Shown: positions 1-64,000, counted from the first letter of the stretch. The stretch: 64,000 nt of DNA from Terriglobia bacterium (GCA_963723055.1 CAVROV010000002.1:98633-162632); one strand, 5' to 3'. Notes: a model not told the origin generated them from the letters alone. Program-made: numbers and translations.

Positions 1-822
1 GTGGACGTGGCGCAAAAGACGCTGGCGAATCCCTCAGACTCGGATCGCGCGCTTACGGACGTTGGCGACCTGCTACTGGCCGAGGCCGATTGTTACGACC
101 GGATGGATAAGGTTGAAGAGGCGGTGGCGCTTTATGACAAGGCAGCCGCAACATATCCGCATCCCTTTATGGCGCGCTATCGGGCATGCAACGCACTGAC
201 CAACCGTGGCAAGACTGACGCCGCGATTGAGAAATGCAACCTGGCTATTGCCGATGATCCGACACAGTGGGGACCTTATCAAGTCCTTGGTGGACTTTTT
301 ATGGCGGCGAACAAGCCGAAAGATGCTCTTGAGGCTTACGAGAAAGGTGTGGCAACGGCGCAGAAAATGCTGGAACAGGAGCCAGATTCTGGACGTACGA
401 AGGTCGGCATGGGACAGATGCTGAATTCCGAGGGCCACCTGCTGGTGAAAGTTAAAAAATATGATGAAGCCATAGGCGTGTTTACGCAGGCGGCTGACTC
501 GGCTGCATATCCGGCGATGCCATACTTCAACCTGTGCGCCACATATTACAATCTGAAACGCAGCCAGGACGCGGTGGCTGCTTGCGACAGGGCTATCTCG
601 TCTGATCCAACGGTGTCTGACGCTTATTACATTAAAGCTTCAATACTGTTTGGGCAGGGCCAGTTGCAACGTGGAAAGTACGCGGTGCCGCCGGGCACCA
701 CGGAAGCACTCAATAAATACCTGGAATATGCCCCATTCGGAGAGCACGCGCGAACCGTGCGAGACATGATCAACCAGCTCAACAAGGATATGACGACTCC
801 TTACAAGCCGGCGAAAAAATAA
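1..822 (+). CDS. TPR-repeat protein, 5' end cut by window edge
   Basis: ORF open from base 1. Repeated helical A/Y/L-spaced segments typical of TPR (AVALYDKAAATYP, ALEAYEKGVATAQ, AYYIKASILFGQG). Confidence 0.6.
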   Translation: MDVAQKTLANPSDSDRALTDVGDLLLAEADCYDRMDKVEEAVALYDKAAATYPHPFMARYRACNALTNRGKTDAAIEKCNLAIADDPTQWGPYQVLGGLFMAANKPKDALEAYEKGVATAQKMLEQEPDSGRTKVGMGQMLNSEGHLLVKVKKYDEAIGVFTQAADSAAYPAMPYFNLCATYYNLKRSQDAVAACDRAISSDPTVSDAYYIKASILFGQGQLQRGKYAVPPGTTEALNKYLEYAPFGEHARTVRDMINQLNKDMTTPYKPAKK

Positions 823-974
823 GCTGAGCACCTCGAATTGAGGAGCTCGCAAAAAAATTAGAAATCGGCTGAATGCCACCTTCTGAATCTGCTTCTGTAA
901 ATTGCGCGCTGGCCACCCGACTGCGCAAGTTCGAATCCTAATCATGGTCACTTCAATGCACGGAGGTAAGTCCC

Positions 975-1412
975 ATGAAAGCAGCATTTCTCATCGGCCG
1001 TCTGGTCTTTGGCGGATTCTTTCTTTATAACGGCATCAATCATCTGAAAGAGCGGAAATCGCTGGCACAGTACGCAGAAGCGAAGAATGTGCCCATGGCT
1101 GAAGCGGCCGTCACAGCAACCGGTGTGGCATTGATTGCCGGGGGCGCGAGCATATTGCTGGGCGTCAAGCCTAAGCTGGGTACCGCCGCGATCGCAGCCT
1201 TTCTGGCAGGAGTTTCGCCTGTGATGCACAATTTCTGGAGCGTGGAAGACCCGAATCAGCGCATGAATGAAATGATCAATTTCAGCAAGAACATGGCGCT
1301 CCTTGGCAGCGCTTTGGCGCTCATGGGCGTGGATGAGCCATGGCCGGCGAGTGTTCCGATCAGCCAGGATGAGGTTGCGGCACGCGGCTATGAAGATCTG
1401 ATTGCCGCATAA
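975..1412 (+). CDS. DoxX family membrane protein
   Basis: 145 aa and hydrophobic throughout. N-terminus FLIGRLVFGGFFLYNGINHL and overall size are typical of the DoxX family. Confidence 0.75.
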   Translation: MKAAFLIGRLVFGGFFLYNGINHLKERKSLAQYAEAKNVPMAEAAVTATGVALIAGGASILLGVKPKLGTAAIAAFLAGVSPVMHNFWSVEDPNQRMNEMINFSKNMALLGSALALMGVDEPWPASVPISQDEVAARGYEDLIAA

Positions 1413-1432
1413 CCTGATTTTCGGGGGACGAA

Positions 1433-2500
1433 ATGCACCGTAGGGAGTTTCTCAGAGGCGTGGCCCTGACGGGAATTGCCGCCAGGGGAGCGCGAGGCCT
1501 GGCCAGCAGCCTTGGCGGAATGCAATCGAGTGCAGGCGACAGAAAAGAAGGAGGCTCGATGATCTATCGCACACTGGGGCGGACAGGTGAGCGGGTTTCC
1601 GCCATTGGCATGGGCGGGTTCCACATCGGCCAGCCCAAGCTTACCGACGATGACAGTATCAAGCTGATTCGCGCCGCCATCGATGGCGGAATTAACTTCA
1701 TGGACAATTCCTGGGACTACAACAAGGGCCAGAGCGAAGTCCGCATGGGGAATGCGCTGAAAGACGGGTATCGGCAGAAAGTTTTTCTGATGACGAAGCT
1801 CGATGGCCGCACCAAAGAGGAAGCGACCAAGCAGATCAATGAGTCATTGCAGCGCTTGCAGACCGACCATCTTGACCTGATCCAGCATCATGAGATCATT
1901 CGCTTTGACGATCCGGACCGCATCTTCGCCGAGAATGGCGCGCATGAAGCCGTGCTGGAAGCGAAGAAGGCTGGTAAGGTCCGCTACATCGGGTTTACCG
2001 GACACAAAGATCCGCATATCCATCTATACATGCTTGAGGTCGCGGCCAGGCACAATTTTCATTTTGATACAGTGCAAATGCCGTTGAACGTAATGGACGC
2101 TCACTTCCGCAGCTTCGGTAAACTGGTGCTGCCAAAACTGGTGGAACAACAGATTGGCGTGCTGGGAATGAAATCGATGGGCGACCACATCATTCTCAAG
2201 AGCGGCGTGGTTAAGCCTATGGAATGCCTGCACTATGCCATGAACCTGCCGACCTCGGTGGTAATTACGGGAATCGACAGCCAGGAAATATTGCAGCAAG
2301 CGTTTGAAGCAGCGAAAACTTTTAAGCCCCTGAGCAAAGAAGAAGTAGCATCTCTGCTGGCGAAGACAGAAAAGGTGGCGGCACAGGGCGAGTTCGAACT
2401 GTTTAAGACATCAGCCCACTTTGATTCCACGGCACACCATCCGGAATGGCTGGGCGGACAATCACCGCACGTGGATAAGCTTGCCGGACCGCCGGGCTAA
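1433..2500 (+). CDS. aldo/keto reductase with twin-arginine (Tat) signal peptide
   Basis: Leader MHRREFLRGVALTGIAA (RR-x-F-L). AKR blocks GMGGFHIG, INFMDNSWDYNKGQSE, LDLIQHHE, IGFTGH. Confidence 0.85.
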   Translation: MHRREFLRGVALTGIAARGARGLASSLGGMQSSAGDRKEGGSMIYRTLGRTGERVSAIGMGGFHIGQPKLTDDDSIKLIRAAIDGGINFMDNSWDYNKGQSEVRMGNALKDGYRQKVFLMTKLDGRTKEEATKQINESLQRLQTDHLDLIQHHEIIRFDDPDRIFAENGAHEAVLEAKKAGKVRYIGFTGHKDPHIHLYMLEVAARHNFHFDTVQMPLNVMDAHFRSFGKLVLPKLVEQQIGVLGMKSMGDHIILKSGVVKPMECLHYAMNLPTSVVITGIDSQEILQQAFEAAKTFKPLSKEEVASLLAKTEKVAAQGEFELFKTSAHFDSTAHHPEWLGGQSPHVDKLAGPPG

Positions 2501-2640
2501 AGCGGGCTTGACCTCAGCGGCTAAAGCCGGGCCATTTGCAGTCTGTTAACGCAGGCATAAATGCCTGCTCCACCCTGTAGATGGATGAAGTATTTTGGAA
2601 ATTGCTTTAAACCATGTGATTTGACCCCGCGGCTAAAGCG
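2494..2640. repeat. intergenic repeat cluster (ggctaaagc x3 plus perfect palindrome)
   Basis: ggctaaagc occurs at 2494, 2518 and 2631. Perfect 8+8 palindrome gcaggcat-aa-atgcctgc at 2551-2568. No ORF support. Confidence 0.4.
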
Positions 2641-2806
2641 GTTTTAGATAACGTGCACTTTGAAAGACAAGCACAAGGTCCCTCCGTCCTACTCGCGCGC
2701 TGGTGAAAACGCGCTCGCTTAACGGACGTCGGGATGACGAGTTATAAAAAGTTAAGGATGCATTTTCCGAGATGGCATTCAGTAAACCGCAAAATCATGC
2801 AAAGCT

Positions 2807-3787
2807 TTATGGCTCCGCATTGATGGGGACAAACTCCGTCCGCACGTCACCATTGGGGCTAATGGTGTGCATGGCAAAGCCGAGCGGGCTGCTCCATGGA
2901 AGAAGCCGGCTGGTGCTGGGAGCGACGTGCCACGTAATGCCATCGCGTTCGAAAACATTTCCAACATGCCAATGACCGACCAGCATATGCCTCACTCCGA
3001 TCCGGTGCAGCAGATTTAGTTCGCGTGAGCGATACGGCTCGCTTACAACCCAATAAGGCTTACTATCGGGAAGGACATCTGAGCGCTCCGCCGGGATGTG
3101 CTGAATACCGATGACAATATTTCCGCCACCATCATTGCCATTGCTATTGCGGCGATCCTCTGCGTTGGATTGATTCTGCTGGCGCTGGTCATTGTGATTT
3201 GATCCGCGATTCCACCAATGGCGACGATTGCTGCGATCATCCACATTGCCGCCGGATCCCTGACGCGAGAGCCACGAAAGCATTTTTTGCGATTCGGCTT
3301 CGGTTTGCGGCGGCATCGGCGGGGGCGACTGGGCATCAAACTGATCGAAGTTACCCAGCAACTGGGAATCGATTACCAGGAACGTAACGCCCTTGACCTG
3401 AAAGCGATAGTAGTCGGGCCCAAAGACCTCACGGTATTTCTCCACGTCGGTGCTGTGGACATCGTGATTTCCCGGCGCGTAGTAGACAGGTGCATGCAGC
3501 CACTTTAAGATGCCGCGGGCGCGCAACCACTCGTCATAGTTCTCGCCGATATCGCCACTGACGATCACAGCATCGGGGTGGCGCGCATTTACCATGTCCA
3601 CCGCACGGCGCAAGTTATCAAACGCGTGCGGGGAATGGGCTTCGCCCAAATGCGTGTCACTGATCTGAGCGATGGTAACTTGAGCGCGGCCTGCCGTCGG
3701 CAAACTTAGCACCAAAGCGCTCACGGCGCATGCAAGCAACAAATATTGAAATAGCGCGGCATAACGGCGCGCTAAAGGCCTGTTCAT
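2807..3787 (-). CDS. calcineurin-like metallophosphoesterase, secreted, with a low-complexity insertion
   Basis: Motifs ISDTHLGE, VSGDIGENYDEW, GNHD, GHWH. Signal-like N-terminus from the ATG at 3787 (MNRPLARRYAALFQYLLLACAVSALVLS). The ORF track starts 12 codons further upstream. Confidence 0.75.
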   Translation of the reverse strand: MNRPLARRYAALFQYLLLACAVSALVLSLPTAGRAQVTIAQISDTHLGEAHSPHAFDNLRRAVDMVNARHPDAVIVSGDIGENYDEWLRARGILKWLHAPVYYAPGNHDVHSTDVEKYREVFGPDYYRFQVKGVTFLVIDSQLLGNFDQFDAQSPPPMPPQTEAESQKMLSWLSRQGSGGNVDDRSNRRHWWNRGSNHNDQRQQNQSNAEDRRNSNGNDGGGNIVIGIQHIPAERSDVLPDSKPYWVVSEPYRSRELNLLHRIGVRHMLVGHWHVGNVFERDGITWHVAPSTSRLLPWSSPLGFAMHTISPNGDVRTEFVPINAEP

Positions 3788-3913
3788 ATTTTCAGCTCTC
3801 ATGAGTATGAAATAAGAACCCATTTCCGGCTCTGGAGTTGTCAGGCCAGTGGTTGATAGGTAACCTGTTCATGGCGCGATGGAACTTTCAGCGCGAGAAA
3901 GCATCGAATCTTT

Positions 3914-4455
3914 ATGCAAAATTTACAAACTGTGGTGTTGGGTGGCGGGTGCTTCTGGTGCCTTGAAGCGGTGTTCGATCGCATGCAGGGAGTCACGTCC
4001 GTTGAATCAGGCTATATGGGTGGCCACGTGGACAAACCGACGTACCGGCAAGTCTGCAATGGCGATACCGGGCACGTGGAGGTTGTGCGCGTGACGTTCG
4101 ATCCCGCCGTTGTAACCTACCGCGAAATTCTGGACGTGTTTTTCTCCATTCACGATCCCACCACGCTCAACCGCCAGGGCAATGACAGCGGCACACAGTA
4201 TCGCTCGGCTATTTTTTACTCGTCCCGGAAGAGCAGTATCGCGAGTCAAAGAAAGTGATTGACGAACTGAATGCGGCGAAAACATGGCCGAATCCTATCG
4301 TCACGTCACTGGAGCCGGCGGCAAAATTCTTTGTGGCTGAAGATTATCACCAGGAATATTTCACGAATAACGGCAACCAGCCATACTGCCAGTTCGTCGT
4401 GGCGCCGAAAGTCAAAAAGTTCGAGCAGAAATTTGCGGAAAAAGTTAAAGCCTGA
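3914..4455 (+). CDS. msrA: peptide-methionine (S)-S-oxide reductase MsrA, interrupted by an apparent 1-nt frameshift near 4223-4226
   Basis: [12 protein letters not shown] active-site block and [14 protein letters not shown] lie in frame 2. [19 protein letters not shown]...AEDYHQEYF continues in frame 1. The two ORFs 3914-4258 and 4255-4455 join into one full-length MsrA. Confidence 0.8.
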
Positions 4456-4581
4456 CCGCAACATTTCAGCTAATCCGGTGTTGCGCTAAGTGATTTGTTT
4501 TTATAGCTATGGCAGCCCTCCTTCGCCCAAGTAGCGGCATCTGAAGAACGGTAGAAGGCAAAACTGACGCGAGGAGAACCT

Positions 4582-4971
4582 ATGAAACGCTTCATTACAT
4601 TGTTGTTTGCACTAGTGATCACAGCTTCACTGAGCCTGGCAGCGCAGGAACCTGCGGCCAGTCCAGCAGCCGGCGACAAGAAAGTAGCCAAGGCCGAGAA
4701 AAAAGAAGCCAAGGCCGCTGAAAAGGGCAAGTCCGTAAGCCTGACCGGCTGGGTCAAGGACCAGGACGGAAAAACCATGTTTATCAACGACAAAGATAAA
4801 CAGGCCTGGAACATTTCCAACATGGATGCCGTGAAGGGCCATGAAGGTCATCACGTAAAGATCAAAGCCAAGCTGAATGAAGGCGATCACTCTGTGAACA
4901 TTGAGAAACTCTCAATGCTGCGCAAGGGCAAACAGACTGCAGAAGAGAAACAAGCGGAAGAAAAGAAGTAG
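4582..4971 (+). CDS. secreted lysine-rich hypothetical protein
   Basis: Signal peptide MKRFITLLFALVITASLSLAAQE. GGAG-type site (gaggag) upstream of the ATG. No family recognised. Confidence 0.5.
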   Translation: MKRFITLLFALVITASLSLAAQEPAASPAAGDKKVAKAEKKEAKAAEKGKSVSLTGWVKDQDGKTMFINDKDKQAWNISNMDAVKGHEGHHVKIKAKLNEGDHSVNIEKLSMLRKGKQTAEEKQAEEKK

Positions 4972-5040
4972 CAGCACGGAACGATAACGAGGGGCGGAGC
5001 ATCCAAGCTTCGCCCTTTCATTATGGGGTATGCTTAAACG

Positions 5041-5655
5041 GTGCGTACTTCCCTGCCTGCGGCCGACCAAAAGCTTGTCCAGATCGTGGAGGCCGCGCTG
5101 GCCGAAGCTGCGCACAAAAGCGGCGAATGGCTGGTGTGCCGCAAGGGATGCACGCAGTGCTGCTATGGTCCATTTGCCATCAGCCAGCTGGATGCGGTGC
5201 GACTGCAAAAGGGCCTGGATGATCTTAAGTCGAGCGATCCGAAGCGTGCAGCGCGAGTCCGGCAACGTGCGCAGCAGGCGGTAAAGCAACTCTCACCCAC
5301 TTTTCCTGGAAATCCAAAGACCGGCACTCTGGCCGAAGACGAAGAAGCTGAAGCGGCGTTCGCGGCTTTTGCCAACGCCGAGCCTTGTCCCGCGCTTGAC
5401 CCGGCCACTGGAGCATGTGATTTATACAACGCGCGACCAATGACGTGCCGCACGTTTGGTCCGCCCGTGCGCTCCGGCCCGCAAGAGGCGCTGGCCGTGT
5501 GCGAGTTGTGCTATCACGGCGCAACAGATCAGCAGATTGCCGATTGCGAGATGGCGCCCGATCCCGACAATCTGGAAGAAAGGCTGATTGCCCAAACGGA
5601 AAGACGGACCGGAAAACGAGGGAACACTATTGTGGCGTTTTGCCTGGCAAAGTAG
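5041..5655 (+). CDS. YkgJ-family cysteine-cluster (zinc/iron-chelating) protein
   Basis: CRKGCTQCC motif followed by CPALD...GACDLYNARPMTCRTF, the pattern of the YkgJ/UPF0153 family. GTG start. Confidence 0.7.
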   Translation: MRTSLPAADQKLVQIVEAALAEAAHKSGEWLVCRKGCTQCCYGPFAISQLDAVRLQKGLDDLKSSDPKRAARVRQRAQQAVKQLSPTFPGNPKTGTLAEDEEAEAAFAAFANAEPCPALDPATGACDLYNARPMTCRTFGPPVRSGPQEALAVCELCYHGATDQQIADCEMAPDPDNLEERLIAQTERRTGKRGNTIVAFCLAK

Positions 5656-5690
5656 AAGTTCATTTCACGTGTGACGTTTCAGCGTGGAAG

Positions 5691-5978
5691 TTACGCAGCC
5701 AATTTTTCTTTGAGTGATCCCAGCACCAGGGCAAGTTCCTGAAGGATATCCTCCGGCAGGCCCAACTTGGCGGCGCGCATTGCGCTTACAGGATCTTTGG
5801 CAAACGACTCCGCATTCTCAGCAGAGCTGCCGAGCCAGACTTTCAACTGATCTTCACATCGCGCCAATTCGAGCAGTAGCGGATCGGCACCGCGTGGATT
5901 CGTCACGCAATGTACCTCTGTTGAGCGAGAATAGAGCTGACCTAATATTTGAAGACATTGCGCAAGAAAAAATTTCAT
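5691..5978 (-). CDS. hypothetical small protein
   Basis: 95-aa ORF only. No motif recognised and coding status uncertain. Confidence 0.3.
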   Translation of the reverse strand: MKFFLAQCLQILGQLYSRSTEVHCVTNPRGADPLLLELARCEDQLKVWLGSSAENAESFAKDPVSAMRAAKLGLPEDILQELALVLGSLKEKLAA

Positions 5979-6073
5979 TTATAGGAATGTTTTGGATTAA
6001 AGCAATCTCATATGAGGAACAGCCCGCATATTTTCAGCAGTTTGCAGAAACTTTCTGATCCTTCACTAAAGGC

Positions 6074-6817
6074 TTATGCGCCGGCAGAAACCGGCATGTC
6101 TGAGATGACTCCTTCGGGAATGTGGTAACGCTGGGTTCGCGGAAGCCTGCCCAGCAGTCCCAAAGTGAAGAAAGCCCCGGCAACAATCAAAAAAGTTGCC
6201 AGGCGAATGTTACCCAGGCTGGTGGTGGAAAGATCAAAATATTTTCCCAGCCGCCACATAGCCCAGCCGGCGAGCTGCGTAGGAACGACGGTCCAGACGG
6301 CGACGTAGAACCAGCCTTTCTCCGCGCCTTCATCGCGGGTGGAACGGGCCGCACGGGGCGTGAAATCCATGATGGTCGCAAGTACCACGGCCGCGGCGAG
6401 CGGGTAATAGAGCTCCATGAACAGGTCATTGATGATCCAGCGGCCAAAGAAAAAGTTGATGACCAGACCGATCAGGTTGATGGCAAATGGAACCAGCAGG
6501 TCAATCCAGGCCGCGGTATAGCACACCACCCGATACCATAGATTCGGCTTGGGCTCACCATAATGAGTGATGTAAGGGCGGGGCTCGCCACCGGGAAGAC
6601 GTCCGGCGAAACCGCGCCAGATGCAGACCGTGGTGACTATCGCCAACCAGATCCAGTGACGACGGTCAGGACCGTGAGCGTAAAGGGCTGCCGTGAGATG
6701 GCCAGGGAGAATCCAAAACACCCATATCCAGATGGGGACGTGGAGCACGCGGTAATAGTTTTTGTTCTTCTCACGTTCAACGACTTTTTTCATGAATGGT
6801 TGAGGTTCCGATTGCAT
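6074..6817 (-). CDS. hypothetical integral membrane protein
   Basis: 247 aa with about 6 hydrophobic helices rich in W/F. The antisense ORFs look like artefacts. Confidence 0.5.
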   Translation of the reverse strand: MQSEPQPFMKKVVEREKNKNYYRVLHVPIWIWVFWILPGHLTAALYAHGPDRRHWIWLAIVTTVCIWRGFAGRLPGGEPRPYITHYGEPKPNLWYRVVCYTAAWIDLLVPFAINLIGLVINFFFGRWIINDLFMELYYPLAAAVVLATIMDFTPRAARSTRDEGAEKGWFYVAVWTVVPTQLAGWAMWRLGKYFDLSTTSLGNIRLATFLIVAGAFFTLGLLGRLPRTQRYHIPEGVISDMPVSAGA

Positions 6818-6853
6818 TTTAATCGGCGAAGCACTTAATGGGAAGCGTGGACG

Positions 6854-7080
6854 CTATGTTGTTTTCATCTCAGCCACCATCCGGCGAAATGCTTCAACAA
6901 TTAACTCCGGCTGGTCAAGATGGATCCAGTGCGCGCTTTTTTCAGCCATGAGATGTTTACCCCGCAACGAATGGGCCGCGATAGCCTGATGCTCTACCAA
7001 CCGCGCGTGCGGCTGATGCGCGCCGGAAATCACCGTAACGGGGATGTGTGAAGGAATCTGGCAGCTTGAGACCTCGCGGC
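6854..7080 (-). pseudogene. C-terminal remnant of an alpha/beta hydrolase
   Basis: Minus-strand frame reads ...IPVTVISGAHQPHARLVEHQAIAAHSLRGKHLMAEKSAHWIHLDQPELIVEAFRRMVAEMKTT-stop. This is the catalytic-His / C-terminal block of alpha/beta hydrolases. There is no nucleophile-elbow region and no plausible start. It is absent from the ORF track because it is under 60 codons from any start. Confidence 0.5.
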
Positions 7081-7152
7081 AGTTGCCGGCAGCGTTTGAA
7101 GAAAAGGCCGCAACGCGATGTTTGCGGCCTTTCCTGACAAAGCAGCCAATAC

Positions 7153-9471
7153 TTACTGTGGCGGTGCCTGCTTAGTGATGTCGTCCAGACCGGTGGTTGG
7201 CTGGGCGGGCAGTGTGGGCGGCGTGAGGAATGCCGGCGGATTGATGAAGTCAAAGAACTCGGTCATATCGTCAGCCGCAGCGTCGCGCGCCGTCAGCGGA
7301 GCCAGATTGAAGCGAGTTTCAATCAACTTCAAGATCGACGTGAGTTCGCGGTTGGTGTGAGAGACAAAGTGCGGTTTCACAAAAGGCGAAACCACCATGA
7401 GAGGCACACGAAAGCCGCTCAGCGTGAAATCACCGGGCAGATCGCCGGGTCCAAGCTGTGGCGGAGTGGCGTCTGGGGCAACGACGGTGAATGGTGGAAC
7501 GTGATCATAGAGCCCGCCGCCTTCGTCGTAAGCCAGGATGAAGACAGAGTCATTCCATGCTGAACTGTTCATCAGGGCATCGATAATGGTTTTAACGTAG
7601 GCCGCGCCGAATTGAATGTTGGCGTCAGGGTGTTCGTCGAGTCCGCTGCCGCCAAATCCGGCGTCAATCCACACCACCGAGGGAAGGTCCTGGTCAGCGG
7701 TGGGGCGAGCAAGGATATCAAAGTAGTTTTGGATTGGAGCAGTCTTCTCCCGAATCGGAATATTGTCCCAATCTGTAAAGCCGGCCAGGAAGATTCCGTC
7801 TTTATCGTAGTAAGACCAGCGCACATTGGCATTTTGCAGGCTGGAGAAGATGGTAGGACAGGTCCACTTCGGCGCTCCGGTGGGTGAAGGAAATATCCTT
7901 CCCTGACTTGTGGCACAAAACATGAACTGCCGATTGGTCACAGTATTCGCCAGCATGGAAGAGTGGAAAGCATCGCTGGTGGCGAACTGTGTTGCCAGTT
8001 CGTAGTAATAAGGGATGTCCGACTGATCATATTGCCCGAGAGCGCGCAGACCTTTGGGATCGGTGTCAGACGAGACGGAATGACTGGTCAGGGCGAATCG
8101 GTCCATCTTGAAAGTGCCATCGGTCTGCTGGTCAATATCAAAATGACTTTCATTCCACGCCGGCGATAGGTTGTCTGTGCGGACTGTGGGCTCGTGGAAG
8201 AGATGCCCAGTGCCACCGCCAAAAAGCGGCAGAATCACGTTGGGATCATAGCCGGCGTTGATCTGGTAATTCGGATCGACTTTGGCCCGTGCATAAGCGC
8301 CAAGCGAGCTGAAATAGCTATCGAACGAACGGTTCTCCTGCAACATCACGATGATGTGCTTGATGCCCTGCAGACCACCGTTGGTTACCACATTGACCGT
8401 GGCCGAGCCGGTAGCGACGTTGCCCTGCGCGTCCGTGGCCGTGATGGTGTAAGTAGTGTTTTGCGTGGGAGACACTGCGACGTTCCCAGCCGCGCCTGTG
8501 ATCGGAGGAACGCCCTGGTCAATGCTGACCGACACAGCGCCTTGCGATGCCCACGTCAGAGTCGACGAGCTGCCGGGAGCGATATTCGCAGGCGTGGCTT
8601 TCAACGTCACGGCCAGCGGCGCGTTCACCGTTGCCGTGGCTGTGGCCGTTGCGGCGCCGTTGGTGGCAGTGATCGTATAGATAGTCGTCGCTGCGGGTGA
8701 GACGCTCAGGCTTCCGCTGGGGCCATTCACCACGCCGACTCCCTGATCGATACTCAGCGAAGTTGCATTGGCGCTGGTCCAGCCCAAGCTGGCGGTCTGT
8801 CCGGGGCCAATCCTGTTTGGAGTGGCAACCAGGGTTACGCCAAGAATATTTATGGTCGCGGAAGCCGAGGCGGTTACGCCGGAAGCTCCTGTGGCCGTTG
8901 CCGTGTAGGTGGTCGTCGCAGCCGGAACAATCGCCGTGGATCCGGAAAGCGCGACGGAAGTCACATCATCGCCCAGAACTGACGGCTTAATTACAACCGA
9001 GGTCGAGTTTGTGCTGGCCCACGTCAAAGTAGTGTTCTGTCCGGCAGCCACAACGGCGGGAGAAACGCTCAACGTCATGGTGGGCGCAGAACCTATGGGA
9101 ATGACAACTACGGTGATGGAATTCGTAGCTGTCTTTCCGTTCGCGTCCGTTGCCGTGCCGACGTAAGTAGTGGTCTGCGTCGGCGTCACGCTCGCTGATC
9201 CTGACAATGGCAGCGTGCCGGAAGCCACGGCAGGCGCAATGGAAAATGACGCGCCGTTCGTGACCTGCCAGGTGATGGTGGTGCTTTGGCCTTGAATAAT
9301 GTTGGCTTGACCGACGGCAAAAGCAATCACTGCCTGCGACGGCCCGTTGTTGCCGGGAGGTGGTGGCGTAACAGCTCCACCGCCGCAGCCGCTAAGAAAA
9401 GTAAGAAGCAAAACGAAGGAAATCTTCAGGACAACTTGCAGTACAGCAGACGAAGTTTTTGGCCGAACCAT
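7153..9471 (-). CDS. phosphoesterase-family (phospholipase C / acid phosphatase) lipoprotein with four N-terminal Ig-like repeats
   Basis: Lipobox LLTFLSGC. Four tandem modules of about 80-87 aa (L-T-W-x-S...YT-x-TAT). C-terminal IKHIIVMLQENRSFDSYF and DEHPD blocks of the PlcN/AcpA phosphoesterase family. Confidence 0.85.
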   Translation of the reverse strand: MVRPKTSSAVLQVVLKISFVLLLTFLSGCGGGAVTPPPPGNNGPSQAVIAFAVGQANIIQGQSTTITWQVTNGASFSIAPAVASGTLPLSGSASVTPTQTTTYVGTATDANGKTATNSITVVVIPIGSAPTMTLSVSPAVVAAGQNTTLTWASTNSTSVVIKPSVLGDDVTSVALSGSTAIVPAATTTYTATATGASGVTASASATINILGVTLVATPNRIGPGQTASLGWTSANATSLSIDQGVGVVNGPSGSLSVSPAATTIYTITATNGAATATATATVNAPLAVTLKATPANIAPGSSSTLTWASQGAVSVSIDQGVPPITGAAGNVAVSPTQNTTYTITATDAQGNVATGSATVNVVTNGGLQGIKHIIVMLQENRSFDSYFSSLGAYARAKVDPNYQINAGYDPNVILPLFGGGTGHLFHEPTVRTDNLSPAWNESHFDIDQQTDGTFKMDRFALTSHSVSSDTDPKGLRALGQYDQSDIPYYYELATQFATSDAFHSSMLANTVTNRQFMFCATSQGRIFPSPTGAPKWTCPTIFSSLQNANVRWSYYDKDGIFLAGFTDWDNIPIREKTAPIQNYFDILARPTADQDLPSVVWIDAGFGGSGLDEHPDANIQFGAAYVKTIIDALMNSSAWNDSVFILAYDEGGGLYDHVPPFTVVAPDATPPQLGPGDLPGDFTLSGFRVPLMVVSPFVKPHFVSHTNRELTSILKLIETRFNLAPLTARDAAADDMTEFFDFINPPAFLTPPTLPAQPTTGLDDITKQAPPQ

Positions 9472-9665
9472 TGGTCACTCTCACACCAGGGGTAATGGCT
9501 GAGATGTGAATCCAGCAGCTCAGGTTGCAGTACATTCGTCACCGAGCAACGAAAGCAAATTTCATTCGCAGACTTAACACAGTCTTAACAAAGCGGCCAG
9601 CTATCTATCTCTAAATAGCAGGCCCATCCTCTTATTGATCTTCAAGAACGATCCGCTCAAAAACC

Positions 9666-10154
9666 TTACTTGATCGTGGCTGCTCCGGCCGTGGCGCAGA
9701 CGCCATCGTGGTCGCTGGTGTCGCCGGAAACGCCAATCGCGCCAATGATCTTGCCGTCGGCAAGAAGAGGAATACCGCCTTCCACCGGCACTGCGCCTTC
9801 CAGTCCAAGCACGCGCATGCCCGCACCGCCGCTGGCCAGGGAATCCTGAAACGCCTTGGAAGGGCGTTTATACAGCGCCGCCGAGCGTGCTTTGTTGATA
9901 GAAACGTTGGCGCTTCCAAGCTGTGTATTGTCCATCTTCTCGTAATAGATGAGTGTGCCATCAGGACCGACAATGGCCACCGCCATGGTCCAGTGGTTTT
10001 TTACCGCTTCCGCCAGCGCGGCAGCCGCGGCTTTCTTGGCGTTTTCCACGGTGATGGGTGGTCCGTAAGGGTTAGGCAGCATCTGAGCCTCCATTCCTAA
10101 CGCGCAAACAGCCAGCGCCAGGACTGACAAGATTTTTATCGTGCGTGATGACAT
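9666..10154 (-). CDS. GlcG/HbpS-like heme-degrading/heme-binding family protein, secreted
   Basis: Signal peptide, then GGIPLLADGKIIGAIGVSGDTSDHDGVCA, typical of the GlcG (DUF336) family. Confidence 0.75.
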   Translation of the reverse strand: MSSRTIKILSVLALAVCALGMEAQMLPNPYGPPITVENAKKAAAAALAEAVKNHWTMAVAIVGPDGTLIYYEKMDNTQLGSANVSINKARSAALYKRPSKAFQDSLASGGAGMRVLGLEGAVPVEGGIPLLADGKIIGAIGVSGDTSDHDGVCATAGAATIK

Positions 10155-10720
10155 GGTACATCGCTCCTCTTTTTATCGCATGTGTGCGAAGGTTCATCAA
10201 CAACTCCACATGAAAAAGATTCCAGAAGAAAAAACTGGCTGCTCGTCGACGACAATCACTTTAACCGCGTGAGGAACGAAGTCTAGAGTCTGCAGAAAGC
10301 CTGTGTCAAGAAGCGCCAGGTAGCGGCGTCGCTTCAGTTTGGATATCGTTCGCGAAAATCACCGGCTCCTTTGCGCACGATCTCGACGGCCCCTTGCGAA
10401 TACGCGCATTGTCCACTCGCAAACTGCAAGGGGCTAGCCGTCGGTCGCCCCCCTCGACATGCCATCCCGAACGCGTAGCGTGAGGGACCGGCTCCGCTGC
10501 CCTTGCGCGGTAGTCCTGAAGACCAGCGGAGCAGATTCCTCGCTTCGCTCGGAACGGCATGTCGTTATATTTGCGGCGCCAATTACATTGCAAGAAACGG
10601 TGGCGTTTGCATTTCGCATTGCGCCCAAACCACGGCGTGCACCCGCGCGTAAATCGAAGGATGACAGAGCGTAAAATCGCACCTCCACGTTAGAATGCTT
10701 AGGACCGTTCAACCAACAAC

Positions 10721-11581
10721 ATGGAACCAATCTCGCACTTCTTTTACTCTGACCGGCTCAAACTCCAGTTCTGGGATTACGGACAGGACGGCAAGCCCGC
10801 GCTGGTGCTCGTCCACGGCGGCCTGGACCACGCCCGCAACTGGGACTGGGTGGCGCGGTCGCTGCGCGAGCATTATCACGTCTATGCGCTCGATCTGCGC
10901 GGACACGGCAACAGCGCCTGGGCTCCGGGGGCCATGTACAGCGTAGCCGAGCATGTGCTCGATCTTTCCACGCTGCTCGATATCATTGACGAGTTCCCTA
11001 TCCGCCTTGTTGGACATTCGCTTGGTGGCATTATCGTGCTGCATTATGCCGGCATCTATCCCAGCCGCGTGACGAAGGCCGTGTCTATTGAAGGCATCGG
11101 ATTTCCGCCCAGCCATCGCGTACACGGCGCGGCTTCCAACCGGCTGCGCCACTGGGTTGAAGCCCGGCGCGACATCGAAAAGCGCAAACGCAAACCTTAT
11201 CCCAACCTGGACGCCGCCATGGCCCGCATGAAAGAAGCTAATCCGCACCTGAGCGACGAGGTCGCGCGCCACCTGACGCTGCACGGCACTGACTGGGATT
11301 CCGAAGGCTGTCTTACCTGGAAGTTCGATAACTACGCACGCGCCATCGGCCCCTTCGGCCACAACCTTGCCGATACCTCAGAGATTTACGGCCAGATCAC
11401 CTCGCCCACGCTGCTCTTCTGGGGACTGGAAAGCTTTGCTCCGGTGCCGGAAAACGATCCTCGCGTGAAGGCCATGCAGCATTGCCGATTGGTAAAAGTT
11501 CCCAAGGCCGGCCACTGGGTGCATCATGATCAGTTGGATTTGTTTTTGAAGGAGACGACGGAGTTCTTGAAGGAAGGTTAA
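10721..11581 (+). CDS. alpha/beta hydrolase
   Basis: LVLVHGGLDHARNW, nucleophile elbow GHSLGG, C-terminal AGHWVHHDQ. Confidence 0.85.
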   Translation: MEPISHFFYSDRLKLQFWDYGQDGKPALVLVHGGLDHARNWDWVARSLREHYHVYALDLRGHGNSAWAPGAMYSVAEHVLDLSTLLDIIDEFPIRLVGHSLGGIIVLHYAGIYPSRVTKAVSIEGIGFPPSHRVHGAASNRLRHWVEARRDIEKRKRKPYPNLDAAMARMKEANPHLSDEVARHLTLHGTDWDSEGCLTWKFDNYARAIGPFGHNLADTSEIYGQITSPTLLFWGLESFAPVPENDPRVKAMQHCRLVKVPKAGHWVHHDQLDLFLKETTEFLKEG

Positions 11582-11716
11582 CCACAAAGGACACGAAGGC
11601 ACAACAGGTGGGTAGCCACTCTTTCGCCCATTCTTTACGAAGGATGGATTTATCAAAGAGTGCGCTTTTCTTCATAACGCTCGAAACAAAGCGTGGGGTT
11701 ACATCGCTACACACCC

Positions 11717-11807
11717 GACAGCGCCCGGAGGCGCGTCGCGAAGTTAGCCCAGCGCGTAAGCGCTGGGGCGAGTTGTTTTAGCATCCAGAGCGCCGGAGGC
11801 GCGACAC
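11717..11807. repeat. left REP-like inverted-repeat doublet flanking the RAYT gene
   Basis: Module A 11717-11768 contains the hairpin cccagcgc-gtaa-gcgctggg. Module B 11785-11807 (ccagagcgccggaggcgcgacac) is the perfect reverse complement of 12253-12275. Confidence 0.7.
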
Positions 11808-11808
11808 C

Positions 11809-12251
11809 TTGTCCCATACCTATTTTCAGAACGTAGTGCATATCGTTTTCAGCACAAAGGAGCGGCGGAAAATCATCCCAATGCAAATGAAAAAGCGCCT
11901 ATGGGCGTATACCGCCGGTATTTGTCAGCACCAAAACATCTTCGTGCACGCCATTGGCGGGATGGAAGACCATATTCATTTGTTGCTGCAATTCCAGCCA
12001 CGCTTGCCATTGCCGACACAATCCGTGAGGTTAAGGCGAACTCTTCGGGGTGGATGTCCCGCGAGAGCGGCAGGTTCGCGTGGCAACAGGGGTATGGCGG
12101 GTTCGGGGTAAGCAAGTCGAATATTGCGGCGGTGGTACGGTATATCCAAAATCAGGAACAGCACCACAAGAAAATGACGTTTGAAGAGGAGTTCATTGCG
12201 TTGTTGAAGAAGCACGGCATCGAATACGATCCGCGCTATGTTTTTGGTTGA
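11809..12251 (+). mobile_element. REP-associated tyrosine transposase (IS200/IS605 Y1 family, RAYT), apparent frameshift near 11977-11992
   Basis: SHTYFQNVVHIVFSTKERR and GGMEDHIHLL (HUH block) lie in frame 1. IPATLAIADTIREVKANSSGWM...FAWQQGYGGFGVS (catalytic Tyr block)...QEQHHKKMTFEEEF lies in frame 3. TTG start. Confidence 0.8.
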
Positions 12252-12252
12252 T

Positions 12253-12342
12253 GTGTCGCGCCTCCGGCGCTCTGGTCTTTCTTCTACCTTTACCCAGCGC
12301 TTACGCGCTGGGCTAACTTCTCGGCGCGCCTACGGCGCTGCC
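12253..12342. repeat. right REP-like inverted-repeat doublet flanking the RAYT gene
   Basis: 12253-12275 is the perfect 23-nt reverse complement of 11785-11807. 12293-12320 is the perfect 28-nt reverse complement of 11741-11768. Confidence 0.7.
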
Positions 12343-12889
12343 CTTCATGTAGCCCTCGGCGAGCGATGGGCAGGTGTACTGCCAGAAAGTTGCAGAGAAT
12401 TTTGGCCAATCCGTGAACTTCTCAGCACGCGAAATTGAACATGGCCGGTTTCGTGCTTTATTTGCCGGATCATTTTGGCCTAAGATGCAGAATGGTCGAA
12501 CTTCACCCCAAAAACAAAAAAAAGTGAATTCCTAACGGGGAATGTGAAAAGCAGGCAGCGCCATGGAAGCAGCATTCAGCAATCAGCCTTCAGCCAGAAG
12601 CAGGAGCTTTTCACCGCAAAGGACGCAGAGGACGCAAAGGAAAGCAAAAAAAATCAAAGCGAAACGCCCCCGGAGCAGCGGGCGGAGGCGCTGGTACGGA
12701 GGATCCATGGAGGCGCGGAGACGCGGAGAACAGCCAAGTCAGGGTATCGCCGGGGTTGAAGTGGGCATCCCCGGGGTTGAATCGTGTAAACCTTTTAGAT
12801 TCCTAGATGAGGGATAGGGGGGAGGGGGGAGGAAATTGCTAAATGGGTATCTGGTGATTTGGGTAAATAAAGAAGGAGGCTTGATTACG

Positions 12890-13210
12890 TCACGCTTCCC
12901 TTCTCTGCACCACCACCATCCCCGCCAGCGCCAGCCCCATGCCGACGCAGAACGCCGGGCTGGCGACCAGAAACAGCACGACGAAAACCAGCACCATGAC
13001 CGCCGCGATCTTTGCATGATGCAGCGTGTAGTCAAAAACAAGGAGCAGCAGGAGCGCAGCCGGGATCGATACCAGGCAATATCCTGCTTGCGCCAGCGAG
13101 AAACTTCCATGCCGGTAATAACGCAGGGCGCCGACAAGAAAAATCGCCACGGCCAGCAGAAGCAGCACGGCCCCGGCCCTGGCCACGCCGCTTTGTTGAG
13201 GTTGTTTCAT
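12890..13210 (-). CDS. hypothetical small membrane protein (3 TM)
   Basis: 106-aa hydrophobic ORF. The opposite-strand ORF is H/Q/R-rich, which looks like an antisense artefact. No clear RBS. Confidence 0.35.
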   Translation of the reverse strand: MKQPQQSGVARAGAVLLLLAVAIFLVGALRYYRHGSFSLAQAGYCLVSIPAALLLLLVFDYTLHHAKIAAVMVLVFVVLFLVASPAFCVGMGLALAGMVVVQRREA

Positions 13211-13422
13211 CGGGCGAAGGATATCACCCAGAGCCGCGATCCGCGCTTATCTGTGTTGGTCCGTGGAGAAAAACACGGTGCAAGAGCAAAACCTTTGAAT
13301 CGCAGAGGAACGGAGGAAGCAGAGGATGTTGGACAACGCAAACCCGCGGCTCCGTTGTGGATTTTAAGAACGTCCCACGCAAAACACTTTGCAGGGCCGC
13401 CAATCTGCGTTACAAATCATTT

Positions 13423-13965
13423 ATGACCCATCAGCAGCTTGTCCGGATGGCCGAGCAGTGGCTTCGCACCCGATATCGTTGTGGAATTGTTCTTTCAGAG
13501 CAATGCTGCGCCAGCGGAGAAACGCCCGATGTGATCGCCTGGAAAGGCGCATGCCGCTCCGTGGTGGTGGAATGCAAGATCTCCCGCGCGGATTTCTTCG
13601 CCGATCAGGAAAAGCCCTTCCGCAAGAATCCTGAGCTGGCCATGGGTTGCGAGCGTTTTTATCTGGCGCCGCAGGGTCTCATCACCACTCAGGAGCTTCC
13701 TGCAAAATGGGGATTGCTGGAGTGTAAAGGCCGGGAAGTGCGGATGTCGGTGAAGCCTTGCCGTCAGGCCCAGCGCGGCCCCGCCGGAATGATGCGGGAA
13801 ATGAATCTTTTGCTTGCCAGCCTGCGGCGCGTTGAAGTGCGCATTGAGCCGCAGACCATCACCGATTTTCTTAAGTGGAAAAACCGGCTGGCTGAATACA
13901 ACGGTGGACGCCTGCCTGAAGGAATCACCGCGCCGGAAGCCGAGCCCAACGTACATCTGATATGA
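13423..13965 (+). CDS. MmcB-like PD-(D/E)XK nuclease-fold protein
   Basis: ETPDVIAW...SVVVECKISRADFFADQEK...CERFYLAPQGLI matches the D...E-x-K core and the downstream F-Y-x-A-P block of the MmcB/DUF1052-type family as I recall it. I place the start at ATG 13423; the upstream part of ORF 13012-13965 is Arg/Pro-rich junk. Confidence 0.5.
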   Translation: MTHQQLVRMAEQWLRTRYRCGIVLSEQCCASGETPDVIAWKGACRSVVVECKISRADFFADQEKPFRKNPELAMGCERFYLAPQGLITTQELPAKWGLLECKGREVRMSVKPCRQAQRGPAGMMREMNLLLASLRRVEVRIEPQTITDFLKWKNRLAEYNGGRLPEGITAPEAEPNVHLI

Positions 13966-13977
13966 AAGGAGCCCAAG

Positions 13978-14244
13978 TCACGCGCCATGCTTGTGTGTAC
14001 GTTTTTCGAGTTTGAGGACACGCTCTTCAGCGGATGGTTTGATCAACTGAAAACGTACGGCCTCGCCACACCCGTTGCAGCGGGGAAAAAGCTCGCCTTT
14101 CCGAACGACTACTGTGTGCGACGCGCGGTGTGCCTGATGCGTAACTTCATAGGTCCCGCCCTTGTTGCAGACGTCCCCCGGCTGAAAGATTGGTCCGAGA
14201 CTGGCGCCTTCCATAGCAACCCCTGGAATAGTCTGTCGCGTCAA
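13978..14244 (-). CDS. hypothetical small protein with C-x-n-C-x2-C zinc-ribbon-like cysteines
   Basis: 88-aa ORF (GDVCNKGGTYEV...FPRCNGCGEAVRFQL), convergent with the nuclease gene and 12 nt apart. Start ambiguous (TTG 14244 or ATG 14214). Confidence 0.4.
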   Translation of the reverse strand: MTRQTIPGVAMEGASLGPIFQPGDVCNKGGTYEVTHQAHRASHTVVVRKGELFPRCNGCGEAVRFQLIKPSAEERVLKLEKRTHKHGA

Positions 14245-14520
14245 AAGTTTGGCGAGCGTGGCGGCGGCAGTTCGAACTTGGATGGCGGCTTTTTTGTTTT
14301 CGTTGTCCTGGCCAGAGTAGCTCTTCTGATTTATTCATCGCCATCGGGTGTAGTGACGGGCTCGACCCGAATGCGAACGAATGCCGGAAACCTGCAAGAA
14401 GTTGTTGGACACGGGCGAAAGTCATTACAATCAATCACAGAGCCCGCCCAGATTGCCCCATCGGTTTCGCCATAGCGTTTGATGGGACTCGCCAGGCATA
14501 AAACGGGGTTGGAGAACAGA

Positions 14521-14772
14521 GTGAAAATTGAAATACGTTCCTGCCCGACATGACAGAACAACAAAGCCAAGGTCACGAGTCTCGTGACCCTAATTAAACA
14601 GCGCCTTGGCCTGGAAGTTACGGTCACGCCTGGCAATACCGGTCAATTCGACGTGCTGGCTGATGGAGAGAGAATTGCCGAGCGCCGCGGAAACTGGTTC
14701 ACAAAAAGCTTTGGCGCAGGTTATCCCGATCTCGATAACGTAGTTGAGCAACTCCAGAAGCGCGTTACCTAA
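14521..14772 (+). CDS. Rdx/SelW-like selenoprotein candidate (CxxU, in-frame TGA at 14551-14553)
   Basis: GGAG at 14511-14514, GTG at 14521. Conceptual product is VKIEIRSCPT-U-QNNKAKVTSLVTLIKQRLGLEVTVTPGNTGQFDVLADGE... The N-terminal CxxU and the G-x-F-x-V core are characteristic of the Rdx family. A hairpin follows the TGA and a tRNA-Sec gene lies nearby. Confidence 0.7.
14571..14589 (+). promoter_or_regulatory. SECIS-like stem-loop downstream of the in-frame TGA
   Basis: ggtcacgag-t-ctcgtgacc: perfect 9-nt complementary arms starting 17 nt after the TGA, with GU in the apex. Confidence 0.55.
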
Positions 14773-14790
14773 AGAAGCAGGCGGCATTCT

Positions 14791-15477
14791 TCATGACTGT
14801 CCTGGAAGACCGAGCTGTTCCAGGTGCAACAACATGTCTTCAGGGCCTGAATAAATTCGAAATGCGCCGGCGCGATGCAGCTCCTCTTCTCCGTATCCAC
14901 CCGACAGCAACCCAACGCCCAGCGCACTCTTACGCCCTGCTGCTAACAAGTCCCACACGCTATCGCCCACCACGATGCAATCGCCCAGCGCCACTTTAAG
15001 ACTTTGCGCGGCGGCCATGAAGATGTCTGGGGATGGCTTGGCCTTTTCCGCGTCATCTCCGGTCAAAACCGGAGTACCGGCTGGGACCTTCAGCTTTTTT
15101 AACAGTAGCGACGTTTGCTTGCGATTGCCCGTGGTCGCAATTGCAATTCGGACTTTAGAGCGGTGAAGATGTTTGAGTAAGTCATCGGCTCCCTGCAATG
15201 GCTGGATTTCAGAAACAACTTCCCTGATTCTGGCATCGTGTTCCTTTTCCAACTCATCGATGTTTATCTTTTTCTTTGGAGCGAACTCACGCATTAATTC
15301 GGTAATAAATGATTTTCCGCTCATCCCGACGCGGCGATGAATCATCCATTTCGGCGCCACAATTCCTGTCTTCATTAACGTGTTCCACCACGCCTGAACG
15401 TGCTCGTAAACGCTGTCAATCAACGTTCCGTCCAGGTCAAAAAGCACGGCAGGCATTTCACTTTTAGCTTTCGCCAT
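14791..15477 (-). CDS. HAD-superfamily hydrolase (subfamily IA, phosphatase-like)
   Basis: VLFDLDGTLIDS motif I, ATTGN (motif II region), VVGDSVWD motif IV. Start taken at MAKAKSEMPAVLFDLDG. Confidence 0.8.
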   Translation of the reverse strand: MAKAKSEMPAVLFDLDGTLIDSVYEHVQAWWNTLMKTGIVAPKWMIHRRVGMSGKSFITELMREFAPKKKINIDELEKEHDARIREVVSEIQPLQGADDLLKHLHRSKVRIAIATTGNRKQTSLLLKKLKVPAGTPVLTGDDAEKAKPSPDIFMAAAQSLKVALGDCIVVGDSVWDLLAAGRKSALGVGLLSGGYGEEELHRAGAFRIYSGPEDMLLHLEQLGLPGQS

Positions 15478-15596
15478 AGTTGCACTCCAAATCTGGTGTT
15501 CTCGCGAGCCGCACAGGCTTAGCTTACAAGTCACACAGGCTTAATGGATGCAAACGGAGGTCGAACGGCTTGCAACGGCGCTATGTTATTGAATAC

Positions 15597-15693
15597 TGGC
15601 GGAAGCGTGTGAGAGTCGAACTCACCAGAGCCAGCAAAGCTAACTCTCGCCGGTTTTGAAGACCGGAAGGGTCACCGGACCCCATGCGCTTCC
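15597..15693 (-). tRNA. selC: tRNA-Sec (anticodon UCA)
   Basis: Reverse complement is GGAAGCGC..CCGGT-CTTCAAA-ACCGG..long variable arm AGAGTTAGC/GCTGGCTCT..GTGAG-TTCGACT-CTCAC..CGCTTCC-G-CCA. 97 nt with an extended acceptor stem. Confidence 0.9.
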
Positions 15694-15725
15694 GCGTCTC
15701 GATAGTCTACAGGAAGCGCTTGATT

Positions 15726-15902
15726 CCACCGCGGCGTCACGGAGACACCGAGAAAAGCAAAGAAATCCTCTGCGCGAATGCGACTTTTGCTTTTTCGTGG
15801 TCTTGAACTGAAGTTTTTCGCTATCTTCCGAAAATGCTTGGTTCTGCTTTTCCTTATTGTCCTGCTCTCGGTTTTTCTCCGTATCTCCGTGCTCCGTGGT
15901 GG
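15726..15902. repeat. MITE-like element bounded by imperfect ~30-nt inverted repeats
   Basis: ccaccgcggcgtcacggagacaccgagaaaa (15726-15756) compared with the reverse complement of 15873-15902 (ccaccacggagcacggagatacggagaaaa). Related cacggaga motifs occur at about 12700-12735 and 13258-13285. Confidence 0.45.
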
Positions 15903-15904
15903 AG

Positions 15905-18407
15905 TCACTCAGAGCGCAGTGCCTCTGACGGATCGACTCTGGCAGCCCGAGCAGCAGGTAGCGCCGATGCGATCACTGCGGCAGCAAGGATTACCGCAGC
16001 GGACGCAATCAAGGGCAACATGCCCGGCGATTGCAGTTCTGCAAAGTGCCCGCCGATGGTACGTTCGAGAGCAAAACCAACCACAAAACCCGCGGCCACG
16101 CCTACACTCGCAATGACCAGTCCCTCTTTGAGGACCTTGGTAAGAATACTGCGGGGCTGAGCGCCCAGGGCCTGGCGGATTCCAAACTCGCGCGTGCGCC
16201 CGCTTACGGAAAAGGCGAGCACGCCCGCCACTCCCACCACAGAAATCAACAGTGCCAGCGTGGCGAATCCGCCGAATACGATTGCGTTGAGACGGTCAGG
16301 CGTTAGCACTTCCGCGCGCACATCTTCCAGCGAACTGGCCCGCTCCACGGGCTGGTCTGCCGCCATGTCATGGATTGTTCGGGTGATGGTGGGAACCAGC
16401 GCATATGGATCATTCTGCGCGCGCACGAAAAGACGGCCGTTCCAGCCTTCCTGAGTTGACGGTTGATATACCGTCATGGCCGGCGACGGGATGATGTTTT
16501 CATCGTCAACGTCGGGCACCACGCCGATGATCCGCCGCGGCTCCGTGCTGATGCCAATGAACTTCATCACGCCGTCCGTCCATTGCAGATGGCGGTCTAC
16601 TGCCTCACGCCCGGGAAATAGCCTCTGGGCCACGCTCCTGCTGATGATCACTACGCGCTCCGCGCCGTCACGGTCGGTGTCCCTGAAGTCGCGGCCTTCC
16701 ATAATCGGCACGCCCAGGGTTTCAAAAAATCCGGGGGATATCGACCGGAAGCGTGCGCGCAGGTCCTCGCTGTTTTCACGCCGCGCTCCCTCCACAGAGA
16801 AGGTGAAGCTGATACTCAGGGCCCGGCCATCGCGCCAGGGAACGCCGAAACCTGAAGAAACATGTTGCACTCCGGGCAGCGTGCTCACCCGGCGCTGCAC
16901 TTCGCGATAAAAATCCTGTACCTGCTGCGGCGTTTTCCCTTCCGCCATCACCGGCAGATTCACCGCCAGAACGTGCGCTGTTTCAAATGGCGGCTGCGTT
17001 TTCTCCAGCACCAGCAGAGTTTTCACCAGCGCGCCCGCTCCGGCCAGCAACAGGAATGACGCCGTGATCTGTGTCACGGCAAAAATGCCAAGCCGTCCGG
17101 CTGCTTCCTCCGCTCACACGCACACTGCTTGATAGGCTGAATCCCGCAGAAGTATCCGGGGAAGGCAGGCGAGGTACAAACGCAAGAAAAACGGCGGCAA
17201 CCATCGCGAGCGCAACTCCAATCCAAATCATGCTGAAATCAAGCGTGAGATCGAGAGCGCGCACTGAAAACCGCGAAGCATAGCGGCCCAGCACGGCCAC
17301 CATCGGCGCTGCAATGGCAATGCCGGCCAGCGCGCCACTGCCGCAAAGCACAATTCCTTCCGCCAACAGCGAACGCCTGAACGCGCTGGTGGTTGCTCCC
17401 AGCGCAGCGCGAATTGCCATCTCCGGTTCGCGGCGCACCGCTCGCGCCAGAATAAGGTTGGCGACGTTGGAGCAGGCAATCACAAACAGCAGGCCAGACG
17501 CCGCGAACAGCACCCACAAAATGGTCCGCGCACGCGAATTGATCTGGTCATGCATACGCGTTACTTCAATCTTGTAATGGTCCCCGGGCTTGTAAACATC
17601 CGGATGTGCGGACACCATGGCCGCATGCACCGTACTCAATTCCGCTCGGGCGGCATCCAGGTCTGCGCTGGGAGCAAGCCGCGCAAACACCTCGGTCATG
17701 CGATGCTCGCGGCCGGTTACCATCGTCGCCGAGAGGTGATGCGGGCTGGTGACGATGTTGGCTATCATCTCGGTTTCCACCGGATACGGGACTGATGGTT
17801 CCAAAACGCCAACGATCGTGGCGGAACGGCTGCCCTCAAAGCCCCCAAGACGGACCACTTTCCCAATCACGCCCTGGTCAGAATGGAGCGAGTTCACCCA
17901 GAACCGGTATGTCAGCACCGCCGCGCCAGCAGCTTTTGGGCCGTCGTCGCCGGGATTGAGCAGGCGTCCAAGCACCGGGCGCAGGCCCATCACGTCAAAG
18001 TAATTGCCATCCACTACGCCAGCGCGAATCTCGCGCGGCTCGCCCAGACCGACAATGGTGAAATCGACGGCGGAAAAAGTGCCAAGTTCCTTGATGCTCT
18101 TCAGCCCGCTGCCAATGTCATTTATTTCCGGAACTGAGAAGGTAGTATTGTCGGCGCCAATTCCCGGGGCGCTCTGGCGCACGTAGAGCAGGCGATCTTC
18201 ATCGCGATTCGCCAGCGGCCGCAGAAGCACACCGCGAATCACGCTGAAGATGGCCGCGTTTGCGCCAATGCCCAGAGCCAGAGTGATGGCTACGGTGAAC
18301 CATAATGCCCGCGCTCGGGCTAAAGAACGTATCGCAATTTTCAAATCGCGAAGAAAAGACATGGGGGCCTCACTTGTGTGCTTATAACAATGTCTGCTGA
18401 GTGGCAC
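15905..18407 (-). CDS. ADOP-family duplicated FtsX/MacB-like ABC permease, apparent frameshift near 17080-17100
   Basis: ORFs 16983-18407 and 15905-17077 are the two halves (MacB-like periplasmic domain plus FtsX TM bundle, twice). The junction reads ...SSSVRVSGGSSR / LGIFAVTQITASFLLLAGAGAL in different frames. Confidence 0.8.
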
Positions 18408-18672
18408 AACGGTATAGCTGATTTAGGTTAGACGTACAAAGGCTGGTTAGAGAAGCGGGGAAAATGGGCTCATGTTCGTGGCCCCAAAGAGTCACTCCAG
18501 ACCTGAAAACTCTTGGCGCGATCGGTTTCAGGGCACGAACTGAGGGCAAACAGCAAGGCTGCGGTTTTGAGCTTCTGGGGAAACTCGACTAGCGAGAGCT
18601 CAACGAGTGCAGCTGATGTGCCGTAGAAGAAAAGAACGCACGCGTGTTAAGCCATGCGTGCGTTCCTGATAC

Positions 18673-20166
18673 CTATTTTTGCCGGGCAAGAACACCTTGT
18701 CCAATCTGGTTGGCATCTGTCTCAATGAATAGCGCCTGGCTGCTATCCGCTGCATAAAGGATGACGTCCCGGGTGCCGAAACCTGTGTTGAGGACTCCAG
18801 TAGCGCGTCCATTGGGTACGAATGCATATGTGCCGCTCACGTTCACGGCGCGCGCCAAAGACCCTCCATCGTTCAGATTCAGCGCGCCGCTGAATTGGCC
18901 GCTGCCATTGGCGTTGAGTTGAGCGATCAAGCCAAATTCGTGATTGTTGCCGGTCCCGGATAAGGTGGCCCCATAACTTCCGCTCAGGGTGCTGCTGGAG
19001 AAATTTCCAGTTTGAGCAAGAGCGACCCCGCTTGCTACGGTGGTGCTGTCGAGTTCGAGCAACTGGATGCCTCCTGTGGAGGGATAACCGACCAGATTGA
19101 TGGCGCCGCCGTTGAGGGAGATGGTCGCACGATTGCCGGTGATCGAGTATGTGCCGGCCAAAGCGGAGTTGAGGGTCACCGTACCACCATCGTTTGTGTC
19201 ACGAAGGCTGTTCAGAATATTTCCTGCACCATCGGTATTGAGAATTCCGCCTGTGGCGAACGCGCCGTTTGCGCTCTTTCCCGCCATAGTAAATGCAAAC
19301 GAACCGGAAATGGTTGTGCCGGTTACCCGATAGGCGTCACCGGTAAGTACGTCGAACTCGCCCGACTGAAGCCGCAGATGGTTGGCATCCACAATGGTAG
19401 CAAGGTAGATCTGTAGCGGATCAATAGCTGTCGAAAACTGAACGCCTCCGCGACCGAGTCCGGAAACCACAAACACCTCAGAAGCAGGGCCAAGCTGCAT
19501 CGCGACGTTGGTCTGGATCGTACCATTGTCGTTGCTGTCCATGGTTCCACTGGTAATCAATCCCGAGCTATCAACCGTAAACACACCAACAGATGCTTTG
19601 TGCTTCCCGGCGGTATCGGTTCCACTCATGTTGAACGCCCAGGTACCGCTGAGGTCTGCCACAGCGAGAGAAGTATTCAGCTTGTCCAGCGTGCCACTTG
19701 GACTGGCATCGTTGTCAAAACGAATCACCTGCCCGTGCTGGTTCGAAACGAGCACAAAATCGAGGACAACTGGGCCCACAATGTCGGTTGACAAATTGGC
19801 CGTGCCTCGCCCGTCCGAGTTCACACTGTAAGTCCCGGAAAAGCCCTGGTTGCCGAAGCTTCCTGGGCCGATGCCTGTTAATGTATTGACAGTATAGAAG
19901 GTATGCCCCTGCGACACATTGCCAAGACCATCCGCCACAAACGTACCTATGAGGCTATAGAGCCCGGCTGTAGGGACGCCACCAACTGCTAAGGCATTTG
20001 AACTGAAGCCGTTGACTGTAAAGGCGTAGGCTCCATTTAGACTCGCAATGGTGAACTGCGGTGGAAGTGGGGGCTGAGGCTGGGTCTGGCTTGAGCCGCC
20101 ACATCCGACTAGTAAAAACAAAAATGGCAATATGCCAATGCTGCCTAAAAATGAACTTTTGCGCAT
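18673..20166 (-). CDS. hypothetical lipoprotein with about 7 degenerate internal repeats
   Basis: Lipobox FLLVGCGG. Recurring L-x-G-[AST]-[YW]-[AS]-F...G...D..GN...G modules. No family recognised. Confidence 0.6.
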   Translation of the reverse strand: MRKSSFLGSIGILPFLFLLVGCGGSSQTQPQPPLPPQFTIASLNGAYAFTVNGFSSNALAVGGVPTAGLYSLIGTFVADGLGNVSQGHTFYTVNTLTGIGPGSFGNQGFSGTYSVNSDGRGTANLSTDIVGPVVLDFVLVSNQHGQVIRFDNDASPSGTLDKLNTSLAVADLSGTWAFNMSGTDTAGKHKASVGVFTVDSSGLITSGTMDSNDNGTIQTNVAMQLGPASEVFVVSGLGRGGVQFSTAIDPLQIYLATIVDANHLRLQSGEFDVLTGDAYRVTGTTISGSFAFTMAGKSANGAFATGGILNTDGAGNILNSLRDTNDGGTVTLNSALAGTYSITGNRATISLNGGAINLVGYPSTGGIQLLELDSTTVASGVALAQTGNFSSSTLSGSYGATLSGTGNNHEFGLIAQLNANGSGQFSGALNLNDGGSLARAVNVSGTYAFVPNGRATGVLNTGFGTRDVILYAADSSQALFIETDANQIGQGVLARQK

Positions 20167-20469
20167 GTTTATCCCCCGCGACGCGGATTCTATACCTAGT
20201 CCTACTTAAGAAGAACGAAGATTGGTAAAGATAGCTGCGTTTTTTTTTACTTGAGCGGAATAGTTTTAGATTATTGAAATTTGATCTCACGACCATCGCA
20301 TGCAAAAGTCTAGTTTTGGCTTGTTCAGAACCCATTAAGAGCGGGTCTGCCAATTCGCCCAAGAATAATCCCCTTATGTCTTCGCGCTGCCGCAAAATCA
20401 TGCTCCGCGAGAGTTCGAGATCGGTTCCCGTGCTCCTTCGCGTTCGTTGCAGCCTTTGCGGTGAACTGG

Positions 20470-21096
20470 CTATGCCGGAGTAATTCGCAGAATGTCATAC
20501 TTCACTTCCACGCTCCGGCCTGGGAACTCGGCTTCGATGCGCTGCCTGAGCTGTGGAACCGTCGGCGACCCGTTCTGGCCATTAAGGCCGCGTGCATCGT
20601 CCATCAGGATCACGTGCTGATATCGTTTATCTTTCAGAATGGATTCAAGTTCGCTGGTCAGGCGCTGTTTGTCACCCTGGAGGCCGGCCCAGCCGTAGTA
20701 GCCGGCATCAAGCCAGAAGAGCGCAGGCTGCTTCAGTGATTTCAGCAACTCTGGCACGACTGTCTGGCTGTCGCCTTCATGAATATGCACGTGCCGCGAA
20801 CTTAAAAACTTTTTTGCGGCGCGTTGCGCCAGCGCAGAATCAAACTCCACGGAATGGATTTCCGCAAAGCGGTTTTTCATGGCTGCCACCATCTCGCCGT
20901 AGTAAGTTCCTGTTTCCACCAGCACGCGCAGATCGTAACGGCTGGCGTATTCGCGGACGGTGCGCTGCTTGAGCAGGTGCGGAGAACGAATCGGCTCGCC
21001 GCGCAGCTTCCAGTACCAGTAGTCGGGATAATGGCCCAGCGATTTATAAACACCGTAAAATGGAGTTCGCGCCAGCAGTTTGCGGAAAGCTTTCAT
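20470..21096 (-). CDS. putative class I SAM-dependent (O-)methyltransferase
   Basis: VLVETGTYYGEM (motif I-like), EGDSQTVVPELL, ALFWLDAGYY, resembling TylF/CmcI-type methyltransferases. Start taken at MKAFRKLL. Confidence 0.5.
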   Translation of the reverse strand: MKAFRKLLARTPFYGVYKSLGHYPDYWYWKLRGEPIRSPHLLKQRTVREYASRYDLRVLVETGTYYGEMVAAMKNRFAEIHSVEFDSALAQRAAKKFLSSRHVHIHEGDSQTVVPELLKSLKQPALFWLDAGYYGWAGLQGDKQRLTSELESILKDKRYQHVILMDDARGLNGQNGSPTVPQLRQRIEAEFPGRSVEVKYDILRITPA

Positions 21097-21128
21097 TGAA
21101 CTCGAAGCATAAGGGTGCGGAGAAAACC

Positions 21129-22019
21129 ATGTCAAACCAGAAACGCCGTTTGCCGTTTGTGCAGGTGGATGTTTTTACCTCAGTTCCGCTGGAAGGGAAC
21201 CAGCTCGCCGTGTTCGCCGATGGGCGCTCCCTCAGCGATGCTGAGATGCAGGCGATCGCGAAAGAGACCAACCTGTCTGAAACCACGTTCATCCTGCCGC
21301 GCGATGCCGCCACCGAGCGCGAACGCGGCGTGCGCGTGCGCATCTTCACCACCACGGAAGAACTGCCCTTTGCCGGACATCCCACGCTGGGCACGGCCAT
21401 GGTCTTGAGGGGCGACAGCGGCGCTGAAGAAGTTGCGCTGGACCTGAACATCGGACGCATTCCCGTACGCTTCTCCACGCGCGACGGCCTGCCCTTCGGA
21501 ATAATGGCACAGCGCGATCCTGAATTTAAGCAGAAGCATTCGCGCGAAGACGTTGCCCGCGCCGCCGGGTTAGCCATCGATGATATTGCCGACGATCTAC
21601 CGATACAGACAGTCAGCACTGGCAATCCATTCGCCATGGTTCCGCTGAAATCTCTCGCAGTCCTGCAAAATCTTTCCCCGGCATGGGCCAGCCTGAAAGC
21701 ATACCTGGAAAAGACTGACGCAAAGTTTTTGTACTTCGTTTCGCGAGAGACTCTCAATCCTGATGCAAAGCTGCAATCGCGCATGTTCTTTTACAACGGT
21801 GAAGACCCCGCCACCGGCTCGGCGGCCGGCCCATGTGCCGCGTGGGCGGTGCAATATGGCGTGGTCCCGGCTGACCAGCAGGTGCTGATGGAACAAGGCG
21901 TTGAGATGAAGCGGCGCAGCAGGATATTTTTCAGCGCCGGGCGCAATGGTGACAGGATTGTCAACGTGCGCGTGGGCGGTCACGTGGTAGAAGTCGTGGG
22001 CGGAGAATTTATTTTGTAG
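21129..22019 (+). CDS. PhzF-family isomerase
   Basis: LPFVQVDVFT, GNQLAVF, SETTFILP, FAGHPTLGTA, EDPATGSAAG. Start at ATG 21129. Confidence 0.85.
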   Translation: MSNQKRRLPFVQVDVFTSVPLEGNQLAVFADGRSLSDAEMQAIAKETNLSETTFILPRDAATERERGVRVRIFTTTEELPFAGHPTLGTAMVLRGDSGAEEVALDLNIGRIPVRFSTRDGLPFGIMAQRDPEFKQKHSREDVARAAGLAIDDIADDLPIQTVSTGNPFAMVPLKSLAVLQNLSPAWASLKAYLEKTDAKFLYFVSRETLNPDAKLQSRMFFYNGEDPATGSAAGPCAAWAVQYGVVPADQQVLMEQGVEMKRRSRIFFSAGRNGDRIVNVRVGGHVVEVVGGEFIL

Positions 22020-22255
22020 AGCAGAATTTATTTTTATCGAAGATCGCCGCAGCAAGCGGTTCGTTTTCCGCGCTTTGCAGTCGCGTTTGAAATCTAAAGA
22101 AAGTTCTCCACAGAGTTTTCCACTTGTTGGCGTTTCGGTTACTTGCTTCCGCGCTTCGGATGCCGTAAAGTTCCTGAACCAAAGTAACAAACACCCAGCC
22201 GTAAAAAATTCCGTTGACGCCAGGCCAGCACGGAAAAAAGCTTCCAGGGGGAAAG

Positions 22256-22672
22256 ATGCGACCGAAAAGAACGATTCTGTGCGTGGACGACAATGAGCAG
22301 GCGCTTTCCATACGAAAAGTGATGCTGGAAACTCGCGGTTACCGCGTGCTCGCTTGCAGCAATGGTCAGCAGGCGCTGGACGCCTTCAGGCAAGGCGGCG
22401 TTGACCTGGTCTTGAGTGACCTGCAAATGCCCGGCCTGGACGGCGCGGAACTGGTGAACAGGATCAAAGAGCTTTCCTCCGCCACTCCTGCCATTCTTTT
22501 TTCCGGCAAGACACGGTTTTACGAGAAAGACACGCGAGCCGATCTCTTTTTGCCCAAAGGAATGTACGCACCGATTGAATTACTGGAGCGAATCAGGCTC
22601 ATGCTGGTGAAGAAGCGCGGACCGAAGCGCGGACCCGCGCCTGAGCCTGTCAGGATGCAGGCGGCAAGTTAG
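22256..22672 (+). CDS. single-domain response regulator (CheY-like receiver)
   Basis: ILCVDDNE, DLVLSDLQMPGLDG (phospho-acceptor Asp), PAILFSGK. Confidence 0.8.
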   Translation: MRPKRTILCVDDNEQALSIRKVMLETRGYRVLACSNGQQALDAFRQGGVDLVLSDLQMPGLDGAELVNRIKELSSATPAILFSGKTRFYEKDTRADLFLPKGMYAPIELLERIRLMLVKKRGPKRGPAPEPVRMQAAS

Positions 22673-22863
22673 CGTCAGCGACAATCTTATGTGGAATTAA
22701 CTGGCGAGGCCCGAGCACGCCGAGTCGGTCGCGTCGGGAGCGGGAAAAATGGATCCGATGATCGACTCACCAGCGGTTTGGAGCGCAGCGACAGAATAGA
22801 ATGTCGCGCTTTGCCGCTGTCTGACCGCTTTCTCTCCGTCGGCAGTCTGATAATATCGAATGA

Positions 22864-23568
22864 GTGGCTCCCATCATCCAGGCTGAAAACGTTACCAAGG
22901 TTTACCGCATCGGCAAGGTCGATGTGCCCGCTCTCCGCGGCGTGAGCTTCAGTGTGGAGAAGGGCGAATTTGTCAGCATCGTTGGGCCTTCTGGCAGCGG
23001 CAAATCAACCCTCTTCTATATTCTTGGCGGCCTGACGCGGGCTACGTCCGGTCGCGTGACCATTGATGGCGCGGATTTTGCCCAGCTTTCTGACGCGCAA
23101 CGCACGGAAATGCGAAAACAGAAGATCGGTTTTGTCTTCCAGAAATTCAATCTTCTGCCTACGCTCACCGCCAAGGGAAACATTGAAATTGCGCGCGAGA
23201 TCGCCGGGAAAAACGGCCTCGACAAGAAGCTGTTCGACCAGGTCACGCAGATGCTGGGCATTGCCGGGCGACTCGATCACCGGCCATCAGAGCTTTCCGG
23301 CGGAGAACAACAGCGTGTGGCGCTGGCCCGTGCCGTCGTCAACGGACCGGCTCTGATCCTGGCCGACGAACCCACCGGCAACCTGGATTCGAAAAACTCT
23401 GAAATCGTGTTGAAGATGCTTCGTGACGCCAACAGGCAATTCGGCCAGACCGTGCTGATGATCACGCATAACCCTGAGGCTGCTGAAGTCGGTGACCGGA
23501 TCATTCATATGCGCGATGGCTCCATCGTTTCGGCGGAACAGGATCCGCAGTGGGTGAGTAGGCATTAG
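22864..23568 (+). CDS. ABC transporter ATP-binding protein (MacB/LolD-like)
   Basis: Walker [11 protein letters not shown]-loop, signature LSGGEQQR, Walker [10 protein letters not shown]-loop ITHN. GTG start. Confidence 0.9.
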
Positions 23569-23749
23569 GAGGTCGGGGCATCGGGGTGATCGCCGTGATC
23601 GAGTGATCGGCATAATCATTCAGTTCGCGTCCGAACAGGTTTCTTGGGGCGGCCCTCGTCAATTCTCCGGCTACTTAGGCCTTTCACTTTCCCGACCAGA
23701 AGATCACCAGATTACCGGATCTCTCGATGACCGATCTCCCGATCCACAA

Positions 23750-23778
23750 TTGACCGTGCATTTTCATAACGTTATAAT
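23750..23778 (+). promoter_or_regulatory. sigma-70-type promoter for the tRNA-Gly/tRNA-Cys pair
   Basis: TTGACC (23750-23755), a 17-nt spacer, TATAAT (23773-23778), 15 nt upstream of tRNA-Gly. Confidence 0.6.
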
Positions 23779-23793
23779 AGGCAAATCCTCTGA

Positions 23794-23868
23794 GCGGGAG
23801 TAACTCAGTGGTAGAGTGCGACCTTGCCAAGGTCGAAGTCGCGGGTTCAACTCCCGTCTCCCGCTCCA
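23794..23868 (+). tRNA. tRNA-Gly (GCC)
   Basis: GCGGGAG acceptor pairs with CTCCCGC, anticodon loop CTTGCCAAG, T loop GGTTCAACTCC, encoded CCA. Confidence 0.95.
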
Positions 23869-23947
23869 TAATTTTTCTCGCGGTTGCCCCACGCACCGGA
23901 GAGGGTTTATGCTCTCAGGGCCAGCACAGGCGGGCACTCAGTTCAAG

Positions 23948-24022
23948 GGCGCGGTACCCAAGTGGTAAGGGAGAGGTCTGCAAAACCTTTATGCGTCGGT
24001 TCGATTCCGACCCGCGCCTCCA
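23948..24022 (+). tRNA. tRNA-Cys (GCA)
   Basis: GGCGCGG acceptor pairs with CCGCGCC, anticodon loop TCTGCAAAA, T loop GGTTCGATTCC, encoded CCA. Confidence 0.95.
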
Positions 24023-24033
24023 AATTCAATCCC

Positions 24034-25245
24034 TCATCCGATGGCGGCCAGCGCCTGCTCCACGTCCGCGATCAAATCTTCAATTGACTCCAGCCCCGTG
24101 TACAGCCGGACCAGCCGGCTACCATAGGCGGGACGCTTGGGCGACTGGAGATCATAGGTCATGGCCAGGCTGGTAACGCCGCCCCAGCTATAGCCGATCT
24201 TGAATAGCCGCAGCGCGTCAATGAAAGCCAGCACTTGCTCTTTGCTGTACTGCGGCCTGAACACGATGGAAAACAATCCGGTAGAGCCGGTGAAATCGCG
24301 CTTCCACAGGTCATGTCCAGGACAAGAAGGCAACGCAGGATGCAAAACGATTTCAATTTCCGGGCGCTCACTGAGCCATTGCGCCAATGCAAGAGCCGTT
24401 TGCTCAACGGCCTTGAGCCGCACGGCCATGGTCTTCATGCCGCGCAGCGCCAGGCTGCAATCGTCGGGTGACGCGGCGCATCCCAGTACCTGGTGGGTCT
24501 CACCCAGGCGCTCATATATTATTTCGTCGCGCACCGTAACCGAACCCAGCAGCAGGTCGCTGTGTCCGCCAACATATTTGGTTAGTGCCTGCATCGTCAC
24601 GTCCATGCCCAGGGCAAACGCGTCCAGGTAAATGCCGGCGGCCCAGGTATTGTCCAGCACAACCAGCGCGCTGTGCTCATGCGCGGCTTGCGCGATGGCG
24701 GGAAGATCCTGCACCTCCATGGTGATGGACCCGGGGCTTTCACACCACACCATCCGCGTATTCGGCTTGAACTCAGAACCGATAGCAGCGCCAGCGCCCG
24801 GCGGATAGTAACTTACCTCAACGCCAAAGCGCCGCAGCACGCCGTTGGAAAACATTCGATTCGGTCCATAGATGCTTTCCGGCAGCAGCACGTGGTCGCC
24901 AGTCTTGAGCAGCGCCAGATGGATCAGAGAAATCGCCGCCTGTCCTCCGGGAGTGATAAACGTGCGAAAACCTTTTTCCAGTTCGCAGACGCGCGCTGCA
25001 AGATCCAGCGTAGTGGGCGTGCCGTAAAGCCCGTAGGTATAGCCGACTTCGAGCTGGTTCCAGCGATCGCTGGCCGCGGCCGCCTCCGCAAAAATGACCG
25101 TGGATCCGCGATACACCGGCGTTGCGAGCGCGCGAAAGCCCTCCGGCACGGTGGCGTCTGAATGAATGAGCCTGGTTTTCCAATCTTTGGTTTTCCAGTC
25201 TTTTTTGTTTACGCTCGTGTTCGTCGCGTCTTTCTTATTTGCCAT
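24034..25245 (-). CDS. metC: cystathionine beta-lyase (trans-sulfuration PLP enzyme family)
   Basis: Family blocks ATPVYRGSTVIF, YGLYGTPT, the TKYVGGHSD Lys region, and C-terminal RLYTGLESIEDLIADVEQAL. Confidence 0.8.
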   Translation of the reverse strand: MANKKDATNTSVNKKDWKTKDWKTRLIHSDATVPEGFRALATPVYRGSTVIFAEAAAASDRWNQLEVGYTYGLYGTPTTLDLAARVCELEKGFRTFITPGGQAAISLIHLALLKTGDHVLLPESIYGPNRMFSNGVLRRFGVEVSYYPPGAGAAIGSEFKPNTRMVWCESPGSITMEVQDLPAIAQAAHEHSALVVLDNTWAAGIYLDAFALGMDVTMQALTKYVGGHSDLLLGSVTVRDEIIYERLGETHQVLGCAASPDDCSLALRGMKTMAVRLKAVEQTALALAQWLSERPEIEIVLHPALPSCPGHDLWKRDFTGSTGLFSIVFRPQYSKEQVLAFIDALRLFKIGYSWGGVTSLAMTYDLQSPKRPAYGSRLVRLYTGLESIEDLIADVEQALAAIG

Positions 25246-25314
25246 GGTGGAGATTGTAAAGCCAACTGCTTGTAGCCGGCAGGAGTTAAGAAAGCAGGCG
25301 CGAAGAATTTGGTC

Positions 25315-25656
25315 CTAGATGTTTTCGGTTACGCCTGGAACCTGCCAGCCGTCGTATTCGCCGTTCAGTTCGTCGGCAAAGAGATCAAGCTCCGTTTGCA
25401 ATGCGTTCAGATTTTCGATTGGCCCAGGCTGCCGCGCTTGCAGCTGTACTTTCTCTATTTCGGCGTTAAGGCTGACCGATTCGATCGTCCAGCCCCGCTC
25501 TTGCAGGCGATGGACAGCTCGGTCGGCTTCGGCTTGGTCAGAGAAAAAGAAATAGTGGTCGAGCGACACGGCGTTAGCCAGCGCTTCGTCGAGCTTCTCG
25601 TCGGCCTCAGAACGCTTCGGGCTTGGGCTCAGGAAAGATCGGATGCCTTCAAACAT
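25315..25656 (-). CDS. RraB-family (ribonuclease E inhibitor-like) protein
   Basis: LDHYFFFSDQAEADRAV...GWTIE...and terminal GEYDGW block resemble the RraB family. Confidence 0.6.
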   Translation of the reverse strand: MFEGIRSFLSPSPKRSEADEKLDEALANAVSLDHYFFFSDQAEADRAVHRLQERGWTIESVSLNAEIEKVQLQARQPGPIENLNALQTELDLFADELNGEYDGWQVPGVTENI

Positions 25657-25802
25657 GATCGTTCATCAATCATACAATGGCGATGCGAGGCAAATTGGGA
25701 CGCTTCATGCATTTCAGAACGTCCGCGCGCCACGTTATAATCACTAGTTTTGCGTCGCTTCGCGAACGCATACGTATTCCGCACTCATAAAAGAGGGACA
25801 GT

Positions 25803-27239
25803 ATGGCCCAGCAATTTCGCCAGGAAAAAGATTCCATCGGCATCAAAGAAATTCCCGCTGACGTTTATTACGGTGTGCAGACCGCGCGCGCCGTGGAAAA
25901 CTATCCCATCTCCGGCATGCGCGCCAATCCCACACTGATTCGCGCTATCGGCATGGTGAAGTATGCCGCCGCCCAGGCTAACAAAGATCTTGCCTTGGTC
26001 GATGACAAGCGCGCCGACGCGATCATGCAAGCCGCCAAAGAAGTTGTCGCCGGCAAATGGGACCCCTCGTTTGTGGTCGATGTATTTCAGGCCGGCGCTG
26101 GCGTGAGCTTCCACATGAATTCGAATGAGGTCATCGCCAACCGCGCTACGGAACTGATGGGCGGCAAGCTGGGTGACTACACGATCCATCCTAACGACCA
26201 CGTGAACTACGGGCAGTCCACAAATGACGTCTTCCCCACCGCTATGCGCGTGGCGACTTTGCTGGAGCTGGAAAAGCTTTACCCAGTACTGGAGAACCTG
26301 GCCGCGGCGTTTGAGGCCAAAGGAAAAGAATTTCACGACATCATGAAGTCGGGCCGCACGCACATGCAGGACGCAGTTCCGATCCGCCTGGGCCAGGAGT
26401 TTGATGCTTATGGCGTGGCCATCCGCAAGGCCATTGACGATATTCGGCATGCTGGCGACTCGTTACGTGAGCTTGGACTCGGCGGCTCCGCTGTGGGCAC
26501 CGGCATTAATACCCACCCTGACTATCGCGCCAAAGCAGTTGCCAATCTGGCAAAAATCTCCGGCCAGAAACTTACGCCCGCTGCCGACATGCGCTGGGCC
26601 ATGCAATCCAATGCGTGCATGGCCCAGGTTTCATCCTCATTGCGCAACCTGGCTCTGGAAGTGATTCGCATCTCCAATGACTTGCGGCTGATTTCCTCTG
26701 GACCAAACACCGGCTTTGCCGAAATAAATCTTCCCGGACTTCAGCCAGGGTCTTCTATCATGCCGGGCAAAATTAATCCGGTGATGCCTGAGCTGGCAGC
26801 GATGGTTTCATTCCAGGTGGTCGGCAATGATACGGCGGTAGCAATGGCCGTGCAGGGCGGCCAGCTTGAGTTGAACGTGATGATGCCGACCATGGCTTAC
26901 AACGTCCTTCAGTCCATTTCCATCCTGACCAACATGCTGCGCGTGTTCACGGAAAAATGCGTGAAGGGTCTCACCGCCAACGAAAAACGTAACGCCTTCT
27001 ACGCGCAGAGCACGGTTTCGCTTGCGACGGCCTTGAATCCCTACATCGGCTATGCCAAGGCAGCGGAGATTGTGAAGGAATCAGTCGCTACCGGCCGCTC
27101 GATCATCGACATTGCGCGTGACAAGAAGCTTTTGAGTGAGCAGGAAATTGCGGAGATTCTGGATCCGGTAAGCATGACCGAACCTCAATATCCCAAAGAG
27201 TCGGCGAAGCGGCGTGATGATATTACGGGAAAGAAATAG
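25803..27239 (+). CDS. aspA: aspartate ammonia-lyase (fumarase/aspartase class II family)
   Basis: EKDSIGIKEIPADVYYGVQTARAVENY, QAGAGVSFHMNSNEV, GSSIMPGKINPV signature. The QAGAG context favours aspartase over FumC. Confidence 0.8.
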   Translation: MAQQFRQEKDSIGIKEIPADVYYGVQTARAVENYPISGMRANPTLIRAIGMVKYAAAQANKDLALVDDKRADAIMQAAKEVVAGKWDPSFVVDVFQAGAGVSFHMNSNEVIANRATELMGGKLGDYTIHPNDHVNYGQSTNDVFPTAMRVATLLELEKLYPVLENLAAAFEAKGKEFHDIMKSGRTHMQDAVPIRLGQEFDAYGVAIRKAIDDIRHAGDSLRELGLGGSAVGTGINTHPDYRAKAVANLAKISGQKLTPAADMRWAMQSNACMAQVSSSLRNLALEVIRISNDLRLISSGPNTGFAEINLPGLQPGSSIMPGKINPVMPELAAMVSFQVVGNDTAVAMAVQGGQLELNVMMPTMAYNVLQSISILTNMLRVFTEKCVKGLTANEKRNAFYAQSTVSLATALNPYIGYAKAAEIVKESVATGRSIIDIARDKKLLSEQEIAEILDPVSMTEPQYPKESAKRRDDITGKK

Positions 27240-27282
27240 ATTTTCTGCAATCCCGAGCGTAGCGAGGGATAACACAAGACCA

Positions 27283-28278
27283 TCAGCACGCCCACCGCAG
27301 CAGCGTAGCTCCCACAGTAAATCCCGCGCCGACAGCCGCGATCAACACCAGGTCGCCTTTCTTCAGACGTCCTTGCTGGCGTGCGCTTTCCAGCGCCAGT
27401 GGAATGGTCCCGGCGGTGGTGTTCCCGAACTCGTCAATGTTGATGATGATGCGGTCTTCCTTCAATCCCAGCCGGTCGGCAGCGGACATAATGATGCGCC
27501 GGTTTGCCTGGTGAGGAACGAACAACGCCACGTCACTGCCTTTGAATCCATTGCGCGTCAGCACCGTCTCAGAGGCTTCCGCCATTTTGCGAACAGCGTA
27601 CTTAAACACCGCCTGGCCGTCCTGATGGACGTAATGCATCTTCTTGTCGACGGTCTCATGCGTCGCAGGATTGCGGCTGCCGCCTCCGGGCATAAATAGC
27701 GAGCACGCGCCGGAACCATCCACTTCATGAACGAAATCGATAATGTAATTGTCGTCGGTAGCCGGCTCCACCAAAACAGCGCCTGCCCCGTCGCCAAAGA
27801 TGATGCAGGTCGCGCGGTCCTCGTAATTAATGATGGAAGTCATTGCATCAGCGCCAATCGCCAGCACCCGCTTGTGCGCACCGGACTCCACAAACTTCAC
27901 CGCCGTTTGCAAAGCGTACACAAAACCAGAGCAGGCAGCCGAGATGTCATAGCCCCAGGCGCCCTTTGCTCCAATCTTGTCCTGGACAATGCACGCCGTC
28001 GCCGGGAAGAGCATGTCGGGCGTCACTGTACCCAGAAAAATGGCTTCTACTTCGCTGGCCGGAATGCCACGCTCCTGCAACGCGCCTTTCGCCGCTTCAA
28101 TTGCCATGTCAGACGTGGCCATCCCTTTGTCTACAATATGCCGCTGGCGGATCCCGGTCCGCTCGATGATCCAGTCATTGGAAGTCTCGACCATTTTTTC
28201 CAGGTCGGCATTGGTCAAAAGACGCGGGGGGACGTAAGTTCCGAGGGCTGATATTTTCGCGCGTACCAGGTTGGCCAA
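27283..28278 (-). CDS. fabH: 3-oxoacyl-ACP synthase III
   Basis: [16 protein letters not shown], active-site [21 protein letters not shown]. Confidence 0.9.
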
Positions 28279-28502
28279 AAAAGTTCTCCGGGTTGGTGTG
28301 TGTAAAACCTAATATTGTAAGCGGTTTTAGAAACGAGCGGTAGCAGTTCAGGGGTTGTGTTGTTGCTTGCCGCAAGCGGCTATTAGCCTATGTGAAACCC
28401 AGAAACAATCCATTCGGGCAGGAAAGCCTTGCATAGAATCACAATCAGAACGGTTGCAGTAAATACCCAAAGCAGTTTTTTCAGATTCATTGAAGCAAAC
28501 CT

Positions 28503-28596
28503 ACCGGGCACCCCGCTGCACACGCACTAGCCCGTTACCGTTGCTTCCTTCCGGACCTGGCGGGATTGGCGGGATTGCGTCGCGCGGGACCCGGCG
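28503..28596 (-). ncRNA. ffs: signal recognition particle RNA (4.5S, small bacterial type)
   Basis: Minus strand reads ...CCAGGTCCGGAAGGAAGCAAC...GTGCGTGTGCAGCGGGGTGCCCGG, the conserved domain IV motif. The 5' GCCGGGTCCCGC pairs with the 3' GCGGGGTGCCCGG. Ends are approximate. Confidence 0.8.
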
Positions 28597-28706
28597 TTTT
28601 CAATTCTAACATCTTTATTTCCTTGCGGTCTTCACCCGGTTACGTTGGGTCATCAACGCTCGGATTGCTCTTTGCTCCGCGCCCGAATTCAGGGACAATA
28701 AAGGGA

Positions 28707-30932
28707 GTGTCCACGCGCAGTCTCAACCTCCCAGCAAACAATGCCGTTCCCGGTTCGGGCAGCGCGGAGCGTTTCTTTCAGTGGTCGCTTTACATTCTTG
28801 TAGTCGTCGGATTTGCCGCGCTCATGGGCACCAACAAGCTTGATGTGCCTTCCCTCGCCCTGGTGCTGCCCGCGCTGCTGCTGCGCGGCTATCTTTTGCT
28901 GATGCGGAAGAACTTTGCCATTTCAGAACGCTGGACGACTTTACTCACACTGATCTACTTCGCGTTTTATGCCGCGGACTATTTTTATTTTTCTGAGAGC
29001 TTCATTAACGCCACCGTACACATGGTGCTCTTCAGCATGATCATCAAGATCTTTTCTGTGCGTCGCGACCGCGATCTGATGTACCTGGCCGTGCTCTCCT
29101 TCCTGATGTTGCTTGCAGCCGCCGTTCTAACCGTGGATACGCTGTTTCTGCTCACGTTCTCGCTGTTTATTCTGGTCGCGATCGCCACCTTCGTCAGCAT
29201 GGAGATGCGCCGTTCAGAGAAGGAGACGCTGGCGGCCGGCGTGCCGACACATCACGACACAGAGTTTTATTCGTCTCTTGCAGGTATTTCCGCCGTTCTG
29301 GGATTGCTTACCCTGGCCGGCGCCGCGCTCCTTTTCTTCCTCTTACCGCGCGTGAGCACCAGCGGATATCTTCGCAACCTTGGCGTACAAAGCTCCCTGG
29401 TGGCTGGTTTCAGTCCGGAAGTAAACCTGGGAGGCATCGGTCAGATCCAGCAATCCAGCAACGTGGTGATGCACGTACAGGTGCAATATGGAAAACTGCC
29501 AAGTAACCCGCATTGGCGTGGCATTACTTTGGCAAACTTCGACGGCCGGCATTGGTGGAACCCGCTTGAAGTGGCGTCGCTGCATGGCCTCAACAATTCT
29601 CCGCTGGACCTCACCCGCATCAGCAATTTTTCTTTCTATTCTGAAGCCCACTCCGCGCCCCAGTTACAAACGCTCTCCTACCGCGTAGTCATGGAACCCG
29701 TGGGATTGAATCTGTTTTTTCTGGCTCCTGTTCCTCTCAAAATTAATGGCGATTACCGTATCCTGGAGATCAAGTCGGACGGTTCCATCTTCAATGCTCG
29801 TCCCGCCGATAACGGCTCTGGGTCGGGCGATGCGGAGGGCGCTCAGACCGTTGGCATCTACTCCGCAGAGGCCGATACGCGCGATCCTGAACCTTTTATC
29901 CTCAATTCCAGTTCCACAGACTACCCCGCGCACATCGCCAATCTTTATTTACAGGTTCCAACTCTTGATCCGCGGGTGGCGCAACTGGCCCGTCAGGTGA
30001 CCTCCTCCTCAACCTCGAACTACATTCGAGCCAGGGATATAGAGCGCTACCTGCAAAGCAATTACGGTTACACCCTGCAATTGCCGGGATTACGCGAACC
30101 TGATCCGCTGGCCAATTTCCTTTTTGAACGGAAGAAAGGCCACTGCGAATATTTTGCTACTGCCATGACCATGATGCTGCGCACGCTGGGGATACCGGCC
30201 CGCATTGTGAACGGCTTTCGCGGTGGCGAATACAACGACCTCAGCAGCAGTTACATCGTCCGCGAGAAAGACGCCCACTCATGGGTCGAGGTTTATTTCC
30301 CGGAGTACGGCTGGGCATCCTTCGATCCCACACCGGCCGGCAACGCCGACGAGCAGCAAACGGGCTGGTCACGTATGGGCCTTTATCTGGACGCGGCCCG
30401 GCAAATCTGGCGCGAATGGATCGTCAATTACGATTTCAGCCATCAGATGAAATTGCGCTCAGACCTGAGCACAACCACGGGGAACGTTCAAACCAATTTT
30501 CGGTCCTGGGCGGAGCGCGAGTATTTTCGCGTCGTAGAACTTATCGGGCGTTGGCAAAGGCGGCTGGAAAGTCTTTCACCCCGGCAGATGGCGCTCTGTT
30601 GCGTGCTCCTCGGATTTCTTCTCGCTCTGCCTTTTGTGCCGATGACCTGGCGTACGGTTCAGCGCACGCGCGCCCTCAGGCATCCGCAGCGCGCCCCGCG
30701 CACCTCCGCCAGCTTCTGGTACCAGCGCATGCTCAAAATGATGGCCCGGCGCGGTGTCCGCAAAGAACAATCGCAAACGGCGGAAGAATTCGCCTCTTCC
30801 ATTCCTGATCCACGAATGCGCCAGGAAGTTGAACTTTTCACAGAACACTATGAGCGCGCCCGCTTCAATGCATCGGTGGAAGACGCTCAGCTGCTGCCCC
30901 AGCTTTACGAAGAGATCGCCGCAAAAAAATAG
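28707..30932 (+). CDS. TgpA-like transglutaminase-domain membrane protein
   Basis: N-terminal multi-TM region. Transglutaminase core GHCEYFATAMTMMLRTLGIPARIVNGF...DAHSWVEVYFPEYGWASFDPTP (Cys-His-Asp). The start is uncertain: GTG 28707 was chosen because the longer ORF overlaps the SRP RNA gene. Confidence 0.8.
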   Translation: MSTRSLNLPANNAVPGSGSAERFFQWSLYILVVVGFAALMGTNKLDVPSLALVLPALLLRGYLLLMRKNFAISERWTTLLTLIYFAFYAADYFYFSESFINATVHMVLFSMIIKIFSVRRDRDLMYLAVLSFLMLLAAAVLTVDTLFLLTFSLFILVAIATFVSMEMRRSEKETLAAGVPTHHDTEFYSSLAGISAVLGLLTLAGAALLFFLLPRVSTSGYLRNLGVQSSLVAGFSPEVNLGGIGQIQQSSNVVMHVQVQYGKLPSNPHWRGITLANFDGRHWWNPLEVASLHGLNNSPLDLTRISNFSFYSEAHSAPQLQTLSYRVVMEPVGLNLFFLAPVPLKINGDYRILEIKSDGSIFNARPADNGSGSGDAEGAQTVGIYSAEADTRDPEPFILNSSSTDYPAHIANLYLQVPTLDPRVAQLARQVTSSSTSNYIRARDIERYLQSNYGYTLQLPGLREPDPLANFLFERKKGHCEYFATAMTMMLRTLGIPARIVNGFRGGEYNDLSSSYIVREKDAHSWVEVYFPEYGWASFDPTPAGNADEQQTGWSRMGLYLDAARQIWREWIVNYDFSHQMKLRSDLSTTTGNVQTNFRSWAEREYFRVVELIGRWQRRLESLSPRQMALCCVLLGFLLALPFVPMTWRTVQRTRALRHPQRAPRTSASFWYQRMLKMMARRGVRKEQSQTAEEFASSIPDPRMRQEVELFTEHYERARFNASVEDAQLLPQLYEEIAAKK

Positions 30933-31028
30933 TATTTTCCTCTCGCCGGGTTTCCGGGATTTCATTCCCCCGCTTTACGTGTGTGATTTCGTCCGCATCT
31001 TAAAACGTATAATCCCCGGGGAAGACAC

Positions 31029-32606
31029 ATGCCCAGCATCGTACAAGCTGCCGAATGGCTGCTGGGGCCGGAAGCCCCGGCCGAAACACCGCGCACTCAT
31101 CTGCTGCCGCGCTGGATCTTCCTTCGCGCTTTGGGCGTTATCTATTTTTCTGCGTTTTACTCGCTCATCTTTCAGATTAAAGGGCTCATCGGGCCGCATG
31201 GCATCCTGCCCGCCGTCAACTACCTGAGTGACGTGGCAAATTACTATCCGGGCGTCCAGCGTTTCTGGTTTGCTCCCACTCTGCTCTGGTTCGGCGCCGG
31301 CAATCACGCCTTGATGTTGATCACGTGGCTCGGGTTGATCGCGTCCGTCGCCGTGATCTTCAACATTTGTCCACGCGGGTCATTGGCGGTATGCTTTATT
31401 TGTTTTCTTTCTTTTGTTGCGGCAGCACAGGATTTTTCCGGCTATCAGTCCGATGGCATGCTCCTGGAAGCCGGTTTCATCTCTATCTTCTTTGCGCCGC
31501 CCGGTTTCCGACCCGGCATGGGCGCCGCGCATGCTCCTTCGCGTCTCAGCTTGTTTCTTCTTCGCTGGGAATGGTTCCGCATCTACTTCGAATCCGGCAT
31601 TGTGAAACTCACCAGTGGTGACTACTCCTGGCGGCACCTTACCGCCATGGATGACTACTACCAGAATGGCCCACTGCCCACATGGGTTGGCTGGTATGTG
31701 CAACAGCTTCCGCACTGGTTCCACGCAGCCACCGCCTTCATGACTCTGGCTGCAGAACTCGGGCTGGTCTGGATGCTCTTTCTTCCCCGACGTTTGAGGA
31801 TCATCTGCTTCCTGATCCTAACCCCGTTCCAGATAGGAATCATCCTTACCGCGAACTACACATTTCTCAATTATCTTGTCCTCGTGTTGGGCTTTCTCTT
31901 GCTTGACGACGGCTTTGTCCGCTCCGTGTTGCCGCAGCGCTGGAAGAATTGGGGTAGGCGGATTGCAACGGAGTCATCAGACGCGCAAGCCTCGCCGTCG
32001 CGCTCTACCGCATGGCTGCGACCGGTCTGGCGCAGCGTTGCTGCGATCTATCTCGGCTGGGTACTCTACGCGACGACTGCTTTGCTCCTCGCCATGATTC
32101 CGCATGCGCCGGGGCTTCCTCTGGGCCCGGCCCGCGCATTGGAGCCTTTTCGCATTGCCAACGAGTACGGCTTGTTCGCAAACATGACCCACGAGCGCTA
32201 CGAGATCGAATTCCAGGGATCTTCGGACGGGCAAAACTGGATCGCCTATCCCTTCCGCTACAAGCCTCAGGATGTGCATAAGGCGCCGGGCATCTACGCG
32301 CCTTACCAGCCGCGCTTCGAGTGGAACCTGTGGTTTGCCTCGCTCGGCAACTGGCGCAACTATCCCTGGGTCGTACAGACTGAAGCGCGTTTGTTGCGCA
32401 ATGAGCCAGATGTGCTGGCCCTCTTCGCGGGCAATCCTTTTGCAAACGCGCCGCCAAAACAAGTGCGCGCAGTGATCTGGCAGTACTGGTTCACTGACCG
32501 CGCCACCAAACACAAGGAAGGTACATGGTGGCGTCGGCAATTGCTGGGAATGTACGCCCCGATGGTCGAGCAAACACCAGATGGCAAGGTCGTCATGAGC
32601 CAATGA
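31029..32606 (+). CDS. lipase maturation factor (LMF1-like) family membrane protein
   Basis: LPRWIFLRALGVIYFSAFYSLIFQIKGLIGPHGILP N-terminus, and the C-terminal YEIEFQGSSDGQNW...YQPRFEWNLWFA block typical of the LMF family. Confidence 0.75.
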   Translation: MPSIVQAAEWLLGPEAPAETPRTHLLPRWIFLRALGVIYFSAFYSLIFQIKGLIGPHGILPAVNYLSDVANYYPGVQRFWFAPTLLWFGAGNHALMLITWLGLIASVAVIFNICPRGSLAVCFICFLSFVAAAQDFSGYQSDGMLLEAGFISIFFAPPGFRPGMGAAHAPSRLSLFLLRWEWFRIYFESGIVKLTSGDYSWRHLTAMDDYYQNGPLPTWVGWYVQQLPHWFHAATAFMTLAAELGLVWMLFLPRRLRIICFLILTPFQIGIILTANYTFLNYLVLVLGFLLLDDGFVRSVLPQRWKNWGRRIATESSDAQASPSRSTAWLRPVWRSVAAIYLGWVLYATTALLLAMIPHAPGLPLGPARALEPFRIANEYGLFANMTHERYEIEFQGSSDGQNWIAYPFRYKPQDVHKAPGIYAPYQPRFEWNLWFASLGNWRNYPWVVQTEARLLRNEPDVLALFAGNPFANAPPKQVRAVIWQYWFTDRATKHKEGTWWRRQLLGMYAPMVEQTPDGKVVMSQ

Positions 32607-32720
32607 TATTTTTAGAATCCCGAGGGAGCCCTATTGTGACGAAGAGCACGGGCCGCCAATCTGACGGCCGCCCTTCGCTCTGAGCTCCTCTTCCGTTTCG
32701 CGGCGATCGGGATTTCAGAA

Positions 32721-33272
32721 TTATTTCGTGATCACTCCGCAGGCAATTCTGTCACCCGAATTTCCGGAAGGATCAGTTTTCTGATCGTCAGCTTTGGCAT
32801 GAATCACCAGCGCGGTGCCTCCGCCGGTAAAAACGGAATGTGGATCATCGCCCAGCGTGCTATTGGGTGCGTTGACCAAGCCCTTGGCTTTGCCGTTGGC
32901 ATCAACCTGGAAGTTAGGTGCGTCACCGGCATGAGGACCTTCAGGATTTTCCAAGCCATGTTTTTTCCCGTCAGGATTGAAATGCGGTCCGGCCGATTTG
33001 AAGTCCGGGCCTTCGCACTTCGCTGTCTGGTGCACATGGATGGCATGCTCGCCTGGCGGAAGATCATGCAGATTCAGTTTGATAGTAACGCCTTTTGCCG
33101 CCGGTGAAAGCGTGGCCGTGCCAACGCTTTTCCCCTGGCTATCCTGCATGTTTACTGCTTTGTTAGGCCCCTTCTTGCCCTGAGCCCATGCGATGGTCAT
33201 GATGAACAACAGCCCGATGGTCATCAAAACCGGCCTTAGCAACGATGTTTTTGCTTTGTGGTAATTTGTCAT
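32721..33272 (-). CDS. sodC: superoxide dismutase [Cu-Zn]
   Basis: [46 protein letters not shown]-terminal signal/anchor. Confidence 0.9.
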
Positions 33273-33564
33273 ATTCTATTCCCCGATAACCAAAATTGTA
33301 CTCGCCGGACGGTCCTCAGCCCAAGCCGAAGCCGCGAAAACACTGGCTACATCTGAAATCTCGAGCGCAGCGAGAGATCCATTTAGCAGCAATAGCTTTC
33401 AGGCTCACGCATTTGATACCACCAGTTGAAACAGATGAACGCGAATCAAAATAATTCGCGCTTTTCGCGTGCATTCGCGGCCAAATTCGCTTCTTTCAAA
33501 ATCAGTATCTAGCAGCCCAACCCGCAAAAACACTGGTTTTTCGATGCTACAATAGAGAGACAGC

Positions 33565-35096
33565 ATGCCCGTAGAGAACCTCACAATAGCGCCGCCGCAG
33601 CCGGATTCTGCGCCTCGACAAAGCACTCTAAAAGTCGGCTTTGTGAGCCTCGGCTGCCCCAAGAACCTCGTCGATAGCGAGGTCATGATGGGTATGCTGC
33701 AAACCGGGGGAGCGCAGATTACCGCCCATGCGGAAGATGCCGATGTGATCGTGGTAAACACCTGCTCCTTCATTGACTCGGCCAAGCAAGAATCGGTCAA
33801 TACCATCCTGGAAATGGCGCAGCATAAGATCACCGGCAAGGCGCAGAAGTTGATTGTGGCCGGCTGCCTGGTGGAACGCTATCGCACGGAAATTCAGAAG
33901 AATATTCCCGAAGTTGACGCCGTGGTCGGTACTGGCGAGCTCGATGCCATTCTTGCCGCCGCCGGAATCGATGCTGGCCGTGCTCCCGCCGATGGTTCGC
34001 CGTTTGTCATCCTGAATCACGGGTCAAACAGCCAGGCGCTGAAGTCCGGCATGCCGGCGCGCGCCGAAGGACTGGCCCGCGAGCAGAGCGGACGCTTCTC
34101 CCGCGCGGAATGGGATGGCGCGATCGCCGACCTGCCCAACTATCTTTACGACGAAAACACGCCGCGCGTGCTGGCCACGCCGAAAGCGTCGGCTTACATC
34201 AAGATTGCCGAAGGCTGCGACCATCCTTGTGGCTTCTGTATTATTCCGCAGTTGCGCGGCAAGTTCCGCTCGCGCCATTTTGAGTCGGTCATTGCTGAAG
34301 CGGAGCGGCTTGCCGCCGGCGGCGTGCGCGAGATTACGCTTATCGGTCAGGACACAACTTGTTACGGTGAAGACCTTGGTCTGAAAGACGGCCTTGCCCT
34401 CTTGCTGGAACGGCTGGCGCAGATTGAAGACCTGCGCTGGGTGCGCTTCCTTTACGCCTATCCCAACAAGATCACCGGCAAGCTGCTGGAAACCATCGCG
34501 CGCCACGAAAAGATTTGCTCTTACGTCGATGTCCCCTTGCAGCACGCTTCGTCTTCAGTGCTCAAGCGCATGAAGCGCGGCGCTGGCGCGGAGATATTTC
34601 TTGAAGTCGGTGGAGAAGATGCGCCGTACTATTCCCGATCTCACGCTGCGGACTTCATTCATTGTCGGCTTTCCCGGCGAGACGGAAGCCGACTTCGCAG
34701 AGCTGTGCGAGTTCGTCAAATCCGCGCAGTTCGACTGGTTGGGCGTCTTCAGCTACTCCGATGAGGACGGCTCCGCAGCTTATCACCTCGCCGACAAAGT
34801 TCCGCTGCGTGAAATCGAACGCCGCCGCAAGAAACTGATGCAGATCCAGCGCCAGATCAGCAAAAAGAACAAGCGCAAACTCGATCGGCCGGCAGTATGA
34901 CGTTCTGGCGCTCGGCTCGTCAGAAGAAACCGACCTGTTGTGGGAGGGCCGGACAGAAATGCATGCTCCGGAAATTGACGGTAAATTATTTATCAACGAT
35001 TTTGGCGACCACGAGGAACTTGTGCCGGGCACTTTCTATCGCTGCGAAATCACTGAAGCTCATGACTACGATTTGGTGGCGCGCATCGTTGGCTAA
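33565..35096 (+). CDS. rimO: ribosomal protein S12 methylthiotransferase RimO, two apparent frameshifts (about 34597-34601 and 34880-34892)
   Basis: VGFVSLGCPKNLVDSE, the radical-SAM CDHPCGFC, and VPLQHASSSVLKRMKRG lie in frame 1. KSVEKMRRTIPDLTLRTSFIVGFPGETE lies in frame 2. GRQYDVLALGSSEETDLLWEGRTEMHAPEIDG...(TRAM domain) lies in frame 3, ending at 35096. Confidence 0.85.
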
Positions 35097-35117
35097 ATGC
35101 CCGACATCTAATAGCGT

Positions 35118-35354
35118 ATGCCGAAGAAAAAACTACTTTCGCTTCGCTGTCCTATCTGCCGCACGCTCGTGCTGAGGACGCAGGAAGACTTCCCCTTCTG
35201 CAGTGACCGCTGCCGCACCATCGACCTGGGCAAGTGGGCCAGCGGCGGCTACGTGATCTCCACAAAGATCAACGATCCCGAGGAACTCGAAAGCATTGCC
35301 GAGCAGCAATCAAGGCGCAAATCCGATCCCGACGGCGATCCGTCGGAGCAATAG
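35118..35354 (+). CDS. yacG: DNA gyrase inhibitor YacG (zinc finger)
   Basis: CPICRTLV...PFCSDRCRTIDLGKWASGGY matches the YacG pattern. Confidence 0.8.
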   Translation: MPKKKLLSLRCPICRTLVLRTQEDFPFCSDRCRTIDLGKWASGGYVISTKINDPEELESIAEQQSRRKSDPDGDPSEQ

Positions 35355-35435
35355 CGCCCGCCCACAGGCCGTTCTCTGATGACTTGAAATGAGTGGCGCT
35401 TTGATTAAAGACAGAGTCTACTATCGCAATTAAGT

Positions 35436-35653
35436 ATGAAGAAGATTACTTTCAGCGCCGATGAAGAGGTTATTTCGCGGGCTAAACTTGTGGCAAGAAT
35501 TCAGCGCAAGACCCTCAACACCGCATTTCGTGAGTGGTTAACTCAGTTACCCGCCTATCTGGAAGCGCGAAGGAAGCGGAAGCTTTGATGAGACGCCTTC
35601 GCCATGTCAAAGCAGGCCGTCGCTTCACCCGCGACGAAATGAATGTAAGCTAG
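35436..35653 (+). CDS. small ribbon-helix-helix antitoxin-like protein, apparent frameshift near 35544-35553
   Basis: MKKITFSADEEVISRAKLVARIQRKTLNTAFREWLTQ in frame 3 continues as ...SGSAKEAEALMRRLRHVKAGRRFTRDEMNVS in frame 2. Both pieces are too short for the ORF track. The family assignment is from memory. Confidence 0.4.
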
Positions 35654-35677
35654 GATTGCTCGTCTGGAAGAATTGCA

Positions 35678-36163
35678 TTGTCAACCCCCGTCCCCCAATC
35701 CCGCCTTTCCTGGCTGATCGCCACGTTTTTTGGCATCGGACACCTTCAGCCCGGTTCCGGAACATGGGCTTCTGCGGTCACGATTGGACTGTGGTGGGCT
35801 GCCAGCAATTGGCTTCCCTCAGCCTGGCTAGTTCCCGCAGCCATCACGGTTTCCGCCCTTGTGACCCTGATCGGCATTCCTCCCTCCACTGTAGTGGCGC
35901 GAGAGAGCGGTGTAGAAGACCCCGGATTCGTCGTGATTGATGAAGTCGCCGGCCAGATGATCGCGTTGATTGCCGTTCCGGTGAATTGGAAATACATGCT
36001 GGCGAGTTTTATACTCTTTCGTAGCTTTGACATAGTGAAGCCGTTCCCTCTACGCCGCCTGGAATCGCTGCCCGGAGGAACTGGGATCATGATGGATGAC
36101 GTTGGTGCAGGGCTTTACGCGCTTGCCTTGCTTCAGATATGGCTGCACTTTATAGCGCTTTAG
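35678..36163 (+). CDS. pgpA: phosphatidylglycerophosphatase A
   Basis: FFGIGHLQPGSGTWAS, VIDEVAGQ, FRSFDIVKPFP, MMDDVGAGLYA. Confidence 0.85.
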   Translation: MSTPVPQSRLSWLIATFFGIGHLQPGSGTWASAVTIGLWWAASNWLPSAWLVPAAITVSALVTLIGIPPSTVVARESGVEDPGFVVIDEVAGQMIALIAVPVNWKYMLASFILFRSFDIVKPFPLRRLESLPGGTGIMMDDVGAGLYALALLQIWLHFIAL

Positions 36164-36175
36164 GGCCACACCTCC

Positions 36176-37228
36176 ATGGGAATTACCGAAAGCTTGCTGG
36201 GCAAGAAGAATGTAGATGGCAATCCTTATATTGAAGCCATCGACCCGCCCGCTTCACTTCCCGGAGGCGAGGTACGCATTCTGGGACGCGCGCTGAAGCC
36301 TCCGCAACTGGCGCGTCCCGAAGTCATGTTCAGCGGCATGCGCGGCCCCATCGTGGTGAGTTCTGAAGATTTTGTAATCGCACGCGTGCCTTTTGGCGCT
36401 CAATCTGGTCTGGTCACCGTTCAAAACAATGGATATGTGAGTAACGGCCGTGAACTTAAGATTGCCCAGCCCATAGCCGAGAGCCTGCACCCTGTGGCCA
36501 ATCCCGCTATTGACCCCGACGGCAACATTTACGTCACCTACTCCGGTGGACGCGGACAGAAGGTACCCGTCGCCATTTATAAGATTGACCCTGATTACAA
36601 CGTCAAGCCATTTCTGCCTGAGCTGATGAACGCCACCGGAATGGCCTTTGATCCGCAGGGACACCTTTATGTTTCCTCTCGCTATGACGGCACCGTGTAT
36701 CGGGTGGCGCCGAATGGCACGCTTAGCACCTACGCTGAGGGCATGGGCGTTGCCACGGGCATCGCCTTTGATAAAGCTGGCAATTTATATGTTGGTGATC
36801 GTAGTGGGACAATCTGGCGCATCGCGCCGGACCGGCAAATATTTGTGTTTGCCACTCTGGAACCAAGCATCGCGGCCTATCACCTAGCCTTCGCGCCTGA
36901 CGGCACTCTCTACGTCACCGGTCCAACAACCTCAAGCTTTGACGCCGTCTACAGCGTCGATCCTCATGGCACGGTCGCAGTCTTCTATCGCGGACTGGGA
37001 CGGCCCCAGGGGCTGGCGTTTGATGCCCAAGGCAATCTCTACGTCGCAGCGTCATTAGGTGGCAAGCGCGGTATTGTGAAGATCACCCCGGAAAAGAGCG
37101 CCAGCCTCGTAATCGCGGGGCATGGCCTGATCGGTTTGGCGTTCACGCGGAATGGCGGGGCGGTGCTGGTCACCACCAATGCTGTTTTCCATCTCACATG
37201 GGGCGTGCAGGGCCTGCCTCTCATTTAA
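36176..37228 (+). CDS. IPT/TIG plus NHL/SMP-30-like beta-propeller repeat protein
   Basis: N-terminal IPT-like segment (PGGEVRILG). Repeated G-x-A-F-D-x-x-G-N-L-Y-V blades (GMAFDPQGHLYVS, GIAFDKAGNLYVG, GLAFDAQGNLYVA). Confidence 0.6.
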   Translation: MGITESLLGKKNVDGNPYIEAIDPPASLPGGEVRILGRALKPPQLARPEVMFSGMRGPIVVSSEDFVIARVPFGAQSGLVTVQNNGYVSNGRELKIAQPIAESLHPVANPAIDPDGNIYVTYSGGRGQKVPVAIYKIDPDYNVKPFLPELMNATGMAFDPQGHLYVSSRYDGTVYRVAPNGTLSTYAEGMGVATGIAFDKAGNLYVGDRSGTIWRIAPDRQIFVFATLEPSIAAYHLAFAPDGTLYVTGPTTSSFDAVYSVDPHGTVAVFYRGLGRPQGLAFDAQGNLYVAASLGGKRGIVKITPEKSASLVIAGHGLIGLAFTRNGGAVLVTTNAVFHLTWGVQGLPLI

Positions 37229-37237
37229 ACTGCTTAC

Positions 37238-38485
37238 GTGAACGCTGAAATCATCGCCGTCGGATCGGAGTTGCTGACTCCCTTCCGCCAGGACACGAAC
37301 TCACTCTTCCTCACGGCGCAACTGAACCGGCTGGGCGTGGAAGTAAGCTTCAAAACTATTGTGGGAGATCGCCGCACTGACTTGATAAGCGCAGCGCGCA
37401 TTGCGCTCTCCCGCGCCGATGTTGTCATCTTTATGGGAGGCCTCGGCCCAACTGAGGATGACCTTACGCGCGAGTGCGTGGCGGAAACGTTGGGTCGACC
37501 GCTGAAGCGCCACGCTCGAATTGTGGAAGATTTGCGCGCGCGTTTCGCCGCCCGCGGCTGGAAGATGGCGGAGAACAACGAGCGCCAGGGCGATGTCATT
37601 GACGGCGCAGACGCGCTCGATAACAAACGAGGCTCAGCGCCAGGGCAATTTCTGCATATTAACGATCAGTATGGCCACGCAATCATCATTCTCTTGCCGG
37701 GACCTCCGCATGAACTTAAGGGAATGTTTGAAGAGCACGTTTTCGAGCGACTGAAAAGGCTGGTTCCCGCGCAACACATTGCCACCCGCGAACTCAAAAT
37801 CGGCATGATTGGCGAGTCCATGGTCGACAAGCGCGCCGCTCCTATCTATAAGGCTGCTCAGGGCGTTGAAACCACCATCCTGGCCGGCACCCCGGGAGAA
37901 GTGCAGTTGCATCTCCGTGCACAAGCCAATTCTTTCGAAGAAGCACAAAAGCGTGTGGACGCACTCGCCTCACTGCTTGAAGACGAGTTCGAGGACGCCA
38001 TCTTCGCTACAAAAGGCGAGAGCATGGAACAGATCGTCGGCTATTACCTGGGCATGCGCGAAAAAACTTTGGCCGTAGCGGAGTCCTGTACTGGCGGCAT
38101 GTTGGCCGAGAGAATCACCTCGATTCCAGGCAGCTCGCGTTACTTCCTGGGCGGCGCCGTGGTTTATGACAATTCAGTTAAGACTGCACTGGTCGGGGTG
38201 CCACCGCTGTTGATCGCAGAACATGGCGCCGTTAGCAGCCAGGTTGCAGCCGCGCTGGCCGAAGGCATTCGCAACAACTGCAAATCAAGTTTTGGGATAG
38301 GCATCACGGGTGTAGCCGGCCCGGGGGGCGGATCGGATGAAAAACCCGTGGGTCTCGTCTTCCATGCACTCGCCGACGGCAGCCATACTGAAGTCATCGA
38401 GCGGACTTTCCCCGGTGATCGCGACCGCATACGCCACTGGGCCACGCAGCAGGCCCTCGACATGGTCCGCCGCAAGCTGATGTAA
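37238..38485 (+). CDS. cinA: competence/damage-inducible protein CinA (MoCF-binding plus nicotinamide-nucleotide amidase domains)
   Basis: AEIIAVGSELL, GGLGPTEDDLT, C-terminal AVAESCTGG...GITGVAGPGGG. Confidence 0.9.
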   Translation: MNAEIIAVGSELLTPFRQDTNSLFLTAQLNRLGVEVSFKTIVGDRRTDLISAARIALSRADVVIFMGGLGPTEDDLTRECVAETLGRPLKRHARIVEDLRARFAARGWKMAENNERQGDVIDGADALDNKRGSAPGQFLHINDQYGHAIIILLPGPPHELKGMFEEHVFERLKRLVPAQHIATRELKIGMIGESMVDKRAAPIYKAAQGVETTILAGTPGEVQLHLRAQANSFEEAQKRVDALASLLEDEFEDAIFATKGESMEQIVGYYLGMREKTLAVAESCTGGMLAERITSIPGSSRYFLGGAVVYDNSVKTALVGVPPLLIAEHGAVSSQVAAALAEGIRNNCKSSFGIGITGVAGPGGGSDEKPVGLVFHALADGSHTEVIERTFPGDRDRIRHWATQQALDMVRRKLM

Positions 38486-38486
38486 C

Positions 38487-39029
38487 ATGCGCATCTTCAT
38501 TGCATTGGATATTCCCGCCGACGTCCGCGCCGGTTTGAAGAAATACATGGAAAGCGCACGTCTTCTCGCTCCTGAAGCGCGTTGGGCCCGCGTGGAAGGC
38601 TTGCACGTGACTTTGAAGTTTGTCGGCGAAGTGAGCGAAACCCGCATAGAAGAGATGAAGACTGCACTTGCTGCGGTAAAGGCCGTGCCGTTTGCCGTGC
38701 ACTTTGCAGGTGTGGGCTTCTTTCCTAACGCAAAAGCAGCGCGCGTCTTCTGGGCAGGAGTAGATGGGGGCGACGCTCTTCCGTACCTTGCGTCAACCAT
38801 CGACGCCGCCCTGGAGAAACGGGGCTTCCCGCGTGAAACCAAGCCATACCGCCCGCATCTCACGCTGGCGCGGACGAGTACGCGTCCGTTGCACGAATTG
38901 CAGCCACTGCTGGCCGAACCGCAGCCACAGTTCGGTACAATGACTGCGCGCGAATTCTTTCTGTACCAAAGCCAGCCGCAAAAAGGCGGCTCGAAATACA
39001 CCAAGCTGGAACGGTTCGGGCTGGAATAG
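38487..39029 (+). CDS. thpR: RNA 2',3'-cyclic phosphodiesterase (2H family)
   Basis: MRIFIAL. Two H-x-T-x motifs (HVTLKF, HLTLAR). Confidence 0.85.
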   Translation: MRIFIALDIPADVRAGLKKYMESARLLAPEARWARVEGLHVTLKFVGEVSETRIEEMKTALAAVKAVPFAVHFAGVGFFPNAKAARVFWAGVDGGDALPYLASTIDAALEKRGFPRETKPYRPHLTLARTSTRPLHELQPLLAEPQPQFGTMTAREFFLYQSQPQKGGSKYTKLERFGLE

Positions 39030-39043
39030 CGCACAAGTCATCA

Positions 39044-39706
39044 ATGGTCACTCTTTATTTCATCGTCGCCGTCGCCTCATACCTGCTGGGCTCCATCCCC
39101 TTCGGATATTTGCTGGTGCGCATCATTCGTGGTGAGGATATACGGCTCACCGGCAGCGGAAACATCGGCGCCACTAACGTGGCGCGTTCCGGCGCAAAGG
39201 GACTTGGCATCGCGACACTGGCACTGGACGCGATCAAAGGAGCCTTGGCGGTCTTCCTGGCGCTTGAACTGGCAAATCGTGCCAAGATTTGTGGCATCGA
39301 AGAGTTTTGCTCTTCCGCCCTTCGATTGATGGCTACCGCCTCTCTCGCTGCGGTGCTGGGCCACGTGTTCCCAGTCTGGCTCCGCTTCAAAGGCGGCAAA
39401 GGTGTTGCGACCGCGCTCGGCGTATTTTGTGTTTTGTTTCCCAAAGCCATTTTGGTGGCGCTGGCAATTTTCATTCTTGTTGTAGCGGTCACCCGATACG
39501 TATCTCTCGGGTCAATTCTGGGTGCTATCGCATTTCCCGTTGCCGCATATTTCATGCAAAACGCAGACTGGCTCTCTTTGCTTCTTGCTTCCGGCGTGTC
39601 GCTGATCATCGTTCTCAAGCATCATCAGAATATCGGCCGCCTCATGTCCGGCACGGAGAACCGATTCGGCGGGAACAAATCTCAAATCGCGGAGAAACAA
39701 CTTTGA
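39044..39706 (+). CDS. plsY: glycerol-3-phosphate acyltransferase PlsY
   Basis: GSIPFGYLL, GSGNIGATNV, FKGGKGVAT. Confidence 0.9.
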   Translation: MVTLYFIVAVASYLLGSIPFGYLLVRIIRGEDIRLTGSGNIGATNVARSGAKGLGIATLALDAIKGALAVFLALELANRAKICGIEEFCSSALRLMATASLAAVLGHVFPVWLRFKGGKGVATALGVFCVLFPKAILVALAIFILVVAVTRYVSLGSILGAIAFPVAAYFMQNADWLSLLLASGVSLIIVLKHHQNIGRLMSGTENRFGGNKSQIAEKQL

Positions 39707-40719
39707 GCCGGATTGCCGTCATCGGCGCTGGCGCATGGGGAACTGCCCTGGCGATGGTGGCAGGCCGCCGGGGCGACCACGAAGTCCGCCTGTGGGCACT
39801 GGAAAAAGAAGTCCTACAAAGCATCTCCGAGTCGCGCACCAATGATTTGTTTCTTCCCGGCTGCGCACTGCCCTCGATCACCGCTACCAATGATTTCAAG
39901 GAAGCTCTAGCTGGCGTGGAAATCATTGTCAGCGTGATGCCCTCGCACCATTGCCGCCGAACGTTCGAACACATGGCGCAGTGGCTTCAGCCGCAAATGC
40001 TTTTTGTGAGTGCCACCAAGGGCATTGAAAATGACACGCTCCTCCGCATGACTGAAGTCATCCATGAAGTGGTGGGGCGCTTTTGCGGATTTGAGCCAAA
40101 GATCGGCGCCATCAGCGGCCCATCGTTCGCCAAGGAAGTTGCAGAAAAACACCCAACAGCGGTCACCGTTGCCTCTGCTGACAGCGCCTTGGCGGCGCGC
40201 GTACAAAAAGACTTTAGCGATCCCAGCTTCCGCGTTTATATGAATGACGATCTCACAGGCGTGGAGTTGGGTGGCGCACTCAAGAATGTAATTGCGATTG
40301 CCGCAGGCGTGTGCAGTGGCCTGGGACTCGGCCATAATTCCGTGGCCGCGTTGATCACTCGCGGGCTGGCCGAGATGACCAGACTCGCCGTGGCATGCGG
40401 CGCCAAGCCACAAACCATGTTTGGCCTGGCCGGAATAGGGGACCTGGTGCTCACCTGCACTGGAGGCCTTTCCCGAAACCGCAGCGTGGGTGAGGCGCTT
40501 GGTCAAGGACAACCTCTACAAGAGATTATCGCCGGCATGCACGGCATGGTGGCGGAAGGCGTCCTTACCACGAATGCCGCCCTGGGGCTGGCAAAGAAAC
40601 ACAGTGTCGAGATGCCCATTACCGAGCAGATGTACGCCATCCTGCATGACGGTAAATCCGCGCATGACGCAATTCGAGAACTCATGACCCGTCCCGGCAA
40701 AGTGGAAGACAAATTCTAA
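39703..40719 (+). CDS. gpsA: NAD(P)H-dependent glycerol-3-phosphate dehydrogenase
   Basis: TTG at 39703 overlaps the plsY stop (TTGA). IAVIGAGAWGTALA Rossmann motif, GPSFAKEV, LKNVIAIAAG. The longer ORF from 39289 lies inside plsY. Confidence 0.9.
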   Translation: MSRIAVIGAGAWGTALAMVAGRRGDHEVRLWALEKEVLQSISESRTNDLFLPGCALPSITATNDFKEALAGVEIIVSVMPSHHCRRTFEHMAQWLQPQMLFVSATKGIENDTLLRMTEVIHEVVGRFCGFEPKIGAISGPSFAKEVAEKHPTAVTVASADSALAARVQKDFSDPSFRVYMNDDLTGVELGGALKNVIAIAAGVCSGLGLGHNSVAALITRGLAEMTRLAVACGAKPQTMFGLAGIGDLVLTCTGGLSRNRSVGEALGQGQPLQEIIAGMHGMVAEGVLTTNAALGLAKKHSVEMPITEQMYAILHDGKSAHDAIRELMTRPGKVEDKF

Positions 40720-40912
40720 GAGTCTGCTCCTGTAGTCAATTCAGGGCCTCAAAAAGTACCTCATACCGGGCGTATATTTCCCGGCTCGGGCCTTGACTGA
40801 ATCGATACCCAGCGGAGCTCTTGAGTACTTCCGTAATCGAGGGAAAAGGCTCTTTTTTGGTTAGATTTACGGTGGTTTCAGCATACAATTTGAGGATTAC
40901 GTCTCTGGCTTT

Positions 40913-42706
40913 ATGAAACTTCCGCTGCCTGCCCGGATACCGATTCTGTACCTGATTCTCATCGTCTTGATAGCGGTGGGCGTGGTGCCACTTTATTTCT
41001 ATGCCACCAAGATGGTGGCGCGAAATCGCGAGACCCTGGGAAGCAATGAGAAGCTCTTGCAGAACAGTGTGACCACCACGCTGGCCCAGTCGATTGCACA
41101 ACGTGAGAAGGATATCGGATCCACCCTCTCCAGTCTGGCTTTCTCTATCAAGGTGACCAGCAGCGGCAACCTGAGCGGTAAGAACGTTGAAGCGGCGGAC
41201 ATACGAGCGCTGCTGCAGAATTACATTGAAGACCCTGACTCCATCGTGCCGTATGCCCGGCTGGTAAACACTGAAAACCAGTCAATGATGAATATGGGCA
41301 CCATTGAGCCTGATACCTTCCTGGAAAAGGAACTCGACCGCGGGCTGGCTGCTGCTCGTGCAGGACGCGAATACAATGGAGATCCGCTTTCCGTGGGTTC
41401 CGGCAAACAGACCCGCACCGTCATGGTAGTAGCCAAGCCGGTCCTGAGCGATGATCACGTATATCTCGGATCGCTGGAACTGGTGATTGACCTGCAATAT
41501 CTGGTTAAGCAGCTCCAGCAAGCCAAAAGCACACAGAACCTGGATACCTTTGTTGTCGACCGCTCAGGTCGCGTCGTCGCATCGCCTAGTCCGCGGTATG
41601 CCACCGGACAGGACATGAACTCCAATGAGCTGGTGAAAAACTTTGTCGACCAGAAAGGCAAAGTGCCGGTCGCCGTCACCATGGACTATTCAGTCCAGGA
41701 AGGCAAGAACCGGATTCCCATGCTGGGCACCTACTTTCCCGTGACCGCGTTGGGCTGGGCTGTAGTAGCGCAAAAGACGCAGGAAGAAGCGTACATGGAT
41801 ATTACTGACATGCGTCGCGACGCCTGGCGCGCCGCGTTAATCGCGATTGCCTTCAGCATCTTTGTTGGCATCTGGGCCGCCCGGCGTCTCACTACTCCGC
41901 TGCATGTGCTGACTGAATCCAGCCGCACCATCGCCGGTGGCGATTTCACCCACCGCGTTCGTTTGAAGAGCCGCACTGAGTTCGGCGAACTGGCGCAGAC
42001 CTTCAACACCATGACGGACGATCTGGAACAGTTCGTCGATGACCTCAGGACAGCCGCGCAGGAAAACCGCACGCTGTTCCTGAACTCCATTCAGATGCTG
42101 GCCGGCGCGGTTGACGAAAAAGATCCGTATACACGCGGCCACTCTGACCGCGTAACGCGTTACTCCGTTCTCATCGCCACGGAAATGGGTTTGAAAGAAG
42201 AAGATATCGAAAAGATTCGCGTCTCCGCCCAGTTGCATGACGTGGGGAAGATTGGCATTGAAGACCGCATCCTGAAGAAACCAGGCGCGCTCACCCCGGA
42301 AGAATTTGAAATCATGAAAACGCACACCACCAAGGGTGCTGCAATTCTGCGTCCGGTAGAAGCCTTGCGTGACATGCTGCCGGGCATTGAGCTACATCAT
42401 GAATCGCTGGATGGACGTGGCTATCCTCACGGCCTCAAGGGCGACCAGATTCCCCTGATGCCGCGGATCATTATGGTTGCAGACACCTTTGACGCCATGA
42501 CCACGAACCGTCCCTATCAGGCTGCCATGGATCCGGAATATGTAATCCGCATCATCAATTCGCTCGCGGCCACCAAGTTTGATCCCACAGTAGTGGCGGC
42601 CATGACCAAGGTGTTTGAGACGGGCAAGTTGCGCATCCATCGCGCAGCCACGGTAAGCGGCGAAGAGGCTGCTGCCGCTGCTGTCAGCGCACCCACACAA
42701 GCGTAG
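40913..42706 (+). CDS. membrane sensor HD-GYP phosphodiesterase (Cache-like periplasmic domain, HAMP, HD-GYP)
   Basis: Two TM segments flank a domain of about 270 aa. HAMP (RRLTTPLHVLTESSRTIAGGDF). HD...HHESLDGRGYPHGL. Confidence 0.85.
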   Translation: MKLPLPARIPILYLILIVLIAVGVVPLYFYATKMVARNRETLGSNEKLLQNSVTTTLAQSIAQREKDIGSTLSSLAFSIKVTSSGNLSGKNVEAADIRALLQNYIEDPDSIVPYARLVNTENQSMMNMGTIEPDTFLEKELDRGLAAARAGREYNGDPLSVGSGKQTRTVMVVAKPVLSDDHVYLGSLELVIDLQYLVKQLQQAKSTQNLDTFVVDRSGRVVASPSPRYATGQDMNSNELVKNFVDQKGKVPVAVTMDYSVQEGKNRIPMLGTYFPVTALGWAVVAQKTQEEAYMDITDMRRDAWRAALIAIAFSIFVGIWAARRLTTPLHVLTESSRTIAGGDFTHRVRLKSRTEFGELAQTFNTMTDDLEQFVDDLRTAAQENRTLFLNSIQMLAGAVDEKDPYTRGHSDRVTRYSVLIATEMGLKEEDIEKIRVSAQLHDVGKIGIEDRILKKPGALTPEEFEIMKTHTTKGAAILRPVEALRDMLPGIELHHESLDGRGYPHGLKGDQIPLMPRIIMVADTFDAMTTNRPYQAAMDPEYVIRIINSLAATKFDPTVVAAMTKVFETGKLRIHRAATVSGEEAAAAAVSAPTQA

Positions 42707-42755
42707 CGTTTTGCCGTGGTTCACTAAAAGGCTGGAGCCTTTCGCATTGGATGAC

Positions 42756-43007
42756 TTACCTTTTTCTCAGCTTTAGTCCTTCTTCTTTCAAGCTGAGGAA
42801 CCAGAGGTATATTTCATCCACACGCTGGATGTCCTTCTCCAGCATTACGCGATCGGCATATCTTCGGATGTAGTTTTCTTCGTGTCCCCGTTTGAGCACA
42901 GTCACAACCTCGAACAGTTCATGCACCTTGGCATGCATGATGCGCAAATCCGCGACCAGGCGCACTTCTTCAATATTGAGGTGTAGCTCATTGTCTGATT
43001 TGCTCAT
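42756..43007 (-). CDS. hypothetical small protein
   Basis: 83-aa ORF, charged and helical. No family recognised. Confidence 0.35.
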   Translation of the reverse strand: MSKSDNELHLNIEEVRLVADLRIMHAKVHELFEVVTVLKRGHEENYIRRYADRVMLEKDIQRVDEIYLWFLSLKEEGLKLRKR

Positions 43008-43245
43008 CTTGTTCTCGCTCTCCCGGAAGTCATGTGCTTATACAAGTTTAGATGCCTCCTGGCTGCTTCCCGAGCTGCAGAATGAATGGAAAACAACGTG
43101 AAAACCAGCGAATCCTTCAACTACTCTCAAACTGTAGCTCAAGCTGCGGGCTGATTGTCTCGTAAATCCATCGCAGGAGCCTTATCAGTGAATACCGGCG
43201 CGCACTACCGATATAATCAAAGGTTCGCCAAACACCCATAACGCA

Positions 43246-44196
43246 ATGATTCAGACCTTATTTGGAACACCGCAACCCTCCTTTCTTGACAAGATGAAGC
43301 AGGCGGTCACGCGCACGCGCGAGAACCTGAGCGACCGCATTGATGAAGTGATGGCCCTCACCAAGGAGATCGACAGCAGCACGCTGGACGATCTGGAAGG
43401 AATTCTGCTCGGCGCTGACCTGGGCATGAACACCACGCAGGAGATATTGTCCAAACTCCGCGAAAAAGCCGACCGCAAGCAGATCAAGGATGCAGCCGAG
43501 CTCAAGAAGCTGATCAAGGAACAAGTGCTTGCCATCCTGAACGCAACTCCGGCCCGCGCCGGCAAGCCCGCCAAAGGGGAGCCCGAAGTCATCATGGTGG
43601 TCGGCGTGAATGGCACGGGAAAAACTACCACCATCGGGAAGTTGGCGCATGCCTTGCGCACCGAACGGAAAACCGTTCTGCTTTGCGCCGCAGACACCTT
43701 TCGCGCCGCCGCCATTGAGCAACTTGAGGTCTGGGGCTCGCGTACAGGCGTGGAAGTGATCAAAACGAAGCCGGGCGGAGATCCCTCTGCGGTTCTTTAT
43801 GACGCGCTTGCCGCCGCCAAGGCGCGCCATACCGACAGCGTGATCGTCGATACAGCGGGACGCCTTCACACCAAGACCAGCTTGATGGCGGAGTTGGAAA
43901 AGATGAAACGTACCGCGCAGCGCATTATTCCGGGAGCCCCGCACGAAGTTCTGCTGGTGATGGACGCCACCACCGGCCAGAACGGATTGCAGCAGGCACG
44001 ACTGTTTACGGAATCCGCGGGAGTGACGGGAATTGTTCTGACCAAGCTCGACGGTACAGCGAAAGGTGGAGTTGTGATTGCGATCTCGCGCGAACTTGGC
44101 TTGCCGGTACGCTATGTAGGAGTGGGTGAAAAGGCCGGCGATCTGTTGCCGTTCAATGCGGAGAATTTTGCCGATTCGCTGTTCTCTACGACCTAG
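43246..44196 (+). CDS. ftsY: signal recognition particle receptor FtsY
   Basis: NG domain: GVNGTGKTTTIGKL, DTFRAAA, DTAGRLH, TKLDGTAKGG. Confidence 0.9.
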   Translation: MIQTLFGTPQPSFLDKMKQAVTRTRENLSDRIDEVMALTKEIDSSTLDDLEGILLGADLGMNTTQEILSKLREKADRKQIKDAAELKKLIKEQVLAILNATPARAGKPAKGEPEVIMVVGVNGTGKTTTIGKLAHALRTERKTVLLCAADTFRAAAIEQLEVWGSRTGVEVIKTKPGGDPSAVLYDALAAAKARHTDSVIVDTAGRLHTKTSLMAELEKMKRTAQRIIPGAPHEVLLVMDATTGQNGLQQARLFTESAGVTGIVLTKLDGTAKGGVVIAISRELGLPVRYVGVGEKAGDLLPFNAENFADSLFSTT

Positions 44197-44224
44197 CTCG
44201 CTCCCGGCCGTTTTCGCTTAACCT

Positions 44225-45403
44225 ATGGCGGTTTCTGCACAAGACGAACAATTCATGCGCCGGGCTCTCGACCTTGCCCGCCGCGGCAGCGGCCTCACGT
44301 CGCCGGGCGCTCGCGTGGGCGCAGTTATTGTGGACGGCCAGGGGCAGCTCGCAGGCGAAGGCTTCTATACCTTTGACGGTCTGAAGCACGCCGAAGTCAT
44401 TGCCCTGGAGCAGGCTGGCCCGCGCGCTCGCGGCGGGACCATCTATCTCAACCTTGAACCGCATTGCCATCAGGGTCGCACACCGCCTTGTACTGACGCG
44501 CTGATCGCTGCGGGTATCAAACGTGTTGTCGCGGCCATGGCAGACCCAAATCCCAAGGTTGCGGGAAAAGGATTTAAACAACTCAGCGCAGCAGGTATCA
44601 CCGTTGAAACAGGCTTGCTCGAAGCAGAAGCTCGCCGGATCAATGAAGCCTTTGCTCGCCACATCCTGACCGGCCTGCCGCTAGTCACGTTAAAGTCGGG
44701 CATGACGCTCGATGGCAAAATCGCTCCGCCACCACGCGACTCGTTCAACCCGTCCGCTCTGGGAGCAACGGGCACCACTGGCGGCTGGATCACCAGCGAG
44801 GAAGCTCGCTCCCATGTTCAGGAATTGCGTCATGAGTCAGACGCAATTATGGTTGGCGTTGGCACCATCATCGCGGACGACCCGCTCCTTACAGACCGAA
44901 CCGGTCTTTCCCGCCGGCGTCCCCTGCTGCGAGTGGTGCTTGATTCGCGCCTGCGCTGCCCGCTGGAATCGCGGCTGGTCAAGACTGCCAAAGATGATGT
45001 CCTGATCTTCTGCTCGTTTGCGGAAGAAAAAAAACGCCGTCTTCTGGAAGAACACGGCATCCGTGTGGAACAAGTTCCGCTCGGCTCCAGCGACGGGCGG
45101 CCTGACCTTGCAAAAATCATCGCTCGCCTGGGCGAACTGGAGATCACTAGCCTTCTGATTGAAGGAGGCGCACTGGTAAACTGGACCGCGCTTGCAACTA
45201 GCGTGGTGGATAAGGTTTTTCTGTATTATGCACCCAAGATTCTTGCGGGTGGTGGCTCGGTCCCTTTTGCCGGCGGTGAAGGATTCCGCCGCCTGAGTGA
45301 AGCCGCGCAGGTGAAGGACATTGTTCTGCATCGCTTTGGTGAGGATTTTGCCGTCGAAGGCTACCTGCGCGATCCTTACGTAGCGCCGGAGGCGTATATC
45401 TGA
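44225..45403 (+). CDS. ribD: bifunctional riboflavin deaminase/reductase RibD
   Basis: CMP/dCMP deaminase zinc motif HAEV...LEPHCHQGRTPPC, then the reductase domain VTLKSGMTLDGKIA. Confidence 0.9.
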   Translation: MAVSAQDEQFMRRALDLARRGSGLTSPGARVGAVIVDGQGQLAGEGFYTFDGLKHAEVIALEQAGPRARGGTIYLNLEPHCHQGRTPPCTDALIAAGIKRVVAAMADPNPKVAGKGFKQLSAAGITVETGLLEAEARRINEAFARHILTGLPLVTLKSGMTLDGKIAPPPRDSFNPSALGATGTTGGWITSEEARSHVQELRHESDAIMVGVGTIIADDPLLTDRTGLSRRRPLLRVVLDSRLRCPLESRLVKTAKDDVLIFCSFAEEKKRRLLEEHGIRVEQVPLGSSDGRPDLAKIIARLGELEITSLLIEGGALVNWTALATSVVDKVFLYYAPKILAGGGSVPFAGGEGFRRLSEAAQVKDIVLHRFGEDFAVEGYLRDPYVAPEAYI

Positions 45404-46059
45404 TGTTTACCGGACTCATCGAGGAAACGGGCGAAATTGCCTCTACCGAGCGCGTGGCTGGGCAGAACCGTGGCTCCGTCACCCGTATCACCATCAAGGC
45501 TGGCAAGATTCCCTCCGAACTAAAGACTGGCGATAGCGTAGCCGTAAGTGGCGTTTGCCTCACTGCTCTCGATATCAGCGAACACCAATTTTCAGCGGAC
45601 TTGGCGGAGGAAACCTTAGAGCGGACGTCGTTGCAACACCTTAAAACCGGTTCACTCGTAAATCTGGAATTGCCGGCCAAGGCCCAGGACCGCATGGGAG
45701 GACACGTGGTGCAGGGGCACGTCGACGGAGTGGGTTCTATCATCAGCTTACAGAAGATTAAGTATCGCGATGACTGGCGCCTTATCGTCGAACTTCCGGC
45801 CGCGCTCTCGCGGTACGTGGTTTCTCAAGGCTCAATTACGGTAGAAGGAATCAGCCTGACGGTGGCTGCCATCGAAGTGAATCGTGTCGAGATTGCCATC
45901 ATTCCGCATACCTGGAAGGCGACCAACCTGCGCGCTCTACGCGAAGGCGATCCGGTCAATATCGAAGTGGATGTCCTGGCGAAATACGCGGAGAAAATGA
46001 CGCACGGCAAGACGTCCGGCAAGCTTACGACAGGAGATCTCATCCAACGGGGCTTCTAG
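45403..46059 (+). CDS. ribE: riboflavin synthase
   Basis: MFTGLIEETGEI, GDSVAVSGVCLT, GSITVEGISLTV. ATG overlaps the ribD stop. Confidence 0.9.
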   Translation: MFTGLIEETGEIASTERVAGQNRGSVTRITIKAGKIPSELKTGDSVAVSGVCLTALDISEHQFSADLAEETLERTSLQHLKTGSLVNLELPAKAQDRMGGHVVQGHVDGVGSIISLQKIKYRDDWRLIVELPAALSRYVVSQGSITVEGISLTVAAIEVNRVEIAIIPHTWKATNLRALREGDPVNIEVDVLAKYAEKMTHGKTSGKLTTGDLIQRGF

Positions 46060-46094
46060 ATTATCCTGAAACACCGGATCATTCTGCAAGCAAA

Positions 46095-46127
46095 AGATCA
46101 GCACGCCAGGTTCGACCGTGCTGATCT
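46095..46127 (+). terminator. possible terminator hairpin after ribE
   Basis: agatcagcacg-(11 nt)-cgtgctgatct, perfect 11-bp arms, followed only by a weak T tract (tttc). Confidence 0.4.
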
Positions 46128-46515
46128 TTCGGTAAAGCGCAAGGAGGGTCGGTGCGCTTCTAAACTCGGGGGCTAACGTTCAGCCCTTAGGCGTTTCCAG
46201 TGGCCGCCAGGATTACATAAAGCAACGCCACTCCCACTGCCGCCCATATCCGGAAACTTTTAAACTGTTGTGTCTCGCTCATCTCGTCTGTCCTTTCATC
46301 CTTAAAATCAAAAGGGGGAGGACCATAAGCAGGATCTAACAGTTCGGATCATGCGCCCGCGCCGGCCGGGAACAAATTAAAAGGGTGTTAAAGTCTCTAA
46401 TTCTGTTTGAATGTGCTTCTCGCCGCTTCGCTTTGAAGCCGTGTAAGTCATTGAGAACAGGACACAATGCTTAGATCCGTCCATCCCAAGCCGCAAGCGT
46501 CTCGGGCGGGAACGC

Positions 46516-47916
46516 TTACCAAAAGAACTTCATGAATCCCGTCGGAGGCAAATCAGCGACCACAAATTTCTGCCCGTGGCCCGTGCCTTCCATCAGCGCC
46601 TCAGCCGCGAGATATCCGCTACGGACGGCGCCTTCCATGGTGGCGGGCCAGCCGGTCGCCGTCCAATCGCCTGCGAGCAAAATGCGCGGCCATTGTGTTT
46701 TCGCCTCCGGACGAAACTTGTCGAGCCCGGGAAGAATTGCATAGGTGGCATAGATTTCCTTGATCACCGTAGCCTTGATCAACTTCGCTTGTAACACATC
46801 AGGAAAGAACTCGGCCAGCTCGCGCGTGGCCAGTTCCAGTATTTCTTCGCGCGATTTCTTTACCAGCGACCTGGATGCGCTCACTACCAATTCGACATAG
46901 CTGCCTTGGCCGGCCTGTTCCCGGTTCTCATGGAACTTTGATTTGTGAAACATCCACTGTATGGTGCGATCCAATAACACCGCATGCGGCAGCGGCGTGA
47001 TCTCACGATCAAACCAGAGATGAATCCCCGTGATAGAAGACGGCTCAAACTGCGCGAGCTGTTGCTTGATTGGTTTTGCTGATTCGTCCGCCGGAAGCAG
47101 GCTTGCGACGTTCTGAAATGGCGCGGCCAGCAAGGCGAAATCAAACTGCTGCTCCCCCGAACCAGTCAGCACTCCCACCTGGTCCTGCTTCGGTCCGATG
47201 GCAGTTACTGAGGACCGCAGCAACACCTGGCCTCCGCGCACTTGGATATATTCAATTGCGCTTCCGTACAAATCTGACAATGGAATGCTGGGAAGCCCCA
47301 TTCTGCCGGCCGCAGCAGACTTCATGAATGACTCGCGAAAGACCTGAGTTGCATAGCGCACGGAGATGCGATCCAGGCTCTCATTCAACGCGCTTACCAG
47401 CACCGTCTTCCAGAAGCGCTCAATCGCCTGTTCTGTCTGCTGATGCCGGCGCAGCCATGAAAGAAAATCTTCTGAAGAATCCTCGGGCAGACCACGGCTC
47501 ATCACGGCCATGGCTCGTGCGATCGCGATCTTATCCTTCGTGCTTAGCATTTTCGCGCCAAGAAATGTCGGTACATTGTGCATCGGCGCCGGCAAAAATG
47601 AAGGAGCCATTTTGCTGGCGCGCCCGCCAGGTTCAATGAAAGTCAGTTCGTCAAACCAACGGATCTTCCCGCTCACGCCCAGACGCTCGTAGAAATCAAT
47701 CAGGTTCGTGCAGCAACCCAGCAGCACATGCTGGCAGTTGTCCACCACCTCACCGGTGCCGGGATGTTCGTAAGAAGATGCCCGGCCGCCAACGTAGGGA
47801 CGCCGTTCAAAGATGGTGACGTGTAGTCCGGCGTCGGCCAGCGCGCAGCCCGCAGCCAGGCCAGCAAGCCCGCCGCCTACGATTGCGACACTGTACTGTC
47901 GAGTAACTGCTGTCAT
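46516..47916 (-). CDS. hpnE: hydroxysqualene dehydroxylase HpnE (FAD amine-oxidase family)
   Basis: VAIVGGGLAGLAAG...ERRPYVGGRA dinucleotide fold. Last gene of the hpnCDE triad, with a 4-nt overlap with hpnD. Confidence 0.85.
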   Translation of the reverse strand: MTAVTRQYSVAIVGGGLAGLAAGCALADAGLHVTIFERRPYVGGRASSYEHPGTGEVVDNCQHVLLGCCTNLIDFYERLGVSGKIRWFDELTFIEPGGRASKMAPSFLPAPMHNVPTFLGAKMLSTKDKIAIARAMAVMSRGLPEDSSEDFLSWLRRHQQTEQAIERFWKTVLVSALNESLDRISVRYATQVFRESFMKSAAAGRMGLPSIPLSDLYGSAIEYIQVRGGQVLLRSSVTAIGPKQDQVGVLTGSGEQQFDFALLAAPFQNVASLLPADESAKPIKQQLAQFEPSSITGIHLWFDREITPLPHAVLLDRTIQWMFHKSKFHENREQAGQGSYVELVVSASRSLVKKSREEILELATRELAEFFPDVLQAKLIKATVIKEIYATYAILPGLDKFRPEAKTQWPRILLAGDWTATGWPATMEGAVRSGYLAAEALMEGTGHGQKFVVADLPPTGFMKFFW

Positions 47917-48815
47917 GCGATGCGGAGCAGAAATCCGCGAGAGAGTACTTTCAATTTTTCCCAGAGAGTCAGCCGCACACGCTCCGTGAACACATCATAA
48001 TTGCGGTCCGTGATTTTCTGGAGGAGGCGGCTGTAAATTTCCACCAGGACCCACAATGCGGCCCGGCTGTCTTCATCAATCAGCTCCATCAGCCATTTCG
48101 CTGACTCGTAATACTTGCGCGCGCGTGCAGCTTCGTATTCCAACGCTGGCCGCAATTGCTGAGCCTGCGCCGGGTCTCGTAATATCGCACCCGCAAAGTT
48201 TGCTGCCGCAAGATTGCTACGCACCAGGTCTTCTGCAGGTATATAAATGCGCCCCATGGAAGCGTCTTCCTTTACGTCACGGATAATGTTGGTCAGCTGG
48301 AACGCCAGCCCGCAATCCTCGGCCAGAAATTCGGCTTTAGAGTCTTGATAACCAAAAATCCGGATGCATACCAGCCCTACGACAGACGCCACGTAATAGC
48401 AATATTGCTTCAGGTCTTCAAAGGTGTTGCAGAGGATGGCGGGAGATTCAGCTGAAGCGGGCGGAATGTCCAGATCCAGGCTGGTGCCATATACCAGCTT
48501 TTCAAACAGCTCCGCCGGAATCTTGAATTTGCTTTGCGCGTCGCCGAGGGCCATCAGCACAGGCTCGTCCGTTGCCTTGCCGGCAAAAACTGCCTGCGCG
48601 GCTCCCAGCCATTCGTTCAGCTTCAGCCGCTTCAACTGTGGATCGATACCGGGCTCGTCAGAGATATCGTCGGCGTGGCGCATGAACGCGTATACAGCAC
48701 TCAGCGCGTTGCGTTTTTCTGAGGGCAGCACCATGAAGCCATAATAGAAATTCTTTGCCGCTCGGCGTGAGATCCCCCGGCAAACCGCGTAGGCATGGCT
48801 GAGCTGATCGCTCAC
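47913..48815 (-). CDS. hpnD: presqualene diphosphate synthase HpnD
   Basis: Squalene/phytoene synthase family: NFYYGFMVLPSEKRNALSAVYAFMRHADDISD, NIIRDVKED. The C/D assignment relies on position. Confidence 0.8.
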   Translation of the reverse strand: MSDQLSHAYAVCRGISRRAAKNFYYGFMVLPSEKRNALSAVYAFMRHADDISDEPGIDPQLKRLKLNEWLGAAQAVFAGKATDEPVLMALGDAQSKFKIPAELFEKLVYGTSLDLDIPPASAESPAILCNTFEDLKQYCYYVASVVGLVCIRIFGYQDSKAEFLAEDCGLAFQLTNIIRDVKEDASMGRIYIPAEDLVRSNLAAANFAGAILRDPAQAQQLRPALEYEAARARKYYESAKWLMELIDEDSRAALWVLVEIYSRLLQKITDRNYDVFTERVRLTLWEKLKVLSRGFLLRIA

Positions 48816-49744
48816 AGCAGCTTGCCCATGGCCGCGCGCAGGACCAGGAGAAGTTTGCGGGACTTTGAAATCTCCGGACGCGCTCGCAGCACGTCAAAAC
48901 CCTGCCGTTCGATCGCGTTCAGAATTTCCTGCCCCCCCCGGCTGAACAGCTCAAGATCGATGGCCAGTTCTCGATTGACCATCTTTACCAGCGGGAGGCC
49001 CCGGACAAACCACTCACGCGCACGCTCGACCTCAAACTTCATCATGGCCACAAATTGCGGCGTTGCATGCCGCTGCACAATGTCTTCCCCGGTGACCCCA
49101 AAGCGGCGCAGGTCTTCCAGCGGCAGGTAAATGCGGCCTTTGCCATAATCGACAAAAATGTCCTGCCAGAAATTGGCCAGCTGCAGCGCGGTGCAGGTGT
49201 AGTCAGAAAGTTGCTGCCGCTCTGCATCACTGTAGCCGCAAAGATAAAGCACGAGATGTCCGACGGGGTTCGCCGAATATCGGCAGTAAGCCAGAATATT
49301 TTCAAACGTTTCAAAGCGCGTGACTGTCTGGTCCTGGCGGAAAGCGACCAGCAGGTCAGAAAATTCGTGCTTGGGAATGTTGCATTGCTTCACCGTTTCC
49401 GCCAAGGCGACAAATACCGGGTGCTTTGGCGATCCTGCATAACAAGCATTTAGCTCCGCTTCCCACTGGTCCAGCAGCTCCAGCGACTGCTGCGGGTCAC
49501 CCACTTCGTCGCCTAGATCGTCAGAGATGCGGCAGTATGCGTAAACATTGTAGAAGTGCTGGCGCAGGCGCCTGGGTAGAAACCATGTCGCGACGGAAAA
49601 GTTCTCGTAGTGCGTTTTTGCCAGCCGCTCGCAATATTCGCGCGCTTCCTCCAGGGAAGGGGCTGCAGCCGGAATACGATACGATTCCGGCAGCGCGTTC
49701 CATCCCAGCGGCATGGACGAAGTGCTTGTGCGCGTTACTGACAT
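48812..49744 (-). CDS. hpnC: hydroxysqualene synthase HpnC
   Basis: Squalene/phytoene synthase family: HYENFSVATWFLPRRLR, YCRISDDLGDE, NFWQDIFVD. First of the hpnCDE triad. Confidence 0.8.
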   Translation of the reverse strand: MSVTRTSTSSMPLGWNALPESYRIPAAAPSLEEAREYCERLAKTHYENFSVATWFLPRRLRQHFYNVYAYCRISDDLGDEVGDPQQSLELLDQWEAELNACYAGSPKHPVFVALAETVKQCNIPKHEFSDLLVAFRQDQTVTRFETFENILAYCRYSANPVGHLVLYLCGYSDAERQQLSDYTCTALQLANFWQDIFVDYGKGRIYLPLEDLRRFGVTGEDIVQRHATPQFVAMMKFEVERAREWFVRGLPLVKMVNRELAIDLELFSRGGQEILNAIERQGFDVLRARPEISKSRKLLLVLRAAMGKLL

Positions 49745-49746
49745 GA

Positions 49747-50781
49747 TCAGTGGCCGGGTATGATGGCCGTTTTTATCTGGCTCCCGCGGTCCAGCATCTG
49801 TTGCAGGACTTGCTTGAGTTTGGAGAGAGGCGCTTCACCGGTGACGTAGTCAGTGCTCTTAACGTTCTTTTCCGCAATCAATGAAAACGCTTTCCGAACG
49901 GTCTGCGGCGTGTGATGGAACGTGGCTTTCAGCGTGATTTCAGAATAATGCAGCCGGTTAGTGTCCAGTTCAACCTTGGTTCCGCTGGCGCAGCCGCCAA
50001 AGAAATTCACGACCCCGCCACGGCGGACCATTTCCACCGCCCATTGCCACGTTTGCGGCAGGCCTACGGCTTCAATCACAATGTCAGACCCGCGGCCCTC
50101 GGTAACACCAATCACCCGGTCGATGGGATTATGCGTCTTCCCGACCTGCACTACCTCGTCGGCGCCAAATCTTTTTGCCGCGGCTACCTGCTCGCCGCGT
50201 TTCACGACTGCGATCACTTTGCATCCGGTCAGCTTGGCCACCTGCACCAGCATCAGGCCCAGCGGCCCCGCGCCGATAACCGTTACGGTATCCCCGATGT
50301 CAGCGCCGGTCTCCTGCAACCCGCGCAATGCGCAGGCTAACGGCTCAGTCATGGCCGCCGATTCAAAGCTCAAGTCGTCCGGCAGCGCCAGCATATTGGT
50401 TTCAACAATGCGGCGGGGAATCTTGATGTACTCGGCATAAGCGCCGTTGTTGAACAAAAGGTCTTCGCAGATGTTTTCCTGGTGCTTCAAGCAATAAAAG
50501 CAGGAGCCACAAGGCGCGGAGTTCAGGGCAACGACTTTCATGCCACGGCGGAAGTCACGCACGCCCGGCCCAACCTCTTCAATCACTCCGGAAAGTTCAT
50601 GGCCAAACAGCGCCGGCGGAACAATCATGCGCGCGTGGTAACCGCGCTGGTAAACCTTGAGATCGGTCCCGCAGGTAAGCGCCACATTCACTTTCACCAG
50701 CACTTCACCGGTTTCAAGCGTCGGAATGGGCACCTTCTCAATCTTTATGTCCTCTTTGCCATAGAGGACCGCGGCTGTCAT
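49747..50781 (-). CDS. Zn-dependent medium-chain dehydrogenase/reductase (sorbitol/threonine-DH-like), embedded in the hopanoid operon
   Basis: LTCGTD, FGHE, structural-Zn loop CGSCFYCLKHQENIC, Rossmann VIGAGPLG. Start set at ATG 50781, which has aagga 5 nt upstream. The ORF track start at 50808 would overlap the upstream gene. Confidence 0.85.
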   Translation of the reverse strand: MTAAVLYGKEDIKIEKVPIPTLETGEVLVKVNVALTCGTDLKVYQRGYHARMIVPPALFGHELSGVIEEVGPGVRDFRRGMKVVALNSAPCGSCFYCLKHQENICEDLLFNNGAYAEYIKIPRRIVETNMLALPDDLSFESAAMTEPLACALRGLQETGADIGDTVTVIGAGPLGLMLVQVAKLTGCKVIAVVKRGEQVAAAKRFGADEVVQVGKTHNPIDRVIGVTEGRGSDIVIEAVGLPQTWQWAVEMVRRGGVVNFFGGCASGTKVELDTNRLHYSEITLKATFHHTPQTVRKAFSLIAEKNVKSTDYVTGEAPLSKLKQVLQQMLDRGSQIKTAIIPGH

Positions 50782-50789
50782 TTGTCCTT

Positions 50790-51911
50790 TCAAATATGTT
50801 TCTCCCATTCCATCCCCGGTTGGATGACAATCTTCATTGAATCCGGCGACGGATGCGAAGCCAGATGGATTGCCTCCACTGACTCTGAGAGCGGAAACCG
50901 GTGTGAAATCAACCGGGTAAAATCAATCTCTCCGCTGAACACCAGACGCACGTTTTCTTCCTGCAAATCGACGGACGCACTGTACGAGCCCATTAAGGTC
51001 TTTTCGTCCATGCAGACGGCTGCCGGATCAATCGCCGCTTCGCTCCGCTGCGTCTGCGCAAACAACATGATTTTTCCCCCGGGACGTGTCGCGTCCATTG
51101 CCGGCTTGATCAAACTGTTTCCCGCCGTCGCCAGGATCACAGCGTCTGCCCCGCGTCCGCCGGTAAGCTCCCGTACCCGTTGCGCAGGATCTTCCGGTCC
51201 CGCATTGACATTGTGCTGTAACCCGAATCTCTCACTTATTTTAAGGCGTTGGGGATACAAATCGGAAGTTACTACGGTCGCACCTGTCCGTTTGGCCAGT
51301 GCGGCCAGAATGATACCAATGGGCCCTTGCCCCACAACCAACACGGTTTCATCACTTTGCAGCTGAAGGGATGCAATGGCCTTTAGACATGTATTTACCG
51401 GTTCAATAAATGAAGCCTGTTCGTAAGAAACCTGGTCGGGAATTTTCACCACGCCTTTGCGTACGATCCAATCCATCACGCGGATGTACCCGGCAAAGCC
51501 GCCGCCGCTGGGCTCAAAACCTGCCGTGGCGCCGACGTTTTTGTATACCGGACATTGCGCAAACACCTTTTTTCGGCAGTAATAGCATTCGCCGCATGGA
51601 ATATGATGAAACACCATCACGCGATCGCCGATGACAAAGTTCTTTACACCCAGGCCCAGGGCCACAACCTGTCCAGCCATCTCATGGCCGAAAATGCGGG
51701 GCGCGGAATGCGAGCCAGTCAGAATTTTCTTCAAGTCGGTTCCGCAAATGCCGCAGGTATGCACGCGTACCAGCAATTCTCCCTGGCCAATTTCCGGGAC
51801 CGGGACTGTCTCCAGGCGGACATCGTTCTTACCGTGATAGACAGCAGCTTGCATTGTCCGGATGGGAGCGAGCCTGCCTTCAGCTGATTCGGGTTTGATG
51901 GCGGTTTGCAT
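50790..51911 (-). CDS. Zn-dependent medium-chain dehydrogenase/reductase, embedded in the hopanoid operon
   Basis: CGICGTD, FGHE, structural-Zn loop CGECYYCRKKVFAQC, Rossmann VVGQGPIG. The ATG lies 2 nt after the hpnG stop; an alternative start is at 51854. Confidence 0.85.
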   Translation of the reverse strand: MQTAIKPESAEGRLAPIRTMQAAVYHGKNDVRLETVPVPEIGQGELLVRVHTCGICGTDLKKILTGSHSAPRIFGHEMAGQVVALGLGVKNFVIGDRVMVFHHIPCGECYYCRKKVFAQCPVYKNVGATAGFEPSGGGFAGYIRVMDWIVRKGVVKIPDQVSYEQASFIEPVNTCLKAIASLQLQSDETVLVVGQGPIGIILAALAKRTGATVVTSDLYPQRLKISERFGLQHNVNAGPEDPAQRVRELTGGRGADAVILATAGNSLIKPAMDATRPGGKIMLFAQTQRSEAAIDPAAVCMDEKTLMGSYSASVDLQEENVRLVFSGEIDFTRLISHRFPLSESVEAIHLASHPSPDSMKIVIQPGMEWEKHI

Positions 51912-51913
51912 GA

Positions 51914-52660
51914 TTAACGTTTTGCTTCCAGGAACTCTGCTCTACTGAGTGTAACAATTTCTTTCGACCGCACCCCGCTGGCAAAGTCCTTCTCCAGCCG
52001 GTTGCATAGTGACTCTGTGGCTCGCTTGCTGTTTCTCGCCAAAGCCATAATCCTTGCCCATTGCCACGGCCGCACAGCAGCCCACAAAGCGAACCTGCCG
52101 CTCTGAAACTCTCCAGCAGCGTTCAGAAATTGTCCCATCGGCGGCATGACAAAATCAGCTTCATCAGAAACGGCTTTCACGCAGCGAAACCCAATTTGTT
52201 CCTGTTGTGCAATTCGAGCTACTCCCGCCGCTTCCATATCGACGACCAACCCATGAAAGCGATTTACCAGTGCCCGCTTGGCTTCCACTCCTGCAACTTC
52301 TCCTGAACTAACCAACACTCCACCACTCACGTGGTTGCTATCCGCGGCGCATCGATATTCTGCTCCGTCAGCCGCGTCAACCACCACGTTAGGCGTAAAA
52401 ATGCTGCCGATTTTCAGGCTCCGTATCAGCGCGCCTGCCAGCCCAACAGATATCAGAAGCGTCGGCCGATATTGCGCCACAATTGCGCGGGTCGCCAGAT
52501 CCGCATTCTTGCACCCGATTCCAGAAACGACCGCAAGGACGCCATCGCGTTGAAATAGCATGAAATTTTTTTCGCTTGAAGAAAGCATGACTCTTTGCCA
52601 TCCGCGCACCAGTGGCGAGATCTCTCGCTCCATAGCAGCGATGATTGCGATCGTGCTCAT
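51914..52660 (-). CDS. hpnG: hopanoid-associated phosphorylase / adenosylhopane nucleosidase HpnG (PNP/MTAN fold)
   Basis: IAIIAAMEREI N-terminus, VVDMEAAGVA block of the nucleoside phosphorylase-I family. Located between hpnA and the hpnCDE side of the locus. Confidence 0.8.
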   Translation of the reverse strand: MSTIAIIAAMEREISPLVRGWQRVMLSSSEKNFMLFQRDGVLAVVSGIGCKNADLATRAIVAQYRPTLLISVGLAGALIRSLKIGSIFTPNVVVDAADGAEYRCAADSNHVSGGVLVSSGEVAGVEAKRALVNRFHGLVVDMEAAGVARIAQQEQIGFRCVKAVSDEADFVMPPMGQFLNAAGEFQSGRFALWAAVRPWQWARIMALARNSKRATESLCNRLEKDFASGVRSKEIVTLSRAEFLEAKR

Positions 52661-53676
52661 GCATTCACCGTCGCAACCTGATCCAGCTCTTCAACATATC
52701 CATGCTCCTGGAACCAATCGACGGCACGACGCAGCGCATTTTCAACAGGTATAACCTTGTAGCCGAGTTCCCGCTCGGCCTTTGCCGACGATGCAAACAT
52801 TTTCTTGCGGCCCATCTTCACCGCGTCAACGGTAGCCCGAGGCTCTTTGCCCAGAATTGTCCCGGTAAAGAACTGGTCAAATACCGCAAATCCCATGGCG
52901 ACCATGTGAGGAACCTGCATCGTTGGCGCCCGTAGGCCAGTGATTACGGAGAGCTTGTCGAGGATCTGTTTCAACGTCAGATTCTCACCACCCAGGATGT
53001 AACGCTGGCCCGGCCGCGCCTTTTCCATAGCCAGCAAGTGCCCGCGCGCCACTTCCTTCACGTCGGCCAGATTCAGCCCGGTATCAACGTAGGCAGGAAA
53101 TTTTCGCTTGAGGAAATCGACCACGATCCTTCCTGTCGGCGTTGGCTTGATGTCATACTCGCCAATCGGCGTCGTGGGATTTACTACCACTACGTTCGCG
53201 CCGCTGATCCCTGCTTCCAGGGCAATCTGCTCTGCCATGAATTTTGACCGCTTGTAATGTCCCACCATTTCTTTGATCGAAACCGGCGAGTCCTCTCCAG
53301 CGATGAGACCTTCGCGCGTGAAGCCCATCGTGGCTACGGAACTGGTATAGATCACGCGATGCACGCCGCTTTCCTGCGCGGCGCGGATAATCGCCCGCGT
53401 GCCTTCGACGTTCGAACGGTACATCTGCGCCGGATCGCGCACCCACAGCCGGTAGTCGGCGGCCACGTGGAATACAAATTCACAGCCGGCCATCGCTTTT
53501 TTCAGCGATTCCAGATCGCGCAGATCGCCAGTGGCTGTTTCAGCCCGCAGGTCGGCGATGTTGTCCAGACGGCTTGTCGAACGAACGAGCAATCGCAGCT
53601 CAGCCCCTTGCGCCGCCAATGCTCGCGCCACATGGCTGCCGACAAATCCCGTCGCTCCTGTGATGAAGACTTTCAT
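52657..53676 (-). CDS. hpnA: hopanoid-associated NAD-dependent sugar epimerase/dehydratase HpnA
   Basis: MKVFITGATGFVGSHV, the YKRSK catalytic Y-x3-K. Context and size match HpnA. Confidence 0.8.
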   Translation of the reverse strand: MKVFITGATGFVGSHVARALAAQGAELRLLVRSTSRLDNIADLRAETATGDLRDLESLKKAMAGCEFVFHVAADYRLWVRDPAQMYRSNVEGTRAIIRAAQESGVHRVIYTSSVATMGFTREGLIAGEDSPVSIKEMVGHYKRSKFMAEQIALEAGISGANVVVVNPTTPIGEYDIKPTPTGRIVVDFLKRKFPAYVDTGLNLADVKEVARGHLLAMEKARPGQRYILGGENLTLKQILDKLSVITGLRAPTMQVPHMVAMGFAVFDQFFTGTILGKEPRATVDAVKMGRKKMFASSAKAERELGYKVIPVENALRRAVDWFQEHGYVEELDQVATVNA

Positions 53677-53722
53677 GCTTTATCTTTAATCCCGAGTGCA
53701 GCGAAGCATGCTAAAGAAGAAA

Positions 53723-54151
53723 CTACTCCAGCGCTTCCGCCTGGATCCCGATGTTCTTTTCCCCTGCAGCCTTTTTCTCCCAGTACTTTCGCACCCAGGC
53801 CTCAAAGCTTTTTCCCGCGGCAGTATCGCGTCCGCTGAAGGCCAGCGCGGCGATCTCTGAATATGGAATGGAAATTTTCTGGTCCGCGTCCTTGGGGAAA
53901 AGTCGCACTGCGGAATCGGCCAGGGTTTTGCCTGTACGCCGGTCAAAAATGTAACCTTCGACCTTGCTGCCATCTTTGCGAGTAATGGTCACGTCACCAC
54001 GGTAATCGAAGGCTTTCTCCAGAGCCTGCCGTACCTCTTCCTCGCCCGCTAATTCCGGTACCCAGCCTTCCAGCTTTTCATGCTTGAATCCCGGCGCGAC
54101 TTCCATCGAGTCGGCGTTCTTGATCGCGTTGCTTTCTGACGGACCGGTCAT
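53723..54151 (-). CDS. hypothetical protein translationally coupled to hpnH
   Basis: 142-aa soluble-looking ORF. Its ATG overlaps the hpnH stop (ATGA at 54148-54151). No family recognised. Confidence 0.6.
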
Positions 54152-55275
54152 GCGCTGGTCTCCTCATACTGGCTGGAAGATTCTTCAATCTGCACGAGCG
54201 GGTTGTAGCTGTGCACCGGCCGCACATGCTCATTCAACAGTTTCATCGCGTGTTCATCTTTATGGCGGGTGAAGATCGTCGCTTTTGCCGTGGCCAGCAT
54301 GCCGCGGAGCGAACTAAACGTTTCATTCACCGCCGACGCCTCATAGCCGCTATGTACCATGCAGTTGGCGCACTTCGGATTGCCCGATTCCGTTCCGTAT
54401 TCTTCCCAAGCCGTACTGTCCATCAACTCCTGGAATGTGTCGGCATAACCGTCCTGAAGCAGGTAGCACGGCTTTTGCCAGCCAAAAATGTTGTAGGTGG
54501 GCATGCCCCAGGGAGTGCAGGCATACTGACGCTCACCCATCAGGAAGTCGAGGAACAACGGCGACTGGTTGAACTGCCAGCTCTTCTTGCGGTTCGAAAG
54601 GATGGCGCGAAACAGTTTGCGCGTGCGCGCCCGGCCAAGAAAATGTTTCTGGTCCGGCGCTTTGTCGTAGGAGTATCCGGGCGAAAGCATCATGCCCTCT
54701 ACGCCCAGTTCCATCATCTGGTCAAAATGTTCGCGGACACTATTGGGATCGGCTCCATCGAACAATGTGGTGTTTGTGGTCACGCGAAAGCCGCGCCGCA
54801 GCGCTTCCTTCATGCCTTCAATGGCCTGATCGTATCCACCTTCGCGACAGACGGAAAAATCATGATGCTCCCGCTCGCCATCCACGTGGACCGAAAACGT
54901 CAGGTATTTGCTCGGCTTGAACAGATCGAGCTTTTCTTTGAGCAGCAGCGCATTGGTGCAGAGATAGATATATTTCTGCCGCGCCACCAATCCTTCCACA
55001 ATCTTGCCGATCTGGGGATGCATCAACGGCTCGCCGCCGGGAATACTTACCATGGGAGCGCCGCATTCATCCACCGCGCGGAAGCATTGCTCGGGCGTAA
55101 GTTCCTTCTTCAGGATGTGCGCCGGATACTGGATTTTGCCACAGCCCGCACACGCGAGGTTGCAGCGAAATAGCGGCTCCAGCATCAACACCAGCGGATA
55201 GCGCTTGCGTCTGGCCAGCTTTTGTTTGACAACGTAGCTCGCCACCGTCCACATCTGTGAAATTGGTACCGGCAA
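54148..55275 (-). CDS. hpnH: adenosyl-hopene transferase HpnH (radical SAM)
   Basis: [27 protein letters not shown] radical-SAM cluster. TTG start at 55275 with AGGAGA 6 nt upstream. The longer ORF to 55416 would overlap shc. Confidence 0.9.
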
Positions 55276-55363
55276 ATCAGGTCTCCTAAATTCTTTTTTT
55301 ACAGCCGAGGGCGGCTGTGCTCCAAAATCGTCGTGGACCGCAGGCGCCCTCGCCTGCGAACAT

Positions 55364-57367
55364 CTACCCTCTTGCGTACCCGACGCTTCCCTCTTCATAC
55401 AACGCCGAGAAATCACGCGCGTATGCCGACAGCGCGATCAGAGGGAAATAATCGCGATAGAGGTGGTATGCCAGGTAAAACACTCTAGGAAAGCCGGTGC
55501 CTGTGTACTGGTCTTCGTCCCAGTGTCCATCAAGCCGCTGCGTTTCCAGCAGGTAGAGAATGCCGCGCTGCACTGAATCGCTGCGTGTATCGCCAGCGGC
55601 AAGCAATCCCATCACTGCCCATGCGGTTTGCGATGGCGCGCTTGGCCCAATGCCGCGGGTGGTCGCATCGTCATATGAGCCGCAGCTTTCGCCCCAGCCG
55701 CCGTCAGAGTTCTGCACCATGCGCAGCCATTCTGCGCCCTGCTGCACGTAAGGCTCGTGATGGTCCACGCCCATGGCCTGCAAGCCGCGCAACACAAGCA
55801 TGGTTCCGTAAATATAGTTCACGCCCCAGCGGCCCAACCACGAGCCATCAGACTCCTGCTCGCTCAGGATGAACTTGATCGCCTTCTGAACACGCTTGTC
55901 GTCCCCGCCAACACCATACGCTGCCAGCATCTCCAGCACCCGACCCGTGATGTCCACAGTTGGTGGATCGAGCATCGCATTGTGGTCAGCAAAGGGAATG
56001 TTCTGGAAAACCATGCGCGTATTGTCCTTGTCAAAGGACGCCCAGCCCCCGCTCTTGCATTGCATGGCAAAAATCCAGTCGATGGCTCGTTTGCACACGT
56101 CATGCTGGTACCGTTCCCGCGGATTTTCTACCTTGTCCAGACCCAGCAGAACCATGGCTGAATCGTCCACGTCAGGATAGAACTCATTATTGAACTCAAA
56201 GTACCAGCCGCCCGGCTCGACGTTCGGAACCTTCACGGCCCAATCACCCTTAGTGCGTACTTCCTTGCTCAAAATCCAGTCCGCCGCTTTCAGCATGCGC
56301 GGATCACTCTTAGGCACGCCACTCTCGCCCAGCGCGAACATCGCCAACGCGGTATCCCACACCGGAGACATGCAGGGCTGCATGCGGAACGTCGGCTCCG
56401 AATGGTTAGCGATGCTGGCTTCTTCAATGCCAAGCTTCTCAAATTCCGCCAGCGCGCGCATCACCTGCGGATCATCCGTTGAGTAGCCCAGGCAGCGCAG
56501 AGCGACGATCGAATTCAGAATGCCGGGATAAATCGCGCCCAACCCGTCGGACTTTTCAAAGCGCGCCAACATCCAGCGCTCAGCTTTCTTGAGCGCCAGG
56601 TAGCGGAGCGGACGAATGTGGAACCGTTCGCAGAAGTGGACTACGCGGTTCAGCACCAGGAAGAAGTTTCTCCACGAAATCTTCTTCGCGGCCCACTTCA
56701 GGTGCAGATGTTTCCCGTGACGCCCGCCCACAAACAGCTCGTCAATTCCCATTTCCGCCGGCACTTTCTTGAACGGCTTTCTGGCGTAGGCAATGGACAG
56801 CGGGACCAGGATGGCGCGGGACCAGGACGAAATCTCATACAAGTTGAACCAGAACCAGTTAGGAAAGAGAACAATCTCCGGCGGAATCGCCGGCACGGCT
56901 TCCCAATCATACTGCCCCAGGAAACACAGATAAATCTTAGTGAACGTGTTGCATTCCGTGGCGCCGCCAAGATCCAGGATTTGCGTGCGCGCGCGCTCCA
57001 GCACAGGATGGTCCGGTTTATAGCCCATCAGCTTCAGTGCAAAATAAGCCTTCACGGAAGCGCTGATATTGGAAGGCCCACCGGCATAAATTGGCCAGCC
57101 GCCATCGACGTTCTGGTGGCGAATGATCTCCGGCACCGCGCGCTCCATGCGGCTGCGGTCGCCGGTGCCCAGAAGGGTGTGTATAGCGATATAGTCCGAT
57201 TCCAGAGTCGTATCGGCTTCCAGTTCGCCACACCAGTAGCCGTCTTTGTGCTGTTGCGCGAAGAGATAGTCACGCGCCTTTTCAATGCCAAAGGAGACGC
57301 GGCCCAGCATGTCGTCGATTTTTCCAAAAAGCATGTGCGCTGCTTGCGCGCCAAATTTCTTGCTCAT
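55364..57367 (-). CDS. shc: squalene-hopene cyclase
   Basis: DVDDSAMV (DxDD) catalytic motif. Multiple QW repeats (QxxDGGW, Qxx[13 protein letters not shown]). Confidence 0.95.
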
Positions 57368-57370
57368 GGA

Positions 57371-58339
57371 CTACTCCGCGGCAGCGGGTGCTGCCGCAAT
57401 CGCTTCCACAATCTCCGGCGGCAGGCCAAAACGGACGTTTTCCGGCATGACCTCCACTTCGCGGATTGTGGTAAACCCTTTCCCCTTCAAAAAGTCGATC
57501 ACCTGCTCAACCAGTATCTCCGGGGCGGATGCACCCGCCGTGAGCGCAACCGTCTTGATTCCGGTAAGCCAATCCGGTTGTATGTCGCTCGCAGTGTCGA
57601 TCAGGTAAGAAGGCGTTCCCAGGTTCGTGGAAACCTCTACCAGCCGGTTGGAGTTAGAACTGTTCTCAGATCCCACTACCAGCAGCAGGTCGGCTTGGTG
57701 CGCCACGTCTTTCACCGCGGTCTGGCGGTTCTGCGTGGCATAACAGATGTCCTGGGCATGAGGCCCTTCGATCAACGGGAACTTTATCCGCAACGCGTCA
57801 ATCACGTCTTTAGTTTCGTCCAGGCTAAGCGTGGTCTGGGTGATGTAGGCAATCCGCGTGGGATCGGGAACCTCCAGCGCATCAACTTCACTGGCGCTGC
57901 CCACTACCTGGGTAACTTCAGGGGCTTCGCCCAGAGTGCCGATCACCTCGTCATGATCATGATGACCAATCAGGATGATGCTGTAGCCACCCCTGGCGTA
58001 CTTTACCGCTTCGACGTGGACCTTGGTCACCAGCGGGCAAGTGGCATCGATCACCCGCAGATCACGCAGCTTGCTGGCCTCGCGAACGCTGGGCGAGACG
58101 CCATGAGCGCTATAAATAAGACGTTGGCCGTCTGGAACCTCATAAACTTCATCAACAAAGATCGCGCCCTTGGCTTTCAATTCTTCCACCACATAGCGGT
58201 TATGGACGATTTCTTTACGCACATAGATCGGCGGCCCAAAGGCGTCCAGCGCAATGCGGACGATATCAATGGCCCTCACAACTCCGGCGCAAAAACCCCG
58301 GGGCTTCAGCAGTAATAAAGTCTTAGCTTCTGGTGTCAT
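57371..58339 (-). CDS. ispH: 4-hydroxy-3-methylbut-2-enyl diphosphate reductase
   Basis: KPRGFCAGVVRAI, SAHGVSP, ATCPLVTKVH, GHHDHDEV, CYATQNRQ. Start taken at ATG 58339. Confidence 0.9.
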   Translation of the reverse strand: MTPEAKTLLLLKPRGFCAGVVRAIDIVRIALDAFGPPIYVRKEIVHNRYVVEELKAKGAIFVDEVYEVPDGQRLIYSAHGVSPSVREASKLRDLRVIDATCPLVTKVHVEAVKYARGGYSIILIGHHDHDEVIGTLGEAPEVTQVVGSASEVDALEVPDPTRIAYITQTTLSLDETKDVIDALRIKFPLIEGPHAQDICYATQNRQTAVKDVAHQADLLLVVGSENSSNSNRLVEVSTNLGTPSYLIDTASDIQPDWLTGIKTVALTAGASAPEILVEQVIDFLKGKGFTTIREVEVMPENVRFGLPPEIVEAIAAAPAAAE

Positions 58340-58600
58340 TGTGATCTGTTGATTATACCTTTTATACACTTTTCCCTGCCTGTATCTTAACCAATAAAGA
58401 ACTCTCAGACTAAGCCAACCCATTGAATTATCGATATTTAGCAGTAATCTGGGAGTATCTGAGGGTAAACGGGGACGGGGTCAAGGGCTTGGTTTTTTCT
58501 TTCTTGTAAAATCGCGTCAAATGCCCTTAGCATACGTGCTGCTATGGAAATCCATTTTGGGCCCAAAGTCCCGCAACACACCGTTTTGCGGCGTTTAGGA

Positions 58601-60448
58601 ATGTTCAGGTTCCTTTTCGAAGTTTTATTTGCCATTCTGCTTGCATGTCTCTCGTGCTCCGCTGCTGAGAACCAATGGGCTGAGGTACGCAGCCAGCACT
58701 TCCGGGTAATTACAGATGGCAGTGAAAAGGACGCCCGCCGCGTGGCGCGCGAGTTTGAACAGATCCGTTTTGCCATGAGTTCGGTCTATCCCAAGCTTCG
58801 TCTCGATTCAGGCTCTCCCCTCCTGGTCATGTGTCCCCGCGACGAATCCAGCATGAAGGTCCTGGCCCCACAATACTGGAAACGTAAAGGGTTCAAGCCT
58901 GCTGGTTTTTTTCAGCACGGCTGGGACAAGGAATACGCCGTGGTTCGGCTCGATGAATTGCGGCCTGAGAGCTACGAAGTTGTTTATCACGAGTATGTGC
59001 ATAGCGTCATGCATCTGAATCTGCGCTGGCTGCCGGTGTGGCTCGACGAGGGCCTCGCCGACTTCCATGCCAATACACGTTTTGAGAAGACAAAACTGTA
59101 CGTGGGCGCGCCCAGTTGGCGACTTCGCATCCTGCGCTCCCGTCCACCCATCCCGCTCAGTACTCTCTTGAGCGTGAAGCCGGGCTCGCCCTATTATCGC
59201 GACGAAGATAAAGCCGACTTATTTTATGCCGAGTCGTGGTTGCTTACCCACTATCTATTCTTTGGGCCAGGCATGGAGAGCGGCAAGAAGTTGTTGCGAT
59301 TCATCTCTCTGCTGGATGACACCGAACAGATAAAGGCATTTGAAGAGGTATTTGGCAGCATCGAGGCGGTGGAAAAAAACCTGGATATGTATGGCCGAAA
59401 CTTCACCATGGCAGGGGGCACTTTGAATACCCCCGCCAGCACCGACGAGAAGGAATTTAAATCACGCCGGATGTCTGCGGCGGAAACCGAGGCGGAGCTC
59501 GGCAGCTATCACCTGTGGTCCCATGCTCGTGAACTGGCTCGCCCACTCATCGAACAAGCTTTGAAAGACGATCCCACCCTGGGCTTGGCACATGAAGATA
59601 TGGCCTTCCTCAACTTTGCCGAAGGCAAAGATGAGGATGCGGTTCGTGAATTCAACCAGGCGGTCGCTCTCGACTCAAAACTGTATCTATCGCTCTTCTC
59701 CTCAACCATGATGTCACCGGCAGCTCGCTCGGATGCGCCTGCCGACCAGGCTGAATTTGAGCGCGCCCTCCTGAAAGTGCTCGATCAGGACCCGCAATTC
59801 GCTCCCGCCTTCGTCCAGATTGCCCGGCTCTACGTGCGGCAGGGCAATCTGGAACGAGCTTACGGTGTAGCCCGAAGGGCTGAAGGCCTGGAACCAGCGC
59901 GCGCCGGCTACCATCTGTTGAGCGGACGGATACTGCAAATGATGGGCCGAGACAAGGAAGCCGCAGGTTTTGCCCGCTTTGTGGCCAGTCGTTGGCCGGG
60001 GCCGGATCACGATGAGGCTCTTGAACTATGGAACAGCGTGCCTGCAGCGCAACGCCCTGCCGTAGAAGCGATGACTTCCTCCGTGATCGCCGGAACTCAG
60101 GTAGTAGAAGCACCCGTGAAATCGGTGCATTGTGGCCGTAGCGAAGAAAACGAAGACCAGAAATATACCCTCGTCATCGAGCAAGGCGGCCATGAGCTTG
60201 CATTTCAGCCGAAAGGCGGGTTCGGCGTCGGATACTCTGACACTTTGTGGTGGGGCAGAGACCACTTTAGCTCCTGCCTGCACATAAAAGGGATTCGCGC
60301 GGTTGTGCACTACAGACCATCCGCCGACCCGAAATATGCTGGTGAGTTGGCCCGGCTGGATCTGCGTGATGACCTTCCGCAGCTTCCGTTGCAGCCGAAA
60401 CGGGCTGACAGCAGCTTGCCTGCCCCGAAGTCCGAGAATAACCGATGA
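58601..60448 (+). CDS. secreted HExxH metallopeptidase-like protein with C-terminal TPR repeats
   Basis: Signal peptide MFRFLFEVLFAILLACLSCSAAE. HEYVHSVMH zinc motif (DUF1570/MA-clan-like). TPR-like helices at about residues 330-470. Confidence 0.65.
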   Translation: MFRFLFEVLFAILLACLSCSAAENQWAEVRSQHFRVITDGSEKDARRVAREFEQIRFAMSSVYPKLRLDSGSPLLVMCPRDESSMKVLAPQYWKRKGFKPAGFFQHGWDKEYAVVRLDELRPESYEVVYHEYVHSVMHLNLRWLPVWLDEGLADFHANTRFEKTKLYVGAPSWRLRILRSRPPIPLSTLLSVKPGSPYYRDEDKADLFYAESWLLTHYLFFGPGMESGKKLLRFISLLDDTEQIKAFEEVFGSIEAVEKNLDMYGRNFTMAGGTLNTPASTDEKEFKSRRMSAAETEAELGSYHLWSHARELARPLIEQALKDDPTLGLAHEDMAFLNFAEGKDEDAVREFNQAVALDSKLYLSLFSSTMMSPAARSDAPADQAEFERALLKVLDQDPQFAPAFVQIARLYVRQGNLERAYGVARRAEGLEPARAGYHLLSGRILQMMGRDKEAAGFARFVASRWPGPDHDEALELWNSVPAAQRPAVEAMTSSVIAGTQVVEAPVKSVHCGRSEENEDQKYTLVIEQGGHELAFQPKGGFGVGYSDTLWWGRDHFSSCLHIKGIRAVVHYRPSADPKYAGELARLDLRDDLPQLPLQPKRADSSLPAPKSENNR

Positions 60449-60499
60449 GTTCGGCAGGCCGTTGAAGAAAATTGTGCTTTGAAGCGGCAGGCCTGGTCT

Positions 60500-62177
60500 T
60501 TATCCATTCGCTTTTAGTAACTGCTCTGCGTGCTGGCGTGATGTCTCCGTCAGCTTCTCGCCGCTCAACATCCGCGCAATCTCTTCCGTCTGCTCGGCTG
60601 CGGTCAATGCGCGGACGAGACGTCCTCGTTCGCCCCGCTGTCTCGCGTTTTTCGATCAAATAATGATGGTCAGCGAATGACGCGATCTGCGGCAGGTGCG
60701 TAATGCACAGCACCTGGTTCGCCCTGGCCAGCGACTTCAGCTTCTTGCCCACAGCTTCTGCTGCGCGCCCCCCAATGCCGGTATCGATCTCGTCGAATAC
60801 CAAGGTGCGCTGCGTGCCACCTTTGCTCTTCTTCCCCGCCTCAATCGTAGCTTTGAGCGCCAGCATCACGCGTGAAAGCTCGCCGCCGGAGGCAATCTGC
60901 TCCACCGGCTTCAGCGGCTCACCGGGATTGGGTGAGATCATGTAAGCCACGCCATCAAAGCCTGATGCCGTCCAGTTCGCCGGCTCGTCCGCACCGGAAA
61001 CTTCAATCCTGAACTGTGCCTTCATCGCCAGCTGGTTAATTTCCGTTTCAACCAGCTTCTGCAATTCCCTCGCGGCGCTGTAGCGTCGCTTTGAAACCGT
61101 CTGTGCCGCAGCCAGGTAAGCCGCAGCCACAGCCGTAAGTTGCTTTTTCAGGTCGCGCACCACGTCTTCGCGATTTTCCAGCTCATCCAGCTTGCCTGCA
61201 ACATCTGCGCCGTAAGCAATCACCTCATCAACCGTTTTGCCGTATTTGCGCTTCAGCCGATCGAAAACCGCCAGCCGGTCTTCCACCTCAGCCAGCCGTT
61301 CGGGTGACGCGTCGATGCCATCAGCGTAATCACGCGCCGTAGCGCTCACGTCTTCAATCGCCACCTTCGCCGATTCCAGTGCTGCCAGCGCTTCCAGAAA
61401 TTTTTCATCGAAGCGCGCCAGCTCTTCCAGTTGTTTGCGTGCCGCGGAGATGTTCGTCAACGCCGAAGCATCATCTTCATACAAGACCTGGTAGGCGGCC
61501 GTGGCCGCACCGAAGAGCTTTTCAGAATTTGCCAGGACGCGCTTCTCCGTCTCCAGCTTTTGATCTTCCCCCGGCTGAAGCCTGGCCGCTTCGATCTCCT
61601 TTTTCTGGAAGCTCCACAGGTCGGCCATGCGCAGGCGGTCCTGCTCATCGCGATCAAACTGCGCCAGCCTCTCGCGCACTTCGGCCCAGACAGCATGCTT
61701 TTCCGCCAGATCGCTGAGATCATGACCGGCATAGGTATCCAGCAGCCCCAGGCGGGCAGCTTCATCAAAAGCCAGGATCGTCTGATTCTGTGCGTGGATC
61801 GAGGCCAGCGCTGGCGCTAGAGCGCGCAACAGCGCCACTGTGGCTGGCTGGTTGTTGACGAAGACCCGACCCTTGCCGCCGGCGGCAATCTCGCGTTTTA
61901 CGATGACATGGTTCCCTTCCGGCTCAATCCCGTTCTCTTCCAGCAGCCGCTCCACGCGCTTTTCATCGGCTTCAAAAACCCCGCTGACTACGGCCTTTTC
62001 CGCGCCATGGCGAATCATGTCCGTGGAAGCTTTGTCACCCAGCAATAAAGATAGAGCGTCGATCAGGATTGACTTGCCTGCACCGGTCTCTCCCGTAAGC
62101 AGGTTCAGTCCCGGGGCAAACTCCACCGCCAGGCTGTCAATTACGGCATAGCTTTCGACGCGAAGCTCCAGCAGCAC
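60500..62177 (-). CDS. recN: DNA repair protein RecN, apparent frameshift at the cccc run 60633-60636
   Basis: GTG start giving LLELRVESYAVID...LTGETGAGKSIL (Walker A), FDEIDTGIGG (Walker B). After ...HHYLIEKRET the product continues in another frame as GERGRLVRALTAAEQTEEIARMLSGEKLTETSRQHAEQLLKANG-stop at 60500. Confidence 0.85.
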
Positions 62178-62324
62178 CGAAACAAACCTCAGAAAGGAAA
62201 TTGAGCGCAGTCTAACAGAGATTGGGAACAAATGGGTAAACGGAGAGTCCGCCAGACGAGCCGCCTTGCGGTATATTATCCCGGTATTTCAATTCACTCT
62301 CGCTTTTATCTGAAAGGCGGTCCC

Positions 62325-62876
62325 ATGGTTCAAATGCTGCTGCTATGCATGATGCTATTCCAAGCGAGTTCACAAACGGCGGCCAAGCCACTGATCGACA
62401 ATGACCGGGTTTCGGTCCTGGACGTAAACGACGCTGCCGCGGCGCAGTCGACTGACGCCGTAGTCGTTTCCCTTTCCGGTAGTGCGTCTTTTGTGCCTAA
62501 GGGAACGACCCCTAAGATCACGGGGCATTCATATGTGATCGATTTAAAAGACCATCCGGTCGCCCCAATCGAAAATAAGAGTGGCTATCCGCTGGCCTTT
62601 CCGCGTCCTGGCACGAAGAAAGTTTTCGAGAATGATCGTGTCATCGTGTGGGATTCCACATGGACGCCGGGCGTCGCTACGCCGATGCACTTCCATGACA
62701 AAGATGTCGTGGTGGTGTTCCTGGAAGACGGCGATTTGAAATCGACGACTTCGGACGGAAAAGAGGTAGTCAACCAATACAAATCGGGTACTGTCAGGTT
62801 TAACCAACGTGACCGCACCCACAGTGAAACGCTGATGAACGGAAAGCAGCGCGCGATCATCACCGAGCTGAAGTAA
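62325..62876 (+). CDS. secreted cupin-like protein
   Basis: Signal peptide from ATG 62325. C-terminal PMHFHDKDVVVVFLEDG...HSE beta-barrel-like motif. Weak call. Confidence 0.45.
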   Translation: MVQMLLLCMMLFQASSQTAAKPLIDNDRVSVLDVNDAAAAQSTDAVVVSLSGSASFVPKGTTPKITGHSYVIDLKDHPVAPIENKSGYPLAFPRPGTKKVFENDRVIVWDSTWTPGVATPMHFHDKDVVVVFLEDGDLKSTTSDGKEVVNQYKSGTVRFNQRDRTHSETLMNGKQRAIITELK

Positions 62877-62969
62877 GCCCTGCTTTGTTTTCAAAAAATT
62901 AGAAATTGCGGAAATCGATTGAACAGAAGCGGCACTGGATAAAAAGAGGGCCAGTGGGTTGAAGGTGTA

Positions 62970-63059
62970 TGGCGGAGAGAGTGGGATTCGAACCCACGTT
63001 AGAGTTTCCCCTAAACACGCTTTCCAAGCGTGCGCCTTCAGCCACTCGGCCATCTCTCC
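62970..63059 (-). tRNA. tRNA-Ser (GGA)
   Basis: Reverse complement is GGAGAGATGGCCGAGTGG...CGCTTGGAAAGCG (anticodon GGA)...long variable arm...GGGTTCGAATCCC...CTCTCC-G-CCA. Confidence 0.95.
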
Positions 63060-63199
63060 GGCGCAGGTTGGGACTGGATCATTATACAGACATATTATTG
63101 ACGGGCTGACGGCATACACGGATTCACGCTTAGGTTGCTTCGAAAAATTGACCGCCAGTTCGCGCATGACAAAGTGGATCTACTCGATCAGCTTGTCCT

Positions 63200-63228
63200 A
63201 AAAAAACAAAAGCGGCCTATAGGCCGCT
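63200..63228 (-). terminator. rho-independent terminator of the PilZ gene
   Basis: The minus strand reads agcggcc-tata-ggccgct followed by tttgttttttt. Confidence 0.7.
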
Positions 63229-63299
63229 GGTTATTCAAACGATTCTAATTTGAACCGGTGACTCCTCATCACCAGCTGATCGTTGACAAAGATGCGCAG

Positions 63300-63716
63300 T
63301 TAGCAGGTCGTAGCCATGCTGCCGGAAAGGATGCGCTCAAAGCAGTATTCGTCGATCACAGCGGCCACCGCTTTCTTTCCTTTTTCATCCAGCGAACGCA
63401 CCACCCGCCCGGTGCAGTTCACCTGGACATCGGTGTCCGTTCCCAAAACGGAAGCGGGCAATACGATGCGGAATCGGATCACCGTGCCCACGCCGAGCGT
63501 ACTCTTTGTATGAAACAGCACGCCGCCTGCTGAGATATCCGCCGTTTCAGCGAAGTATTCATGGGCGTCTGCCGTGCGTACCGTGATCGGAAGTCTGAGT
63601 GGAAAACGTACCGAGCTTCTGGTATCTGCCGGGCCTAAGCCAGCGACTGGACTTTTGACTTCGTTCACCCCTGCACCTCTACTGGGGAGGTTACACCGGT
63701 GGCGCAGCCATCCCAA
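63300..63716 (-). CDS. PilZ-domain protein
   Basis: RSSVR (RxxxR) followed by DISAGGVLF (D-x-S-x-x-G). Start codon uncertain. Confidence 0.7.
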   Translation of the reverse strand: MGWLRHRCNLPSRGAGVNEVKSPVAGLGPADTRSSVRFPLRLPITVRTADAHEYFAETADISAGGVLFHTKSTLGVGTVIRFRIVLPASVLGTDTDVQVNCTGRVVRSLDEKGKKAVAAVIDEYCFERILSGSMATTC

Positions 63717-63779
63717 GATTACTTTGGTATTCGCTGCACACCAAAGGACATACGCCAGAAGAGATGGCCCAAAACCAGC

Positions 63780-64000
63780 TCAGAATTTGGTTACTTCTGT
63801 AAAGTTGAAGCCGCGAATTTTCATGGCTGGAACTACCATATCAAATGCCTCTTCCCCGCTGGCACGCACGGCTTTGCCCATTGCCTCCACGTTGTTCAGC
63901 GTTTCAATCAGGCTCTGATTAAAGCGGAAATTCAGCAGCCCGTGCTTCACTTTGCCGCCTTCCACAAGGAATGTGCCGTCACGCGTCATGCCAGTAAGAA
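63780..64000 (-). CDS. TldD/PmbA-family metalloprotease, C-terminal part only (gene continues past the window end)
   Basis: TGMTRDGTFLVEGGKVKHGLLNFRFNQSLIETLNNVEAMG...PAMKIRGFNFT matches the conserved C-terminus of TldD/PmbA. Confidence 0.7.
   Translation of the reverse strand, partial: LTGMTRDGTFLVEGGKVKHGLLNFRFNQSLIETLNNVEAMGKAVRASGEEAFDMVVPAMKIRGFNFTEVTKF

Follow-up and report, generated by a model that had tools for sequence, protein, structure and literature searches.

Between hpnG and hpnC, the hopanoid biosynthesis operon of a Terriglobia bacterium carries two genes for zinc-dependent medium-chain dehydrogenases/reductases (MDRs), which raises the question of what reaction such a pair may serve. 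Bacteriohopanepolyols (BHPs) rank among the main membrane lipids of bacteria and give rise to geohopanes, and several steps of their synthesis are without genes: the conversion of ribosylhopane to bacteriohopanetetrol (BHT), the formation of side-chain stereoisomers, and that of the penta- and hexafunctionalised forms; the same gaps include what HpnA, HpnB and HpnL do. The original prediction for the window studied here (a stretch of 64,000 nt from assembly GCA_963723055.1) proposed the two enzymes as candidates for the missing ribosylhopane reductase. Its premise agrees with the literature, since the enzyme was still unassigned in PMC12583986 (Nov 2025), and PMC13459092 (Aug 2026) draws the step as non-enzymatic.

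The link between these genes and hopanoids had been made before. They are ug1 and ug2 of Sinninghe Damsté et al. 2017 (Front Microbiol 8:968, PMC5462960), where their function is given as "not established": ug1 encodes a Zn-ADH of ~370 aa and comes after hpnG in "cluster C" (hpnA-hpnG-ug1), which occurs in SD1 and SD3, while ug2, encoding a Zn-binding ADH of ~350 aa, precedes hpnC in "cluster A" and is present in every SD1 and SD3 member of the Acidobacteria examined there. For the step from ribosylhopane to BHT, the same paper proposed hpnA, a gene deemed non-essential in Burkholderia according to a passage in that source.

Organisation of the operon and its two dehydrogenases

The operon occupies the minus strand in the order ispH-shc-hpnH-(142-aa ORF)-hpnA-hpnG-like-MDR1-MDR2-hpnC-hpnD-hpnE. 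NCBIfam cut-offs are exceeded by IspH, encoded by the first gene (57371..58423; NF002189, 448 bits), the squalene-hopene cyclase SHC (55364..57367; TIGR01507, 743 bits), HpnH, the radical SAM enzyme for adenosylhopane synthesis (54148..55416; TIGR03470, 554 bits), the hopanoid-associated SDR "sugar epimerase" HpnA (52657..53676; TIGR03466, 500 bits against a cut-off of 368), the hydroxysqualene synthase HpnC (48812..49744; TIGR03464, 359 bits against 250), and the hydroxysqualene dehydroxylase HpnE encoded by the final gene (46516..47916; TIGR03467, 495 bits). The presqualene diphosphate synthase HpnD (47913..48815) has TIGR03465 as its top match with 238 bits, slightly under the cut-off of 278.6. 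The true start of hpnH probably lies downstream of 55416; the TIGR03470 match begins at residue 50, and the orthologue in locus L001 has 375 aa.

The gene preceding the pair (51914..52660) encodes a nucleoside phosphorylase/nucleosidase of the PNP_UDP_1 family (Pfam PF01048) that reaches only 90 bits against the HpnG model TIGR03468 (cut-off 187); such a gene is named hpnG in Acidobacteria by Damsté 2017 (PMC5462960). Across the Terriglobia loci this protein is 29-64% identical, and MDR1 in the same loci 63-87%. The 142-aa ORF between hpnH and hpnA (53723..54151), which corresponds to ug3 of PMC5462960, matches nothing in Pfam or NCBIfam and is kept after hpnH in related loci.

MDR1 (ug1; 50790..51911, 373 aa) is a Zn-dependent medium-chain dehydrogenase of the polyol/threonine-dehydrogenase type, and MDR2 (ug2; 49747..50781, 344 aa from the ATG at 50781) is a second Zn-dependent MDR, 31% identical to the first. 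An alternative ATG at 50808 would extend MDR2 to 353 aa (49747..50808); homologue lengths of 344 and 348 aa favour the shorter form. Both proteins contain the Pfam domains ADH_N and ADH_zinc_N (PF08240 and PF00107) above gathering scores, in agreement with the prediction of two MDR genes at this place, and the spacings it gave were found as described. The hpnG-like gene and MDR1 are joined by TAA-tc-ATG, a 2-nt spacing that hinges on the first ATG, since the alignment of many MDR1 orthologues starts no earlier than residue 19-20 and the structural model is of low confidence over residues 1-14. MDR1 and MDR2 are separated by 8 nt (aaggacaa, with AGGA inside) or overlap by 19 nt if the ATG at 50808 is used, and MDR2 is followed by hpnC after TGA-tc-ATG, again 2 nt. 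Overlaps of 4 nt are present at hpnH/ORF142, hpnA/hpnG, hpnC/hpnD and hpnD/hpnE. The pair is intact, co-oriented and tightly packed within the hopanoid operon, inside which promoter-like and terminator-like sites are not commoner than in shuffled sequence and no Rfam elements were found.

All the predicted motifs are present in both proteins, namely the catalytic Cys, GHE, CxxCxxCx7C and GxGxxG. In MDR1 these are HTCGICGTD with the catalytic Cys56, GHE (His76/Glu77), the structural-zinc lobe C106-x2-C109-x2-C112-x7-C120, the second catalytic Glu E170 and GQGPIG with the Rossmann glycines G194/G196/G199; a family-specific insertion "TAGFxPxGGGF" and an HH-[IV]-PC motif are also found. MDR2 bears LTCGTD, GHE, CGSCFYCLKHQENIC and GAGPLG, with the catalytic ligands C37, H61, E62 and E146, the four-Cys structural-zinc lobe C91/94/97/105 and the glycines G170/G172/G175. 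The catalytic and structural Zn ligands of MDR1 are invariant among 165 aligned orthologues, and those of MDR2 are kept in 144-145 of 145. The AF2 model of MDR1 (pLDDT 91) aligns in Foldseek to a large number of MDR structures with TM 0.76-0.83, including butanediol, ketose and threonine dehydrogenases at TM 0.8; these are generic MDR neighbours that give no clue to the substrate. The MDR fold is demonstrated for MDR1 alone, since the MDR2 model, built on a shallow alignment, has a pLDDT of 54.

Cofactor signatures and family placement

The two enzymes differ at the end of Rossmann strand β2. Asp217, of the NAD type, is present in all 165 orthologues of MDR1; the NAD enzymes 4cpd and 7y9p have their Asp at this position, and the NADP-dependent ketose reductase 1e3j has Ala199. 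MDR2 has V193-K194-R195 of the NADP type, and its 145 orthologues carry V/G/A, then K/R, then R/H; where MDR2 has V193, 4cpd has its Asp and the TDHs have Glu. In 4ej6 this position reads T-R, and the ligand bound in its sister entry 4ejm is presumably NADP. From these aligned residues we infer an NAD(H)-type preference for MDR1 and an NADP(H)-type preference for MDR2.

Both proteins belong to the polyol/threonine-dehydrogenase branch of the Zn-dependent MDR superfamily, with intact zinc sites. The top PDB matches of MDR1 are 1e3j, 4cpd and threonine dehydrogenases (~E 1e-38), and the nearest characterised enzymes are ~30% identical to either MDR. Neither protein reaches the cut-off of any NCBIfam model, the best for MDR1 being those for scyllo-inosose 3-dehydrogenase IolM (NF041097, cut-off 450; MDR1 173 bits, MDR2 166) and L-threonine 3-dehydrogenase (TIGR00692/NF003808, cut-off 458; MDR1 170.5, MDR2 169.7), and the same is true of the next-closest relatives of the pair.

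This placement bears on a reading in which the pair acts on a soluble polyol, sugar(-phosphate) or amino alcohol, for instance in head-group or precursor supply, or is simply co-regulated with membrane-lipid genes. The JGI auto-annotation of both proteins as L-iditol 2-dehydrogenase speaks for it, as does P0263, a 38%-identical relative fused to a sugar-phosphate nucleotidyltransferase domain. However, the sugar and threonine dehydrogenase models all stay below their cut-offs, and the F-R-Y stretch of 1e3j ("frycndy"), a motif of ketose reductase and sorbitol DH which we take to contact the polyol, is not kept. It is replaced by S-Y-S in MDR1 ("ysasvdl") and by F-H-H in MDR2, where a conserved "F-H-H-T-P" was seen on inspection of the alignment by eye, so that a sugar-like substrate is not implied. 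The label "L-iditol 2-dehydrogenase" should be avoided for the pair.

Conservation of the pair and of its genomic neighbours

Among loci with at least 1.3 kb of sequence downstream of MDR1, an MDR2 orthologue lies within 500 nt downstream in every case (144/144). Such loci occur in Terriglobia, in a MAG group of Planctomycetota type, in one Armatimonadota MAG and in a marine lineage, and the pairing holds even at 42-56% identity to MDR1 (L083, L084, L085, L166, L167, L168, L169). In the genome-collection scan, which covered the best 80 of 591 or more loci, all were of the Terriglobia type, judged by record title or by high identity of their MDR1, with three MAGs under other phylum labels; the lineages beyond Terriglobia were assembled from a metagenome scan and individual loci. 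An obligate adjacent pair with opposite cofactor signatures, occurring also outside Acidobacteriota, is new here.

Several candidates were set aside. P0468 (582 aa) and P0001 (505 aa), apparent MDR1-MDR2 or duplicated fusions, proved to be frameshift and assembly artefacts, and P0342 is a tandem MDR, yet just 28% identical. P0263 lies outside the pair family, as does P0254 (43% identical), which has a cyanobacterium-like context and lacks an MDR2 partner. A supposed divergent hpnG before the Planctomycetota-type pair in L084 has no similarity to the hpnG-like protein of the window and no PNP_UDP_1 match.

It is hpnC/D/E, rather than hpnG/hpnH, that is the conserved neighbour of the pair. One of these genes directly follows it in 123 of 128 loci (113/115 Terriglobia-type, 10/13 from other lineages), whereas hpnG immediately precedes it in 78 of 124 Terriglobia-type loci and in about 1 of 11 others. 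When the cluster is split, the pair remains with hpnCDE. At least three arrangements are met with, ispH-shc-hpnH-hpnA-hpnG-pair-hpnCDE, ispH-hpnA-pair-hpnD-shc and pair-hpnCDE; in a second lineage group, hpnA is immediately upstream of the pair (L083, L092, L161, L158, L139). The expected co-localisation with hpn genes thus stands as a strongly conserved association with hopanoid and squalene genes, while the position after hpnG, on which the original argument for a reductase leaned, turns out to be the less conserved link.

L083, L168 and L169 each have PMT_2/GT-C glycosyltransferase genes close to the pair, and a threonine-aldolase-like gene is located upstream of it in L168.

These glycosyltransferase and aldolase genes would suit a soluble substrate, and so would the four loci (L084, L167, L119, L169) in which no hpn genes were found within 10 kb of the pair. 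Against it, hpn synteny at the operon level is kept across lineages 42-87% identical; since lineages sharing no more than 42-56% identity show it, in three or more arrangements, a functional link to the hpn genes is hard to avoid. We consider action on a soluble compound, or co-regulation alone, rather unlikely.

Given its neighbours, the pair might instead serve the HpnC/D/E squalene branch, acting on the allylic secondary alcohol of hydroxysqualene, on by-products of the farnesol or presqualene-alcohol type, or on some squalene-derived product that is not an extended hopanoid. Besides following the pair almost everywhere, hpnC/D/E is its sole hpn neighbour in L085, L094, L166 and the Armatimonadota locus L168; MDRs of this branch accept lipophilic secondary alcohols such as the substrates of BchC, and BchC is among the weak NCBIfam matches. 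On the other hand, the three genes reportedly suffice in E. coli, and no redox step is left over for a Zn-ADH. All three steps from FPP to squalene are covered by HpnD, HpnC and HpnE, as summarised in a passage of PMC7306690. Most bacteria with hpnCDE, e.g., Alphaproteobacteria, have no pair in the cluster, one lineage has the pair between hpnA and hpnD-shc with hpnC and hpnE absent, and operon gene order could give adjacency without a biochemical link. A role in the squalene branch appears improbable to us.

Possible role and comparison with known systems

The idea under which the pair was first singled out is that MDR2 (most plausibly) or both enzymes form a dedicated ribosylhopane reductase in these lineages, converting open-chain ribosylhopane to BHT. 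This would fill the step that still has no assigned enzyme, and MDR1 stands straight after hpnG in the window and in the 78 Terriglobia-type loci mentioned above. The NADP(H) signature of MDR2 is compatible with it, as the cell-free reduction is said to have used NADPH, and the other candidate, hpnA, was judged dispensable in Burkholderia, as noted. Nevertheless, adjacency to hpnG is gone in about one third of the Terriglobia-type loci and almost everywhere in the other lineages, with the pair still beside hpnCDE; a single aldehyde reduction needs no strict enzyme pair with one NAD-type member; and the nearest solved relatives use secondary alcohols and ketones, not aldehydes, a weak argument at ~30% identity. 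Moreover, some organisms form BHT although they do not have the pair. C. thermophilum, in which ug2 is missing, produces both BHT and BHT cyclitol ether. Around 48 alphaproteobacterial hpn clusters, hpnA/B/L/M were the only candidate genes found; BHT was detected in 27 of 46 producers. Since such producers exist, the pair is not the universal missing reductase; the candidacy survives in so far as the cofactor type fits, while the comparative evidence does not single the pair out. A dedicated reductase is, in our judgement, unlikely.

The reading that we tentatively prefer, though it falls somewhat short of probable, is that the obligate co-translated Zn-MDR pair constitutes a lineage-restricted accessory redox module acting on a hopanoid-pathway lipid. 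MDR1 and MDR2 would act one after the other on the same lipid, MDR1 oxidising a carbinol with NAD+ and MDR2 reducing a carbonyl with NADPH, and the net outcome would be an oxygen function inverted or relocated. The most plausible site would be the ribose-derived C32-C35 side chain of ribosylhopane or BHT, and in one of the steps MDR2 could reduce the open-chain C-35 aldehyde. Such a module would represent clade-specific tailoring or an alternative route and not a universal ribosylhopane reductase. Redox chemistry on the ribose unit has a precedent, since ribonylhopane, an oxidised ribosylhopane, is on record from R. palustris mutants (cited in PMC4263297). Counting against an accessory module of this kind are the ~30% identity to anything characterised, which carries no substrate information, the replacement of the F-R-Y motif in both proteins, the closer conservation of hpnC/D/E than of hpnG/hpnH beside the pair, and the four loci without hpn neighbours. 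Nor do we know of any BHP from Acidobacteria whose side chain has a changed configuration or bears a keto group, although the Rohmer degradation on which Damsté 2017 (PMC5462960) relied would leave such a change hidden.

A more specific version, which we regard as quite improbable, is a redox/epimerase system for the ribose unit, with MDR2 as the NADPH-dependent ribosylhopane-to-BHT reductase and MDR1 as an NAD+-dependent dehydrogenase of C-34 (ribose C-2'), giving a 34-keto intermediate or a 34-epimer. Its mechanism would parallel that of DprE1/DprE2 on decaprenyl-phosphoribose.

If the pair does act at C-34, it would be the genetic basis of BHT stereoisomers of the 34R type, which serve as environmental biomarkers. 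More generally, a strictly paired NAD/NADP module with intact catalytic sites, found in hpn clusters of several phyla, offers a tangible candidate for hopanoid chemistry not yet described. Terriglobia are dominant in soil and peat, and if the pair alters the side chain, the reading of soil and peat BHP signatures would be affected.

In Damsté 2017, ug1 and ug2 were placed in separate clusters, whereas they form an adjacent pair here. With the polyol DH/TDH branch, represented by sorbitol DH 1pl6, ketose reductase 1e3j, xylitol DH 7y9p, TDH 2dfv/3gfb and 2,3-butanediol DH 6ie0, the two proteins share the fold, the domain order and a catalytic Zn held by Cys, His, an adjacent Glu and a second Glu; like TDH and ketose reductase, both have a four-Cys structural zinc lobe. 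They differ from the branch in being only 24-29% identical in structural alignments and in having Lys in place of the His of "C-G-S/T-D-V-H". HpnA (TIGR03466) resembles the pair as an NAD(P)-dependent oxidoreductase accompanying hpn clusters, but it belongs to the extended SDR superfamily and is widespread in Proteobacteria, where the MDR pair goes unreported. TarJ is an MDR that converts a pentose carbonyl to a ribitol unit with NADPH and works with a cytidylyltransferase in CDP-ribitol synthesis; the nucleotidyltransferase domain (PF00483/PF12804) of P0263 offers a parallel, without making P0263 a TarIJ. Unlike TarJ, MDR1 has the NAD-type Asp, and no nucleotidyltransferase is near the pair.

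In the fungal pentose pathway, an NADPH-dependent reductase is combined with an NAD+-dependent polyol dehydrogenase, and DprE1/DprE2 epimerise decaprenyl-phosphoribose, a ribose on a polyprenoid lipid. In both, as is proposed for the pair, two consecutive redox enzymes, one oxidising and one reducing, are encoded together. DprE1 is a flavoenzyme and DprE2 an SDR, unlike the two MDRs; the comparison is one of possible mechanism with no homology claimed, and the lipid-linked ribose on which the DprE enzymes act resembles ribosylhopane.

Operon organization and earlier work on its genes

The two Zn-dependent dehydrogenases considered here, MDR1 (50790–51911) and MDR2 (49747–50808), belong to a run of 11 co-oriented ORFs on the minus strand (58423 to 46516), whose junctions are 4-nt overlaps or very short gaps. 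According to NCBIfam/Pfam, the run encodes IspH (448 bits), squalene-hopene cyclase (shc, 743 bits), HpnH (54148–55416, 554 bits), a 142-aa ORF without a Pfam or NCBIfam match (53723–54151), HpnA (500 bits), a PNP_UDP_1 protein with HpnG as its top match (51914–52660), MDR1 and MDR2, both with PF08240 and PF00107, and then HpnC (359 bits), HpnD (238 bits, slightly short of its own cut-off), and HpnE (495 bits). The intervals of 2 nt before MDR1, 8 nt (or a 19-nt overlap) between the dehydrogenases, and 2 nt before hpnC were confirmed on the DNA, and the predicted motifs (catalytic Cys, GHE, CxxCxxCx7C, and GxGxxG) were all found in both translations. MDR2 most likely starts at 50781, since its homologues comprise 344 or 348 aa. 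Residues 1–19 of MDR1 are aligned in some orthologues only and have low confidence in the AF2 model; therefore, the exact hpnG–MDR1 spacing is less certain. Within the operon, no promoter or terminator signals above chance and no Rfam elements were detected.

Several neighboring genes have peculiarities of their own. The 142-aa ORF, which has a 4-nt overlap with the hpnH stop and is kept directly 3′ of hpnH in related loci, appears hydrophilic and shows no clear membrane segment. The hpnG-like gene scores 90 bits against a TIGR03468 cut-off of 187, so that automated annotation would miss HpnG, and it diverges much faster than its neighbors (29–64% identity at loci where MDR1 is 63–87% identical). 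The longest ORF for hpnH begins with GTG, encodes 422 aa, and shares 53 nt with the 3′ end of shc; the HpnH model match begins at residue 50 and the orthologue at locus L001 has 375 aa, the real start being probably internal. A recN-like gene lies near the operon (60267–62231). Elsewhere in the window, a plus-strand ORF (31029–32606) matches the lipase maturation factor domains LMF1 and LMF1_C (179 and 152 bits), which are typical of eukaryotes, yet the genome is apparently that of a member of Terriglobia.

Three hopanoid gene clusters have been described in Acidobacteria by Sinninghe Damsté et al. in 2017 (PMC5462960): ug2-hpnC-hpnD-hpnE (A), ispH/ispA-shc-hpnH-ug3 (B), and hpnA-hpnG-ug1 (C). 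There, ug1 (a Zn-dependent alcohol dehydrogenase of ca. 370 AA, MDR1 here), ug2 (a Zn-binding alcohol dehydrogenase of ca. 350 AA, MDR2 here), and ug3 (hypothetical, about 150 aa, the 142-aa ORF here) were all listed as “not established” in function, and the conversion of ribosylhopane to bacteriohopanetetrol (BHT) was proposed for hpnA, not for ug1 or ug2. The genomic association of ug1 and ug2 with hopanoid clusters has thus already been published. The published literature does not contain the hypothesis that they reduce ribosylhopane; the present additions are that the pairing is obligate, that the two are complementary in their NAD/NADP types, that they occur beyond Acidobacteriota, and that hpnCDE rather than hpnG is the conserved neighbor.

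Family and cofactor signatures of the two dehydrogenases

MDR1 and MDR2 share 31% identity. Their top solved relatives (E about 1e-38, 24–29% identity) include the whitefly NADP-ketose reductase 1e3j, Thermus TADH 4cpd, archaeal and bacterial L-threonine dehydrogenases, sorbitol, xylitol, and arabinitol dehydrogenases, and 2,3-butanediol dehydrogenase; the AF2 model of MDR1 (pLDDT 91) superimposes on the same set with a TM of about 0.8. Neither protein scores above the cut-off of a curated NCBIfam model (the best, IolM and Tdh, give ~170 bits against 450–458), and the same holds for the next-closest uncharacterised relatives. With solved relatives so distant and no cut-off reached, both proteins can be placed by sequence in the polyol/threonine-dehydrogenase branch of Zn-MDRs, from which a substrate is not transferable. 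Within this very well-known superfamily, the two represent a new subfamily that is as yet uncharacterised.

When 1.84 billion cluster representatives were searched exhaustively, a narrow family emerged, with ~12 full-length 50%-identity clusters above roughly 270 bits (41–66% identity); beyond these lies a continuum of generic MDRs. At the edge of the family is a 43%-identical MDR1-like gene in a cyanobacterium-type context with HetR and PatX near (L170:5844–6902), which has no MDR2 partner. Another relative from this search, P0263 (602 aa), combines an N-terminal sugar-phosphate nucleotidyltransferase domain (PF00483/PF12804) with an MDR domain 38% identical to MDR1; this uncharacterised protein possibly activates a polyol phosphate.

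MDR1 carries Asp217 where Rossmann strand β2 ends; the aligned residue is also Asp in the NAD enzymes 4cpd and 7y9p, and Ala199 in the NADP-dependent ketose reductase. MDR2 has Val193-Lys194-Arg195 at this place, Val193 being aligned to the Asp/Glu of NAD enzymes and to the T-R of 4ej6; a ligand taken to be NADP is bound in its sister entry 4ejm. Among orthologues recovered from 168 loci, the Asp is found in 165/165 MDR1 proteins, and V/G/A followed by K/R and then R/H in essentially all of the 145 MDR2 proteins; the catalytic and structural zinc ligands are kept in both. Conservation of these ligands and motifs leads to the prediction that both are active enzymes of opposite cofactor types, MDR1 NAD(H)- and MDR2 NADP(H)-dependent.

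Gene neighborhoods across bacterial lineages

Synteny was read by tblastn and ORF extraction at loci from a survey of GTDB with one genome per species (the best 80 of at least 591 loci), a metagenome scan (80 additional loci), and targeted look-ups of subfamilies 42–56% identical. The 80 best loci of the GTDB survey are all Terriglobia-type (63–87% identity), including three MAGs with other phylum labels. An MDR2 orthologue follows MDR1 within 500 nt in all 144 loci with enough sequence downstream, and the pairing holds in a Planctomycetota-type group (L084), an Armatimonadota MAG (L168), and a marine TARA lineage (L169), as well as in L083, L085, L166, and L167.

The original prediction relied on the position of the pair just 3′ of hpnG, which proves to be only one of several arrangements. 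Just 78/124 Terriglobia-type loci have hpnG immediately upstream of the pair, as does L122 alone outside this type; the other Terriglobia-type loci have the ispH-shc-hpnA-hpnG block inverted or lack it, and the pair still accompanies hpnCDE. In a second group of lineages (L083, L092, L161, and L158), hpnG is absent and the order is ispH-hpnA-MDR1-MDR2-hpnD(-shc). Of the Terriglobia-type loci, 113/115 have hpnC/D/E 3′ of the pair, as have 10/13 of the others, and HpnC, HpnD, and HpnA exceed their cut-offs in L166, L168, L083, L092, and L122. MDR2 and hpnC/D/E are thus the partners that are evolutionarily stable, hpnA being less so. Since operon synteny survives at least three rearranged architectures across phyla, a functional link of the pair to the squalene–hopanoid pathway, as in the original prediction, is well supported. 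Adjacency to hpnCDE might suggest a role in the squalene branch itself, for instance with the allylic alcohol hydroxysqualene as substrate, but the HpnCDE route misses no redox step (PMC7306690), and such a role appears quite improbable.

The inversion affects about a third of Terriglobia-type loci (L022, L026, L031, L032, L035, L041, and L047, among others), where ~4–5 kb with a recN-like gene and unrelated ORFs separate the two blocks. Directly 5′ of the pair in the Armatimonadota MAG is a gene for a threonine-aldolase-like PLP enzyme (Beta_elim_lyase, 321 bits; L168:8946–9977). Genes for PMT/PMT_2 (GT-C, ArnT-like) glycosyltransferases occur no more than a few kb from the pair in three mutually divergent lineages (L083:13076–13816, L168:128–1858, and L169:9885–11633), which may reflect a glycolipid connection or a coincidence.

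No hpn genes were found within about 9 to 10 kb of the pair in L084, L167, L119, and L169. These loci, the recurrent PMT_2 genes, and the nucleotidyltransferase-fused P0263 hint that the pair acts on a soluble metabolite or a head-group, which is unlikely given the hopanoid synteny elsewhere.

Possible role of the pair in hopanoid metabolism

The gap that the pair was predicted to fill is real: the conversion of ribosylhopane to BHT has no assigned enzyme, as stated in November 2025 (PMC12583986), and a scheme reproduced in a review of August 2026 (PMC13459092) still presents it as non-enzymatic. The assignment of this specific step to the pair is not supported, as BHT is made without it. C. 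thermophilum lacks ug2, yet produces BHT and BHT cyclitol ether (PMC5462960), and a search of 48 alphaproteobacterial hpn clusters by the same laboratory gave no clustered candidates beyond hpnA/B/L/M, with BHT present in 27/46 producers. Moreover, a single aldehyde reduction fails to account for an inseparable, intact pair with opposite cofactor types. A dedicated ribosylhopane reductase is therefore doubtful; in a reduced form of the proposal, ribosylhopane could be reduced by MDR2 with NADPH in particular clades only. The pair is a good experimental lead rather than a solution to the ribosylhopane question.

We tentatively prefer, at somewhat less than even chance, a redox module of two steps whose substrate is a lipid of the hopanoid pathway. 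Redox chemistry at the ribose unit has a precedent in ribonylhopane, an oxidised ribosylhopane reported from R. palustris mutants in work cited in PMC4263297. From the observed pairing, synteny, intact active sites, and cofactor motifs, we infer a substrate, direction, and product: MDR1 would oxidise a carbinol or hemiacetal with NAD+, and MDR2 would reduce a carbonyl with NADPH, so that an oxygen function would be inverted or relocated, most plausibly in the ribose-derived C32–C35 unit. Reduction of the C-35 aldehyde is possibly among the steps of this module. Such two-step logic has precedents in NADPH/NAD+ polyol pathways and in the epimerisation of polyprenyl-linked ribose by DprE1/DprE2, and that of MDR1/MDR2 may be likened to both.
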